A stretch of 39,015 nucleotides of DNA from positions 1 to 39,015 of the IMG/VR virus record IMGVR_UViG_3300045257_000314; one strand, written 5' to 3'. The notes under the pieces were generated by a model. That model was not told the origin of the DNA, made no database searches, and worked only from the letters and a program-made list of their open reading frames with translations. Both the position numbers and the translations under genes were made by a program. Source of the stretch: a virus. Of this stretch, positions 1 to 39,015 are shown in pieces. The stretch's first letter is position 1. Each line of letters begins with the position of its first letter.

Positions 1-127
1 GGCTCGAGCTCGTCCTGGCCGCACTTGTAGCACCAGTTGCCGGTGCGGGGTGGCGGTGCTCCGTCGGTCGGGGAGACGACCTCGCTGCGGTGCCCGCCGT
101 TGCAGTCCGGGCAGCGCAGGGCTTTGC
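1..127. repeat. Left copy of an exact 127-bp terminal direct repeat (identical to 38889..39015). The contig closes into a 38,888-bp circle.
   Basis: Bases 1-127 (ggctcgagctcgtcctggcc...gcagcgcagggctttgc) recur base for base as the last 127 bases of the window. Confidence 0.95.
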
Positions 128-422
128 CGAAACGTGGGTCCGAGATCGGCACGTCGGCCCTCACGTACCCGACACCAGCGCAGTGGACGCAGTCGGTCTG
201 GAGGTAGCGACTGCGCGTCGGCAGGATCGGCTCGGTGACGATCCCGGCGTGGAGCACCTCGTCCTTGGCGAGGTCTCTGGCCAGCCACGCCTCGAGGCGA
301 TCGCTATCGGGCACGGTGGCCGTCTCGAAGTAGCGAGTCCAGGACAACTCGAACGCCGCTTCGTCGGTGAACCTGGCGCGCCAATCGGCAGCGATAAAGC
401 GGGCATCGTCAGCCGACAGCAC
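1..422 (-). CDS. 5' portion of a junction-spanning gene: DnaJ-type CxxCxGxG zinc-finger protein, 162 aa once the circle is closed (422->1, then 38888->38822)
   Basis: GTG at 420-422 is the first start after an in-frame TAA. The frame reads VLSADDARFIAADWRARFTDEAAFELSW...CVHCAGVGYV...CPDCNGGH...NWCYKCGQDELE. It continues across the repeat to a TGA that overlaps the next ATG (ATGA). It is absent from the ORF track because it runs off the window edge. Confidence 0.6.
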   Translation of the reverse strand, partial: MLSADDARFIAADWRARFTDEAAFELSWTRYFETATVPDSDRLEAWLARDLAKDEVLHAGIVTEPILPTRSRYLQTDCVHCAGVGYVRADVPISDPRFGKALRCPDCNGGHRSEVVSPTDGAPPPRTGNWCYKCGQDELE

Positions 423-1113
423 CGTCGTCTTCGCCCGTCTTTAAATTTTTTTGAACTGGCTGGCCTGGCTCGGCCCGGCTGGCCCGTTCGCGTTCAATTC
501 GGCTCAAGTGTTCGGCCAGGAGCTTGGGGTCTGGGCCGTTCTCGCGCGCACGCACGCCCGGGGCCGGGCCGGGACGAGCCGGGCCAGCCGGATTTAACTT
601 TTCAGGCCGGGAGAGAGACGTCTCCGGTCCGGTATGGTCCGGTAGGTCCGGTAGGTCCGGTATGGTCCGGTCCGGTAGCCCCACACGTGCGTCGCTACCG
701 GGTAGCCCCACACGTGCATGCACGGTCTCTCCGGACGTGGGTTGCACACCATTTGCACCGTGCGCTGCACGTGCACGGTGCATGCGCTCGCGGTTCGTGG
801 CACGACGGTCGATCAGCTTGCCTGCATATTCCTCCCAGTCATGGATGCGTGCGCCTGACTCGTCACCCTCCAGAAAGCCCACCTCCACGAGCGCCTGTAA
901 AAGACGCTCGGGCTTGCCCCTCCACTGGCAGGCGTGCGCGATGATTGACGGACTGTGGCGCTTCAGTTCACCATCCGGTGCATAGTCCAGGGCCCACCAC
1001 CACAGGTAGTGGAGGTGTCCGACCGCCGTCGGCAGGCTCACCCCGAGCTGGTGCGCGAGCGCGATCGTCTTCGGGTGTTGCCCGATCGCCTGATGGCTTT
1101 CTATCCAGGCCAT
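409..1113 (-). CDS. Putative replication initiator / replisome-organizer-like protein
   Basis: 234-aa ORF. The N-terminus (HLHYLWWWALDYAPDGEL...VEVGFLEGDESGARIHDWEEY) resembles phage replisome-organizer N-terminal domains. The middle is encoded by DNA repeats (ARVGLP x2, PDLPDLPD). It lies directly downstream of the VRR-NUC gene with no spacer, in the replication/recombination operon. Confidence 0.45.
   Translation of the reverse strand: MAWIESHQAIGQHPKTIALAHQLGVSLPTAVGHLHYLWWWALDYAPDGELKRHSPSIIAHACQWRGKPERLLQALVEVGFLEGDESGARIHDWEEYAGKLIDRRATNRERMHRARAAHGANGVQPTSGETVHARVGLPGSDARVGLPDRTIPDLPDLPDHTGPETSLSRPEKLNPAGPARPGPAPGVRARENGPDPKLLAEHLSRIERERASRAEPGQPVQKNLKTGEDDGAVG
438..460. promoter_or_regulatory. 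Isolated AT-rich tract, a candidate DNA-unwinding element of an origin
   Basis: tctttaaatttttttgaactgg is a conspicuously AT-rich run for this high-GC window. It lies about 170 bp from the iteron array. Confidence 0.35.
626..677. repeat. Six copies of GGTCCGGTA with 9-10 bp phasing - candidate replication iterons
   Basis: Copies start at 626, 636, 645, 654, 664 (last base differs) and 669. They lie inside the 409..1113 coding frame and encode PDLPDLPD. Confidence 0.6.
674..717. repeat. 17-bp direct repeat GGTAGCCCCACACGTGC x2
   Basis: Copies at 674-690 and 701-717. Further CACGTGCA / GCATGC palindromic motifs continue to about 790. Confidence 0.6.
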
Positions 1114-1473
1114 TCAGACTCCCAGCACGCGCTTGATGTCGGACTCCATGTCCGGCCTCCACACCGGCGCCAGCACACCGGTGGCTTGATTCAACACCTC
1201 CAGCCACCGTTTCTGATCCTTGCTCACACGACCGGCGGATGCCTTCAACTCCGGCAGAATGAGCGGATACCCCGCCTTTGCAAAAATCCAATCCGGAATG
1301 CCGAACGCATCGCCGTGGCCGTCATGTCGGGTGGTATGCACGCCCTCCACCACCGCCTGGGAGTAGCGCACGTGATAGCCGCACCACCCCGCGCGCGCCG
1401 CCCACCGTTTCAGTTGGCGGGCGAACTCCTCCTCGCCGACGGCGCCCAGCAGGACCTGGCGACCGGTGCTCAT
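1114..1473 (-). CDS. VRR-NUC domain nuclease (PD-(D/E)xK fold; Holliday-junction-resolvase-type)
   Basis: The internal ATG at 1473 overlaps the upstream stop (ATGA). Motifs: AGWCGYHV...GIPDWIF...LPELKASAGRVSKDQKRWLEVL. The 75 upstream residues of the tracked ORF are Arg/Pro-rich out-of-frame junk. Confidence 0.8.
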   Translation of the reverse strand: MSTGRQVLLGAVGEEEFARQLKRWAARAGWCGYHVRYSQAVVEGVHTTRHDGHGDAFGIPDWIFAKAGYPLILPELKASAGRVSKDQKRWLEVLNQATGVLAPVWRPDMESDIKRVLGV

Positions 1474-1643
1474 GTCGGTGTGCCGCCGCGACGTTTGGGG
1501 TCTGGCCGATGCAGGAGGATGACGTCCAGGGTCTTGCCGGACACCACGCTCAGGTCCACTACCCGGAGTACCCCGGGCAGCAGCCGGATGGCGTCCAAGA
1601 TGCCCGCACCACCCTGGGCACGGTGCTGATCGACGTCCTCCAC
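1470..1643 (-). CDS. Small hypothetical protein (~57 aa)
   Basis: Hand-counted positional GC for 1501-1560 fits this frame (third about 85%, second about 25%). Its stop overlaps the VRR-NUC ATG. GTG at 1643 is the first start after the upstream gene ends. No clear SD. Confidence 0.5.
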   Translation of the reverse strand: MEDVDQHRAQGGAGILDAIRLLPGVLRVVDLSVVSGKTLDVILLHRPDPKRRGGTPT

Positions 1644-1663
1644 CTCGACACACAGAAACCGGC

Positions 1664-2044
1664 TCAAAACGGGAGGTCCTCGCGGGTGAGCCCTGCACCG
1701 ACAGTCTGCGCGGCGCGCTCTTCCTCGCGCCTCCGGTCGCGCTCGAGACGCGCCTGCTCCTCGCAAGCCTTGTGGCTGTACGTCTCCCAATCGTCGAGCG
1801 GCTGCTCGCAGTAGTTGCAGACGTGCGGCCGCGGGTTGACCGCGCGGCGGATGTTCAGCGTCTCCGACTCGCCGAGTTCGACCCGGACGTGCGAGGTTGC
1901 CGTTGCCATGAGGCCAACTGTGGCCCGTTCGACGTCTTCTCCGTCCAGGAGTTCTGCGGTGTAGGACACCTCGGCGGACTGGTGGCCGTAGTTGCCGTCG
2001 CTGAACATCTTCTGGACTCTGACACTGACGACCGTGACCTTCAT
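1664..2044 (-). CDS. Hypothetical protein with a C-terminal Cys/His cluster
   Basis: 126-aa ORF. ATG at 2044 overlaps the upstream stop (ATGA). CNYCEQPLDDWETYSHKAC is followed by a charged helix. Confidence 0.65.
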   Translation of the reverse strand: MKVTVVSVRVQKMFSDGNYGHQSAEVSYTAELLDGEDVERATVGLMATATSHVRVELGESETLNIRRAVNPRPHVCNYCEQPLDDWETYSHKACEEQARLERDRRREEERAAQTVGAGLTREDLPF

Positions 2045-2469
2045 GCCCTCGCCTTCGCGGCGACGCCGTTCTGCTCGGCGTCTGCCATCACCAATTGCAA
2101 AGCGACTGCTCTGACATAGCGCTCCTGCTCGGCGGGCTTCCAGAAACCGTGCCGATATAGCACTTCGCCGAACTCCTCAATGTCGTGCCCGCGCATGCCC
2201 CAGCGGTAGTCGTGGTCTGACTCGTCGTAGGTGTCGCGGGTCTGATCGAAGCGGCGCCAGAACGCTGGCCGCTCCGACTCATCCTTGACGAACAGCGCGC
2301 AGTGGCACAGTTCGTGGTCCACCAACGCCACGCGGGGGTCACAGCGCTTCCGCGGCTGGTCGGTGAAGATGTACAGCACCTGCGCCTCCAGCAGGTGGGG
2401 ATGGTGCTCGGCGATCAACCCGCGGGCGATGTCCCGCGGCTCACTGGCAACGCTCATGGTTGCCGTCAT
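2041..2469 (-). CDS. Putative phage metallopeptidase (HExxH)
   Basis: ATG at 2469 shares one base with the RecT stop. The VALVDHELCHCALF zinc-metalloprotease motif and a position just downstream of recT are typical of the putative phage metallopeptidase family. Confidence 0.6.
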   Translation of the reverse strand: MTATMSVASEPRDIARGLIAEHHPHLLEAQVLYIFTDQPRKRCDPRVALVDHELCHCALFVKDESERPAFWRRFDQTRDTYDESDHDYRWGMRGHDIEEFGEVLYRHGFWKPAEQERYVRAVALQLVMADAEQNGVAAKARA

Positions 2470-3467
2470 CAGATGCTTGCCTTCGCCTGCTCCGCGACAA
2501 GCGCCTGGTCGAGCTCGTGGTTTTTGATGCGCTCGAGCAGGACGCGATTCGCCTCGGCGACGACGTCGTCCGTCGAGCGGTTGTTCAGCACGGGCAACCC
2601 CTGCAGTCCGAGTTTTTGGGCCTGCTGCACCAGTTTTCGGTTGTCCGCCCACGCCGCGATGATGGGCCGCTCGAGCACCTCGTCAGTCTCAACGTCCCGC
2701 GGCGCCGTCTTTTCCGCCTCGGTCGGCGGCGTGGTTGGCGCCGGCTGATCGAAGTACGTGCCGTCCTCCTCGCTGCCGTGGATGCGGTCGTAGTCGGCCG
2801 GGTTGAACGCTGGCCGCGCAGCCGGGCGCGTAGTGACCTCTTCGACCTCGACCTCAGCGATCTCGACCGCCCGTACAGGCATGCCCACCAGTTCAGCCGC
2901 GAAGCCTTTTCGGAGAGCCTGCGCCTCGGCGTCTTTGGCCAGCATCAGTCTCGGCTTACTGCGGTACATCGCCCCCACTGGGCCATCGCCCGGATAAAAC
3001 TCGTCCCAGAACGCCTGGCCTGTATACGCGCACTTCCGCCCCTGGACAATACGCCAGACCACCACCTGCGCCTCGGACGGCACTATCAGCGTGCGGTTGC
3101 CGTCCTTCAGCTCCTGCGCCCCGCGGAAGACCGCCGGCTCGCTGCCGGCGTACGCTCCGCTCCGGCTGGCGATCAGGCGGAACCCATCGATGCCGACCTG
3201 CAGGGCGCCCTTCCCCGCACGACGGATCCAGTACGCCTGGTTGGACAGCGGGTCCAGGCCCAACTGCTTGCAGGCATGCAGGAACATGCCCATCTCGATC
3301 GGCGGCGCGGGATCCTTGCCCTGCTTTTGACGGATGAGCGCAATCGTGGCCAGGTCGACGCCGGTCATCTCGACGACCTGCGCCCACTGGCGGATCTCCG
3401 CGTCCTGCGGCGTCTGCGCGCCGGCGGCCTGAGTGGTGGCAATCGCTCGGGTGTCAGTAGTAGCCAT
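2469..3467 (-). CDS. recT: RecT-family single-strand annealing recombinase
   Basis: 332 aa. Motifs: CKQLGLDPLSNQAYWI, LQVGIDGFRLIASRSGAYAG, RLMLAKDAEAQALRKGF. Confidence 0.85.
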   Translation of the reverse strand: MATTDTRAIATTQAAGAQTPQDAEIRQWAQVVEMTGVDLATIALIRQKQGKDPAPPIEMGMFLHACKQLGLDPLSNQAYWIRRAGKGALQVGIDGFRLIASRSGAYAGSEPAVFRGAQELKDGNRTLIVPSEAQVVVWRIVQGRKCAYTGQAFWDEFYPGDGPVGAMYRSKPRLMLAKDAEAQALRKGFAAELVGMPVRAVEIAEVEVEEVTTRPAARPAFNPADYDRIHGSEEDGTYFDQPAPTTPPTEAEKTAPRDVETDEVLERPIIAAWADNRKLVQQAQKLGLQGLPVLNNRSTDDVVAEANRVLLERIKNHELDQALVAEQAKASI

Positions 3468-3479
3468 ACATCGTCCTCC

Positions 3480-3695
3480 TCATCCATGCACCAGACGGCC
3501 CACGGCGCTGATGGCTTGCCACAACAGGCACGCCACGCCGCCGAGCACCATCAGGCAACTCACCAGAATCACGCCCCACAAGGAAAGAAAGACCCAGTCC
3601 GTTCCTCGCCGCCGTCGCCGCGGGGATTCGCCGACGCGGTAGACCTCCGTGTTGTTGAGCAGCACGTACTTGCGGCGCGCCTGCAGCTTGTTCAT
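3480..3695 (-). CDS. Small membrane protein (one TM)
   Basis: ATG at 3695 overlaps the methyltransferase stop (ATGA). MNKLQARRKYVLLNN... is followed by the hydrophobic WVFLSLWGVILVSCLMVLGGVACLLW. Confidence 0.6.
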   Translation of the reverse strand: MNKLQARRKYVLLNNTEVYRVGESPRRRRRGTDWVFLSLWGVILVSCLMVLGGVACLLWQAISAVGRLVHG

Positions 3696-4231
3696 GCCAC
3701 CATCCAGAACATGTGGCGCTGCCATTTCTCCCAGGCGCGCATAACCCCACCGGAGCCAGGGAACAGATCGACAAACTCGTCGCCTGGTTGCAAGTTCATC
3801 AACTGAAACAGCCAGAATGAGAACGTTTCTGGCTTCTTACCCTTCGTGTGACCCGTACCGGGCTCGTCGCGCATCACGGCATTGGCGGATACCCAGTCAC
3901 GGGTAAATCCATCGCGCTTGCCGCGCTTGCGTCCTCCACGCCATAGGACCGGCTCCCAGGCGTGCTTGATCCCCACGCCTGGCTTGAACGACGCCCAGGG
4001 CTTCACCCACGCACCCACGCGCACGTCATCAGGGCAAAGCGCAAGCAATGTTCGCAGCGACGGCACGTGACAGCTCAATGCCCACCCATCCGGAAAGTCT
4101 TCCGACAGGCGGGTGGGCAGCGCCGCGTGGTCGACCTCGCCGGCATAGTCCGGATGGTTCTTGTAGTGAGCGGCGGCCTGGCCGATGTACGGCGGATCGG
4201 CATACGCCACTAACACCCGCTCACCACCCAT
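3692..4231 (-). CDS. DNA methyltransferase (N6-adenine/N4-cytosine type, beta-class motif order)
   Basis: VLVAYADPPY (motif IV) lies near the N-terminus and DLFPGSGGV (motif I) near the C-terminus. ATG at 4231 is chosen because the upstream residues look out of frame. No cognate nuclease is nearby. Confidence 0.75.
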   Translation of the reverse strand: MGGERVLVAYADPPYIGQAAAHYKNHPDYAGEVDHAALPTRLSEDFPDGWALSCHVPSLRTLLALCPDDVRVGAWVKPWASFKPGVGIKHAWEPVLWRGGRKRGKRDGFTRDWVSANAVMRDEPGTGHTKGKKPETFSFWLFQLMNLQPGDEFVDLFPGSGGVMRAWEKWQRHMFWMVA

Positions 4232-4593
4232 TGCCGCCGCCGTCCCATGGCGAGGTCGTGGGCGGCCACCAGGCGTGCCTGCCACGGTGTCCACAACGAC
4301 CACTCAGGGTGTCCCATTTCCAGCGCTCCGCGGCGGAACGTGGCCGGGAAATACTGCAGCACGCCACCCGCGCCGCTGCCGCCGCGGTTCCACACGTTGG
4401 CCCCGCCAGACTCCTTGGCCTCGATGCACGCAACCCGCGGATCGACCACAGGCTGCTCGTCCTCGGCGACGACCTGGTCCTGGGTGTCGTCGGCGACGAC
4501 GGTAGTGACCACGGGATCGTCGGATGCGTCGCGTGCACTGGCCGTGTGCGTCGTCAGCACCAGCAGCGTCGCCGACAGGAGGGCCACCCTCAC
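4210..4593 (-). CDS. Secreted Rpf-like / transglycosylase-like domain protein
   Basis: GTG at 4593 sits 7 nt after GGAGGA (4601-4606). Signal peptide VRVALLSATLLVLTTHTASA, then an acidic linker, then CIEAKESGGANVWNRGGSGAGGVLQYFPATF...WVVSGC. This domain is bounded by Cys residues as in Rpf. Confidence 0.65.
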   Translation of the reverse strand: MRVALLSATLLVLTTHTASARDASDDPVVTTVVADDTQDQVVAEDEQPVVDPRVACIEAKESGGANVWNRGGSGAGGVLQYFPATFRRGALEMGHPEWSLWTPWQARLVAAHDLAMGRRRQWVVSGC

Positions 4594-4763
4594 GACACGA
4601 TCCTCCGCACGTCGTCTGGGCTGAACGCCCACTCGAAGCCATCGCGGTCGCAGCTCCAACCCCAGCCGTGGTAGGCAATGCGCCAATACTGCCGCTTGTG
4701 TCGTAGCCGGCACCACAGCAGCCATGGCAACTGCACCAGGAACGTCAACAGAGCCAGCAGCAT
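4590..4763 (-). CDS. Small membrane protein (57 aa)
   Basis: ATG at 4763 shares a base with the upstream stop. The stop overlaps the next GTG (GTGA). MLLALLTFLVQLPWLLWCRL is hydrophobic. Confidence 0.55.
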   Translation of the reverse strand: MLLALLTFLVQLPWLLWCRLRHKRQYWRIAYHGWGWSCDRDGFEWAFSPDDVRRIVS

Positions 4764-5050
4764 CAGGCCACATACCCCGCTGGCATCCAGCGCTGAACGA
4801 TCGCCATACGACGCTCCTCTTCGGGTGTGCCGCGCACGTCCACCACCGCTCCCACTGACCGTTGCTCGCGTGGTGTCAGCCGACGTCGAATGTGGAATGC
4901 AAAACCCGTGTACTGCTCCCACTCGCCGAGCCGTGCATCGCCCACGCCCTTCAGCGCGAGCCTGGCCGCCGCCTGGAGTACCACCGCCGACCATGACCGA
5001 CCTGGGAGAGGTGCTGCGCTCGCGTGCCACACGGGCCCGCCCAGGTTCAT
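4763..5050 (-). CDS. Hypothetical protein
   Basis: 95-aa ORF with an ATG start: MNLGGPVWHASAAPLPG... Confidence 0.6.
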   Translation of the reverse strand: MNLGGPVWHASAAPLPGRSWSAVVLQAAARLALKGVGDARLGEWEQYTGFAFHIRRRLTPREQRSVGAVVDVRGTPEEERRMAIVQRWMPAGYVA

Positions 5051-5056
5051 TTCCAG

Positions 5057-5188
5057 TCACTCATAGCCGGAGTTGACCGACAGCACGATCGAAATGGCGC
5101 CGAGCTGCTCGTAGCGGAGCTGAGGCCGCAGCGTCTCCTCAGCCAGCCGGCAGTGATGCTCGAGCGCGATCTGCTGATGACGATTCAC
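5057..5188 (-). CDS. Small hypothetical protein (43 aa, below the ORF-track cutoff)
   Basis: GTG at 5186-5188 overlaps the upstream TGA (GTGA). It reads VNRHQQIALEHHCRLAEETLRPQLRYEQLGAISIVLSVNSGYE. Hand-counted positional GC (third about 85%, second about 35%) fits this frame. Confidence 0.5.
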   Translation of the reverse strand: MNRHQQIALEHHCRLAEETLRPQLRYEQLGAISIVLSVNSGYE

Positions 5189-5451
5189 GACTCGTCCTGC
5201 TCGAGCCAGGCGATCAATTCGCGCAGCGTGGGCACGAGCTCGGCGAGCCGCGCGGTACTGCGCAGCACGTCCGAGCCGCCCGCGCGCCAGCCGGCCAGGA
5301 ACGCCTCGCGCAGGTCGAGCGACGGTAAGGGAAGCTGCTCGGCCTGCTCGAACCGCGCCCAGGCTCGGGAGACGCGTTCGTCCACGGTCAGTGTCCTCGG
5401 TTCTGGAATGGGCACGCTCGAGTCGAGAAACATCGGCGACGGTGGGCGCAC
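5185..5451 (-). CDS. Hypothetical acidic helical protein
   Basis: 88-aa ORF. GTG at 5451 lies 2 nt after the RHH stop. An alternative ATG is at 5433. Confidence 0.55.
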   Translation of the reverse strand: MRPPSPMFLDSSVPIPEPRTLTVDERVSRAWARFEQAEQLPLPSLDLREAFLAGWRAGGSDVLRSTARLAELVPTLRELIAWLEQDES

Positions 5452-5453
5452 GG

Positions 5454-5633
5454 CTACGCCGCGACCGAATCAGCTACAGGTTCAGTTGTTTCGAGGGCGC
5501 GTCGAGCGATCTCTTCGTCAATCTTCAGGTCCAGCAAATAATTGGCCTGTTCGCGCACCGAGCGACGGTCGTCGGTCGCCATGCGACGCAGCCGGTCTTC
5601 TTTGTCGGGCCGAATCTCCACCTGGAATCGCAT
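5454..5633 (-). CDS. Ribbon-helix-helix (Arc/CopG-like) DNA-binding protein
   Basis: MRFQVEIRPDKEDRLRRMATDDRRSVREQANYLLDLKIDEE shows a beta-strand/helix/helix pattern. ATG at 5633 lies immediately downstream of the left inverted-repeat unit, which carries phased CCGGCA repeats. Confidence 0.7.
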   Translation of the reverse strand: MRFQVEIRPDKEDRLRRMATDDRRSVREQANYLLDLKIDEEIARRALETTEPVADSVAA

Positions 5634-5635
5634 GC

Positions 5636-5702
5636 TCGATAGCGTGCACCCGCCGGCACCCCTCCGGCAGGACACAGGAGGACAAAGTGTTTATTTGTCC
5701 GC
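5636..5702. repeat. Left arm of a ~65-bp imperfect inverted repeat (hairpin plus phased CCGGCA repeats plus leader)
   Basis: tcgatagcgtgcacccgccggcacccctccggcaggacacaggaggacaaagtgtttatttgtccgc aligns with the reverse complement of 6596-6660. Shared blocks: cgccggcaccc, ccggcaggacacagg, ggacaaa and tttgtccgc. The hairpin stem is conserved and the 7-nt loop differs. Confidence 0.85.
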
Positions 5703-6200
5703 TGGCCTCCCCGGCGGGTCCACGGGCCAGGTCGACGGCGGCCAAAAATCGGGCCTGAGACCGTGCGGGTCGGCCATGTTGCGCGAGGTGGTTTTGGGCG
5801 CCGGACCACCCGCGGCAAAGATCATTTCTTTGGTGACGCGGTCGTCGGGACTGAGGTGATTGTCGCGCCGCACGATCGCCTCAAGCCGCTGATAGAACGC
5901 TCGAAAAGTGTGCCATTCACGTAGCTCTTTGTTCTGCGGCAGGCGCGCACGCTTCGTCGGCTCCCTGGGTGGCGGCACCGCGTTCCGTTGCGCCAGGAGC
6001 TCGAGCGTATGGGCGATGTCGGCCTGCGCGGCAGCGAGGTCCTGGAGCATCCGCAGCAAGCGCGGATCGCTCTCGGAAAACATGGGCAGTTGCCTATCGT
6101 CAGGCACCGGCATGGACTCCGGCAGCACGACAGCGGACACATTGAAATCTGTCCCCCGTGCCGGCATCGGATACACGCGCCACCCGCCCCGCCTCCACAT
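5691..6200 (-). CDS. Hypothetical early protein with a possible C-terminal helix-turn-helix
   Basis: The tracked ORF opens at GTG 6239, inside the palindrome. ATG 6200 or ATG 6167 are more likely starts. VTKEMIFAAGGPAPKTTSRNMADPHGL looks HTH-like. The stop TAA lies in the loop of the left hairpin. Confidence 0.5.
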   Translation of the reverse strand: MWRRGGWRVYPMPARGTDFNVSAVVLPESMPVPDDRQLPMFSESDPRLLRMLQDLAAAQADIAHTLELLAQRNAVPPPREPTKRARLPQNKELREWHTFRAFYQRLEAIVRRDNHLSPDDRVTKEMIFAAGGPAPKTTSRNMADPHGLRPDFWPPSTWPVDPPGRPADK

Positions 6201-6219
6201 GTCAGGAGTTGATTGTAGA

Positions 6220-6243
6220 ACATGTGTTCCAGGGAACACATGT
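6220..6243. promoter_or_regulatory. Perfect 11-bp-arm palindrome (ACATGTGTTCC-ag-GGAACACATGT), a candidate operator
   Basis: Read directly from the sequence. It lies at the head of the leftward early operon in the divergent region opposite the XRE gene. Confidence 0.6.
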
Positions 6244-6318
6244 CTTCTGACTCGGGCGCGGTGCCGCCGGGCCGCGTCTACTCAGCGATTGCCTACTGTA
6301 GCCGAACTGAAGCAATAA

Positions 6319-6371
6319 CGCGACTGTTTCGCGACTTGAGAGGCACGTTCTGGGCACTAGTCGCGTAGTCG
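6319..6371. promoter_or_regulatory. Cluster of CGCGACT / AGTCGCG / TAGTCG motifs, candidate repressor-binding sites
   Basis: CGCGACT at 6319 and 6330 (11 bp apart). Its inverse AGTCGCG at 6359. TAGTCG at 6358 and 6366. Confidence 0.4.
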
Positions 6372-6395
6372 TAGCGTTGGTGATCCTGTACCGTA

Positions 6396-6596
6396 GTGCT
6401 TGTGCCGGCTTTGCTACGCCGTTATCGAGATGCGCTCTCGCTCTCCCAGGGGGAGTTGGCCAAGCGCGCCGGAATAGCCCGTACGACGGTGAACAAACTC
6501 GAACGGGGCCAGGCTCAGCCGCGACCCTCGACCCTGCGCAGACTGGCCAAGGCGCTGCACGTCAAGCCTACCGACCTGCAGCCGCAAGATCCCTAG
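6396..6596 (+). CDS. XRE-family (Cro/CI-type) helix-turn-helix regulator
   Basis: 66 aa with a GTG start (GTG 6402 is also possible). LSLSQGELAKRAGIARTTVNKLERGQ. The tail RPSTLRRLAKALHVKPTDL is paralogous to the 8824 gene. Confidence 0.8.
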   Translation: MLVPALLRRYRDALSLSQGELAKRAGIARTTVNKLERGQAQPRPSTLRRLAKALHVKPTDLQPQDP

Positions 6597-6660
6597 CGGA
6601 CAAAATTCCGGTTTGTCCGCCTGTGTCCTGCCGGGCAGGGTGCCGGCGGCGCACACTCGA
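6596..6660. repeat. Right arm of the ~65-bp inverted repeat
   Basis: gcggacaaaattccggtttgtccgc hairpin (9-bp stem), then TGCCGG at 6629 and 6641 (12 bp apart), then a leader that resembles the one before the RHH ATG. Confidence 0.85.
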
Positions 6661-6664
6661 CGGA

Positions 6665-6820
6665 ATGGCCGATCGGGAACTGACGCCGGATGAGCGGCTC
6701 TCGGAAGTAACCCGCCTACTCGCGCTGGGCGCTCGCCTGATCCTGGAGAAGCGACGCGTCCAGCAAGTGCCCACAGCTCAGAAAGAGCCGGAGAGGGCCG
6801 ACGCTAGTTCGCGAAGTTGA
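6665..6820 (+). CDS. Possible small protein (51 aa) launched from the right repeat arm
   Basis: The ATG sits about 5 nt beyond the repeat, mirroring the RHH ATG beyond the left arm. MADRELTPDERLSEVTRLLALGARLILEKRR. Hand-counted GC1/2/3 of about 83/43/73% over the first 30 codons. It overlaps the integrase 3' end convergently by 43 nt. Confidence 0.3.
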   Translation: MADRELTPDERLSEVTRLLALGARLILEKRRVQQVPTAQKEPERADASSRS

Positions 6821-8493
6821 GTAGCGGGAACGATATGTCTGGTCCCACACGTATCGTTCCCGCTACATGCCTCCATCTCCGAGTCAAAGCGCAACGTGTT
6901 GGTATGCGGGTGCTCACGGTAGGCCCACGCGCCGGTCTGCACGTGTAGCTGGTTACCGATCAGCGCACGGTATTGCCGCAGGCGCCAGCGCCGGTTGAAG
7001 CCCTCGCCCTCGGCCTCGATGCGCACGCCGATGAAGAGCAGGCGATAGATGCGGTGCTGCTGCTCCCACGGCAGTGCATCGAAGGCGTCGAGGGGCGACT
7101 CGAGCAGGACCTGGCACATAGCCGCCAGGTCGGCGTCGGTGTCCGCCGCGATCTTCTCCTCGGCGACCTGGTCTCGAAGTTCTGCCACCTCGGCCTCGAC
7201 CTCACCCAGGCGAGCAATCAGCGACGCCGGCGGCGTGGTGGCGCCCCAGAGTTGATCGTTGATCCACTTCGCTCGGTCCTCCAGGAACGCGAGCCGTTGA
7301 GCCGCGGGAGAAGAGAGGTGCGCTTGCTGTTGCGCGCGCAGCTCGGCAGCGACCGCCTGCGCGTCGTACATGACCCGCGGCAGTTCATGGCGCAGCAGTT
7401 GAGCGGCAACGGTCGGGCTCAGCGCCTGCGGGGCTGAGCAAAGCACACCCTTGCGTCCGCGGAGCGTGCCCATGGCCGAGCACGCATAGGTGCGGTGGCC
7501 GCGAGCGACCATCGGCTGACCGCAACTGTGGCACTCGAGGACCCCCGACAATGGATGGGGGTGACGGGTTTCGACAGTACGTACGCTGCCAGGGTGGTCG
7601 AATTTCGATCGCCAGCGGCGGACCTGGGCCGACGACCAGTACGCAAGCTCAGGTACATGGTGCAGGAAATCCTTGGGCAGGCCCGTCTGCGGGTCAGTAG
7701 CGAAGCGGTGCCAGACGATCGAACGCTTCTTGAGGCGCGTCCCGAAGGTAAATGTGCCGGTGTAGATCGTGTTCCGCAGCAGGTAGCGTAGGCTCTGGAC
7801 GCTCCAGTGGGTAGTTGTCCCTCCGCGACCTTTGAAAGCGGGCCGCGACGGACCATAGGTGTTGAGCCGGCGTGCCATCTGAGCCAGCGAGTCGCTCGAT
7901 TCAAAGAGGCGCCCGAGCTCGGTCATCAGCTCGTCCTGTCCGGGATGTTTGACGACGCGACGAACGATGCGTCGGCCCTCATCTGGCTTCAAGACTTCAG
8001 TCATGTACCCAATCGGCGGCCGCAGGTAGACCGGCTCGTGTTCCAATTTCTTGAAGAGTCCCGACCAGAAGGTATTGCGGATGCTGCGCCAGTCGATTCC
8101 AGCCAGCATGCACTGGAACTGAAACTGCAGCAGATCGTCATCGTTGCGCAAGTCGTAGTCACGATCCCAGGTAGCGAACAGACCACCGGCGTCGACAATA
8201 CGGCGGGCGATGTCGCCACCATCCATGCCGAACTCATCGCGCGTCAGTCGCTTGACGTCCAGGGCGCCGATCCCTTGAATGCGTCCCTGGCGCAGGTCCT
8301 CGAACATCTGCAGAGCGACAGTGCGCTTGGACAGATGCGCGCCTGAAATGCCCTGCTCGTCATAGACGCGGACCTGATAGCCGCGGTCCTCGAGGCGCTC
8401 GACCATGTCGAGCTGGGTCTCGGAGCGGAAGTTGCCGATCTGGCGAACCGTGGAGTTACGGATGGTCAGGCCAATCGTGGGTACAGGAGTCAT
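6778..8493 (-). CDS. int: Large serine recombinase (phage integrase)
   Basis: ATG at 8493 overlaps the upstream stop (ATGA). Resolvase-domain motifs: LTIRNSTVRQ (catalytic Ser), YDEQGISG, VKRLTRDE. A recombinase domain follows, then the zinc ribbon CHSCGQPMVARGHRTYACS...LCSAP and a long coiled coil. Confidence 0.9.
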   Translation of the reverse strand: MTPVPTIGLTIRNSTVRQIGNFRSETQLDMVERLEDRGYQVRVYDEQGISGAHLSKRTVALQMFEDLRQGRIQGIGALDVKRLTRDEFGMDGGDIARRIVDAGGLFATWDRDYDLRNDDDLLQFQFQCMLAGIDWRSIRNTFWSGLFKKLEHEPVYLRPPIGYMTEVLKPDEGRRIVRRVVKHPGQDELMTELGRLFESSDSLAQMARRLNTYGPSRPAFKGRGGTTTHWSVQSLRYLLRNTIYTGTFTFGTRLKKRSIVWHRFATDPQTGLPKDFLHHVPELAYWSSAQVRRWRSKFDHPGSVRTVETRHPHPLSGVLECHSCGQPMVARGHRTYACSAMGTLRGRKGVLCSAPQALSPTVAAQLLRHELPRVMYDAQAVAAELRAQQQAHLSSPAAQRLAFLEDRAKWINDQLWGATTPPASLIARLGEVEAEVAELRDQVAEEKIAADTDADLAAMCQVLLESPLDAFDALPWEQQHRIYRLLFIGVRIEAEGEGFNRRWRLRQYRALIGNQLHVQTGAWAYREHPHTNTLRFDSEMEACSGNDTCGTRHIVPATQLRELASALSGSF

Positions 8494-8747
8494 GGACGGT
8501 AGCCGCACGGACAGTCGGACGATGGTTCACGCCACTGACGACATCTGGGGCATTCGATGAGCGCCACATTCGACGATCGGTCGCCTGGCCGCTCGCTCGC
8601 ATGACTCCGTTCGAGTCGCTCGACCGACCAGTCGTGGAGCATCACCAGCACCTCGACTAGCGGGGTTACGTCGTTGCTATAGGTTCGGTGAATGATGCGG
8701 AACTCCTTCGACGGAGACTCCTGATCCTCAGGCGGTACACTCGTCAT
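8490..8747 (-). CDS. Small Cys-rich protein co-transcribed with the integrase (directionality-factor candidate)
   Basis: 85 aa with an ATG start. CPRCRQWREPSSDCPCG lies at the C-terminus. The stop overlaps the int ATG. Confidence 0.55.
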   Translation of the reverse strand: MTSVPPEDQESPSKEFRIIHRTYSNDVTPLVEVLVMLHDWSVERLERSHASERPGDRSSNVALIECPRCRQWREPSSDCPCGYRP

Positions 8748-8787
8748 TGCAGGTCAGTCAGTCCTTTCACACGGTTGACTTGCGCGA

Positions 8788-8825
8788 GCCCCGGCCGTTC
8801 CCATGGCGGCGGGGCTTTTCTTTTT
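8788..8825 (+). terminator. Intrinsic-terminator-like hairpin plus T-run, read on the plus strand
   Basis: gccccggccg / cggcggggc stem (one bulge) with loop ttcccatgg, followed by ttttcttttt. The T-run abuts the stop of the minus-strand XRE gene. Confidence 0.55.
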
Positions 8826-9030
8826 ACTCGTCTCGAGCTGGGTCCATCAGGTCGCTGGGCTTGACGCCGAGGGCCTTGGCCAGTTTGCGGAGCGTGGTCG
8901 GTCGCGCCTCCTGGAGGCCGGTTTCGAGCCGCTGAATGGTCGACTGCGTCACGCCCGCCTGGTCGGCCAGCTCGCGTTGCGTCAGAGCTTTACGTTCGCG
9001 CAGGGGTCGCAAGCGCGATATCACAATCAC
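8824..9030 (-). CDS. XRE-family helix-turn-helix regulator, paralogue of 6396..6596
   Basis: LTQRELADQAGVTQSTIQRLETG; RPTTLRKLAKALGVKPSDL. The start is uncertain: GTG 9030 (6 nt after a TACACT -10-like box), GTG 9024 (after GGGAG), or the tracked GTG 9057. Confidence 0.75.
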   Translation of the reverse strand: MIVISRLRPLRERKALTQRELADQAGVTQSTIQRLETGLQEARPTTLRKLAKALGVKPSDLMDPARDE

Positions 9031-9051
9031 TCCCGAAGTGTAGCAGAATGC

Positions 9052-9081
9052 TTGCACGCCTTAACAGCGTTCTGATATGAT
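9052..9081 (+). promoter_or_regulatory. Sigma-70-like promoter TTGCAC-N18-TATGAT for the rightward early block. The predicted start site coincides with the ATG at 9088 (leaderless).
   Basis: -35 at 9052-9057 and -10 at 9076-9081, with only 6 nt between the -10 and the ATG and no SD. The inverted repeat CAGAATGC (9044) / GCGTTCTG (9067) brackets the -35. Confidence 0.45.
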
Positions 9082-9087
9082 TACGGC

Positions 9088-9270
9088 ATGAACACCAACA
9101 CGAATCCTCTGGACCGCATCCTGAGCAAGCGGCCGCCGCTCTACCAGACCAACCACCTGAGCGACCGCGCCCTGTGCGGTCAAGTCAACGCCCGCGGCAT
9201 GGTCTGCGCCGCCACCAACAACCACGACGGCAAGTGCGACTTCGTGGTCCGCACCACTCGCGAGGACTGA
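9088..9270 (+). CDS. Small hypothetical protein (60 aa, three Cys)
   Basis: ATG ORF and first gene of the plus-strand block. CGQVNARGMVCAATNNHDGKC. Confidence 0.55.
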   Translation: MNTNTNPLDRILSKRPPLYQTNHLSDRALCGQVNARGMVCAATNNHDGKCDFVVRTTRED

Positions 9271-9273
9271 ACC

Positions 9274-9552
9274 GTGAACGTGACTCTCTCGACCGAAAAC
9301 CCCCGCTCTCTGAAAGCTTTGCAGCTCACCGCCGGCGCGGCCGACTGGCTGGCCCTGCCTGATGGTGGGTATGGCATCCCGAGCCAGCGCCACGACGGCG
9401 CCTTCTACGCCGCGGACGCCACGACCTGCACCTGCCCCGATGCCACGTACCGCAGCAGCGAGTGCAAGCACATCCTGGCGGTTCGTCTGCACCAGATCCT
9501 GCAGACCGCCGTTACGCAGCCAGCGCCGCGCCGGCTCAAGGTCGTCGCGTGA
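9274..9552 (+). CDS. SWIM zinc-finger protein
   Basis: 92 aa with a GTG start. CTCPDATYRSSECKHILAV matches the CxCx(n)CxH pattern. Confidence 0.7.
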   Translation: MNVTLSTENPRSLKALQLTAGAADWLALPDGGYGIPSQRHDGAFYAADATTCTCPDATYRSSECKHILAVRLHQILQTAVTQPAPRRLKVVA

Positions 9553-9941
9553 TGATCGGCACGAACGGCGCCGTCGGCGAGGTCGTCGAGGGCCTGGTCG
9601 AGAGCGCCAACGACCGCGGCATCAAAGTCGGCGGCGAGTGGCGCAATCAATCGAAATTCCACCCCGTGGATCTGCCCGAGCGCGGCGCACGCGTCCGCCT
9701 CGAGCTCGACCGCGCCGGCTTCATCAAGACCCTGCAGGTGCTCGAGCAACCCGCTGTGACAGACAACCTGTCGCGCGACCGCACCATCACCCGCCTGGCC
9801 GTGCTCAAAGCCGCGGCCAATTTCCTGGGCCAGTTGTCGCAGACGCGCGAAGAGGTTCGCAGCGAACACGTACTCACTCTGGCCGATAAATGGCTCGCCT
9901 GGGTCGACCAGGCCCCGCAACCTTCGAAGGAGGCATTCTAA
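9552..9941 (+). CDS. Hypothetical protein (129 aa)
   Basis: ATG at 9552 shares a base with the SWIM stop. The N-terminal half is beta-rich (GIKVGGEWRNQSKFHPVDLPERGARVRLEL). Confidence 0.6.
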   Translation: MIGTNGAVGEVVEGLVESANDRGIKVGGEWRNQSKFHPVDLPERGARVRLELDRAGFIKTLQVLEQPAVTDNLSRDRTITRLAVLKAAANFLGQLSQTREEVRSEHVLTLADKWLAWVDQAPQPSKEAF

Positions 9942-10396
9942 TGACGACATTGATGGCACGCGCTTACGGCGGCACCGGACTCAGCCTCGAGGACCTCGAC
10001 GCCTTGCCGCGGCACGAACGGGAAAGTATTGTCGCCGGCACCATCAGCATGCTGCGCGGGCAGCTCGCCGAGCTCCGCACCCAGCTCCTCGAGTCGGAGG
10101 GCATGCTCAGACAGGCCATGCTCGAGCGCGGCGCCACCGTCGCCGACGCCGGAGCGTGGACCGTGAAGCTGACCACGCGACGCTCCTACGCGTACGACGA
10201 GGAAATGATCAGCGCCCTGCAGGCGTTCGTCGACCCCGATGTCTACGATGACGCGGTGCGGCGGATCGTCACCACGAAAATCAACAAGACCAAGCTGAAC
10301 GCGCTGGCCAAACGCGGCGGCGAGATCGCGGCGATCATCGAGGCTGCCACCACCGACGTGGTGGACGGCTACACGCTCGAGGTGAGTCGTGCCTGA
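9941..10396 (+). CDS. Coiled-coil protein resembling siphovirus Gp157-family proteins
   Basis: GAAGGAGG (9926-9933) lies upstream. The ATG at 9941 shares a base with the upstream TAA. An N-terminal coiled coil is followed by WTVKLTTRRSYAYDEE...TTKINKTKLNALAKRGG...GYTLEVS. Confidence 0.4.
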   Translation: MTTLMARAYGGTGLSLEDLDALPRHERESIVAGTISMLRGQLAELRTQLLESEGMLRQAMLERGATVADAGAWTVKLTTRRSYAYDEEMISALQAFVDPDVYDDAVRRIVTTKINKTKLNALAKRGGEIAAIIEAATTDVVDGYTLEVSRA

Positions 10397-10649
10397 TCCT
10401 GATCCTGGTCGGACCCATTATGTCGAGGATGGTTGCGCACCCTCCCACGATCCCCGCATCGACGGCGAAATGTGCGTTTTCTGCGGTGAGGACACGGACG
10501 AGCACCGCAACCCCTTCGGCTATCTGGCCAGCGGCGTGTCCGGTTGTCGGAACCACACCGACGCGGAAATCCTGCGCGCCTGGTGCGAACAGCGGCTGGC
10601 GGATGACGCCGAGCCAGCGTTTGCTAGCGACGAGGTTAGCCGCGCGTGA
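10389..10649 (+). CDS. Small Cys/His-rich protein with an N-terminal DPGxTHxVxDGCxPxHDPRID motif
   Basis: 86 aa with a GTG start. PGRTHYVEDGCAPSHDPRIDGEMCVFCGEDTDEH. The motif is shared with 38078..38446. Confidence 0.6.
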   Translation: MPDPDPGRTHYVEDGCAPSHDPRIDGEMCVFCGEDTDEHRNPFGYLASGVSGCRNHTDAEILRAWCEQRLADDAEPAFASDEVSRA

Positions 10650-10870
10650 CCAATCGCATTGGCTGGCACGGCCCGTTTCCGCGTTTCGGCTGGGGGAAGT
10701 GCCTGCCCTGCGGCGGAAAGCGCCTACTGTTCTACTTCAACGACCAGTACCTGGTCGGACGGGACCAGGGGCGCCGCGCGGTCAGTGAGCCCCGGTGTGG
10801 TCCCTGCATCGACACCTGGCTGGCGGCACGCCGCGAACGACTGCAGGACATGCCCCAGGATCACGTTTAG
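10646..10870 (+). CDS. Zinc-ribbon protein (CxxC...CxxC)
   Basis: 74 aa. The GTG overlaps the upstream TGA (GTGA). CLPCGGK...CGPCID. Confidence 0.6.
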   Translation: MTNRIGWHGPFPRFGWGKCLPCGGKRLLFYFNDQYLVGRDQGRRAVSEPRCGPCIDTWLAARRERLQDMPQDHV

Positions 10871-11100
10871 GCGACCCGCATCTCAGCGAACTTCTGCTGC
10901 CACACGTCGTTGGCCTTTTCGGCCGCAATCAGGCGCATCCGCAGCCGTTCGTTTTCTGCCTCCGCGTCTACCAACCGCCTGTGCAGCAGGCGGCGCTCGC
11001 CGATCAGGGTGACCACGTCGTCCATGTCCGGGCAGAACGGCTCGACCATCATTGCCCGCTGGATACTGTCAACGATCGCGAGAAACTGGTCTTCGCTCAC
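10867..11100 (-). CDS. Hypothetical coiled-coil protein, last gene of the late/lysis operon
   Basis: The tracked ORF starts at TTG 11109. GTG 11100 lies 1 nt after the upstream stop. It is convergent with the plus-strand block (4-nt overlap). Confidence 0.5.
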   Translation of the reverse strand: MSEDQFLAIVDSIQRAMMVEPFCPDMDDVVTLIGERRLLHRRLVDAEAENERLRMRLIAAEKANDVWQQKFAEMRVA

Positions 11101-11101
11101 G

Positions 11102-11269
11102 TCAGGCAAACAGCCCCGCCGCCGCCACGATGAAGCCGCCGCCGATGACGCCGTGCTCTAGCGGCAGCACGCCGGCCAGGATCCCCGCCCCGAGAAGCAA
11201 CAGCACGACGCCGACGAGCTGGCGCAGGGCCGGCGGATCAGGCGCCTGGATCTGCTCGTGGTTGCGCAC
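11102..11269 (-). CDS. Small membrane protein (55 aa, below the ORF-track cutoff), a lysis-cassette accessory candidate
   Basis: My translation: VRNHEQIQAPDPPALRQLVGVVLLLLGAGILAGVLPLEHGVIGGGFIVAAAGLFA. Hand-counted positional GC (third about 95%, second about 30%) fits this frame. Confidence 0.5.
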   Translation of the reverse strand: MRNHEQIQAPDPPALRQLVGVVLLLLGAGILAGVLPLEHGVIGGGFIVAAAGLFA

Positions 11270-11311
11270 GCCCCTCAGGCTAAGGCACCTGGCGTGCCAA
11301 TGCCGCGTCGT

Positions 11312-11512
11312 TCAGGGGACGACGACCCGTCGACCCCACCAGTAATGACTCAGGACGGCCAGCGCCGCCAGGCACGCCAGCAGGAAAACGATGATCAACG
11401 GCCACGTCAAGCCACCCAACTCAAGCAGCCAGGGCAACCCGAACCAGACGATGGCGAACGCGAGCGCCGCCAGGACGATCCTGAACACCCACGAGAGAAT
11501 CGGGTCAGACAT
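11312..11512 (-). CDS. Holin-like protein (two TM segments, basic C-terminus)
   Basis: 66 aa. GGGAGGAGG lies 5 nt upstream of the ATG, directly after the peptidase stop. ILSWVFRIVLAALAFAIVWFGLPWLL and LTWPLIIVFLLACLAALAVL are hydrophobic. Confidence 0.65.
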   Translation of the reverse strand: MSDPILSWVFRIVLAALAFAIVWFGLPWLLELGGLTWPLIIVFLLACLAALAVLSHYWWGRRVVVP

Positions 11513-11527
11513 CGGTGCCTCCTCCCT

Positions 11528-11956
11528 TCACACCACCCAGAGGTGGTTCCAGCCGCCCAGGCGGTCGTAGTCGTAACGACTCAACTGGTCGTAGACGCCT
11601 CGGTACCCGGGCGCCGAATTGCTGATCCACAGGTTTGAGCCGGCCACCCCGCGGAACGCCACCCAGTGGTAGTACTCCGTGCCCGACCCCAGGCCCAGAC
11701 CCTCGCTGTAGCGCGCGTAGGCCTCGTCGAACGACAGCCAGCCCTGCTCGGTCTGCAGGCCGGCGTGCTCGTCTAACACCCGCTGCAACTGGGCGCCGGT
11801 GCCATCGTGGAGCCCGTGCATGGGGCTGATGTTGTCCGGGTACCCGATGGCGTACGTCACCGCCTCGCGGTTGGCGTAGACATCGTCGCTGCGCGGTGCC
11901 CAGACGGCACGCTCGATCCACTCGGTGGCACAGGCGCTGCACGTCCAGTCGTACAC
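11528..11956 (-). CDS. Papain-like (C39-like) cysteine peptidase, the endolysin candidate
   Basis: YDWTCSACATEW (Cys), EYYHWVAFRG (His) and NLWISNS. It lies immediately upstream of the holin-like gene. GTG 11956 is the first in-frame start after the 12015 gene. Positional GC rejects the upstream 79 codons of the tracked ORF. Confidence 0.55.
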   Translation of the reverse strand: MYDWTCSACATEWIERAVWAPRSDDVYANREAVTYAIGYPDNISPMHGLHDGTGAQLQRVLDEHAGLQTEQGWLSFDEAYARYSEGLGLGSGTEYYHWVAFRGVAGSNLWISNSAPGYRGVYDQLSRYDYDRLGGWNHLWVV

Positions 11957-12014
11957 CTGGGCAGGCTGTGGGGTCCACGCGTCCCAGGACGTGGCAGGTG
12001 GCGACTCGACTGAG

Positions 12015-12197
12015 TCAAAAGGGGGACGTCCTGACGACGTTGTCCCTCTCGATCCAGTAGTAAATCTGATCGCGACCGAACGTCTGAGAGATCTTGTCGC
12101 CCTCGAGCAGAATGATGAACTGCTCCGAGCTCCTGGGCTCGTCACCGGCGTCGGCCATCGCCTGCTGGACCCCTGGGCCGATCGAATATTCACTCAC
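12015..12197 (-). CDS. Small hypothetical protein (60 aa)
   Basis: The GTG overlaps the upstream TGA (GTGA). Hand-counted GC3/GC2 of about 75/25% favours this frame over the overlapping 221-aa ORF. Confidence 0.6.
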   Translation of the reverse strand: MSEYSIGPGVQQAMADAGDEPRSSEQFIILLEGDKISQTFGRDQIYYWIERDNVVRTSPF

Positions 12198-12592
12198 GGT
12201 AGCGTCGCCTCCAGCACCGCCAGCGCGGCGTCGTCTAACACCCAGCGCTCCAGGCCGTCGGTGGCGACCACGCGCGCCTTGACCTCGGCCGTGGCCTGCT
12301 CGACGGTCTTTCCCTCGCGGCCCAGGCCTGGGCCCATCGCCACCATGACGTGCAACGACTGCCCCATCAGCGCGTCGGCGCCGCCACCTGGCGGCCAGTA
12401 GCTCACCGAGCCGCAGTTCTCGAACGGGCACGGCACCACCACCACCATCTCGTTGGGCGTGCCGTCGATGTTGGTGCCGTAGGTGACCGTGGCAGGGTCC
12501 AGCGTGCCGCCGTGGCTGCCACCGTAGGCATCATCGTGAACGTAGGACCACATGCCGGTCCCATCATCGAAAGACGTTGGTTTGACGCTCAT
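12194..12592 (-). CDS. Hypothetical protein downstream of the tail fibre (possible fibre accessory)
   Basis: 132 aa. The ATG overlaps the fibre stop (ATGA). Confidence 0.6.
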   Translation of the reverse strand: MSVKPTSFDDGTGMWSYVHDDAYGGSHGGTLDPATVTYGTNIDGTPNEMVVVVPCPFENCGSVSYWPPGGGADALMGQSLHVMVAMGPGLGREGKTVEQATAEVKARVVATDGLERWVLDDAALAVLEATLP

Positions 12593-13773
12593 GGATTGCT
12601 CTCGACGGTGATGGTGTTGCCGGCGTTACTGCTGTTGATGGTCGCGTTCCCCAGCGCCGTCACGGCCGCGGCAAGTTGATAGCCGTAGGTGCTCGGCGCG
12701 GCGATCGAGGGCTGTCCGCAATTCGTGACCGCCCACGTCCCCACTTTCGTGGTCGTCGGGGCCACCGCTTTGATCACCCGATGCGTCATCGGGATGCCGA
12801 TAAAACTCCCAGCCGCCTGGTACGCATTGAACGAGATGTCGGCCGACCCAGGCGACCCCATGATCTCGTAGTACCGCAGACAGCGCGCCAGGTCGTCCGC
12901 CGGATGCAGGGGCACGTAGTTGGCTGGCTGCGCGCCGACCACCAGGTTGGCGTTGTCGAGGTACGCGGTACACGAAGCGGCGAAGTACACCGCGAACGTC
13001 ACCGTCGTGGCGTTCGCGGGGATCGTGGCCGTGACCGTGAGCGTCTGATAGGCCCCGCTGCCCGTGTGAAAGACCGAATACGTCACGCCTCCGCCCGTGC
13101 CGTCGTACGTGAGTGCAACACGAACCGCGTTCGCGACGTTGACGCTGACCCGACAACTGGCGGACACGGTTCGGCCCGCGAGCTGAGAACCGTCGGCAGC
13201 CTTGAGTGTCTGGAACAACGCGGTGGCCCCCGCGCCCGTGCCGAGCACGAAGGTACACGCCGCGCATGCACTGGAGCCCACGTCCACATTGGCCGTGTTC
13301 TTTGAAACGGACAGGGTGTCGGTGCCGGCCAGTGACATCGCGTAGCGGTCGGGGCCGAAAGCGGTCCCGGCGCCCGTGAACGGCCCGTTGCCACGCTGCC
13401 AGATCTCGAACCCGCCGTTGGTGAGCAGGTTGGCGCGCGCGACGTCCGCGCCCAGCATGGCGTTGGTGATCGAGCCCGCGGCGATCGCCGTGCCCGAGAT
13501 GCTGCCCGGTGGCACATTGACCGGCGCGCCCAGCGTCACCCCCGTCGCGTCGGCTGAGATCAGCGTGGTCCCGTCTGCCTTGAGCACGCTGAGCGCACGC
13601 GAGTTGACGGGATCGTCGTTTTGCACCGTGAGCGCGTAATTGTTCGGATCGTTCAGGCTCACCAGCGCGACCGGCACGCCCTTATTCGGGGTGCCTTTCA
13701 ACGCATCGATGATCTGCTGCACCTGGACGGCCTGCGCCTGCGAGCCAGCCAGTACGTCGTTAAGTGTGGGCAC
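12589..13773 (-). CDS. Tail fibre / receptor-binding protein with a jelly-roll (CBM-like) C-terminal half
   Basis: GTG start 6 nt after GAGGAGG. GSISGTAIAAGSITNAMLGADVARANLLTNGGFEIWQRG is a pattern common in phage fibres. Confidence 0.7.
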   Translation of the reverse strand: MPTLNDVLAGSQAQAVQVQQIIDALKGTPNKGVPVALVSLNDPNNYALTVQNDDPVNSRALSVLKADGTTLISADATGVTLGAPVNVPPGSISGTAIAAGSITNAMLGADVARANLLTNGGFEIWQRGNGPFTGAGTAFGPDRYAMSLAGTDTLSVSKNTANVDVGSSACAACTFVLGTGAGATALFQTLKAADGSQLAGRTVSASCRVSVNVANAVRVALTYDGTGGGVTYSVFHTGSGAYQTLTVTATIPANATTVTFAVYFAASCTAYLDNANLVVGAQPANYVPLHPADDLARCLRYYEIMGSPGSADISFNAYQAAGSFIGIPMTHRVIKAVAPTTTKVGTWAVTNCGQPSIAAPSTYGYQLAAAVTALGNATINSSNAGNTITVESNP

Positions 13774-13784
13774 TCATTACCTCC

Positions 13785-15812
13785 TCAGGCAGTCGTCCAT
13801 ATACGTCCGCCATCCCAACGACTCCCGTCATCCCAGTACCACGGCGCCGTCGACACCGAGCCCGGTTCCGGCGGCAACAGTTTCACGCGAAGCGTCACCA
13901 TCACCACCGGCTCGGCAGTGCCCTTGCCCGACTCACCTCGCAGGTACAGCAGTTGCCGATCCACCGGCGGCAGCACCAGAGCGTTGTACGTCTCGCCGAA
14001 CTCGTCTCTCAACGTACACATATCGCCCGTTTGCAAGGCGCGCAGCGTCCGAAAATCGTCGATGGCGCGGGTGATGTCGCGACCGCCGAACCGATCGACG
14101 TTGCCCTCGCCGAGCAGCAGCTGGTACGTCCGCACCGGGCGCACCGCCACGCGGATCTGGGCCCTGGGCATCAGCACGCGCAGGATGGCCGCGCTGGTGC
14201 TCGTGTTGCTGCCGTCCAGACGGAAGCCGATGCGGCGCCCGTTCCACGGCTGCCCCACGATGATCTGTGTCTGGGGCGACGTGTTCGCCACCCCCAGGCG
14301 GGTGTAGCCGCCACCCTCGGCATTGCCGTTCACCACCACCTGGGCGCCGGCGCCCAGGTTGTCACCTTCGACATCCACCTGCAGCAGCGTCTTCGGCGTC
14401 GCCGGATGCCCCCAGTCCTGACCTGGGACATAAAAACTCCAGTTCTGGGCGAAGCGGTACTCGATGTCCTGCAACGGGTTCTCCGTCCGCGGTAACACGC
14501 ACCAGCCGACGGTCGTGGTGCCGTTGCCGAACCAGAGCCGCGGCGGCGAGCTGAGGCCCGAGATGTACAGCAGGTAGCACCGCTGGCCAGGCACCACGAT
14601 GATGCCGCCGTGCCACAGCATCGGCGAGGGCCCGATGGCCGAAGGTGACGGACCGTAACCGTAGCCGTAACCAAACGGTGAGACCCCGGCATCGCCCTGC
14701 ATGATGTCGCGGCCCATGCAGATGTACGTATCGACCCCGTTGTAGACCGACACGATCTGCCAGGGACCGTACGACGTCGACGCCAGGATCTTGCCCCGCA
14801 CCGGTGTTTCGTTGGGCAACCCGTGGCCAGGGGTGACGGTCACGAGCCGCGAGCTCGCGGCTCCACTGACGTCCAGCCGAAACAACCCGCTCAGGTGGGA
14901 GGAGTAGATCTGGCCGCCGCTCGAGTGGCCGGCGATGCCGTTCTCATCGTCGAGTGCCGCGGCAAAAAACGGCATCAGGTTGGGGGCGTAGCCCGTCACG
15001 CCGTCCAGGTCGTGCATGCCATTGACTTTGTTGATGTACACGTGCGTCTGGTCGCCGATGAGGCGGTTGATGCCGTACGTGGTGTCGCCCACGGGGACCG
15101 ACGCGCCCCAGTTGGCGGGCACAAGCGGAGCGGTGGCCACGTTGCGCACACTCGAGACTCCATCCTGGCCGATCATCTGGAACGCGCCGGTCGTGCCCAA
15201 TGTGCCCGTGGTTTGAAACCAGGCCTGCGCAAGCGATTTTCTCGACACGCCCGCGTTGTTGCTCCAGGTGCCGGCGCTCTTCTGCCACAGCAGGCCTGGC
15301 ACGCTCGAGCTCGTCGAGCCGACACTGGTGCCGACGTACAGGCTGCCACCAAACGTGCACATGCTCCACGCCACGTTGCCAGCGCCCAGGTCCTGGTCCT
15401 GGGTGATCGCTCCGGTGCCGCCCGCCACTTTGTAGATGTACCGTCCGGCGCCGATGTACAGGTCGCCCGCGAAATCCTGGGCGCAGCGCGCGTGGTCCGC
15501 CTGACCGGTCGGTGAAACCGTGTTTTGAAACGGTCCTGGCAGCACCAGTCGGGGAAACCGCGCGTCGGCGTTCACACCCCACGCGTACGTGCCGCCCAGT
15601 AACCGCCACGAATAGAAGGCGCCTAAATGAAACGTGTCCATGACGAGCGGCTCTTCGCTGATGTCGACGGGCTCGCCCGACAGTTGCGGCGCGGCGGTCT
15701 CCTGATCGCCCTGCGCCTGACCGGGCGCACTGCGCCGCGCGGAGCTGTACTGGTACAGGGTGTAGTCCTGCCCATTGATGTTGATGGAATCGCGCAGCGG
15801 GAACGTCGGCAC
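13785..15812 (-). CDS. Large virion/tail structural protein (beta-propeller-like)
   Basis: 675 aa with repeated Gly/aromatic beta motifs (GDLYIGAGRYIYKV, GGSLYVGTS). It lies between the tail genes and the fibre. Confidence 0.55.
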   Translation of the reverse strand: MPTFPLRDSININGQDYTLYQYSSARRSAPGQAQGDQETAAPQLSGEPVDISEEPLVMDTFHLGAFYSWRLLGGTYAWGVNADARFPRLVLPGPFQNTVSPTGQADHARCAQDFAGDLYIGAGRYIYKVAGGTGAITQDQDLGAGNVAWSMCTFGGSLYVGTSVGSTSSSVPGLLWQKSAGTWSNNAGVSRKSLAQAWFQTTGTLGTTGAFQMIGQDGVSSVRNVATAPLVPANWGASVPVGDTTYGINRLIGDQTHVYINKVNGMHDLDGVTGYAPNLMPFFAAALDDENGIAGHSSGGQIYSSHLSGLFRLDVSGAASSRLVTVTPGHGLPNETPVRGKILASTSYGPWQIVSVYNGVDTYICMGRDIMQGDAGVSPFGYGYGYGPSPSAIGPSPMLWHGGIIVVPGQRCYLLYISGLSSPPRLWFGNGTTTVGWCVLPRTENPLQDIEYRFAQNWSFYVPGQDWGHPATPKTLLQVDVEGDNLGAGAQVVVNGNAEGGGYTRLGVANTSPQTQIIVGQPWNGRRIGFRLDGSNTSTSAAILRVLMPRAQIRVAVRPVRTYQLLLGEGNVDRFGGRDITRAIDDFRTLRALQTGDMCTLRDEFGETYNALVLPPVDRQLLYLRGESGKGTAEPVVMVTLRVKLLPPEPGSVSTAPWYWDDGSRWDGGRIWTTA

Positions 15813-15819
15813 TTATCGC

Positions 15820-17028
15820 TCAGCCAGGCGTACCGAACACCGGGTTGCCGCCCCAGTTGTCCCGTGAGCGGACGGTGAGCACCGACGGCCAGTGCTGTTT
15901 TCTCACCTGCGGATGCTGCAGCGTCAGCCGCTTCCACTGGTTGGCCGCGGCTCGAGCCTGGGCCCGCAGGGCCATGTATTGCTTCTGATCGTCGGGCAGC
16001 CCCCATTTGGAAAGCTCGAGGTTGACGTACGCCTGGCCGATGATCTCCATGCCGTTGATGGGCAGCACGGCGCGGTCGGCCTCGGACTGCAGGCCTTCCG
16101 TCGTGGCCAGGCCCCAGCCGGTGCCCGTATTGATCCACCACGACATCGGCACGTAGCACTGCACCAGCAGGATGTCGCCGGTGTTGAGAAGCTGGGCGAT
16201 CTCGATGCCGGGGTTATCACCGCCCGAGACCCAGCGCCAGTTGATCATCAACTGATCGTCCGCGTTGGGGTCGCTGTTGGCCGGGCGGTAATACACCTCG
16301 ACGACCTGGTCTTCGGCCTGCAGCCAGGGCGCCAGCGTGCCGACGGGATAGACGCGCTGATTCTGGACGGCGGGTATCGGCAGTTTTTGAATCGTCCAGC
16401 ACTCGGCCAGCACTTTGTTGACGATGTCGTTCAGGCCCAGCCGGCCTTCGTAATGGACGGGCGGCAGTTTCCCGTAGAACTCGACGGCCGTGCCAGCCAG
16501 CGTCAGCGCCGTGTGCGCGCGCTCGACCGTGACGGTGCCCGTCCCGTTCTGCAAGCCGCCGTAGACCACGCGCCTGACCTGGCCCGCGTTGGGGCCTGTC
16601 GGCTGGTACTCCCACGTGTTGCCCAGAAAGGACGGCTCGAGCTCCGTGCTCAGAAAATCGGCGACGACGAGCTGGTTCGTCGCGGTCGCGTCCGAGGTGG
16701 TCTGGGTGATGCTGTTAAAACCGGCCGCGTCGGCGAGCCGATGGCGGTACTGGCTCAAGCTGAACCCAGCCCCCTGCTGGGATTGGACCGGCCACGCGGG
16801 CGAATACGGGCCCAGCCCGACGCCGGTGTAGCGCGCGGTGCGGTACCAGTCCGTCAGATTGCCCGGTACGTCGACGTAGGTGTAGACCGTCTGGTTGAGC
16901 ACGTACGGCAACTGGACCAGCAGCGTGAATGGTCCGCTCTGCACGTGCGCGCGCTCGAGTTGGATGCCCACGTACGTGCTCATCAACGCGTTGACGCTGG
17001 GTTCCTGGAGCGTGATGGTGTTACTCAT
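15820..17028 (-). CDS. Virion structural protein
   Basis: 402 aa. The ATG shares a base with the upstream TAA. Placement in the structural operon is the only functional evidence. Confidence 0.5.
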   Translation of the reverse strand: MSNTITLQEPSVNALMSTYVGIQLERAHVQSGPFTLLVQLPYVLNQTVYTYVDVPGNLTDWYRTARYTGVGLGPYSPAWPVQSQQGAGFSLSQYRHRLADAAGFNSITQTTSDATATNQLVVADFLSTELEPSFLGNTWEYQPTGPNAGQVRRVVYGGLQNGTGTVTVERAHTALTLAGTAVEFYGKLPPVHYEGRLGLNDIVNKVLAECWTIQKLPIPAVQNQRVYPVGTLAPWLQAEDQVVEVYYRPANSDPNADDQLMINWRWVSGGDNPGIEIAQLLNTGDILLVQCYVPMSWWINTGTGWGLATTEGLQSEADRAVLPINGMEIIGQAYVNLELSKWGLPDDQKQYMALRAQARAAANQWKRLTLQHPQVRKQHWPSVLTVRSRDNWGGNPVFGTPG

Positions 17029-18293
17029 TACGGACCTCCAACGGCGCTGCCGACGGGCGGTGGGATATCGCTCGAGGTGATCGTATGTTGCGGCCAGTCG
17101 AGGTAATTGCTGACGGCCACGCCCGCGGCCGGCGTACTGCTCGGGACCACCACCGGGGTCGGTGGCGGCGACATGCTGAGATGAGCGAGCAGCGACAGCA
17201 CCTGGGCCTGCACGGCGCTGACGCTTAGCGCGAAGGTGTGATGGACCGCGGTGCTGAGCGACAGGACCTGGGCCTGGGTGGCGCTGACGGTTCTGAGAAA
17301 CACCCGCTGGGCGACGATGCTGAGCGTCTGAGTCTGCGTGTTGGCCCGCACGAGACGCACCTGCTTAGCAGGCAGCGTGAGCGTCTGCGTCTGGGCGATC
17401 TGCCGGACCAGGCTCGGCGCGCGACGCAGGCTCAGCGTCTGCGGCTGCGTGGTCGACCCCGACAGCGTGTAGGTCGTGCCCCCACCGCCGCCGGTGGACT
17501 GCCAGATGGTGAACCACGGCTCCTGGCGTGGGGCCTCGCGGACCATCGCGTACGGGTCGCGGTACAGCCAGGCGATCTCCGCGGCCGTCAGGACACGCCC
17601 ACGCCAGATGTACAGGTAGGCGATCGAGCCAGGCAGATACCCGCCCGCGGGCGCGCTGGTGCTGCCCATCGCACCGATGAACAGCGGGTCGGTGGCGTTG
17701 TAGTTGGCATTGGCCTGCGAGGTGTAATTGAGCGGCTGTGAGACGGCATCCACGTAGAACTGCAGCGTGGTCGCGCTGTTTCGCGTGGCGACAAACTGGT
17801 GGAAGGCGCCATTGATCGGGCTGGTCGTCGTGGCCCCGCTCAGTTGATTGCTGCCGTCGAGCATGAACAGTCCCAGCAACCCCGACACGGGGCCGCCGTT
17901 GTTGTCCATATTGGCCGCGAAACTGACCTGAACAAAGCTGCTGCCGTTGCGCTTGCTGGCCAGCCCGAACGTCGTCGAGCTCGCCGGCGGATTGGCGTAC
18001 GCCGCGATGGTGAACACCTGGCTGCCCGTCCTGTACGAAGCGATGTCGCCGAAATTGCAGTTGTCGGTGCTGCCGTTGAAGAGCAGCGCCTGACCCTGTG
18101 GAGTACTACGGATTGCCGTAGGTGCGCCGCTCGGACTGGCCGCGCGGCCCAGCACCAGGTCGCGCGGCACGCCGTCGCCCGTCATTAACGTGGCGAACGT
18201 CAGACCGCGCGCCAGCGGGTGCTGCGGGTTGATCCGTGGGATGCCCAGCGGCTTTCGCCGCGGGAGCTCGAGCCCGAGGTCGCGACCGATCAC
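17028..18293 (-). CDS. LamG / concanavalin-A-like lectin domain structural protein with a C-terminal repeat array
   Basis: LFNGSTDNCNFGD...FTIAAYA...HQFVATRNSATTLQFYVDAV...PLFIGA...YLYIWRGRVLTAAEIAWLYRDPYAM, followed by five ~19-aa TQTQTLSL-type repeats. Confidence 0.65.
   Translation of the reverse strand: MIGRDLGLELPRRKPLGIPRINPQHPLARGLTFATLMTGDGVPRDLVLGRAASPSGAPTAIRSTPQGQALLFNGSTDNCNFGDIASYRTGSQVFTIAAYANPPASSTTFGLASKRNGSSFVQVSFAANMDNNGGPVSGLLGLFMLDGSNQLSGATTTSPINGAFHQFVATRNSATTLQFYVDAVSQPLNYTSQANANYNATDPLFIGAMGSTSAPAGGYLPGSIAYLYIWRGRVLTAAEIAWLYRDPYAMVREAPRQEPWFTIWQSTGGGGGTTYTLSGSTTQPQTLSLRRAPSLVRQIAQTQTLTLPAKQVRLVRANTQTQTLSIVAQRVFLRTVSATQAQVLSLSTAVHHTFALSVSAVQAQVLSLLAHLSMSPPPTPVVVPSSTPAAGVAVSNYLDWPQHTITSSDIPPPVGSAVGGP
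17169..17456. repeat. Five tandem ~57-bp units encoding xTQ(T/A)QxLSL repeats
   Basis: gctgagcgtctg(a/c)gtctg-type units recur. The peptides are TQPQTLSLRR.., QTQTLTLPAK.., TQTQTLSIVA.., ATQAQVLSLS.. and AVQAQVLSLL... Confidence 0.7.
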
Positions 18294-18294
18294 G

Positions 18295-18732
18295 CTATTG
18301 GGTCTGCCACGAGTAGACCGACACCGTGCCAGCCGAGGCGGCCAGGGCAGTACCGGTGTTGTTCTGGAAAATCAGGTGCAGGTTGATCGGACCAGGCAAA
18401 GGGAACGGCGCCGAGGCGAGCTGCTGCGTCGTCGACGTGCTTTTGACGGGCAGGGAGGTCAGGTAGAGAGCGCCCTGCGGCAGCACGCCCGAGCCCAGGG
18501 CCTGGTAGTTCGAGCCATCCCACTGCGGCTGGCAGTAGACGTCGATCGTGTTGGAATCACTCACGGTCGGGGCGGCGTTGAACGTGATCGACCCCTGGAT
18601 CGCCGCCCAGGGGTCAAGGTTCACGGTGTTGTTGACGACGGTGGTGGATTGAACGACCGCCGCCGACGCCATGCTGTTGAGCTCGGTGCCGCCACAGCCT
18701 GCCTGCGAGTGGGTGCTCGAGAACTTGGCCAT
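18295..18732 (-). CDS. Virion structural protein (beta-rich)
   Basis: 145-aa ATG ORF in the structural operon. Confidence 0.5.
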   Translation of the reverse strand: MAKFSSTHSQAGCGGTELNSMASAAVVQSTTVVNNTVNLDPWAAIQGSITFNAAPTVSDSNTIDVYCQPQWDGSNYQALGSGVLPQGALYLTSLPVKSTSTTQQLASAPFPLPGPINLHLIFQNNTGTALAASAGTVSVYSWQTQ

Positions 18733-18736
18733 AGAC

Positions 18737-19132
18737 CTAAGAAAACTGGACTTTGGCGGTGAACTGGATCGAATCGCCCGAGTTCAGCGCCTGGCTGAGA
18801 CCGTCGAAGATGGCGTACAGCACGCCGCCTGACGGCGGTGAGCCCGCTCCCGCCGCGTCGAAAATGCCCACGTTGGTGATGGTCTTGGTGCCCGCGGCGG
18901 TGATGGTGGCCACGACCTGGTGCGTATCGTTAGTGACCGAGGTGGTCACCTGGGTGCTGGTGCCCGAGACGCGCGCCTCGGTCGCCGCCGTCGACAGGTC
19001 GGTGCTGCCCGCCGCGCCCGCGCCGGCACCCGTGCCCCAGCCCACGAAATGCGGCTCGGTCTGGGTCGGCGTGCCGCCGAACATCCGCCCGCTGATTACG
19101 GCTTTTCCGACCGACGGAACAAGCGACGCCAT
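18737..19132 (-). CDS. Virion structural protein (Gly/Thr-rich beta protein)
   Basis: 131 aa. The ATG at 19132 overlaps the preceding ORF by 37 nt. An alternative ATG is at 19084. Confidence 0.5.
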   Translation of the reverse strand: MASLVPSVGKAVISGRMFGGTPTQTEPHFVGWGTGAGAGAAGSTDLSTAATEARVSGTSTQVTTSVTNDTHQVVATITAAGTKTITNVGIFDAAGAGSPPSGGVLYAIFDGLSQALNSGDSIQFTAKVQFS

Positions 19133-19293
19133 GACCGACCCTCCTTATGCTCAAACTTCGCGATGGTGCCGAGGTCCTCGACGGCGCGCGCGGGGCACTC
19201 GAGCGCACACTCGGCGTGCTCGGGACACGCGCGGATGATCCTCGCGCTCAAACTGCCCGCCTGCGGGACCAGGCCCTGGGCCATCTCCTTCAC
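19096..19293 (-). CDS. Small Cys-rich protein
   Basis: GTG lies 2 nt after the upstream stop. Hand-counted GC3/GC2/GC1 of about 90/40/70% supports coding. CPEHAECALECP. Confidence 0.5.
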   Translation of the reverse strand: MKEMAQGLVPQAGSLSARIIRACPEHAECALECPARAVEDLGTIAKFEHKEGRSWRRLFRRSEKP

Positions 19294-19295
19294 GC

Positions 19296-19685
19296 TCAGG
19301 AGTTGCCTTCGATCGCGACGCTCGCCGACAGCCGCGCGTGGCCGGTGCTCGAGATCGAGGCAACCTGGATCGCCACGCGGTCGCCCGGGCGGACGCCCAC
19401 CTTGTTCGGGTCGCCGACCGCGTTGGCGAACTCGCCGGTCGAGGTGGCCAGCAGGGTCGGCTTGTTGCCGGCTGTGGCCCAGATGCTGGTGCCGTTCACC
19501 AGTACGTCGACCACCGTGTTGCTGCCGCCGGTGCCCGCGGTGCCGGCGTACACCTTGATTCCCGTGATGCGGCCGAACGCGACCACCACGTACTCGTTGA
19601 GGAACTGGCTGGCGGTGACCGCGGCGTTGGCGTAGCCGGCGACCGTGTCGATAATGTTTTTGGCTTGGGCTCGAGTGCCAGGCAT
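19296..19685 (-). CDS. Virion structural protein (beta-sandwich-like)
   Basis: 129 aa. AGGAGG lies 9 nt upstream of the ATG. Confidence 0.55.
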   Translation of the reverse strand: MPGTRAQAKNIIDTVAGYANAAVTASQFLNEYVVVAFGRITGIKVYAGTAGTGGSNTVVDVLVNGTSIWATAGNKPTLLATSTGEFANAVGDPNKVGVRPGDRVAIQVASISSTGHARLSASVAIEGNS

Positions 19686-19706
19686 GGGGAAAGCCTCCTG
19701 GTGTGT

Positions 19707-20543
19707 TTAGGCGGGCACGTGGCGCTGGGCGCGAGCGGCCCTCGCGCGGGCAAGCGCCGCGAGCTCTGGTTCGGTGCGGGGTCGTTTGGCGGACGCCGGC
19801 TCGGGCTCGGACGGCTCATCAGCCGCCTCGTCCTCTTCGTCGTTATCGTCCTCCGGCACAGGGTCCGGTCCTGGCGTGGTGCGCGTGCCGTAGCCCAGCG
19901 TCTGCAAGGTGGCCGCCACCGCCGCGGCAATCGCCTGTGCATCGACACCACCGCCGCCCACCACACCCGTCTGGTGCAGTCCCGAGACGATCGCTTCGCC
20001 CAGGGCCTGCTGCTGGCGGCGGTCGTTGTGCATGACGTCCTGGTGCTGCTTCAGCGCCCGGTCCGTGGGAAAATCGTCGCGATCGCAGAACTCGCACTCG
20101 TCGGGCGCCGGCGGGACCTGGACGCGCTCGAGCTGCGGGAATCGCACCGGTCGCGCGCCGCGCCAGCACCCCTGGCTCTTGGCCGACCCGCCGCCGGCCC
20201 GTCCCGCGTGGGTCAGGTGATCCTTCGTTTGGCCCACGTGTTTCTCACACGTTGGCACCAGCGGCGGACGCAGGTGGTACCCCAGGTTGACGATTTGCTC
20301 GACGCCCAGCTCGTGAGCGCCGCCCGCCTGGAACAACGGCTCGTAGGGGTTGTCCATGTAGTAGACGTTCGAGCCGAACTGGCCATAGTCGTTCAGCACC
20401 TGCCAGCCGCGGTTGATCTTTTTCATCATTTCCATCGGCGAGGCGTCCGTCGAGACGATCTCGCCGCCTGGCGCGCGGCAGTAGACGAGGCCCTCGTCGG
20501 CAATCACGGCGTTCGGCGCGTCGGCGGTCAGTGTTTCAGCCAT
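19707..20543 (-). CDS. Structural-module protein with a C2H2-like zinc-finger signature and an acidic tail
   Basis: 278 aa. CEFCDRDDFPTDRALKQHQDVMH fits C-x2-C-x13-H-x4-H. The C-terminus reads EDDNDEEDEAADEPSEPEP. Confidence 0.5.
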   Translation of the reverse strand: MAETLTADAPNAVIADEGLVYCRAPGGEIVSTDASPMEMMKKINRGWQVLNDYGQFGSNVYYMDNPYEPLFQAGGAHELGVEQIVNLGYHLRPPLVPTCEKHVGQTKDHLTHAGRAGGGSAKSQGCWRGARPVRFPQLERVQVPPAPDECEFCDRDDFPTDRALKQHQDVMHNDRRQQQALGEAIVSGLHQTGVVGGGGVDAQAIAAAVAATLQTLGYGTRTTPGPDPVPEDDNDEEDEAADEPSEPEPASAKRPRTEPELAALARARAARAQRHVPA

Positions 20544-20980
20544 GCTGGCTCGGGCTCTCCTTGCTGCTGTACGTAGGCGGTCGGAATCGTTGGTCGATGA
20601 AAGAGCGCTGAGTACTCCCAGTCGACTTCGTCGGTCATCAGGTGGGCCCCCTTGGGCCCGAACGTGGGCAACGTGCTGACGCGCACCAGGTTGTCATCGG
20701 GCAGGGGTGGTGGCGAGGGCTGCCCCGGCACCCGCCGGCGTTTGGGGGGCCGTTTGCCGAAACCTTTGACGGGGACGACGGGCAGGGGCCCGCGCGGCGG
20801 GCGGGCGTCTAACCGCACGAACGTCCAGCCCTGCCGCGCGAGTCTCGGGATCATGCGCTCGAGCGACCACTGCAGCCGCCGCTGCATCAGGTCCGCGGTC
20901 GCCCGCGCGGGCAGGCGCACGTGAAACTTCACGGCGTACGCCTGCTGCTCGAGACCGGGCCTGACGATGACATTCGGCAT
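20528..20980 (-). CDS. Hypothetical structural-module protein
   Basis: 150-aa ATG ORF with a basic Pro-rich centre (KRPPKRRRVPGQPSPPP). Confidence 0.5.
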   Translation of the reverse strand: MPNVIVRPGLEQQAYAVKFHVRLPARATADLMQRRLQWSLERMIPRLARQGWTFVRLDARPPRGPLPVVPVKGFGKRPPKRRRVPGQPSPPPLPDDNLVRVSTLPTFGPKGAHLMTDEVDWEYSALFHRPTIPTAYVQQQGEPEPAWLKH

Positions 20981-20982
20981 GC

Positions 20983-21264
20983 TCAGGAATAGACGACGAT
21001 GCCCGCGCCGGCCGAGCCGGGCACCAGAAAGATGCCCGAGCGGGCCGGAATGTCGATCGGGATGATGCCAACGCCTGGCGTGGCGGCCGAGACGTACAGG
21101 ATCTGACCGCTGGCCGCCGACGGGTTGTCGTAGATCGTGAGCGAGCCGGTAATCGCCGCGGTGACCACGATCTTGGCGATGCGGCCACCACGGGCCTTCA
21201 CCGCCACGTTCGAGGTCGTGAACGGCGCGTAGTTGGCGCCCTGGAACGTGTCGACGTTGGACAC
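20983..21264 (-). CDS. Small beta-rich protein directly after the capsid gene (decoration/cement candidate)
   Basis: GTG at 21264 lies 4 nt after the capsid stop. The upstream 83 codons of the tracked ORF overlap the capsid gene out of frame. Confidence 0.45.
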   Translation of the reverse strand: MSNVDTFQGANYAPFTTSNVAVKARGGRIAKIVVTAAITGSLTIYDNPSAASGQILYVSAATPGVGIIPIDIPARSGIFLVPGSAGAGIVVYS

Positions 21265-21268
21265 GGGA

Positions 21269-22150
21269 CTACTTGGTGCAGAGCAGCTTGACAGCCCAGT
21301 TGCTCGAGTTGGTGGTGGCTGCCGCGGCCTCGTCTGCCTCCAGTCGCTCGAACATGCCGTAAATGCAGTCCATCGACACGATCCAGGCCAGGTCGAGCGG
21401 GCTGTACCAGGTGTGGGTGGTGGGCTGGCGCTGGATCGCCTTGAAGTAGTGCGTCTTGCTCCAGAACGCGCCGGTCGCGGCAGGAGCCGAGCCCGCGAGC
21501 AACTGCGATTCATAGACGTCGGCGCCGTACATGCGGCCGACCTTGGCCTCTTCGACCGCCGTGCCGCCCTCGGACTCGCCGATGTACAGCATGTTCGTGA
21601 ATTTCTCCAGCTTCAGAAAGCCGGAGTAGGTCGCGGGCGGAACCACGATGTACCAGGGCCTGGGCGCGGCGTTGTTGCGCAGCAGGGTGCGGGCAAGAAT
21701 CAGGTTGTCGTCGGTCAGCTCCGCGCTCGAGGTCCCGCTCGAGTTGGTCGCGGCGGCGAACAGGCTCGCGGCATCCACGTCCATCTGACGCGCGAGCGCA
21801 TACGCGCCGGCGATCGTCGTCTCGGAGCGGATGTCGTACCGGCTCTGGATCTCGGCGATGTCCTCGATCTCTTGCGCGATGGCCCTGTGCCCATTGGTCA
21901 TCGGCAGGACGAATTGTTGCTGGGTCTCGGTGATGGCCTGCGGGGTGAGTGCGGTGCCCGCCGCCTTGGCGTTGGCAGTCAGGTTGTGCCTTGACGGCAG
22001 GTTGATGGTGTTGGCGTGCTGGTCGACCAGCGAGCTTTTGTCGTCGAATAATGCCGCGACCACGACGTCGTACTGGATGGCCCGATTGAGTTCAGGCGAC
22101 CAGACCTGGTCGATGTAGAGCGCGGCCGTCGTAATCGTGACGTCGGCCAA
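21269..22150 (-). CDS. Major capsid protein (HK97-fold expected)
   Basis: 293 aa, immediately downstream of the scaffold-like gene. TTG start with GGAGGG 11 nt upstream. A 7-bp hairpin (22173-22194) lies in the 46-nt spacer. The assignment rests on position, size and composition. Confidence 0.7.
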   Translation of the reverse strand: MADVTITTAALYIDQVWSPELNRAIQYDVVVAALFDDKSSLVDQHANTINLPSRHNLTANAKAAGTALTPQAITETQQQFVLPMTNGHRAIAQEIEDIAEIQSRYDIRSETTIAGAYALARQMDVDAASLFAAATNSSGTSSAELTDDNLILARTLLRNNAAPRPWYIVVPPATYSGFLKLEKFTNMLYIGESEGGTAVEEAKVGRMYGADVYESQLLAGSAPAATGAFWSKTHYFKAIQRQPTTHTWYSPLDLAWIVSMDCIYGMFERLEADEAAAATTNSSNWAVKLLCTK

Positions 22151-22196
22151 GGTGGTATGAACCCTCCGGTGGAGGGCTGTTTGAAGTCAGCCCTGG

Positions 22197-23066
22197 TTAG
22201 CTGCGACTGCGCTCGGCATCGGCGCGCATCTGGGCCGTCATCGCATCAATCTGCGCTGGGCTCAGCTTGCGGGCGTCTTTCGGCGACAGGGTCGCGTATT
22301 CCTCAATCGAAACGTTGCCGTCTGAGTGGCTCGAGCCATTGGCGCGTTCGGGCGTGGCGCGCGAGCCGACCAACCGACCGCGCAGCCCCTGAAGTTCGGC
22401 CTCGAGCCGAGCCACCTGGTCCTCGCGCGAGCGTTTGCCCAGGTCGAACGCACGTTTGGCCAGGTCCGCGGCGGACGGGGCGCTGTGCAGGGTCTGGTAC
22501 TCGTTCTCGCCGACACCCTCGAGGTCGCGCAGCGTTGAAAAATCCTGGGCCATCTCGGTCAGGATCTGCTGCCGCGTGGCCTGCTGAAGCTGTTGCGCTT
22601 CACGGTTACCGCCGTACATCTGTGCGAGCTCACGCCGGGCCCGATCCACGGTTGCCCAGTCATTGGACCCCAGGTCCTGGAAGAGACTGTCCACGCGTTG
22701 CGTGGCTTCGCGCTGCGTTTGCTCGTATTGCTGCGCGCGTGTGCGTTCGGCCTGCTCCCGTTCGTGCTTGGCTTGACCTTCTGCCAGACCACGCTGGTAC
22801 GCCTCGTCGGCAGCTCGTCGGCGGGTCCCCCGTGTCTCACCCTGGCTTAGCTCAGGTGAGGCAACGGTTCCAGCGCTCTCGGGCGGCGGTTCGGGGATCG
22901 TGGCTTCGTCAGGGTCCGGTGCGTCGTCGGCGGGTGGTGCGGGCGTGGTCTCAGGGGGTCTCAGGCTCTCGGGGTAGATCGATTGATCGGGACCGAGAGC
23001 GATGGTGACCTGGGACTCGCCGTCCGGACTCGTCGGGGCAGGTGCGCCTGGCTCAGCGTCTGGCAT
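22197..23066 (-). CDS. Scaffolding protein
   Basis: 289 aa. The N-terminus is Pro/acidic-rich and is followed by a long charged coiled coil (AEGQAKHEREQAERTRAQQYEQTQREATQR). It lies directly upstream of the capsid gene. Confidence 0.65.
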   Translation of the reverse strand: MPDAEPGAPAPTSPDGESQVTIALGPDQSIYPESLRPPETTPAPPADDAPDPDEATIPEPPPESAGTVASPELSQGETRGTRRRAADEAYQRGLAEGQAKHEREQAERTRAQQYEQTQREATQRVDSLFQDLGSNDWATVDRARRELAQMYGGNREAQQLQQATRQQILTEMAQDFSTLRDLEGVGENEYQTLHSAPSAADLAKRAFDLGKRSREDQVARLEAELQGLRGRLVGSRATPERANGSSHSDGNVSIEEYATLSPKDARKLSPAQIDAMTAQMRADAERSRS

Positions 23067-23142
23067 TTCTCAGACACGCCTACGATAACACCGCGCAAGT
23101 CCGACCGACTCAACCCTCCGGCGCTATAGTGCGCAGCACATC

Positions 23143-23177
23143 AAAAAAGCTCCCGCACAGCGCAAACTGCCGGGAGC
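23143..23177 (-). terminator. Intrinsic terminator on the minus strand (hairpin plus T6), between the ejection-protein genes and the scaffold gene
   Basis: On the minus strand: gctcccggcag...ctgtgcgggagc followed by TTTTTT (plus-strand AAAAAA at 23143-23148, stems at 23149-23155 and 23171-23177). Confidence 0.6.
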
Positions 23178-23202
23178 ACGGCACCGAAGGAGGTTCTTCC
23201 GG

Positions 23203-23445
23203 ATGCAGACTCAGTCTAAATCCTGGCCCCTGGTCCTCGCGATCTTGATCGCCGCGCTGATGCTCTGCGCAACCCTGCTCGTCCTCAATCTGCGCAGGAC
23301 GTACCCGTTCGTTGACACCACCAATAACAAACTGCTGATCGACAACACCGTGTACTTACGTTTGCTGAGCAGCGGCTGCACGACGGTGCCCACGCCGGCT
23401 GGCGGAGTCGCCGCGGTCAGTTGCCCACTCTGGGTCTCGCCCTAG
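23203..23445 (+). CDS. Moron-like membrane-anchored small protein on the opposite strand
   Basis: GAAGGAGG lies 9 nt upstream of the ATG and a TATAGT -10-like box is at 23125-23130. An N-terminal TM segment (WPLVLAILIAALMLCATLLVLNL) is followed by a ~50-aa tail. Hand-counted GC3 of about 82% supports coding. Confidence 0.7.
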   Translation: MQTQSKSWPLVLAILIAALMLCATLLVLNLRRTYPFVDTTNNKLLIDNTVYLRLLSSGCTTVPTPAGGVAAVSCPLWVSP

Positions 23446-26400
23446 CCGCCCAGGAGCGACTGAATGAGCGCCTGGTGCTGCGCCAGACGCGCTGACGCGC
23501 CTGGGTCGGTGTATTGATTGCCGAGGATGTCCGGGCCATAGCCCACCACTGGCGCCAGCACCCCCGTCGACTGCATACGGCTCTGGGCCGCGCCAGGCGT
23601 GCGCACGATGTCGCCCAGCACCATCCGACCAGCGGCCGACGCCGCGGCCGAGTCGATACGCTCAAGCGCCGCGCGTTGCGCGTAGGGCTGCATCTGTTGA
23701 AACTGCGGCGACGCCACCAGCGGCGCGGCTGACCGCTCCAGGATCTGGCCGCGATACTGCTCGAAGGCGCGCTGCTCCTCAGGCTTGAGCCGCAGTTCGT
23801 TGGCTGGGCCGTAGGGAATCGTGGCTGGCGGCCCGGACGGCGCCACCCCCAGACGTTGCATCGCCTCGAGCAGCGGCGTCGGCTGACCAGCGGCGGTCTT
23901 CACCGGCAGCAACTCCCCCAGGCCTTGCAACGGGTTACTGATGGGTCGCCCGAGCACGTCCTGGCGCGCGGGCAGGCCCTCACGCAGTCCAGGAATGTTC
24001 TGAGCGACGTGCTCGAGGACACTCTGCGGCAGCTCCTGCAGCGTGCGCGGCGTGAGCGTCTGGCGTTGCGTCGGGTCGGTCATCTCCGCCACCGATCGCA
24101 CCGTGCCCGACGCGGGAACCATGCCACCCAGGACTTTCGAAGCAACATCGCCCGCCGCACTCATGCCGGCACCGGACGCGTTCGAGCTCGAGCCCACCGC
24201 GTCGTACAGATCGGCGAGGGTCCGCATCGGCGTCGCTGATGCCACCTGCCGCCCAATCTCCGACACCAGTTGCCAGGCCGCGGCGGTGAGCGGCTCTTCA
24301 ATGCCGTACGCCTGCGGGCCGGCCGTCTGTTTGGTCGCCAGGGCTTTGGTGTAGGCCTGGTACGCATCCGCGTAGGCCCCGGCGGTCATCAACGGTCCGC
24401 GCAGTTGTGGCGGCAGTTTCTGCCAGCTGTGGTACGCCCCGTCGGGGCCGATGAAGCTATTCGGCTGGTTGCCGTTCGCCAGCCACGCCTGATGCTGGCC
24501 GGGGTCGGTCGGGCCGTCGCCGGTGACCTGGCCGGCCAGGGCTTTGTTGGCCAGCCACATGCTGGCAACGGTGCCGATGATGTTGTTGGTCAGCCGCTCG
24601 GTGAGCGGTCCGACCGCCGTGCCCGTCGGCGTGCTGCCCAGCCCCGCGGCATACGGGCCTTTTCCAGCCAGACCTCGGGCGACGTCGAAGCCCGTGCCGA
24701 CCAGACCCAGCGGCGACGCCTCGACCATGCGGCTGCCGAGAGCCATGCCCATGCGGTACACCGGGAACAACGCATCGCCGATCGGACCGGCGCGATTGAC
24801 GAAGTTGCCGAACGCACTGGCCAGCGTGCCGAGATCGCCGCGGCCCGCGGTCCGATCGCCCACCGCCTGCGCGCGGGCAACGACGTCCGCCGGTAGCCGC
24901 CCGAGCTCGGTGCTGAAATTGCCCTTCCAGCCCGGACTGAAAATGGTGTTGCCAGCAGCATCACCCGCCGCGGCGCCCATCTCCATCCGTTGGATCAATT
25001 CCGAGGTCGCGTTCTGGAACGCGCCATGCAACGCACCCATCCCCTCGATGAGATTCGCTATGACTCTTGGCGCGCCGCCGCCAGCCCGCGCCGACAGCGA
25101 CGTGGGGCGTGACAGCGAATCGCTCAGGCCGGCCAGGAAGTGATCGCCCCAGTCGGCGATGCCGGACATGGCCCCCAGCGTGCGGCCAGCCATGCGCCCC
25201 GGTGAGAGTGACACGAGATCCCGCACGTACCCCGCGCCGGCGCTCAGGATGGGGCTGAGCGTGGCATTCGAGGCCACGTCAGCCATCGTGTTGAGCCCGC
25301 CAATGACGCCACCCTTGTACGCACCCTGAAGCCAGTCGGCCGCGCTGATACCACCAGGGGCCGATGGCGCCGCTCGAGCAAGCCGCATCGCCTGTCCGGC
25401 ACCCGCAACTCCGGCGAAGCCAGCCCCAGCGCCGAGCGCGGTGCGCAGCGCACGTTCCTGGGGCGACGCATCGTCGGGCGTGGTCTCGTAGCCCGCCAGG
25501 CCGCCGGCCGCGGCACCACCCAGGTGCGCCGCGAACTCGGCCGATGCCATGCCGCCCTGCGTGCCACTGATCGCGTTGCGGACCTTGTCGAGCGAGTCCG
25601 GGAAGATGATGTTGACGTCGTGCTCGATGGGAACTCCGGATGCGTCGGTCATCGGGATGCGCTTGCCGCCCGAGTGCTGAATGCCATCGAAGCCGGCGTC
25701 GGCGAGCACCTGGTTGGCAGCAGTCTTGCTCCCGTCGCCGACCTCGCCGCGGATCGTGTCATACACCGACGCACCATCGACAGCGGGCGTCGACCAGCTC
25801 TGGACCTCGGCTCGCGTCTCCGGATCTGCAAGTGCATCCGTCCCCCAGAGCCGTTTGGCGATCGCCTCAGCCTGGTCCGCGGGCACCGGGCGTTCCATGT
25901 CAAACAGGTTCAGGTTCTGCGGCACGTCGATGGCGCGAACATTCGGTCCAGCGAACTGCTGGATCTGCGTCTGAGCCTTCGTGAGCAGATCCTCGAGCGC
26001 TGTACGTCCACTCTCAGATAGGTCCGGGTTCTGGAGCGCCTGACGAATGCCGTCCACCTGGTCGGTAAGAATGTTCAGACTGTCCGGCGGTGGTGCGGTC
26101 TCCTGGGCATAGCCCCGGCTGATCACGGACCCCGGCGCTCGTTTGACTGAACTCTTGAGCCACGACGGCCCCACCTGCTCGCCACCGCTCGCCACGACAC
26201 CACCAGCAACGCGCGGATCGCTCGTCAGGTAGTAGCCCGGCCCGAACAAATTGTCCTCGCCGCTCACCGCCGACGGATCGACCCTGGGGAAGTCTGAGCC
26301 CGTGCCGTGGAACATCCGCGTCGCCTGCTCCTCGAGCGGGGCACCCTGAGTGGACGCGTACGCCACAGACGGTGGGCTGAGCCTGTCCAGCGCGCCCAAT

Positions 26401-28751
26401 CCCCGCCCCAGCACCTCACCACCCAACTCTGGCAGGTAGCGTTCGGCTGCACCGAGCAGACGCGGCGCGCCGGCCTCCACGGCCGGCCCGGCGAGCACAT
26501 TCCCCGCCTGACCCAGGATCTGCGAGTACGGCTGCGGCACACCCGCGGCCTCGAGCCCCGCCGAGACCGCGGGGCTGACGTCGGCCTGTGGGCCACCGAT
26601 GAACGGCTGGATAGCTTGCAGACCCAGGCCGACCCCGCCGCCCAGCGTCCCCAGAATGTCCCCCCGCCGCGCTGAGTCAAGGACGTTGGCGGCCTGGGTG
26701 AACTGGTCGGGCGTCTGAAGGGCTTGCTGGCGCTGCTGCTCGAGAACCGACAGCGCGCCGCCCCCGAACCGCCCCAGGGGAGCGAGCAGATTGCCCGCAC
26801 CCTCGAGCGCCTGGCCGCCGATATTCGGGATGCCCTGGCTCGTCAGGGCATTCTGCTGCAGGATGCCCTGAATGGTGGTCGGCGCCTGCGAGATGTCGCT
26901 CTGCGCGTTCCCCAGTACGTTTTGCCCCTGGGCGAGCAAGTCCTGGCCAGCCTTCGACGCGCTCGAGCCGACGTCCTGCACCGCCTGAAGGATGCTGTTG
27001 GCTTTGGCCTGCAGTCCGCTCGAGGTCGGGGACAGAATGCTGCCGACCAGGTCGCGGCCTTGCTGGAGCTGCTGGGTGTTCTGGCCGAGCAGATTGCCGA
27101 TGTCCGACAGGCTCTGACCGCCCAGAAATGGCAGCGGCGCGTTGCCGACCGCCTGACCGATCGACGACCCGAGGTCGGGCTGAGCGGATGAGCCAGGCTG
27201 CATCGTGCCCATCGTCAGACGCGCACTTGACTGGGCGAGCCCGTCAGACTGAGCGAGCGGGTGGTCGGCGAAGATCGCCGCGCGCACCGCACCGTGCGAC
27301 TGGGACATGCCGTTGATCTGATCGGGCGTCATCCATTCGGAGCCGCCCTTCAGGTCCGTGCCCGACGTGCCGACGTGCAACTGGCCGGTCTGCTGGTTGT
27401 AGCCGTCGACGTAGTAGTAATGCCCAGGCGTGTCGAGAATGACCGGGTTGCCGCCGGACGCGTCGCGGCCAACCTGGGCCCAGTCCACGCCCGCGGTCAT
27501 GTGCGCATCCACGCCCATCGTCTTGAGGAGTTGGACCTCGGACTGCGGCCCGGCCATGCCCTGGTCGGGATTCCAGCCCACCTGCTGGGCAAGCTGCTTC
27601 GCTTCGGCAACTGTGGGGTTGCGTCCGAAGGACTGGGCGAAGGCCAGCGCCGCGGTCGGCCCGCAGAACGCCATCGCGTCGCCCGAGCTCAGCCCCAGAC
27701 CGAACTGCGAGGTGCGCGCGACCGCGGACTGCACGCCCTGCACGGCCGTGTTCACCGCGCTCAGTCCGGTCTGTGCAGCGTTCCCGAGCGCCTGTCCTGC
27801 GCCGCCAAGAATATTCTTGACGTAGGTCTGCGTTTCCTCGAACGGGGGGATGCCGCCGTACTTGTCGACGTTGCCAGGACCGGCGTTGTACGCGGACAGC
27901 GCCTTGCTCCAGTCGCCGCCGTACTTGTCCAGGTACGACTTCATGAGGTTCGCGGCGGCCGGCAAGGCCTGCTGCGGGTTCGTGGGATCGATACCCAGCC
28001 CGCGCGCCGTCTCGGGCATGAACTGGGCGATGCCCTGCGCGCCAGCAGGCGAGCCCGCGTTGGGGTTGAAGTTGGACTCTTGCTTGATCTGACGCGTGAA
28101 AATGCCGGGGTCGATCCCCGCAGCCTGGGCGGCCTGGCGCGTCTGATCGATCAGATCGCCGGGTGCGTTCGGCTGAGGTCCGGGCGTCGGCGCGGGCGAT
28201 GGGCCTGAGGTCTGCTCAGGCGAGGGCTGAGACGTAGGCAAGCCAGGGACAGGCGCTGCATCGGCTGGACTCGGCGACGGCGGCGGCTGCCCAGCAGCGG
28301 ACGGATTGAGCAGGTTCTGAATCTGCTGCTGCGCCCAGGTCTGACCTACATCCGGGGTTGATGGCGCGGGCGCGGGGGTTGGCATTGGGGCCGGCGCTGG
28401 CGTGGACGCCGGTGATGGCGGCGTGATGCCCCCACCGGTCAGGTCGCTGGGGGCCGGCAATGCCCCGGCTCCGGGCGTCGTACCACCGATCGGCACGGGC
28501 GGCGCTGGCGCCGGCATCGGCGTGGGCGGCGGGGCTTCGACGGGCGGGGCGACCGGGGCTGGCGCAGCGGGCGCTGGCGGTGGCGTGGGCGACACCTGGG
28601 GCACCATCTGCTGTAAGCGGCCCATCGTGTCCTGCATCGCCTGCTGGGCCCAGTTCACCCCGGCGTGGACGTTCTGGGTCTGCTGCTGCGCCCACAACTG
28701 CCCTGCCGTTTGCAGGTAGGTCGCGTCGTCGAGCCAGATACCGCTCGGCAT
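23442..28751 (-). CDS. Polyvalent virion/ejection protein (1769 aa): Pro-rich N-terminus, SLT lytic transglycosylase, C39-like Cys peptidase, Gly/Gln-rich linker, ART-like domain, large C-terminal region
   Basis: SLT: FTRQIKQESNFNP...GAQGIAQFMPETA...LSAYNAGPGNV (aa ~200-312). Peptidase: AMAFCGPTAALAF...TPGHYYYVDGY (aa ~350-480). ART-like: RMFHGTGSDF...GPGYYLTSD...GFDGIQHS...IEHDVNIIFP (aa ~811-1058). Confidence 0.75.
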   Translation of the reverse strand: MPSGIWLDDATYLQTAGQLWAQQQTQNVHAGVNWAQQAMQDTMGRLQQMVPQVSPTPPPAPAAPAPVAPPVEAPPPTPMPAPAPPVPIGGTTPGAGALPAPSDLTGGGITPPSPASTPAPAPMPTPAPAPSTPDVGQTWAQQQIQNLLNPSAAGQPPPSPSPADAAPVPGLPTSQPSPEQTSGPSPAPTPGPQPNAPGDLIDQTRQAAQAAGIDPGIFTRQIKQESNFNPNAGSPAGAQGIAQFMPETARGLGIDPTNPQQALPAAANLMKSYLDKYGGDWSKALSAYNAGPGNVDKYGGIPPFEETQTYVKNILGGAGQALGNAAQTGLSAVNTAVQGVQSAVARTSQFGLGLSSGDAMAFCGPTAALAFAQSFGRNPTVAEAKQLAQQVGWNPDQGMAGPQSEVQLLKTMGVDAHMTAGVDWAQVGRDASGGNPVILDTPGHYYYVDGYNQQTGQLHVGTSGTDLKGGSEWMTPDQINGMSQSHGAVRAAIFADHPLAQSDGLAQSSARLTMGTMQPGSSAQPDLGSSIGQAVGNAPLPFLGGQSLSDIGNLLGQNTQQLQQGRDLVGSILSPTSSGLQAKANSILQAVQDVGSSASKAGQDLLAQGQNVLGNAQSDISQAPTTIQGILQQNALTSQGIPNIGGQALEGAGNLLAPLGRFGGGALSVLEQQRQQALQTPDQFTQAANVLDSARRGDILGTLGGGVGLGLQAIQPFIGGPQADVSPAVSAGLEAAGVPQPYSQILGQAGNVLAGPAVEAGAPRLLGAAERYLPELGGEVLGRGLGALDRLSPPSVAYASTQGAPLEEQATRMFHGTGSDFPRVDPSAVSGEDNLFGPGYYLTSDPRVAGGVVASGGEQVGPSWLKSSVKRAPGSVISRGYAQETAPPPDSLNILTDQVDGIRQALQNPDLSESGRTALEDLLTKAQTQIQQFAGPNVRAIDVPQNLNLFDMERPVPADQAEAIAKRLWGTDALADPETRAEVQSWSTPAVDGASVYDTIRGEVGDGSKTAANQVLADAGFDGIQHSGGKRIPMTDASGVPIEHDVNIIFPDSLDKVRNAISGTQGGMASAEFAAHLGGAAAGGLAGYETTPDDASPQERALRTALGAGAGFAGVAGAGQAMRLARAAPSAPGGISAADWLQGAYKGGVIGGLNTMADVASNATLSPILSAGAGYVRDLVSLSPGRMAGRTLGAMSGIADWGDHFLAGLSDSLSRPTSLSARAGGGAPRVIANLIEGMGALHGAFQNATSELIQRMEMGAAAGDAAGNTIFSPGWKGNFSTELGRLPADVVARAQAVGDRTAGRGDLGTLASAFGNFVNRAGPIGDALFPVYRMGMALGSRMVEASPLGLVGTGFDVARGLAGKGPYAAGLGSTPTGTAVGPLTERLTNNIIGTVASMWLANKALAGQVTGDGPTDPGQHQAWLANGNQPNSFIGPDGAYHSWQKLPPQLRGPLMTAGAYADAYQAYTKALATKQTAGPQAYGIEEPLTAAAWQLVSEIGRQVASATPMRTLADLYDAVGSSSNASGAGMSAAGDVASKVLGGMVPASGTVRSVAEMTDPTQRQTLTPRTLQELPQSVLEHVAQNIPGLREGLPARQDVLGRPISNPLQGLGELLPVKTAAGQPTPLLEAMQRLGVAPSGPPATIPYGPANELRLKPEEQRAFEQYRGQILERSAAPLVASPQFQQMQPYAQRAALERIDSAAASAAGRMVLGDIVRTPGAAQSRMQSTGVLAPVVGYGPDILGNQYTDPGASARLAQHQALIQSLLGG

Positions 28752-28754
28752 ACG

Positions 28755-30386
28755 CTACGCCAGGGCGGTCTGGGTCGGGGCCTGCTGGCCGATGCGACTC
28801 TGCTGGTACTGCTGCAGGAACGACGGCAATGACCCGCCCGCGGCACCGATGCCGCTGCCCAGCGCCTGGAGCTCGTCCGGACTCAGGCGCTCGAGCGCAC
28901 CGGGCCCGAGGCTCTGGGCGCCCTGGCCCATGATGCCCTGGATGGCGCCCAGCGTCTGGTTGTAGTCCCAGCCTGGCGTCGCCGACGTCGTGCCACCCAA
29001 TTGACCGGCGAGACCTGCGGCCGTCTGCGTGTTCGGCGGCGTGCTGCCCGTCCCCTGGAACGCGGGCATGCCGATGTTATTGGCCAGCGACTGCAGATAC
29101 GTGGGCACGTTCTGATTGCCTTGGGCGCCGCGGAGATAATTCGAGAGCTGAAACGTGTTCTGCGGACCCTGGAGCTGCGCGGCCGTGCTCAAGTACTGCT
29201 GGCCGAGCTGGCCCTGCTGCAAGCCGAACGACTGCTCGAACTGCGCCTGTTGCTGCGCCTGTTGAGCGGCGAACTGCTGCTGGGCCTGGGCGAGTTGACG
29301 GGCGAACTCGCTGGCAGCCTCAGTCGGCGCGCCCTGGTACTGGCCACTGAGTTGCGCTTGCTGCAGCGCACCCGCGAGCGTCTGCTGCCCAGCCCCACCA
29401 CCACCAGCCGGCGTCTGGGCGCCGCCTGAAGCGCCCGGTGCAGCGGCAGCCGCGCCGGCAGGACTGTAGCCGGTCGGCAGGCCGTACGCGACGTTGCCAC
29501 TCTGGGCAAACCCCTGCGACCACTCAGATTGGGCCGTCTGCTGAGCCTGGCCCTGAGGCATGCCCGCGACACTCATGAGTTGCTGGATGCGCGCCTGCAT
29601 GTACTGGTCCTGGGGATTCGCCCCACTGCCCGCGGTGGGCGCGCCGGTCGTCGTCTGGCCGCCCATCGACGGCATGCCGTAGGCCACGTTGCCGGATTGA
29701 GCAAAACCCTGGCCCCATTCAGACTGCGCGGTCTGCTGCGCCTGCGCCAGGCCCATGCCGGCCACGCTCATGAGCTGCTGCGTCCTGGCCTGGATGTACT
29801 GGTCCTGGGGGTTCGCCGCCGCCGCGCCGCCGCCGGTCGTGGTGCCAGTACCACCCGCCGCGCCGCCGCCGGTTGGGTTCGTCCACTGGGCGACGCTGGG
29901 CACGCTCGATGGCGGGTTGAAGTAGCCCGTCAGTCCTGCAGTCGTCGCGGCCTGGCTGTACTGCTGAGCCTGCTGGGCCAGGGCGAGCTGGCTCTGGAAC
30001 TGCTGTTGCTGCAGTTGGGCGAGCTGCTGGTTGATCTGCAACTGCGGAATGCCCAGTTGCTGCATCTGCTGCTGGGCGAACTGCAACTGAGCGTCGAACT
30101 CGGCTTTTTGCTGGGCGAGCTGGGCCTGGGTGACGCCCGAAACCTGGGCGCCCAGCGCGTTCAGGCCGCCCAGGTTGGGATTGACCAGACCCTGAGGATT
30201 GATCGTCGTCGGGCCTGGATTCGGTGCCGTGCCGCCGCTTGAGGAGCTGTCGCCACCGAAGCTGCCACCCGTCCACGACGACATGCCCCGCGCGCTGGCC
30301 GCGGTCTGCTCGGCTTCCTGCAGCGAGTTGCCGCTGGCATAGATCGTCCCGCTTCCTGACGGATCCGGCAGCGCATACGTTGGCAT
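28755..30386 (-). CDS. Gln-rich low-complexity internal virion/ejection protein
   Basis: The tracked ORF starts at TTG 30389. The ATG at 30386 shares a base with the upstream TGA. It contains a 65-aa-period internal duplication. Confidence 0.55.
   Translation of the reverse strand: MPTYALPDPSGSGTIYASGNSLQEAEQTAASARGMSSWTGGSFGGDSSSSGGTAPNPGPTTINPQGLVNPNLGGLNALGAQVSGVTQAQLAQQKAEFDAQLQFAQQQMQQLGIPQLQINQQLAQLQQQQFQSQLALAQQAQQYSQAATTAGLTGYFNPPSSVPSVAQWTNPTGGGAAGGTGTTTGGGAAAANPQDQYIQARTQQLMSVAGMGLAQAQQTAQSEWGQGFAQSGNVAYGMPSMGGQTTTGAPTAGSGANPQDQYMQARIQQLMSVAGMPQGQAQQTAQSEWSQGFAQSGNVAYGLPTGYSPAGAAAAAPGASGGAQTPAGGGGAGQQTLAGALQQAQLSGQYQGAPTEAASEFARQLAQAQQQFAAQQAQQQAQFEQSFGLQQGQLGQQYLSTAAQLQGPQNTFQLSNYLRGAQGNQNVPTYLQSLANNIGMPAFQGTGSTPPNTQTAAGLAGQLGGTTSATPGWDYNQTLGAIQGIMGQGAQSLGPGALERLSPDELQALGSGIGAAGGSLPSFLQQYQQSRIGQQAPTQTALA
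29475..29816. repeat. Diverged tandem duplication (~195-bp period) inside the Gln-rich gene
   Basis: ANPQDQYIQARTQQLMSVAGMGLAQAQQTAQSEWGQGFAQSGNVAYGMP against ANPQDQYMQARIQQLMSVAGMPQGQAQQTAQSEWSQGFAQSGNVAYGLP. Confidence 0.8.
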
Positions 30387-32227
30387 CAACTAACCCCCTG
30401 CCCCATCGCGGCATACGGTGACTTCACCGCGCCTGAGCCGAGCTCATTGCCCCACAACTGGTGGACATAATCCGTGGTCGGCGGTGCGTAGTTCTGAAGC
30501 ACGCTCGGCATCGGCAAGCCTGGGCCAGCCGAGAGCGCCGTGCCCTGAGCGCTCGAGCCCTGGGCGAGACCGGGGAATTGCTGAGGCGGCGACTGCGTCT
30601 GGCCCTGGCCGCCAATATTGATGGTCACCGGTGCGCTCGTCGTCGGCGCGTTCGCCGGCGCGGTTGCCGGGGCGGGTGGTCTGAGCATCGGTGGTGGCGC
30701 GGGTGCTGGGCCGGTTGGTGCGGCAGGTGGCGCCAGTTTCTGCAGCAGTGCCGGCAACGCGGGCGCCTGGGGCATCTGGGGCGCGGCAAACTGAGGTGCC
30801 TGGGTGCCCTGCGCAATCTGGCCCATCGCCTCGGCGAACGCGGGACCGAGGGCCTGTGAGCCCGCCGGCGCGTCCTTCATCACCCCCAGCAGTGAGCCGA
30901 GCACACTGCCGGCCGTCCCGGTGTACTGGTTCGCCCTCGAGGCCGCGGCTGCCTGGGCTGCATTCGTCAATGACGCCTGGGTGCCGAACGCGGTCAGCCC
31001 GGCGTTGGCCGCGGCAACGTTGGCCGCGTACGGCGTGGTGCCCGACAGCGTCGCCGTCGTGAACTGTTTCAGTAGGTCGTTGGCCTCGTTGGGATCGCCC
31101 GAGCCACCTGGACCGAACACCTGCTGCTGAATCGTCTGGATCGCCTTGATCTGGTCCTGCAGCCCGTACAGCGGACCCAGCTTGTCTTTCTCAATGCCCG
31201 CCTGCGCCTGGGCCGTCTGCGCCCCAGCCAGCCCCGCCTGGGCGCCCGCGAGCCCCACCTGAGCCGGCAGCAGCGTCGAGGTCTGTGCCTTCGTCTGGGC
31301 CGTCTGGGCGTCTGTCAGCCCCGCGTTGGCCGTCGCCTGCGTGGCCTGGGCCTGGGCGAGCTGTGACTGCGAGCCGGTGAGGCTGGTCTGGGCGTTGGTC
31401 AGCCCGGTCTCGGCTTTTTGCTTGTCGATCAGACCCGGCAGCAGCGCGTTGGTCTGGTCGGCCTGTGCGTTCAGGGCCTTGGCCTGAGCGTTGAGCTGGG
31501 CAATCTCCGCCGGCGTCTTGGCCGTGGTTGCCGCGGCCGTCGCCAGCAGCGAGGCCGCCTGGGCACTGGCCGACGTTGCCTGGGCCGCAACCAGCGCTTT
31601 CTGGCCGTCTGAGCCCTCGTCGAGGACTTTCGCCTGCGTCCTGGCCAGCCCAGCGTCCGCGTCGGCCTTCGCCGCGGTGGACTGCGCGACCTGGACCTGG
31701 CCTGGATCAACGGTCCCATCGTGGATCGCGTCGTTGAGCGTTTTGCTGCGCGACGCGTTGGCCGTCTCGACGCGCTGCAAGCCCTGGCTGAGAGTCGAGT
31801 ACAGTGCGTTCAGGGTGCTGGTGGCGGCGGTCAGTTTCGCCGGGTTGGCGATGGTGGCGGGATCGTTCTGTGCCTGATCGACGAGAACTTTCTGGGCGTT
31901 GATCTGATCCCACAGCTTGGCGACGTCGGTGTTGGCTTTCAGCAGCTCGGCATCGGACTCGCCGATGACCTGCGAGACGGTGTAGCCACCCATGCTCGGC
32001 GACCCTGGCGCAGCCGGGCCCGCGGCTGGACCCGTGGTGGACGTGGCCGCTTTGCTTGCGTTGGGGTCGATGTTCACGTTGGTGACGGGTGCCTGCGCGG
32101 GCTGGTCGCTGGGCGCGACATACGGCGTGTTGGCGCCGCCAGGTTGCGTGGCTGGCTGACCCGTCGCCGAATCGACCCAGATGAACTTGCCGGGATTGTT
32201 CGGATCGGGTCGCGCGGTTATGGGCAC
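30386..32227 (-). CDS. Ala/Gln/Thr-rich helical internal virion/ejection protein
   Basis: 613 aa with a GTG start. It has long AQTxxA-type helical low complexity and a Pro-rich C-terminal part. Confidence 0.5.
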   Translation of the reverse strand: MPITARPDPNNPGKFIWVDSATGQPATQPGGANTPYVAPSDQPAQAPVTNVNIDPNASKAATSTTGPAAGPAAPGSPSMGGYTVSQVIGESDAELLKANTDVAKLWDQINAQKVLVDQAQNDPATIANPAKLTAATSTLNALYSTLSQGLQRVETANASRSKTLNDAIHDGTVDPGQVQVAQSTAAKADADAGLARTQAKVLDEGSDGQKALVAAQATSASAQAASLLATAAATTAKTPAEIAQLNAQAKALNAQADQTNALLPGLIDKQKAETGLTNAQTSLTGSQSQLAQAQATQATANAGLTDAQTAQTKAQTSTLLPAQVGLAGAQAGLAGAQTAQAQAGIEKDKLGPLYGLQDQIKAIQTIQQQVFGPGGSGDPNEANDLLKQFTTATLSGTTPYAANVAAANAGLTAFGTQASLTNAAQAAAASRANQYTGTAGSVLGSLLGVMKDAPAGSQALGPAFAEAMGQIAQGTQAPQFAAPQMPQAPALPALLQKLAPPAAPTGPAPAPPPMLRPPAPATAPANAPTTSAPVTINIGGQGQTQSPPQQFPGLAQGSSAQGTALSAGPGLPMPSVLQNYAPPTTDYVHQLWGNELGSGAVKSPYAAMGQGVS

Positions 32228-32228
32228 G

Positions 32229-32837
32229 TCAGGTCACTCCAGCGGGTTGCGGCATCGGAATCGACAGCGGCACGTTTGAGCCGCCCATCGGCGGCAGATT
32301 GCCGAGTGTCGGGACCACCGGTGGCTGCATCGCGGGCAGCGCCATCCCAGGCCCTGGCATCGGCCCCGGAGAGGGTTGGGGCAGTCCACCAGGACCTGGG
32401 AGCGGCATGGGCGGAGGCGCGCCCTGTACTGGCGGCTGCTGCGCCATCAACAGCGGCACCGTCGAGCTCGTCGGCTCCTGGGGCGCTGGTTGACCCGTCG
32501 CATCGGCTGCCCAGCCAGCGATCTGACGGGCGTTGCTGATCGCGTCCTGGGTGTCGGCGCCGCGGTACAGCATGCTGCGCATTGGATACACCTGGTCGAG
32601 CGCCTGGCCTGGCGGCATGCCCTGGGCGACCTTCTGGTGGTAGGCGGCATCGGCGGCTTGTGTCGAGCCGAGCGGCGAGAAATTCCAGCGCTGCACGGCA
32701 TCATCCTTGCTCAACTGCGTGCCGCTGAGCGGCTGGCCCAGGCGCCCGGCTATGCCGTCGGCGTACTCGCTGACGCGCTGCGCGAACCCATTGACGGTTT
32801 GCTGCAAAACGTCCTGGCTCGAGGCGCTGCCGGCCAT
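32229..32837 (-). CDS. Hypothetical virion-associated protein with a Pro-rich C-terminus
   Basis: 202-aa ATG ORF. Confidence 0.5.
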   Translation of the reverse strand: MAGSASSQDVLQQTVNGFAQRVSEYADGIAGRLGQPLSGTQLSKDDAVQRWNFSPLGSTQAADAAYHQKVAQGMPPGQALDQVYPMRSMLYRGADTQDAISNARQIAGWAADATGQPAPQEPTSSTVPLLMAQQPPVQGAPPPMPLPGPGGLPQPSPGPMPGPGMALPAMQPPVVPTLGNLPPMGGSNVPLSIPMPQPAGVT

Positions 32838-32972
32838 TTACTTCTTCGCTTTAGCCTTGCGTTGCGTGTTTAGCGCGATCGCCACGGCTTGTTTCTGAGG
32901 TTTGCCGGCAGCCATCTCGGTCTTGATGTTCTGACTGACCGCGGCTTTACTCGCGCTCTTTTTGAGTGGCAT
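32838..32972 (-). CDS. Small basic protein of the KQAVAIAL type (44 aa, below the ORF-track cutoff)
   Basis: My translation: MPLKKSASKAAVSQNIKTEMAAGKPQKQAVAIALNTQRKAKAKK. It resembles a widespread phage/bacterial small-protein family that I recall as DUF6496 (name from memory). It exactly fills the gap between neighbouring genes. Confidence 0.6.
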   Translation of the reverse strand: MPLKKSASKAAVSQNIKTEMAAGKPQKQAVAIALNTQRKAKAKK

Positions 32973-32975
32973 CAA

Positions 32976-33194
32976 TCAGTACGAATGCAGGTGACCGCCG
33001 CCGTTACCACCGGTCGGCGTAGAGCCCTTGTGCAAACGCTGGGGTGCGCACGGATAACTGTGCCGATCGCACTCGAGCACGCCTGGCTGGGGCGGCAGCA
33101 ACTGCGCGTTGAGACGCGCCATCTTGTCCAGGTCGGGGTACGCCGACGGGCCCTGACCGTTGCGATTGTCGCTCTCAGCCTTGGCTCTGGTCAT
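32976..33194 (-). CDS. Small hypothetical protein (72 aa)
   Basis: The internal ATG at 33194 overlaps the upstream stop (ATGA). The rest of the tracked 188-aa ORF is Arg/Thr-rich and out of frame. Confidence 0.45.
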   Translation of the reverse strand: MTRAKAESDNRNGQGPSAYPDLDKMARLNAQLLPPQPGVLECDRHSYPCAPQRLHKGSTPTGGNGGGHLHSY

Positions 33195-33343
33195 GGCTTG
33201 ATGTTCCCCCTGGAGAAACCCTTCGGGGTGCGCATCGCTCGAGCGCCAAGGCTGGGCGTCGCGCCCATCCCCATCGCAGGCGCCTTCGGCCCCCTGGGCA
33301 TCGGCGGCGCCTTCACCCTGGGAATCTTGGGTGCTTTGGCCAT
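33191..33343 (-). CDS. Small basic Pro-rich protein (50 aa)
   Basis: The ATG at 33343 lies 2 nt after the upstream stop. MAKAPKIPRVKAPPMPRGPKAP... Confidence 0.45.
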   Translation of the reverse strand: MAKAPKIPRVKAPPMPRGPKAPAMGMGATPSLGARAMRTPKGFSRGNIKP

Positions 33344-33345
33344 GA

Positions 33346-33564
33346 CTACGTCGCGTTGCCCGTCTCGCCCTTGTTCCACGAGTAGCTCTTCTTCGTGGCG
33401 GGCGAGGCGTTGAAGACCTCGGGGTCTTCTGGGAAGTTGGCCACGTTGGCATTGTCCTGGACTCCAAGCGACTGACCGCCGCGACTGGCGATGCGACCAG
33501 GACTGGGGCTCGGATTGCTCGTGCCGCTCGAGTTGCTGCCAATATTGGGCATCTTGCCTGCCAT
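33346..33564 (-). CDS. Small hypothetical protein (72 aa)
   Basis: The ATG at 33564 lies 4 nt after the portal stop. MAGKMPNIGSNSSGTSNPSP... Confidence 0.45.
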   Translation of the reverse strand: MAGKMPNIGSNSSGTSNPSPSPGRIASRGGQSLGVQDNANVANFPEDPEVFNASPATKKSYSWNKGETGNAT

Positions 33565-33568
33565 GCGC

Positions 33569-35614
33569 CTATCCACCCGGAGGAGGTGCGGCCCCCGGTC
33601 CGACTATGGCGCCCGCTTGCTGGGAAGCGAGCACGTCCTGACGCATCGGCCCAGCGCCAATGGCTCCCGCCATGATCCCGCCCACCGCTGAGTTTACCGG
33701 CTGTGGCGGCGCGGTCCCCTGCAGTTGGCCGGTCTGGCCCGGCAGCCCACCACCTGGCAACGCCGCGGTGGGCGTGCCGTCGGGCATCGCCTGACCCGAC
33801 TGCACGGCAGCGAACAACTGCGCCATTTTCTCGTCGTCCAGTTTCTTGGCCACGAGCTGGAACAGGTACTGCTGGCCCTGCGGCGTGTTGAACAGCAGTT
33901 TCTCGGTCTGAATTTCGATCATGGTCTGGTCGGGACTCTCGTCGCCCAGACCTTTCTCAAGGGCCTGGCGCAGCGGGATGCGGCCCTCGAGCGACCACTG
34001 CATCAACATCTGCGCGTAGGGTAGATTCTCGCCTTCCTCGGGCGGGTATTCGGCGTAGAAGTCGTACACCCCTTGCGTCATGTCGCGGGTCAGTTCTTGG
34101 GCTTTACGCACGGATTGGCGCATGCCCTTGGGCTGCACGCTGCAGTACACCGGCACCGTCACGTCATAGTGCTCGACGATGCGATCGGCGATCTCGGTGG
34201 CCATACTGCCGACGAACGTCATCGCCTCGAGGCCACCGTTGAGCACGTCGTCATAGGCGTCCTGCAGCATGCTCCGGATCAGCGCGCGGTCGTGGCCGCT
34301 CGTCGCCCCCGGACCACCACCGGCTGCCGCTGAGGGCGCCTCCTCGTGCACGCTGCCCAGCATCAGGCCCATCAGTTCGTCGACGTCCTTGTTGGTGCCA
34401 GGATGCGTGGCGGGCACCGGGGTGCCTGCCACGTACTGGGCCTTCATGGGCTGGATGTCGATCTCGCGCGGCCGGCCATTCTCGAGCACCAGGTCCGGCG
34501 AGACGTCCGCATTGGCCGGGATGAACCAGCCCCCGAACGCGTGCTGCCAGGCATGCGCCAGCTTGGCCGTAGCCAGGTTGTTCATGCCCTGGAAGACACT
34601 GAGAAAGGGCCACAGGAACGGGACGCCGCGACGGTCGGGGTCGGTCTCACTCGCAAAATTGCAGCCCCATACCCAGGTGCCGCACAGCCGCGTGATCCCG
34701 AAGTCTTTCGCCAGGTCGACGGCCGCCAGACTGGTCTCGCCGCCGGCATTCACGCGGTGGGCCAGGGTGATATTAGAACCGTCGGTGGCCGGCGCGGTCA
34801 CGCCCTGGCCGATGTAGTACACGACGCTGCCTGGCCGCCACAGTTCGTACAGCGTGAATTTGGGGTAGCTGCCGCGCGACTGCGACATGTAGTCGGGGTC
34901 GTAGCCCGGTCCGATGTGGCCCGTGTCACCGAACCGCCAGCGATAGCCGCGCGCCTCGAGCTCCTCCTGGGCGTACTGCGACCGCACGAGCAGGCCGTCA
35001 AGGCGATGGCCTGGACCCAGCATCGGCAGGCACTGGTCGATGCCGATGACGCGGATGCTCATGGGCACCTGTCGGGCACGCCAGTCGAGCAGATACTCCT
35101 CGTACTCAGACGCTGACTGTTTCATCGTCTGACGCTTGAATTGCGGGTACACGCCGCCGTCGTCGTCCACGAAGCTGGGCATGTTTTCCCAGCCCGCGGA
35201 CGCTGGAAAACACAGCACGGCGCCGGAACCCTGGTTGAACAGCATGTCCATCAAGGGGCGCCAGAACTTGCCATGCTGCTCTTCGATCGCGGTGATGGCC
35301 GCGTTGGCCCACACCTCGAGGTCAGACGCGCCGGTACGGGCGGTAACCGACTTGCCCATCGGGTCGCGTCTGAGCCGCGGGCGTTTGCCTGACAGCATCT
35401 GCACCGCGTGCAGCGGCACGGTGATGGCGTACGGCAGTTTTATCGCGAGGTTGCCGGCGACCTGGGCGAAGTCTTTGGGGACGACCGGGTCCCAGCGGTT
35501 ATTCAGCCAGTCGCGACAGTCGCGGACACGAAGACGCGACGTCTGCCACTCGTTGTACTTACTCCACCACATGGTGGCGAGTTGGCCGCCGGTGGGGACG
35601 TCGCCTTCACGCAT
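33569..35614 (-). CDS. Portal protein
   Basis: 681 aa from the ATG at 35614, which shares a base with the upstream stop. It follows the large terminase after one small gene. Size and position are the main evidence. Confidence 0.7.
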   Translation of the reverse strand: MREGDVPTGGQLATMWWSKYNEWQTSRLRVRDCRDWLNNRWDPVVPKDFAQVAGNLAIKLPYAITVPLHAVQMLSGKRPRLRRDPMGKSVTARTGASDLEVWANAAITAIEEQHGKFWRPLMDMLFNQGSGAVLCFPASAGWENMPSFVDDDGGVYPQFKRQTMKQSASEYEEYLLDWRARQVPMSIRVIGIDQCLPMLGPGHRLDGLLVRSQYAQEELEARGYRWRFGDTGHIGPGYDPDYMSQSRGSYPKFTLYELWRPGSVVYYIGQGVTAPATDGSNITLAHRVNAGGETSLAAVDLAKDFGITRLCGTWVWGCNFASETDPDRRGVPFLWPFLSVFQGMNNLATAKLAHAWQHAFGGWFIPANADVSPDLVLENGRPREIDIQPMKAQYVAGTPVPATHPGTNKDVDELMGLMLGSVHEEAPSAAAGGGPGATSGHDRALIRSMLQDAYDDVLNGGLEAMTFVGSMATEIADRIVEHYDVTVPVYCSVQPKGMRQSVRKAQELTRDMTQGVYDFYAEYPPEEGENLPYAQMLMQWSLEGRIPLRQALEKGLGDESPDQTMIEIQTEKLLFNTPQGQQYLFQLVAKKLDDEKMAQLFAAVQSGQAMPDGTPTAALPGGGLPGQTGQLQGTAPPQPVNSAVGGIMAGAIGAGPMRQDVLASQQAGAIVGPGAAPPPGG

Positions 35615-35949
35615 CAGTGACGCGTGGTGTCTTTGCTCTCGTGCTCCTGGGCACTGCCTCTGGGGCTCTCGTGCTCCTGTGTTCGGGTCGCCACGGCGGC
35701 GGTAGCAGCGGCTGCGGCGGCGGCCTGCGCTTCGGCAACCTCTTCGGGCGTGGCCAGGCGTACGGCCCACAACTGGCGCACCTGGTCGAACTCGACGTGC
35801 AGCGGCGGATCGGCCCCGAGCAGGGCCGTGGCGCCGGCCTCGTCGAGACCGGGAAGCTCGGTGTAGATGGTGGCGCTGTCAGATTCCTCGAGTTGGGCGG
35901 CGAGGACGGCAGCCTCACCGGCGAGATCACGTGGAGATGCAGTCGGCAT
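35614..35949 (-). CDS. Hypothetical acidic protein between terminase and portal
   Basis: 111 aa. The ATG lies 6 nt downstream of a TACACT -10-like box (plus-strand 35956-35961). Confidence 0.55.
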   Translation of the reverse strand: MPTASPRDLAGEAAVLAAQLEESDSATIYTELPGLDEAGATALLGADPPLHVEFDQVRQLWAVRLATPEEVAEAQAAAAAAATAAVATRTQEHESPRGSAQEHESKDTTRH

Positions 35950-35990
35950 GCACCCAGTGTACGTTTCACGGTCAAGGTTTCACGCCGGGC

Positions 35991-37343
35991 TCACGGCTCG
36001 AGTGGATTCCTCGGGCCGCCCTGGGAAAACTTGCCGCCGACCAGCGCGCCGTGGTGCCGCACGTTGGCCGATTGCGTAAACAGCACCTCGAGCATGCGCG
36101 TTTGCCCGAGCTTGCCGAACTTGTAGACCGCCAATGCCAGGGCGCACACGCCGTCGTCGTGCATTCCCTCCGGTGCCGCATAGTGGACTCCAGTTCGTGT
36201 GTAGGCGTACTCGAACGCCTCGAGCTCCAGTTGCAGGATGCCCTCCGGAAAGCCGATCGTGTGCTCCTGAATCGCGATGGCCAGGCCCTCCATCAACAAC
36301 TGTTTGGAGCGCTGGTTGAACACATAGCCCTCGACGTTGCGGTGCTCCGCGTTCAGCGCCTGGTCGATCGGCCCCCCAGGTCCGGTGGAGTCGACCGCGG
36401 CCGGCGCGCGGCCAACCAGGTCGCGGATACGGCGCAGGGTGACCTCCCAGAATTGCGGATGCGAGGTGGATTCGGATGCGTCGGACTCCGGGTCGAGGCT
36501 CGGGTACGCGGTTTGGTTCCAGCGCTCCGAGCGGCACACGCTGCCGTGGTCGCACAGGGCTATGCCCCAGGTCCAGTCGTTCGCACGGGCCAGGTCCCAG
36601 CCCCACACCGAGGGTTTGCACTCCGCGTGCATCGGCTCGAGGCACGCGCGGATCGCCTGGATGCCGAACGGGTTGCCCTCGTCGTCGCTAGGCTCGGCCT
36701 CGTACAGCTCGCGAAAAACTGCCTCGGGCAGTTTGCTCCTGGCGTCGTCGATCTCGGTCTGGGCGAGCACGCCGGCCTGCACCGCGTCGTACGCGGTGAT
36801 TTTGGCCCAGTGCATGCCGGGTTCCCCCGCCTCGGCGCGGACGCCGAGCTGGTACGCCCAGTTTCGGCGGCCCTTCACGTTGCCGATGATGCGGACCGGC
36901 CCACGGGTCGCGGTGAGCGTGGACCGGACCGCGTACCAGGCCTCTTCTCGGCACCGGGTGGCCTCGTCGATCACTGCAGCGTAGACATCCTCGCCGTACA
37001 GGTTGTCTGGCTTCTCCGCGCTCTTGAACCACAGCACCGCGCCATTGGCCAGGGTGAGCGTCAGGTCGGTCTCACGCGGCTTGTAGAGACCTCTGGGAAT
37101 GCCGTACTTCATGCGTTCGTAGGCGACCGCGGCCTGGGAATAGACAGGAGCGATCCACCAGAAATTTTGGCCGCGGGCGCCTTGCATCGCTTGCTCGAGC
37201 AACCACACCAGGCAGGCCACAGTCTTGCCGGACTTCGTACTGGCGGCCACGATGGCGTAGCGTTCCGGCGCGAACACCGCGTCCAACTGATAGTCGGCCA
37301 TCCAGGGCCGTGTGTAGGCGGCGGTGCGCTCAATCGTCGACAT
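35991..37343 (-). CDS. terL: Terminase large subunit
   Basis: 450 aa. Walker A is IVAASTKSGKT and Walker B is YAAVIDEA. The nuclease half carries acidic motifs. It overlaps the small terminase gene by 14 nt. Confidence 0.9.
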   Translation of the reverse strand: MSTIERTAAYTRPWMADYQLDAVFAPERYAIVAASTKSGKTVACLVWLLEQAMQGARGQNFWWIAPVYSQAAVAYERMKYGIPRGLYKPRETDLTLTLANGAVLWFKSAEKPDNLYGEDVYAAVIDEATRCREEAWYAVRSTLTATRGPVRIIGNVKGRRNWAYQLGVRAEAGEPGMHWAKITAYDAVQAGVLAQTEIDDARSKLPEAVFRELYEAEPSDDEGNPFGIQAIRACLEPMHAECKPSVWGWDLARANDWTWGIALCDHGSVCRSERWNQTAYPSLDPESDASESTSHPQFWEVTLRRIRDLVGRAPAAVDSTGPGGPIDQALNAEHRNVEGYVFNQRSKQLLMEGLAIAIQEHTIGFPEGILQLELEAFEYAYTRTGVHYAAPEGMHDDGVCALALAVYKFGKLGQTRMLEVLFTQSANVRHHGALVGGKFSQGGPRNPLEP

Positions 37344-37611
37344 GGGCGCGCTGAATGGTGAAACTGAACGCCTGGCCGTCGGTGGTCAGATCGACCTGAT
37401 CGGGCACCTTGCCGTCGATGCGCTCGAGCACGACGGCGATGGCCTTCACGTCGCCGTCCTGGGCCATCTGAATAAGCCGTGATGCCACATGCTCGGCTCG
37501 TGTTTTGCCGTCCTGTTTTTCGAGCAGCAGGCGTCTAAGCCACGGGGTAATCGTGGGTTCGCTCTTGGGACGGCCGGCAGGATTTCCACTCTGGCCTTTC
37601 TGAAATTTCAC
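37330..37611 (-). CDS. terS: Terminase small subunit-like protein (GNPAGRPK motif)
   Basis: 93 aa with a GTG start. The N-terminal KGQSGNPAGRPK motif is typical of DUF5681-type phage small terminase-like proteins. It lies directly upstream of terL. Confidence 0.65.
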   Translation of the reverse strand: MKFQKGQSGNPAGRPKSEPTITPWLRRLLLEKQDGKTRAEHVASRLIQMAQDGDVKAIAVVLERIDGKVPDQVDLTTDGQAFSFTIQRAHVDD

Positions 37612-37666
37612 TGCTAGATCAGGCCATCCTAAGTGCTCATAGTTCTATCAAGCGCCTGATGAAACA

Positions 37667-37697
37667 GCGCGAGCAGTCGCTCAAGGTTCGCTCGCGC
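37667..37697 (-). terminator. Hairpin (8-bp GC stem) separating the early small-gene cluster from the late operon
   Basis: gcgcgagc (37667-37674) pairs with gctcgcgc (37690-37697). On the minus strand it is followed by tgtttcatc, which is only a weak U-tract. Confidence 0.4.
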
Positions 37698-37828
37698 TAG
37701 TTCGGGTGTTTTCCCATCGGCCGCGACGTCATCCGCTCGGGCGCGACCTCGCGCCCCTGGCTGAGCATGCCGTCACGCCACGCGGCGTGAACCTCCTGGG
37801 CCAATCGGGTGCTGCCAATCATCAGCAT
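37697..37828 (-). CDS. Small hypothetical protein (43 aa, below the ORF-track cutoff)
   Basis: My translation: MLMIGSTRLAQEVHAAWRDGMLSQGREVAPERMTSRPMGKHPN. The ATG lies 4 nt after the upstream stop. Hand-counted GC3 is about 90%. Confidence 0.45.
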   Translation of the reverse strand: MLMIGSTRLAQEVHAAWRDGMLSQGREVAPERMTSRPMGKHPN

Positions 37829-37832
37829 GACC

Positions 37833-38075
37833 TTAACTCGCTTTAGCGCGATCAAGCGTCACGTACAACGGGGCGCAATCAGCACACCACCATGTTCGTG
37901 TTGACTGGCCGGCGTACCGTGCATTGACGAATCGCTCACCGTCAACAAAGTTCTGACCACAGTTTTCGCATTGCCATCGGGCAGGATGATTGGACGGGCG
38001 CTGCTCCCATCGCCACTCAACAGGGTCAGGGCGCGGGGGCCACTCGTGGCGCGGATTCCGTAAAGGGGTTGTCAT
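37833..38075 (-). CDS. Zinc-ribbon protein
   Basis: 80 aa. CENCGQ...CADCAP. Confidence 0.6.
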   Translation of the reverse strand: MTTPLRNPRHEWPPRPDPVEWRWEQRPSNHPARWQCENCGQNFVDGERFVNARYAGQSTRTWWCADCAPLYVTLDRAKAS

Positions 38076-38077
38076 AC

Positions 38078-38446
38078 CTAATTGGCCTTGTCGCTATCAA
38101 GCAGGTCGAGCGCATCGAATACCTCGTGCAGGGCCGGCCAGACGCCACGGCTTGGATTCTCGCCCCCACGCTGGCGCAGGCTCCGCACCGCTTTGATGAC
38201 CTCGTTTTGAGTCTCAACGAGAGCCCGCAGCCGCTTGACATCGGCCTCAGCACGGACCTTGGCGTCGATCTCAACCAGATACTCGGCATGCAATTCCTCG
38301 AAACTCACGGGGCCGGTGCCCGTCGACGCACGCCGATACGCCTCTGCGGCCACCCTCGCGTCAGTGGGCGCCTGGTCGATGCGCGGATCGTGGGCAGGCT
38401 GACACCCGTCGCCGACGTGGTGGGTTTTTCCTGGGTCAGTGCTCAT
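38078..38446 (-). CDS. Hypothetical protein with the N-terminal DPGxTHxVxDGCxPxHDPRID motif and a coiled-coil C-terminus
   Basis: The ATG at 38446 overlaps the upstream stop (ATGA). MSTDPGKTHHVGDGCQPAHDPRIDQ... Confidence 0.6.
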   Translation of the reverse strand: MSTDPGKTHHVGDGCQPAHDPRIDQAPTDARVAAEAYRRASTGTGPVSFEELHAEYLVEIDAKVRAEADVKRLRALVETQNEVIKAVRSLRQRGGENPSRGVWPALHEVFDALDLLDSDKAN

Positions 38447-38649
38447 GGCACGGGTCGGAAGTGCTCGAGCGCCTGGTCGACCTCGTCCATGTCGAGCACA
38501 CGGGTGGCGTTGAACGTGAAGGACGAGAGGCACACGTGCCCGTCCGGCAGTCGGTCATGTGTCAGGCAAAACAGGCGTTGGCAGAGGGGGCAGTAGGTCG
38601 CAATGGGCGCCTGGCAGCCGGCGCGGTCGCACGTGTCTGGGATGGTCAT
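38443..38649 (-). CDS. AN1-like zinc-finger protein
   Basis: The ATG at 38649 overlaps the upstream stop. CDRAGCQAPIATYCPLCQRLFCLTHDRLPDGHVC fits C-x2-C-x4-C-x2-H-x6-H-x-C in its second half. Confidence 0.55.
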   Translation of the reverse strand: MTIPDTCDRAGCQAPIATYCPLCQRLFCLTHDRLPDGHVCLSSFTFNATRVLDMDEVDQALEHFRPVP

Positions 38650-38825
38650 CGTCGCCAGTACTCCCGCAGTTTTGCAGACCGCTCGCTGCAGACCTGGACC
38701 CGTCGAAACCACAACTGGCGGGCCTTGAGCGTGTCGCCACGTTCGATGGCGAGCTTCGCGGCCGCTTCGAGGTAGATCATTTTGCGCGCCAGGTCGCGCA
38801 ACTCGACACGCGCGTACTCAGTCAT
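38646..38825 (-). CDS. Small helical hypothetical protein (59 aa)
   Basis: The ATG at 38825 overlaps the stop of the junction-spanning gene (ATGA). Confidence 0.5.
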   Translation of the reverse strand: MTEYARVELRDLARKMIYLEAAAKLAIERGDTLKARQLWFRRVQVCSERSAKLREYWRR

Positions 38826-39015
38826 GCCGCGGCCGAGCGTACCGCTGGCGGAGTGTGCCAGCCCCGGTTGCCGCAGGTCGGTCCGGGTGGCTCGAGCTCG
38901 TCCTGGCCGCACTTGTAGCACCAGTTGCCGGTGCGGGGTGGCGGTGCTCCGTCGGTCGGGGAGACGACCTCGCTGCGGTGCCCGCCGTTGCAGTCCGGGC
39001 AGCGCAGGGCTTTGC
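38822..39015 (-). CDS. 3' portion of the junction-spanning DnaJ-type zinc-finger gene (same gene as 1..422)
   Basis: The frame continues ...NWCYKCGQDELEPPGPTCGNRGWHTPPAVRSAAA and stops at TGA 38822-38824. Bases 38889-39015 duplicate 1-127. Confidence 0.6.
   Translation of the reverse strand, partial: KALRCPDCNGGHRSEVVSPTDGAPPPRTGNWCYKCGQDELEPPGPTCGNRGWHTPPAVRSAAA
38889..39015. repeat. Right copy of the exact 127-bp terminal direct repeat
   Basis: Identical to bases 1-127. Confidence 0.95.

Follow-up and report, generated by a model that had tools for sequence, protein, structure and literature searches.

The window, by which we mean the whole stretch of 39,015 nt that was analysed, carries a cassette of about 1 kb in which two divergent genes are enclosed by inverted repeats. 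To its left, the minus-strand gene at 5454–5633 codes for a 59-aa protein and is the first gene of the leftward early operon. The protein belongs to a conserved family and is a candidate binder of the repeats described below; the first-pass annotation labelled it "RHH", for which Pfam, PHROGs, a PDB profile search and single-sequence AF2 prediction (a low-confidence, all-helical model) provide no support, while the conserved N-terminal sequence MR(M/F)QVEV is compatible with a beta-strand without proving one. The first enclosed gene, ORF182, lies on the same strand (5691–6200; counted from the ATG at 6200 it has 169 aa, and the longest possible ORF extends to 6239) and represents a conserved family with no match in Pfam. 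Its C-terminal part is helical and HTH-like in appearance; AF2 gave a good model (pLDDT 85), and comparison of this model with the folds in PDB returned no match with E below 1. The second enclosed gene (6396–6596, plus strand) encodes an XRE-family regulator of 66 aa, which is a genuine HTH_3 protein (E 1e-17), as had been suspected, and another candidate binder.

On the right, orf51 (6665–6820, plus strand) is a small gene convergent with the integrase gene int, whose 3' end it overlaps. Its positional equivalents in related phages code for 49–63 aa, and the equivalent in one relative, L001, has an excisionase-type HTH_17 domain and adjoins a tyrosine integrase; orf51 is a candidate recombination directionality factor and a likely excision factor. 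The int gene of the present phage (6778–8508, minus strand) encodes a large serine integrase of 576 aa with Resolvase and Recombinase domains and a match to phrog_95, which confirms the earlier assignment to the serine recombinases; a match to Zn_ribbon_recom is weak and sub-threshold, and an exact protein look-up of the integrase returned no record. The last 30 codons of int contain a candidate attP, a 22-2-22 near-perfect palindrome at 6821–6866, to which the only Rfam matches were confined (two chance, sub-threshold matches to mir-503).

The divergent intergenic region between ORF182 and the XRE gene contains a CGCGACT cluster (6319, 6330 and, as reverse complement, 6359; in all 6319–6365). 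This cluster is specific to the present phage, and the relatives have instead ACGT-rich motifs and a TTGACA-type promoter. The promoter region of ORF182 (6212–6243, minus strand) contains a GAAC-N4-GTTC box (6218–6229), which overlaps a TACAAT -10 element (6212–6217), with 11 nt between that element and the ATG at 6200. The box belongs to an inverted repeat at 6220–6243, described previously as a 24-bp perfect palindrome, which is in fact an 11-2-11 repeat with a non-symmetric AG centre. The promoter pattern GAACnnnnGTTCTAnnAT occurs at the same place in 12/12 genomes compared. ORF182 appears to be under the control of host LexA acting at this box over the -10 element, and the module would in this way be connected to the SOS response.

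The inverted arms and a third copy

The inverted repeat of about 65 bp around the cassette is real: the gapped local alignment of 5636–5702 with the reverse complement of 6596–6660 scores 58, compared with a maximum of 28 (mean 14, sd 2.6) among 5,000 random 70-nt pairs from the window. A repeat search delimits the arms as 5641–5703 and 6595–6657 (63 nt, 71% complementary ungapped). All the identical blocks listed in the first-pass annotation were found in both arms in the alignment; the arms are nevertheless imperfect, and their longest identical block is 15 bp. Each contains a palindrome, GGACAAA-gtgttta-TTTGTCC at 5680–5700 and GGACAAA-attccgg-TTTGTCC at 6598–6618, and these are the only two matches to the pattern GGACAAA-N7-TTTGTCC in the window, even when three mismatches are tolerated. 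The heptad GGACA[AC]A is equally restricted: all seven occurrences in the 39-kb window fall within 5670–6628, where 0.2 would be expected. The pairs of CCGGCA hexamers reported for each arm are present (at 5653 and 5664 with a distance of 11 bp, and on the opposite strand at 6629 and 6641 with one of 12 bp), but only the operator-proximal CCGGCA is kept in relatives.

Both arms have the same layout: GGACAAA-N7-TTTGTCC, N3, a third heptad T(G/T)TGTCC, the hexamer (C/T)GCCGG, exactly 17 nt, the hexamer CAnnCT, approximately 7 nt and a start codon. The left arm, unit O1 (5631–5700, minus strand), comprises the heptads GGACAAA (5694–5700) and TTTGTCC (5680–5686) separated by a 7-nt spacer, N3 and the heptad TGTGTCC (5670–5676), followed by a promoter-like part with TGCCGG (5664–5669), the 17-nt spacer (5647–5663), CACGCT (5641–5646), 7 nt and the ATG of the 59-aa gene (5633–5631). 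This architecture is found at the same junction in 9/9 tabulated genomes, always with spacings of 17 nt and 7 nt. The right arm, unit O3 (6598–6667, plus strand), consists of GGACAAA (6598–6604), a 7-nt spacer, TTTGTCC (6612–6618), N3, TGTGTCC (6622–6628), TGCCGG (6629–6634), the 17-nt spacer (6635–6651), CACACT (6652–6657), 7 nt and the ATG of orf51 (6665–6667); the 10 tabulated genomes all have a 17-nt spacer and a hexamer CA(C/G)ACT, then 6–9 nt to an ATG or GTG. The spacing (C/T)GCCGG-N17-CAnnCT is exact in all 19 O1 and O3 units, with the start codon 6–9 nt downstream. The two leader ATGs that had been noted before are as described: that of the 59-codon gene is at 5633 on the minus strand and that of the 51-codon ORF at 6665. 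Equally correct was the observation that the enclosed genes end in or at the palindromes: the stop codon of ORF182 (5691–5693) lies inside the spacer, and that of the XRE gene (6594–6596) ends 1 nt before the other palindrome.

Repeat search and conservation revealed a third copy, overlooked in the first-pass annotation. This unit, O2 (6081–6154, minus strand; operator part 6119–6154), is direct relative to O1 and lies inside the 5' coding part of ORF182, at codons ~16–27. Its heptads are at 6148–6154 and 6135–6141 with a 6-nt spacer, followed by a degenerate third heptad (6125–6131) and TGCCGG (6119–6124), then by a 17-nt spacer, GACGAT (6096–6101), 12 nt and an in-frame ATG (6083–6081, the Met of LPMF). 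In relatives O2 is conserved as GGACA(A/G)ATTTC.AATGTGTCCGC.TTTGTCCTGCCGG, a conservation that is confounded by coding constraint. The codons covered by O2 have a GC3 of 0.53, compared with 0.79 in the rest of ORF182, and retain the A/T-ending GGA, ATT, AAT and TTT; such a low GC3 within a GC3-rich gene points to constraint on the DNA sequence itself. O2 may be an internal promoter for a 130-aa isoform of ORF182, and a 130-aa ORF182 product has been called by JGI (P0001).

Relatives, hairpins and recombination

The units recur in the fetched uncultured relatives, of which 11 have the full cassette, and the scan for palindromic sites covered 12 genomes, with 5.6–39 kb examined. At the scan threshold, 8/12 genomes have exactly three such sites and none elsewhere in the examined sequence, and L006, L010, L011 and L015 have degenerate or variant copies at the same positions. 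The three-heptad architecture is kept across phages whose ORF182 proteins are 40–59% identical, and the heptads and spacings are conserved while the sequence of the 17-nt and 7-nt spacers varies among relatives. L017 carries a natural deletion: the lysogeny module is missing, and the sequence is retained from the O2 edge onward. No close relative was found among cultured phages, for which the best TerL match is 30% identical; a blastn search of 5400–6900 against 50,697 phage records gave no match, and two profile scans with ORF182 for prophage copies in 185,579 species genomes found no relative.

The palindromes might be read as RNA hairpins that act as terminators or attenuators at the ends of the ORF182 and XRE transcripts, with their structure under selection. 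That both genes stop in or at a palindrome fits this explanation, as do the isolated folds (-9.4 and -12.9 kcal/mol, z-scores -3.3 and -4.0). In wider context, however, neither fold reaches significance (z -1.9 and -1.2), the T-tract that should follow the stems is absent, three of the seven stem pairs are G-C, and a terminator scan calls neither arm. Selection on the stem structure, proposed on the grounds that the stems are conserved and the loops differ, finds no support in the covariation over 24 distinct units: its score is the same as the mean for shuffled sets, 247 out of 500 of which attain it, and there is one compensatory cell; the single variable stem position is unpaired in 7/24 sequences, and the 94% pairing of the stem is due only to sequence conservation of the two half-sites. 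Moreover, the third heptad, of the same sequence and outside the stem, is unpaired and equally conserved, the O2 copy is within a coding region, and no Rfam family matches. The variant heptads of L010, GGACA(T/C)G, recur both in the half-sites of the palindrome and in the third heptad, a pattern more in keeping with a single recognising protein than with an RNA stem. We consider hairpins of this kind improbable. The idea of duplicated terminator/operator units stands in its operator part, with conserved, protein-site-like repeats each joined to an outward gene start, and lacks support in its terminator part.

Inverted repeats of about 65 bp situated 118 bp from a serine recombinase gene had also suggested an invertible switch, in which the serine recombinase or homologous recombination would flip 5703–6595 and thereby swap the internal promoter that faces the early operon. 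Inverted repeats around a segment of ~0.9 kb near a serine recombinase gene do recall the Hin/Gin/Cin and serine-integrase inversion systems, and the two arms of the present phage share 12 nt in their otherwise variable 17-nt spacers (GGGTGCCGGCGG), which suggests past sequence exchange between them. A search for the opposite orientation in related phages nevertheless found 11/11 full-cassette relatives to match the present phage, with the orientation constant relative to int, the 59-aa gene and the early operon. The comparison with known inversion systems breaks down in other respects as well: the recombinase is a large serine recombinase of the integrase type, and the attP-like palindrome that goes with it has no sequence relation to the arms; the repeats are imperfect; a third unit lies within the segment in direct orientation to O1, rather than there being exactly two inverted sites; and the arms are also present in L001, beside a tyrosine integrase and an Xis-type gene. 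The junction that a flip would create, between the outer left arm and the XRE 3' end in reverse complement, is absent from metagenome_contigs and viral_contigs, but so is the native junction, which means that the window is not in these collections and that absence of the flipped form from them is uninformative on inversion. On the whole, we regard inversion of the DNA between the arms as very unlikely.

Another way to account for the arms would be as the terminal inverted repeats of a mobile immunity cassette, or as conserved boundaries that promote module swaps between phages. In the present phage the central region and the XRE gene differ from those of the relatives while the arms are conserved, as exchange via conserved flanks would predict. 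The cassette, however, codes for XRE and ORF182 only and for no transposase, it has no target-site duplication and no flanking direct repeats, the arms contain the start codons of the flanking genes at the same place in all relatives, and the third copy is internal. So far the cassette and its arms have not been seen inserted at unrelated positions of a genome. Mobility or module swapping through the arms is thus hard to credit.

Predicted operator-promoter units

We consider it probable, from the sequence comparisons, that the arms belong to a set of three copies of one composite cis-regulatory unit, consisting of an operator and an outward promoter-like element, and that they are not recombination sites. 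A dyad-symmetric motif is over-represented at several regulatory positions, and both the motif and its positions are conserved while the surroundings turn over. The operator would be formed by the three heptads that abut the invariant (C/T)GCCGG at the -35 position, and the CAnnCT hexamer (GACGAT in O2), exactly 17 nt on, would occupy the -10 position. A start codon 6–9 nt past this hexamer would correspond to the geometry of leaderless mRNAs, if common leaderless use by the host is assumed. O1 would head, leftward, the 59-aa gene and the long early-to-late operon; O3 would head, rightward, the small gene convergent with int, likely an excision factor; and O2 would act from inside the 5' end of ORF182. 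A single phage-encoded DNA-binding protein on all three units would then switch their outputs together. That the units act as promoters, that their starts are leaderless, which protein binds them and with which sign it acts are all matters of inference, and the fixed geometry of the units could in part be due to the shared ancestry of duplicated DNA.

The hexamers of the units at the -35-like and -10-like positions are non-canonical, and a promoter scan calls none of them. Canonical elements do occur elsewhere in the cassette, namely TAnnAT over the GAAC-N4-GTTC box (12/12 genomes) and TTGAC(A) hexamers in relatives, so that the hexamers of the units are genuinely unusual for the host. The hexamers match the sigma-70 consensus poorly, as would also be expected if the units had no promoter of their own and a bound protein acted only as a stoperator-like roadblock, keeping transcription of ORF182 from running on into the early operon and that of XRE from running on into orf51. 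The location of the units exactly at gene-gene junctions without a terminator is in line with such a role, and so is the intragenic location of O2. A roadblock, however, needs neither the exact 17-nt spacing nor the conserved hexamer shortly before the start codon found in 19/19 units, and there are three sites only, not dispersed over the genome. The stoperators of cluster A mycobacteriophages, for comparison, are many, asymmetric, dispersed and oriented with transcription, whereas the sites here are three, dyad-symmetric and contained in a 1-kb cassette. We find a roadblock function unlikely, if less so than the structural and recombinational explanations above.

Returning to the operator-promoter units, the protein that would bind them can be sought among three products of the cassette. 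By our own subjective weighting, XRE and the 59-aa protein are equally good candidates, neither of them a favourite outright, and ORF182 is a clearly less favoured one. The recognition helix of XRE and the operator are near-invariant across diverged phages, which is unusual for an immunity repressor. In L010, with its variant heptads, XRE, the 59-aa protein and ORF182 all differ from the versions of the others; since XRE and the 59-aa protein have both changed, covariation of operator and regulator cannot separate them. Whether the binding protein would activate or repress is roughly an even question: an operator located at about -37 to -67 and a -35 that departs from the canonical sequence speak slightly for activation, and placement in the lysogeny module favours repression.

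A bolder proposal, which we advance as a speculation with the odds against it, would make the units activator-dependent leaderless promoters of one regulon, comprising the early operon, the excision-factor gene antisense to int and the short ORF182 isoform, and fired by a LexA-controlled regulator of unknown fold. In the same proposal attP would lie in the 3' end of int, and integration would replace a degron-like C-terminus of Int.

Comparison with known switches

The general logic proposed for the cassette, in which a single regulator would use operators repeated on either side of the regulator genes, is a classical one. The immunity region of lambda comprises OL/PL and OR/PR, with three tandem 17-bp palindromes per operator and a self-cleaving CI. 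As with OL and OR, one type of operator is predicted here at two outward promoters flanking the regulator gene(s), whose divergence makes the copies inverted; one regulator would govern both arms, and the sites might conceivably cooperate over a distance. Unlike in lambda, the predicted operators consist of a 21-bp palindrome with an extra heptad 10 bp away and lie upstream of the -35 position, which they abut, and not over the core promoter, while the third unit lies within a gene, the starts would be leaderless and there is no CI-like self-cleaving repressor. The CII-dependent promoters of lambda (PRE, PI and PaQ) have TTGC-N6-TTGC repeats. Like the units described here, they are three and dispersed, with a poor -35 and direct repeats of 10-bp period in the -35 region; some lie inside coding sequence and one is antisense to a gene; here, by contrast, the three heptads are arranged -> <- <-, no CII homologue was detected, and activation would follow from geometry only.

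Phage induction is controlled by LexA in several modules, including 186 Tum, the Gifsy antirepressors, N15 AntC and GIL01. The predicted SOS box over the -10 of the regulatory gene ORF182, beside a small regulator unable to self-cleave, resembles these modules, although no homology or similarity of fold to known antirepressors could be detected for ORF182. A literature search found nothing relevant on the heptads as a known operator. To our knowledge, no model phage has been described with a three-heptad operator at -35, with an operator copy within coding sequence, with exact 17-nt spacing of non-canonical hexamers, or with regulators of no known fold.

A partial parallel is offered by mycobacteriophage BPs, in which immunity depends on integration and one repressor, gp33, acts at several regulatory regions and promoters through operators made of a palindrome plus a variable half-site (PMC4557955). 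The BPs switch is tied to the placement of attP and to ssrA-like C-terminal tags; its attP lies in the repressor gene, and its integrase is of the tyrosine type (PMC4557955). A multi-site regulator, a palindrome with an additional half-site and a link to attP placement and C-terminal tags would be common to both phages; the candidate attP of the present phage is instead in the 3' end of a serine integrase gene, and the sequence and layout of its operators are unrelated to those of BPs.

If the activator-dependent regulon and the attP in int were true, they would together constitute a lysogeny/induction switch unlike any characterised. The tempting reading of the cassette as an invertible lysis/lysogeny switch is removed by this analysis as unsupported. 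In its place stands a concrete cis-regulatory map that can be tested, drawn for a family of uncultured soil phages whose genomes measure ~39 kb; on it are three predicted operator-promoter units, a box of LexA type, the candidate gene for an excision factor and the candidate attP.

The inverted arms and an internal third copy

The first-pass annotation described a cassette in which an XRE regulator gene (6396-6596, + strand) and a divergent gene at 5691-6239 (here ORF182, 5691-6200 on the - strand when read from its ATG) lie between two inverted arms of about 65 bp. The repeat is borne out: gapped alignment of 5636-5702 with the reverse complement of 6596-6660 scores 58, against a mean of 14 (sd 2.6) and a maximum of 28 for 5,000 random pairs of 70 nt from the window, and a repeat search of the window recovers the arms as 5641-5703 and 6595-6657 (63 nt long, separated by 891 nt and 71% complementary in ungapped comparison). 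At their core, GGACAAA-N7-TTTGTCC forms a 21-bp palindrome (5680-5700 and 6598-6618) that has no other match in the 39-kb window with up to three mismatches allowed. The CCGGCA pairs, the outward start codons at 5633 (- strand) and 6665 (+ strand) and the stop codons of both enclosed genes, in or adjoining the palindromes, are as described; the XRE gene encodes a true HTH_3 protein, and the large serine recombinase gene (int, 6778-8508, - strand) encodes 576 aa of the integrase type. The reported "24-bp perfect palindrome" is an 11-2-11 inverted repeat at 6220-6243, and the label "RHH" for the 59-aa gene (5454-5633, - strand) received no confirmation from Pfam, PHROGs, a PDB profile search or a single-sequence AF2 model.

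A degenerate copy of the left arm, in direct orientation at 6119-6154 within the 5' part of ORF182, had been missed. Alignment of the three copies, namely O1 (left arm, - strand, 5631-5700), O2 (internal, - strand, 6081-6154) and O3 (right arm, + strand, 6598-6667), reveals a composite unit: GGACAAA, 7 nt (6 nt in O2 of this phage), an inverted heptad T(T/C/G)TGTCC, 3 nt, a third heptad (T/G)TTGTC(C/G), and (C/T)GCCGG. All seven GGACA[AC]A heptads of the window fall within 5670-6628, where 0.2 are expected. In this phage both arms have 12 nt in common inside an otherwise variable 17-nt spacer, which suggests past sequence exchange between them and explains why the repeat looks longer here (arm repeat score 60) than in most relatives (24-56).

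The ORF182 family comprises 37 metagenome proteins without a Pfam domain. The loci we fetched represent twelve distinct phages, eleven with the full cassette and one deletion variant (L017, with L018 as a second contig of the same phage). Gene order in the eleven is XRE2 (a second XRE paralogue), integrase, small ORF, XRE, ORF182, 59-aa gene and early genes, the edge of one contig (L003) being reached before XRE2 and most of the integrase. At the scan threshold, 8 of the 12 genomes contain exactly three palindromic sites, with none elsewhere in the 5.6-8.5 kb covered: O3 follows the stop codon of XRE, O2 lies within ORF182 at codons ~16-27, and O1 occupies the gap from the stop codon of ORF182 to the 59-aa gene. 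The other four carry variant or degenerate copies at the same three positions.

The central divergent promoter region of this phage (6240-6395, with three CGCGACT motifs) is unrelated to that of its relatives; all other full-cassette relatives share an ACGT-rich central region containing TTGACACGT, and the flanking units are conserved. The inner cassette of this phage, together with its diverged XRE, looks like a mosaic replacement.

Protein-binding site, RNA hairpin or promoter

The conserved stem and variable loop of the arms had been read as selection on structure. The stem is 94% paired over 24 distinct units, solely through sequence conservation of both half-sites: a single compensatory cell is present, the covariation score matches the mean of the shuffles, 247 of 500 of which reach it, and the single variable stem position is unpaired in 7 of the 24 sequences. 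The third heptad lies outside the stem; it is equally conserved, and its invariant TGTC core is identical to that of the stem heptads; in L010 the heptads become GGACA(T/C)G in the palindromic half-sites and the third heptad alike. Selection on structure is therefore not upheld, and a conserved stem with a variable loop is the pattern expected where a dimer binds a palindrome without contacting its spacer; the spacer within the palindrome is A/T-rich in most O1 and O3 units. The proposal that the arms are terminators fares no better, as no T-tract follows the stems and a terminator scan calls neither of the two. With no Rfam family match and unremarkable folds in wider context (z -1.9 and -1.2) in addition, we consider the RNA hairpin reading unlikely.

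In all 12 genomes the reading frame runs uninterrupted through O2, which is thus coding sequence. Its codons end in A or T (GGA, CAA, ATT, AAT, TTT), giving a GC3 of 0.53 versus 0.79 elsewhere in the GC3-rich ORF182, which indicates selection on the DNA sequence itself. O2 encodes GQISNVSAFVLP, a conserved internal ORF182 peptide, and the O1 palindrome (in this phage its part at 5691-5700) encodes, in differing frames, the last residues of many ORF182 homologues (..NGQI, ..GQIL, ..PADK), so that operator DNA is written into the protein at two places.

In 19 of 19 O1 and O3 units exactly 17 variable nt separate the invariant (C/T)GCCGG from a hexamer, CA(C/A/T)GCT in O1 and CA(C/G)ACT in O3, which lies 6-9 nt (7 nt in 16 of the 19) from an ATG or GTG. 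This spacing is that of the -35, 17 nt, -10 and +1 of a putative sigma-70-type promoter with a leaderless mRNA, and it places the three heptads at about -37 to -67. A consensus promoter scan did not call the unit hexamers, which are non-canonical, whereas canonical-looking elements occur in the same cassette (a TAnnAT -10 element 7-12 nt 5' of the ORF182 start in 12/12 genomes, and TTGAC(A) hexamers in the central region of relatives). Hence the unit promoters, if the geometry is a guide to function, may need an activator. In O2, TGCCGG-N17 is followed by GACGAT and, 12-15 nt beyond, by an in-frame Met (the M of a conserved LPMF), from which the JGI gene caller annotated precisely a 130-aa product (P0001). 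Nested ORF182 isoforms from an internal O2 promoter are possible.

Orientation, integration and a natural deletion

Because the arms flank a segment next to a serine recombinase gene, it had been suggested that the segment could be invertible, as in a DNA-inversion switch. We consider this very improbable. A search of related phages for the opposite orientation found none flipped among the 11 full-cassette relatives, all of which share one orientation; the third copy is in direct orientation, the arms are imperfect, and the recombinase is of the integrase type and has a far better candidate for its own site. Junction searches of public collections failed to detect even the native junction and hence are uninformative on flipping. 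The arms also occur beside a tyrosine integrase: in L001 such a gene (Pfam Phage_integrase) and an HTH_17 excisionase-like gene replace the serine integrase and orf51 (6665-6820, + strand) at their exact positions (539-2349), with all three units retained. The integration module has been swapped there beside a conserved O3 unit, which argues that the units belong to the regulatory module and not to the serine recombinase. That the arms are operator-promoter units rather than recombination sites is, in our judgment, likely.

This candidate, at 6821-6866, falls within the final 30 codons of int (14-30 codons before its stop), 1 nt beyond the orf51 stop, and consists of a near-perfect 22-2-22 palindrome whose fold is about -36 kcal/mol (z about -6). 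It shows no similarity to the arms. Its layout is like that of attP sites used by serine integrases, and in L009 and L011 an imperfect palindrome lies at the equivalent place. We take it as a candidate attP within the 3' end of int. If it serves as attP, integration would replace the Int C-terminus; several family integrases have ssrA-like ends (..LSAAS, ..LLAAAS, ..LVLAA, ..VARAA).

The contigs L017 and L018 belong to a sister phage, about 96% identical over the flanking genes and 77-98% across all shared segments. It has a natural deletion (seen in L017 at 3310-4000) that begins in mid-integrase and ends at the left edge of O2 (window 6158). Lost with it are the remainder of int, the attP-like palindrome, orf51, O3, XRE and the promoter of ORF182; O2 and O1 are still present. 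The region is thus dispensable for propagation, as expected of a lysogeny module, and the variant, found in two independent samples, is probably a virulent derivative. A 71-aa CopG-like RHH gene replaces XRE2 in it (Pfam RHH_5, just under the curated cut-off). The putative 130-aa ORF182 isoform, whose promoter-like spacing and Met lie downstream of O2 (window 6081-6124), is kept.

Candidate regulators and proposed outputs of the cassette

O1 heads the 59-aa gene and a long leftward operon, which includes RecT (Pfam matches in relatives), methylase-like and transglycosylase-like genes (from reading relatives' translations) and, past the contig wrap, terminase and structural genes. O3 heads a small gene of 51 aa here; the best ORF at the equivalent position in relatives has 49-63 aa, several beginning with MADP, with start and frame insecure in some, and in most relatives it overlaps the integrase 3' end on the opposite strand by 27-59 nt. 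In L001 the corresponding position encodes an excisionase-type HTH protein, and on this basis orf51 is a candidate recombination directionality factor. Expression of ORF182 appears to start at a promoter with a TAnnAT -10 element that overlaps a GAAC-N4-GTTC palindrome (window 6212-6229 region), found at the same place in 12/12 genomes. In Gram-positive bacteria and Actinobacteria, GAAC-N4-GTTC is the LexA (Cheo-type) box; its position here suggests that LexA may bind and place ORF182 under SOS control, and that the host is Gram-positive or of actinobacterial type.

Candidate binders of the units are XRE, the 59-aa protein and ORF182. The first two are highly conserved in parallel with the operator, and both are altered in L010; ORF182 has a conserved helical C-terminal part with an HTH-like look, whose putative recognition helix varies while the operator is constant. 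The upstream position of the operator and the poor -35 would favour activation, as at lambda PRM or CII-dependent promoters, while placement in a lysogeny module would favour repression, as at lambda OL/OR. An immunity determinant would not typically be as nearly invariant as XRE and the operator are among phages that elsewhere share about 50% identity. XRE2 (8824-9057) lies upstream of int; a short operon of six small genes (9088-10870), one of them for a SWIM zinc-finger protein, runs rightward and divergently from it. The recognition helix of XRE2, unlike that of XRE, varies strongly between relatives, and XRE2 may be the true immunity determinant.

Neither Pfam nor a PDB fold search gave a match to ORF182, the closest terminase from a cultured phage shares 30% identity, and ORF182 profile scans of 185,579 species genomes found no prophage copy. 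The cassette follows the logic of a classical phage immunity region, in which operators are repeated. Its closest comparators are lambda OL/OR, the lambda CII-dependent promoters and the multi-site repressor gp33 of BPs (PMC4557955); by sequence the cassette is a member of none of these families. In the reading we favour, the arms would be two of three copies of an operator-promoter unit, and a single phage regulator acting through them would set the early operon, the excision-factor candidate and ORF182 in concert.

Follow-up and report, generated by a model that had tools for sequence, protein, structure and literature searches.

The analysis of a 1769-aa gene suggests, with a probability of about 60%, that the gene encodes an internal virion protein of the "polyvalent" kind, which an uncultured temperate podophage-like phage packages in its head and ejects. 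Most likely this giant protein combines a cell-wall cutter, a cysteine peptidase and a swappable ADP-ribosyltransferase (ART)-type module, and is packaged in the virion and injected. For this gene, the data establish which domains are present, that their catalytic residues are conserved, that it lies in a late-operon context, and that the ART block is modular and can be swapped. From these data we infer packaging and ejection, a role already proposed in the earlier note, with which the gene context and the matches to PHROG 342 and PHROG 6651 agree.

Gene context and domain anatomy

The window, which is the whole stretch of DNA analyzed here (39,015 nt), represents the complete genome (38.9 kb) of a temperate phage. 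A 127-nt terminal repeat is present, and the late genes are all located on one strand. The ORF list and the translation place the giant gene, with its ATG start, on the minus strand, which the earlier note did not give. The start codon is backed by the sequence MPxGIWLxDD, kept among relatives, and it lies 3 nt past the stop of the preceding upstream gene. The GC3 of the gene (0.82) is similar to that of the remaining late genes. The features of the gene and its surroundings, with their basis, are:

33569..37611, minus strand: operon start, with a DUF5681 protein, the large terminase and a 733-aa ORF (PHROG, Pfam)
28755..32837, minus strand: p202, p613 and p544, upstream of and tightly packed with the giant gene (Q/A/G/T-rich translations)
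23442..28751, minus strand: whole gene, modular internal-virion (ejection)/polyvalent protein, 1769 aa
28167..28751, minus strand: aa 1-195, conserved N-terminal ~60 aa, then a Pro-rich spacer (motif positions, composition)
27831..28139, minus strand: aa 205-307, SLT lytic transglycosylase domain (Pfam PF01464; catalytic E225 at 28077-28079)
27330..27719, minus strand: aa 345-474, C39-like papain-fold cysteine peptidase (Pfam PF13529)
26334..27329, minus strand: aa 475-806, low-complexity S/Q/G/L-rich linker (composition)
25551..26333, minus strand: aa 807-1067, ART-PolyVal-type (H-Y-D) ADP-ribosyltransferase-like module (family profile)
25335..25550, minus strand: aa 1068-1139, conserved Gly/Ala-rich junction, "LGGAAAGGLAGYETTPDD...ALGAGAGFAGVAGAG" (conservation in relatives)
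23445..25334, minus strand: aa 1140-1769, conserved, mostly helical C-terminal domain (PHROG 6651)
21269..23066, minus strand: downstream, a 289-aa charged helical protein and the major capsid protein (position; Pfam)

The late genes follow the conserved order TerL > p733 > p202 > p613 > p544 > giant > p289 > MCP, which is kept in at least 22 IMG/VR loci and also in locus L001. Hence, the position of the gene between portal and scaffold, which the earlier note considered unusual, is shared by related loci. The large terminase was identified by PHROG 2 (E 1.5e-27) and Pfam Terminase_6N, and the capsid protein by Pfam Phage_capsid_2 (E 7e-7), while its L001 homolog is annotated as Phage_capsid_4. 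No profile or PDB match was obtained for the 733-aa ORF adjoining the terminase or for the 289-aa ORF that precedes the capsid gene; they are a putative portal and a putative scaffold, respectively, which fit by position, size and composition only. Three conserved genes (p202, p613 and p544) separate the putative portal from the giant gene. Their products had no family matches in profile searches, and they are candidate co-ejected or core proteins.

All the motifs quoted in the earlier note were located in the translation: WAQQQ at aa 20 and 139 (as WAQQQxQN, within aa 1-195), QES at 224-226, FCGPTA at 362, GHYYYVDGY at 443, and, in the ART-like block, FHGT at 814, GPGYYLT at 837 and IEHDVNIIF at 1042, as well as GIAQFMPETA and AYNAGPGNV. 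The first 200 aa contain 22-30% Pro, and the leading ~60 aa are 55-67% identical to those of relatives having different later domains; that this leader is a virion-incorporation signal is only a guess. The S/Q/G/L-rich composition spans residues 471-806, and a family search of the linker (aa 475-806), which is partially conserved (36-61%), gave no match.

The last 702 residues, which follow the ART-like block, had been described as containing no recognizable motif, while the data showed that they include a conserved internal-virion-protein domain. The C-terminal ~630 aa match PHROG 6651 "internal virion protein" with an E value of 1.2e-10, the same PHROG was matched by the C-terminal domains of all 14 aligned relatives (best E 2e-14), and the domain has 68 invariant columns. 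The Gly/Ala-rich junction that precedes it is kept in relatives both with and without the ART module. In relative P0051 the residues directly after the ART module (aa 842-881) match Pfam "Glycine zipper 2TM" (E 2e-5), while the window's own aa 1068-1139 segment had neither a family match nor a strong hydrophobic helix.

Lytic and peptidase domains

The SLT domain named in the earlier note was confirmed by a profile match to Pfam PF01464 (E 4.4e-23), with the catalytic glutamate E225 retained and at least 90% conserved. This part of the protein also matched PHROG 342 "internal virion protein with endolysin domain" (E 4e-31), and its matches in the PDB were T7 gp16 and a tape-measure SLT domain. 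The nearest GenBank example is the podovirus MW202473, where the similarity (aa 208-440) extends from the SLT domain into the beginning of the C39-like region. The corresponding gene there is flanked by the tail tube and fiber genes, as is classical for an internal protein.

The region following the SLT domain matched Peptidase_C39_2 (PF13529) just above the Pfam cut-off (E 1.6e-5, 25.9 bits versus 24). The papain-like peptidase with Cys363 (27663-27665) and His444 (27420-27422), as it had been named before, is upheld by the invariance of both residues in 59/59 distinct relatives, among which Q349 is kept in 55. Position 459 (27375-27377) is His in 53 and Asn in 6 of these relatives. The peptidase is the most conserved block of the giant protein, while the adjacent lytic domain is swapped among relatives for glucosaminidase, M23 or NlpC/P60. 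Of the two muralytic domains claimed earlier, the SLT domain thus stands, while the muralytic role of the peptidase is an assumption, with a self-processing role equally open.

The ART-like module as a swappable cargo

Dozens of relatives carry the ART-like block as a separate, conserved module. The window's own sequence scored below the threshold of the Pfam ART-PolyVal model (14.6 versus 31.2 bits, E 0.058); owing to two helical inserts, the model matches only the first third of the module. PF18760 was matched by the modules of 20 of 26 relatives, and an ART family profile, built leaving out the one Pfam-positive member, aligned in hhalign to standalone PF18760 proteins at 99.8% (E 3.5e-29). 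The standalone PF18760 protein P0056 scored 63 bits across profile positions 2-134 of 140. A search of 1.84 billion proteins with the ART profile gave 843 matches at E<=1e-10, and the best 150 of them were nearly all proteins of 1000-3300 aa, in which the module was internal.

The active site of the ART-PolyVal family is an H-Y-D triad (Iyer, Burroughs, Anand, de Souza and Aravind 2017; PMC5512222; Pfam PF18760). The corresponding residues of the module, H815 (26307-26309), Y841 (26229-26231) and D1022 (25686-25688), are invariant or nearly so across the family at 30-72% pairwise identity to the window's module, and they are also kept in standalone PF18760 proteins, which argues for retained catalysis. 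D1022, located in GFDGIQH, is invariant among relatives. Hence, the earlier assignment of an ART-like segment at 811-1058 holds as homology to ART-PolyVal, while its catalytic acid is D1022 instead of the glutamate of IEHDVNIIF. That glutamate, E1043, was rejected as the catalytic residue, as it varies among relatives (E/Q/S/R/A/N). The AF2 model of the block was confident (pLDDT 84.8), and it placed H815 and Y841 on strands 1 and 2, and D1022 immediately before a later strand. The structure search that the earlier note had named as a check recovered no solved ART fold when Foldseek was run with this model against the PDB (best E 0.27); therefore, the ART fold assignment rests on the published classification of the family. 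The best structural matches in BFVD were phage polyvalent proteins (E 1e-8 to 1e-3).

The comparison of relatives showed that the ART block is an insert that occupies a cargo slot and can be swapped or missing. About 18 of 77 related IMG/VR loci carry it, while the SLT and C39 pair is near-universal in the same loci. In one relative (L011), the flanks are 89-94% identical and aa 661-1132 are swapped for ~105 unrelated residues, and in another (L014) the capsid gene is 99% identical, the C-terminal domain 42% identical, and the ART module missing. The combination of domains, previously regarded as unusual, is therefore widespread as far as SLT and C39 are concerned, and peptidoglycan-attacking and ART domains have each been described as common components of polyvalent proteins (PMC5512222).

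Relation to known systems and proposed role

The giant protein is a member of the "polyvalent virion protein" class (Iyer et al. 2017), joined here to an ejection protein resembling T7 gp16. It is similar to this class in being a giant multi-domain protein encoded amid virion genes, in having an H-Y-D ART module homologous to PF18760, in bearing a peptidoglycan-attacking domain, which is frequent there (PMC5512222), and in the combinatorial swapping of its domains among relatives, one of which (P0052) carries Pfam LPD38, "large polyvalent protein associated domain 38". The prototype of ART-PolyVal, a domain carried by polyvalent proteins of phages and conjugative elements, is the virion RNAP of Roseovarius Plymouth podovirus 1 (CBX87992.1; PMC5512222). 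On the other hand, none of the polyvalent network's hub domains, among them zincin metallopeptidase, MuF and virion RNAP, was detected in the giant protein, its ART module has two helical inserts, its chassis is a podovirus internal-virion-protein domain, and it contains a C39-like cysteine peptidase, which the main text of PMC5512222 does not mention.

With T7 gp16 (internal virion protein D; PDB 7eyb, 6yt5, 7k5c) and PHROG 342 the protein shares a length above 1300 aa and an SLT domain near the N-terminus. T7 gp16 is ejected and cuts peptidoglycan at entry, and by analogy the same would be expected of the giant protein. However, the detectable likeness to gp16 is limited to the SLT domain, ~195 more residues precede that domain, and the C39-like peptidase and the ART module are added. 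The C-terminal region of about aa 1392-1620 resembles PHROG 6651 and the internal virion proteins of cyanopodoviruses S-CBP2, S-CBP3 and S-RIP1 and of a Pelagibacter phage (Foldseek/BFVD, E 1e-8 to 1e-5), although only about 200 profile positions were matched and the superposition was poor (TM about 0.2, with a poor AF2 model, pLDDT 52). Polyvalent proteins were also among the BFVD matches of this domain, at a TM of about 0.2. No BLAST-level similarity of the C-terminal domain to GenBank phages was found, and outside the SLT domain no similarity of the giant protein to any GenBank phage was detected.

The position of the giant gene upstream of the putative scaffold and capsid genes, not downstream of tail-tube genes as for the internal proteins of T7 or phiKMV, argues against its being an ejected protein, as does a possible lysis role of the lytic domains, with no separate endolysin or further lysin domain recognized among the ORFs scanned in the window. 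That the protein is simply the endolysin, acting in lysis from within, is nevertheless hardly credible, given its 1769 aa, its place inside the head-gene block, its ART module and internal-virion-protein domain, and its best structural PHROG categories (internal virion proteins and tail lytic proteins). Since no family could be detected for many of the phage's ORFs, an endolysin that went unrecognized is likely. A tape measure protein with lytic domains, of a sipho- or myo-type phage, could be suggested by the best PDB match of the SLT domain (tape measure protein 9b45, E 1e-7), a weak match to tape-measure PHROG 1506, the same SLT domain in the Geobacillus E3 tape measure, and the long low-complexity, helical region. 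This explanation is very improbable, because the likeness to tape measures is limited to the SLT domain, the C-terminal domain matches an internal-virion-protein PHROG, and the gene, in a conserved order, follows the terminase/portal-side genes and precedes the capsid gene, instead of lying behind tail tube and chaperone genes. No tape-measure, sheath, major tail/tail-tube or chaperone genes were recognized among the window's ORFs, while a podophage Gp80-like fiber match was found.

Two further alternatives concern single domains, and we infer the peptidase substrate as well as the activity and target of the ART module. The founding members of the C39 family cut after double-glycine leaders. 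The C39-like domain could accordingly be a self-processing protease and not a second muralytic enzyme, cutting for example at conserved Gly-Gly junctions and freeing the ART cargo and other modules in the capsid or the host. In function it would then correspond to the zincin metallopeptidase, which usually processes polyvalent proteins (Iyer et al. 2017; PMC5512222) and which a Pfam search did not find in the giant protein. This is a tentative possibility, which would change the best explanation in a single step and leave the rest of it intact. It is favored by the Pfam assignment to a C39-like family, by the invariance of Cys and His while the neighboring lytic domain is exchanged, and by the nearly invariant N-A-x-S-G-T-x-G-G that ends embedded ART modules and is absent from standalone ART-PolyVal proteins. 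However, SGTxGG persists where the search found no C39 domain (P0040-P0044, P0049, P0052), the residues before Gly-Gly depart from the classical leader consensus, the domain always adjoins a glycan-cleaving domain, as in bifunctional lysins, and Peptidase_C39_2 is reportedly among the domains covered by surveys of phage cell-wall lytic enzymes. It is somewhat unlikely that the ART-like module, instead of ADP-ribosylating a host protein, is a nucleic-acid modifier (as DarT), an NAD+ glycohydrolase, or a non-catalytic structural or binding module. The literature examined reports no ART-PolyVal substrate, and enzymes that modify DNA, RNA or small molecules also belong to the ART superfamily (PMC5512222; PMC9503650). 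The two large helical inserts, the invariant R939 and H1044 outside the described triad, the Asn replacing the strand-1 His in relative P0044, and the failure of Foldseek to retrieve a solved ART fold point in the same direction. Against this stand the conservation of H, Y and D in the family and in standalone proteins, and the precedent of T4 Alt, a head-packaged ART that modifies protein.

T4 Alt enters the cell along with the genome, where it acts on host proteins before phage genes are expressed (PMC5512222), and it is a functional precedent for an ART packaged in the head. It differs from the module described here in belonging to the R-S-E (Alt/VIP2) clade and not the H-Y-D clade, and in being a single-domain protein, while this ART is part of an ejection protein. 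The weapon type of the giant protein is real, yet already described among phages. In the proposed anatomy, a ~60-aa leader and Pro-rich spacer would be followed by the SLT domain, the C39-like peptidase, the low-complexity linker and the cargo slot, occupied here by ART-PolyVal, and then by the Gly/Ala-rich junction and the ~630-aa helical domain. The protein would be made late alongside the head genes and built into the capsid, which the Q/A-rich p613 and p544, encoded just upstream, probably enter with it. At infection it would exit via the portal and tail, before or together with the DNA. Peptidoglycan would be opened locally by the SLT domain, perhaps aided by the peptidase, and the C-terminal domain may help to form or cross an envelope conduit, comparable to T7 gp14/15/16. 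The ART module would then reach the cytoplasm and ADP-ribosylate a host target with NAD+ ahead of any phage gene expression. Such early action would parallel that of T4 Alt and follow the model put forward for polyvalent proteins.

Domain organization of the giant protein

The minus-strand region 23442..28751 contains one ATG-initiated ORF of 1769 codons. The GC content at the third codon position of this gene is 0.82, which is similar to the other late genes, all of them on the same strand, and the first residues of the giant protein that it encodes, MPSGIWLDD, are kept in relatives. A look-up in the assembly index found the exact protein sequence to be absent. All motifs that the earlier note had read from the translation were located: WAQQQ at aa 20 and 139, within an N-terminus that is Pro-rich as described, QES at 224, FCGPTA at 362, GHYYYVDGY at 443, and, further downstream, FHGT at 814, GPGYYLT at 837, and IEHDVNIIF at 1042. 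The linker that it had proposed corresponds to an S/Q/G/L-rich stretch at aa 471–806. Transmembrane helices are not predicted in the giant protein, because the highest 19-residue Kyte-Doolittle mean is 1.12.

The lytic transglycosylase domain suggested from the translation was recovered by Pfam, where SLT (PF01464) matched aa 205–307 (81.5 bits; cut-off 21.3; E 4.4e-23). In alignment A2 of relatives, the catalytic Glu of the QES motif, E225, has a conservation of at least 90%. Lytic virion proteins made up the best PHROG families, among them PHROG 342, "internal virion protein with endolysin domain" (E 4e-31), and a PDB search aligned T7 gp16 and a tape-measure protein to the SLT domain. The homology of the family to T7 gp16 covers only profile positions ~192–290, which is the SLT domain, and the whole-family profile had SLT matches only in the PDB. 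NCBIfam models matching the giant protein were those of lytic transglycosylases alone, every one far under its cut-off.

The block following the SLT domain is the best conserved in the whole giant protein. Peptidase_C39_2 (PF13529, papain-like clan) matched aa 360–458 with 25.9 bits against a cut-off of 24, which is a marginal pass (E 1.6e-5). Cys363 and His444, the residues by which a papain-like peptidase had been recognized in the translation, are both invariant in 59 of the 59 distinct relatives, while Gln349 is kept in 55/59, and position 459 carries His in 53 of them and Asn in the other 6. The conservation of Cys363, His444, Gln349, and His459 suggests that the C39-like domain is very probably an active cysteine peptidase.

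When the whole protein was compared by tblastn with GenBank phages, the matches ran via the SLT region, some of them reaching the start of the C39-like region (to ~aa 440), and the linker, the ART-like block, and the C-terminal domain had no counterpart among the matches listed. Searches by tblastn with the ART-like block and with the C-terminal 702 aa against 50,697 GenBank phages gave no match. The nearest GenBank example was podovirus MW202473, which matches at aa 208–440, over the SLT domain and the initial portion of the C39-like region, and whose gene lies in the classical internal-protein position, between tail-tube and fibre genes.

The earlier note had counted about 700 residues after the ART-like block and seen no motif there; the length is right, at 702 residues, but the region is not featureless. 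Within the close family, no part is more widely shared than aa 1140–1769, where 68 columns are invariant. These residues match PHROG 6651, "internal virion protein," with an E-value of 1.2e-10 for the window; all 14 of the aligned relatives match as well, at best with E 2e-14, and the match is partial, covering profile positions 1025–1228 of 1375. The AlphaFold model of this domain is poor (pLDDT 52) and mostly helical. Its BFVD matches, with low E-values, included internal virion proteins of cyanopodoviruses and of a Pelagibacter phage, as well as ART-PolyVal or LPD proteins; since the TM values were ~0.2, we count them as a hint. The domain is preceded by a conserved junction:

25335–25550 (aa 1068–1139), within the minus-strand giant gene: Gly/Ala-rich junction between the ART-like block and the C-terminal domain, after the cargo slot

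In the related protein P0051, the segment directly after its ART module (aa 842–881) matches the Pfam family "Glycine zipper 2TM" (E 2e-5). A glycine-zipper 2TM reading of the window junction was rejected, with no match in the window or in six close relatives.

The ART-like module and its exchange among relatives

The ART-like block, aa 807–1067, is conserved as a discrete module in many giant metagenomic proteins. The window's own match to ART-PolyVal (PF18760) is below the cut-off, at 14.6 bits versus 31.2 (E 0.058), and covers profile positions 8–60 of 140, the first third of the profile. Among 26 aligned copies of the module, 20 matched PF18760 (E<=1) and 17 matched DUF3990. The module of one Pfam-positive member, P0055, retrieves standalone proteins of ~300 aa annotated as PF18760, and one of these, P0056, scores 63 bits over profile positions 2–134 of 140. 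The alignment by hhalign of the window module family, with P0055 left out, to the P0056 family gave 99.8% (E 3.5e-29) over the whole domain. As the module family thus aligns to the Pfam-positive group, its homology to ART-PolyVal is established transitively at the sequence level, and the homology part of the earlier proposal of an ADP-ribosyltransferase-like domain is borne out in spite of the sub-threshold Pfam score. The assignment of an ART fold rests on the published classification.

Iyer et al. (PMC5512222) place the active-site residues of ART-PolyVal, His, Tyr, and Asp, in strands 1, 2, and 5, respectively. In hhalign the H, Y, and D of PF18760 proteins align with H815, Y841, and D1022 of the giant protein, of which Y841 and D1022 are invariant, while H815 is at least 90% conserved (changed in 1 of 26 copies). 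R939 and H1044 are further invariant residues of the module. On the other hand, the Glu of IEH (E1043), which had been singled out as the acid, varies among relatives (E, Q, S, R, A, or N), and is therefore not the catalytic acid. In the AlphaFold model of the module, which is based on the family alignment and is confident (pLDDT 84.8), strands are at the expected places and are interrupted by two helical inserts; H815 and Y841 lie on strands, and D1022 is the residue immediately before a strand. Foldseek searches with this model found phage polyvalent proteins as best matches in BFVD (E 1e-8 to 1e-3), while in the PDB the best E-value was 0.27 and no ART was among the 50 matches listed; the helical inserts may mask the core. 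The ART-family profile had a single, irrelevant match in the PDB, to a helical region of ABCF1 (E 0.0017), inside a helical insert.

Among 1.84 billion representative proteins, the module profile had 3965 hits at E<=1e-3, of which 843 reached E<=1e-10. The best hits were almost all 1000–3300 aa long, with the module internal and sometimes in several copies. Some giant proteins of the set P0070–P0196 are multi-copy for this ART subfamily, with up to 9 matched stretches, as for example in P0173 (3696 aa), which recalls the proteins with several ART copies that Iyer et al. described.

Protein and IMG/VR searches showed that the giant-protein family is large, with members of 1400–2850 aa on contigs mostly of 37–43 kb. 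The C39-like domain is near-universal in it, and the lytic domain before it is SLT in most relatives, and glucosaminidase, M23, or NlpC/P60 in others. The ART module is present in ~18 of the 77 related loci. The locus L011 (IMGVR_UViG_3300046836_000748) is 89% identical over aa 1–660 and 94% identical from aa 1133 to the contig end (aa 1364), while ~105 unrelated residues stand in place of aa 661–1132. In the locus L014 (IMGVR_UViG_3300047315_000706), the capsid gene is 99% identical, the ART module is absent, and the C-terminal domain is 42% identical. The comparison with these two loci indicates, on the evidence of sequence, that the ART-like block is an exchangeable insert, which behaves as cargo. 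The fact that near-identical backbones carry ART-less giant genes makes the giant gene a hot spot of recombination or hypervariation.

Genome and late operon

The first 127 nt are repeated exactly and directly at the window end (1–127 and 38889–39015), so the window is a complete genome of 38,888 bp; the repeat is either terminal or the overlap of a circular assembly. The genes outside the late operon include:

2469–3467, minus strand: RecT recombinase
6778–8508, minus strand: large serine recombinase (Resolvase, Recombinase, and Zn-ribbon domains)
9274–9552, plus strand: SWIM zinc-finger protein

The serine recombinase and RecT suggest that the phage is probably temperate. Prophage relatives were not found in GTDB representative genomes in two scans, one based on the giant-protein alignment and one on the capsid protein, and megablast of 19 kb of the window gave no match to the 50,697 GenBank phages. 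The lineage is uncultured. The late operon, in its order on the minus strand, is as follows:

late operon, minus strand: DUF5681 protein
late operon, minus strand: large terminase (PHROG 2, E 1.5e-27)
33569–35770, minus strand: 733-aa ORF (p733), adjoining the terminase
28755–32837, minus strand: p202, p613, and p544, which overlap or abut one another and the giant gene
23442–28751, minus strand: giant gene, 1769 aa
late operon, minus strand: p289
late operon, minus strand: major capsid protein (Phage_capsid_2, E 7e-7)
late operon, minus strand: small genes, including a podophage Gp80-like fibre protein and a Laminin_G_3 protein

The order from the terminase through p733, p202, p613, p544, the giant gene, and p289 to the capsid gene recurs in at least 22 related loci, across which the capsid identity is 84–99% and that of the C-terminal domain of the giant gene 34–99%. 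The 733-, 613-, 544-, 289-, 202-, and 188-aa neighbours had no match in Pfam, PHROG, NCBIfam, or the PDB, and specifically no portal match was found for the 733-aa ORF in these databases; by position, size, and composition, this ORF is a putative portal and p289 a putative scaffold. The first ~50 residues of the 733-aa ORF are Arg/Cys-rich and do not look genuine, and its homologue in the locus L001 has 681 aa, which suggests that the true start is probably downstream. The proteins p202, p613, and p544 are of low complexity and rich in Q, A, T, G, and P (p613 and p544 in Q, A, G, and T), and p613, p544, and the giant gene are spaced by a few nucleotides; p202, p613, and p544 are candidate co-packaged ejection or core proteins. 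A direct repeat of 148 nt with 77% identity (29475–29622 and 29670–29817, spaced 195 nt) lies inside the minus-strand ORF 28755–30389, where it encodes an internal repeat of the 544-aa protein, ANPQDQY[IM]QAR..QQLMSVAGM..QAQQTAQSEW.QGFAQSGNVAYG.

Tail-tube, sheath, chaperone, or tape-measure genes were not recognized in the window. Neither an endolysin nor a holin or spanin was recognized among the ORFs scanned, and a Pfam scan of ten further ORFs for endolysin gave none. The muralytic domains found in the scanned ORFs are solely those of the giant protein.

Proposed role and relation to polyvalent proteins

We infer that the giant gene codes for a polyvalent protein of the internal virion (ejection) class, and assign a probability of about 0.6 to the overall picture that follows. 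Synthesized late, the protein would enter the head, probably together with p613 and p544, and at infection it would be expelled via the portal and the tail. The SLT domain would then open the peptidoglycan, perhaps helped by the peptidase, and the C-terminal domain would contribute to a conduit spanning the envelope. The ART module would be delivered to the cytoplasm, where it could modify a host target in an NAD+-dependent manner before phage gene expression. T7 gp16 is a precedent for an ejected SLT protein, and T4 Alt is a functional precedent for an injected ART.

Alternative roles of the whole protein are disfavored by the gene context. The SLT domain does align with a tape-measure protein, but a tape measure is very improbable, because the gene order is that of a head module and genes for a tail tube, sheath, or chaperone were not recognized, while an endolysin is contradicted by the gene context and is the least credible of the readings. 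The alternatives for single domains are compatible with the ejection of the protein. It is possible, although we hold it only tentatively, that the C39-like peptidase is a self-processing protease which cuts the polyprotein and not the cell wall. The founding members of the C39 family are processing enzymes specific for Gly-Gly, and the embedded ART modules terminate in a nearly invariant ...SGTxGG. The giant protein also has no zincin metallopeptidase, which is the usual processor of polyvalent proteins (Iyer et al. 2017, PMC5512222). However, ...SGTxGG is kept even in relatives where the C39 domain was not found, which weakens its link to processing. A muralytic role is instead favored by the fact that the C39-like domain always adjoins a glycan-cleaving domain, and by the appearance of the C39 domain in surveys of the domains of phage lysins. 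For the ART module, a non-protein target or a non-catalytic role is rather unlikely, if conceivable; neither Iyer et al. (2017) nor the 2022 survey of the same group reports a target for a PolyVal-type ART.

A reading that joins self-processing to the exchange of the insert is unlikely. The peptidase would then act as the intrinsic processor of an ejection protein with a "cargo slot," and its cuts at conserved Gly-Gly junctions (SGTQGG, LGGAAAGG) after assembly or ejection would free any effector in this slot, which the linker precedes and the C-terminal ejectosome domain follows. The slot would here hold ART-PolyVal, which would disable host defence or reprogram transcription, and near-identical phages would swap or drop the cassette in an arms race. 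If true, the giant protein would represent an analogue, built on a cysteine protease, of the polyvalent proteins that use a metallopeptidase, and nature would offer in it a modular system delivering proteins into bacteria.

The ejection-protein reading places the giant protein in a class already published as a concept, that of virion-packaged polyvalent proteins (Iyer et al. 2017, PMC5512222). As in that class, at least two domains of disparate biochemical activity are found in one polypeptide among the virion genes of a terminase-portal phage: one ORF combines a glycan lyase, a Cys peptidase, and an ART-type module, and the terminase and capsid genes are in the same operon. The H-Y-D ARTs are the commonest protein-modifying domains of polyvalent proteins, which also often carry peptidoglycan-attacking domains (PMC5512222); both statements are repeated in the same group's 2022 survey. 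Among protein-modifying enzymes injected by phages, head-packaged PolyVal-type ARTs are predicted to rank as the most frequent. Combinatorial domain shuffling itself is a hallmark of the class. What is particular to the giant protein is its chassis, an internal-virion-protein C-terminal domain and not MuF or a virion RNAP, and a strictly conserved C39-like peptidase in place of a metallopeptidase, such a peptidase being unmentioned in the main text of PMC5512222. The gene is also particular in its position upstream of the capsid gene and the putative scaffold gene, and in a cassette that is cleanly present or absent when near-identical genomes are compared. In contrast, genes of the T7 gp16 type follow the tail-tube genes together with the gp14/gp15 equivalents, while the giant gene lies between the terminase-side genes and those for the putative scaffold and the capsid.

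The current picture of phage entry is unchanged by these data. They describe an unusual fusion, in which a T7-gp16-like entry enzyme and an internal-virion-protein chassis are tied to the polyvalent-effector concept, with the strictly conserved C39-like peptidase as a possible new component, either a wall cutter or a self-processing protease. The interest would rise if the peptidase were a built-in processing enzyme, or if the ART target were a host defence system. Within a compact 38.9-kb genome, natural relatives that differ almost only in the ART block offer a ready-made comparison for the benefit of this module to the phage.
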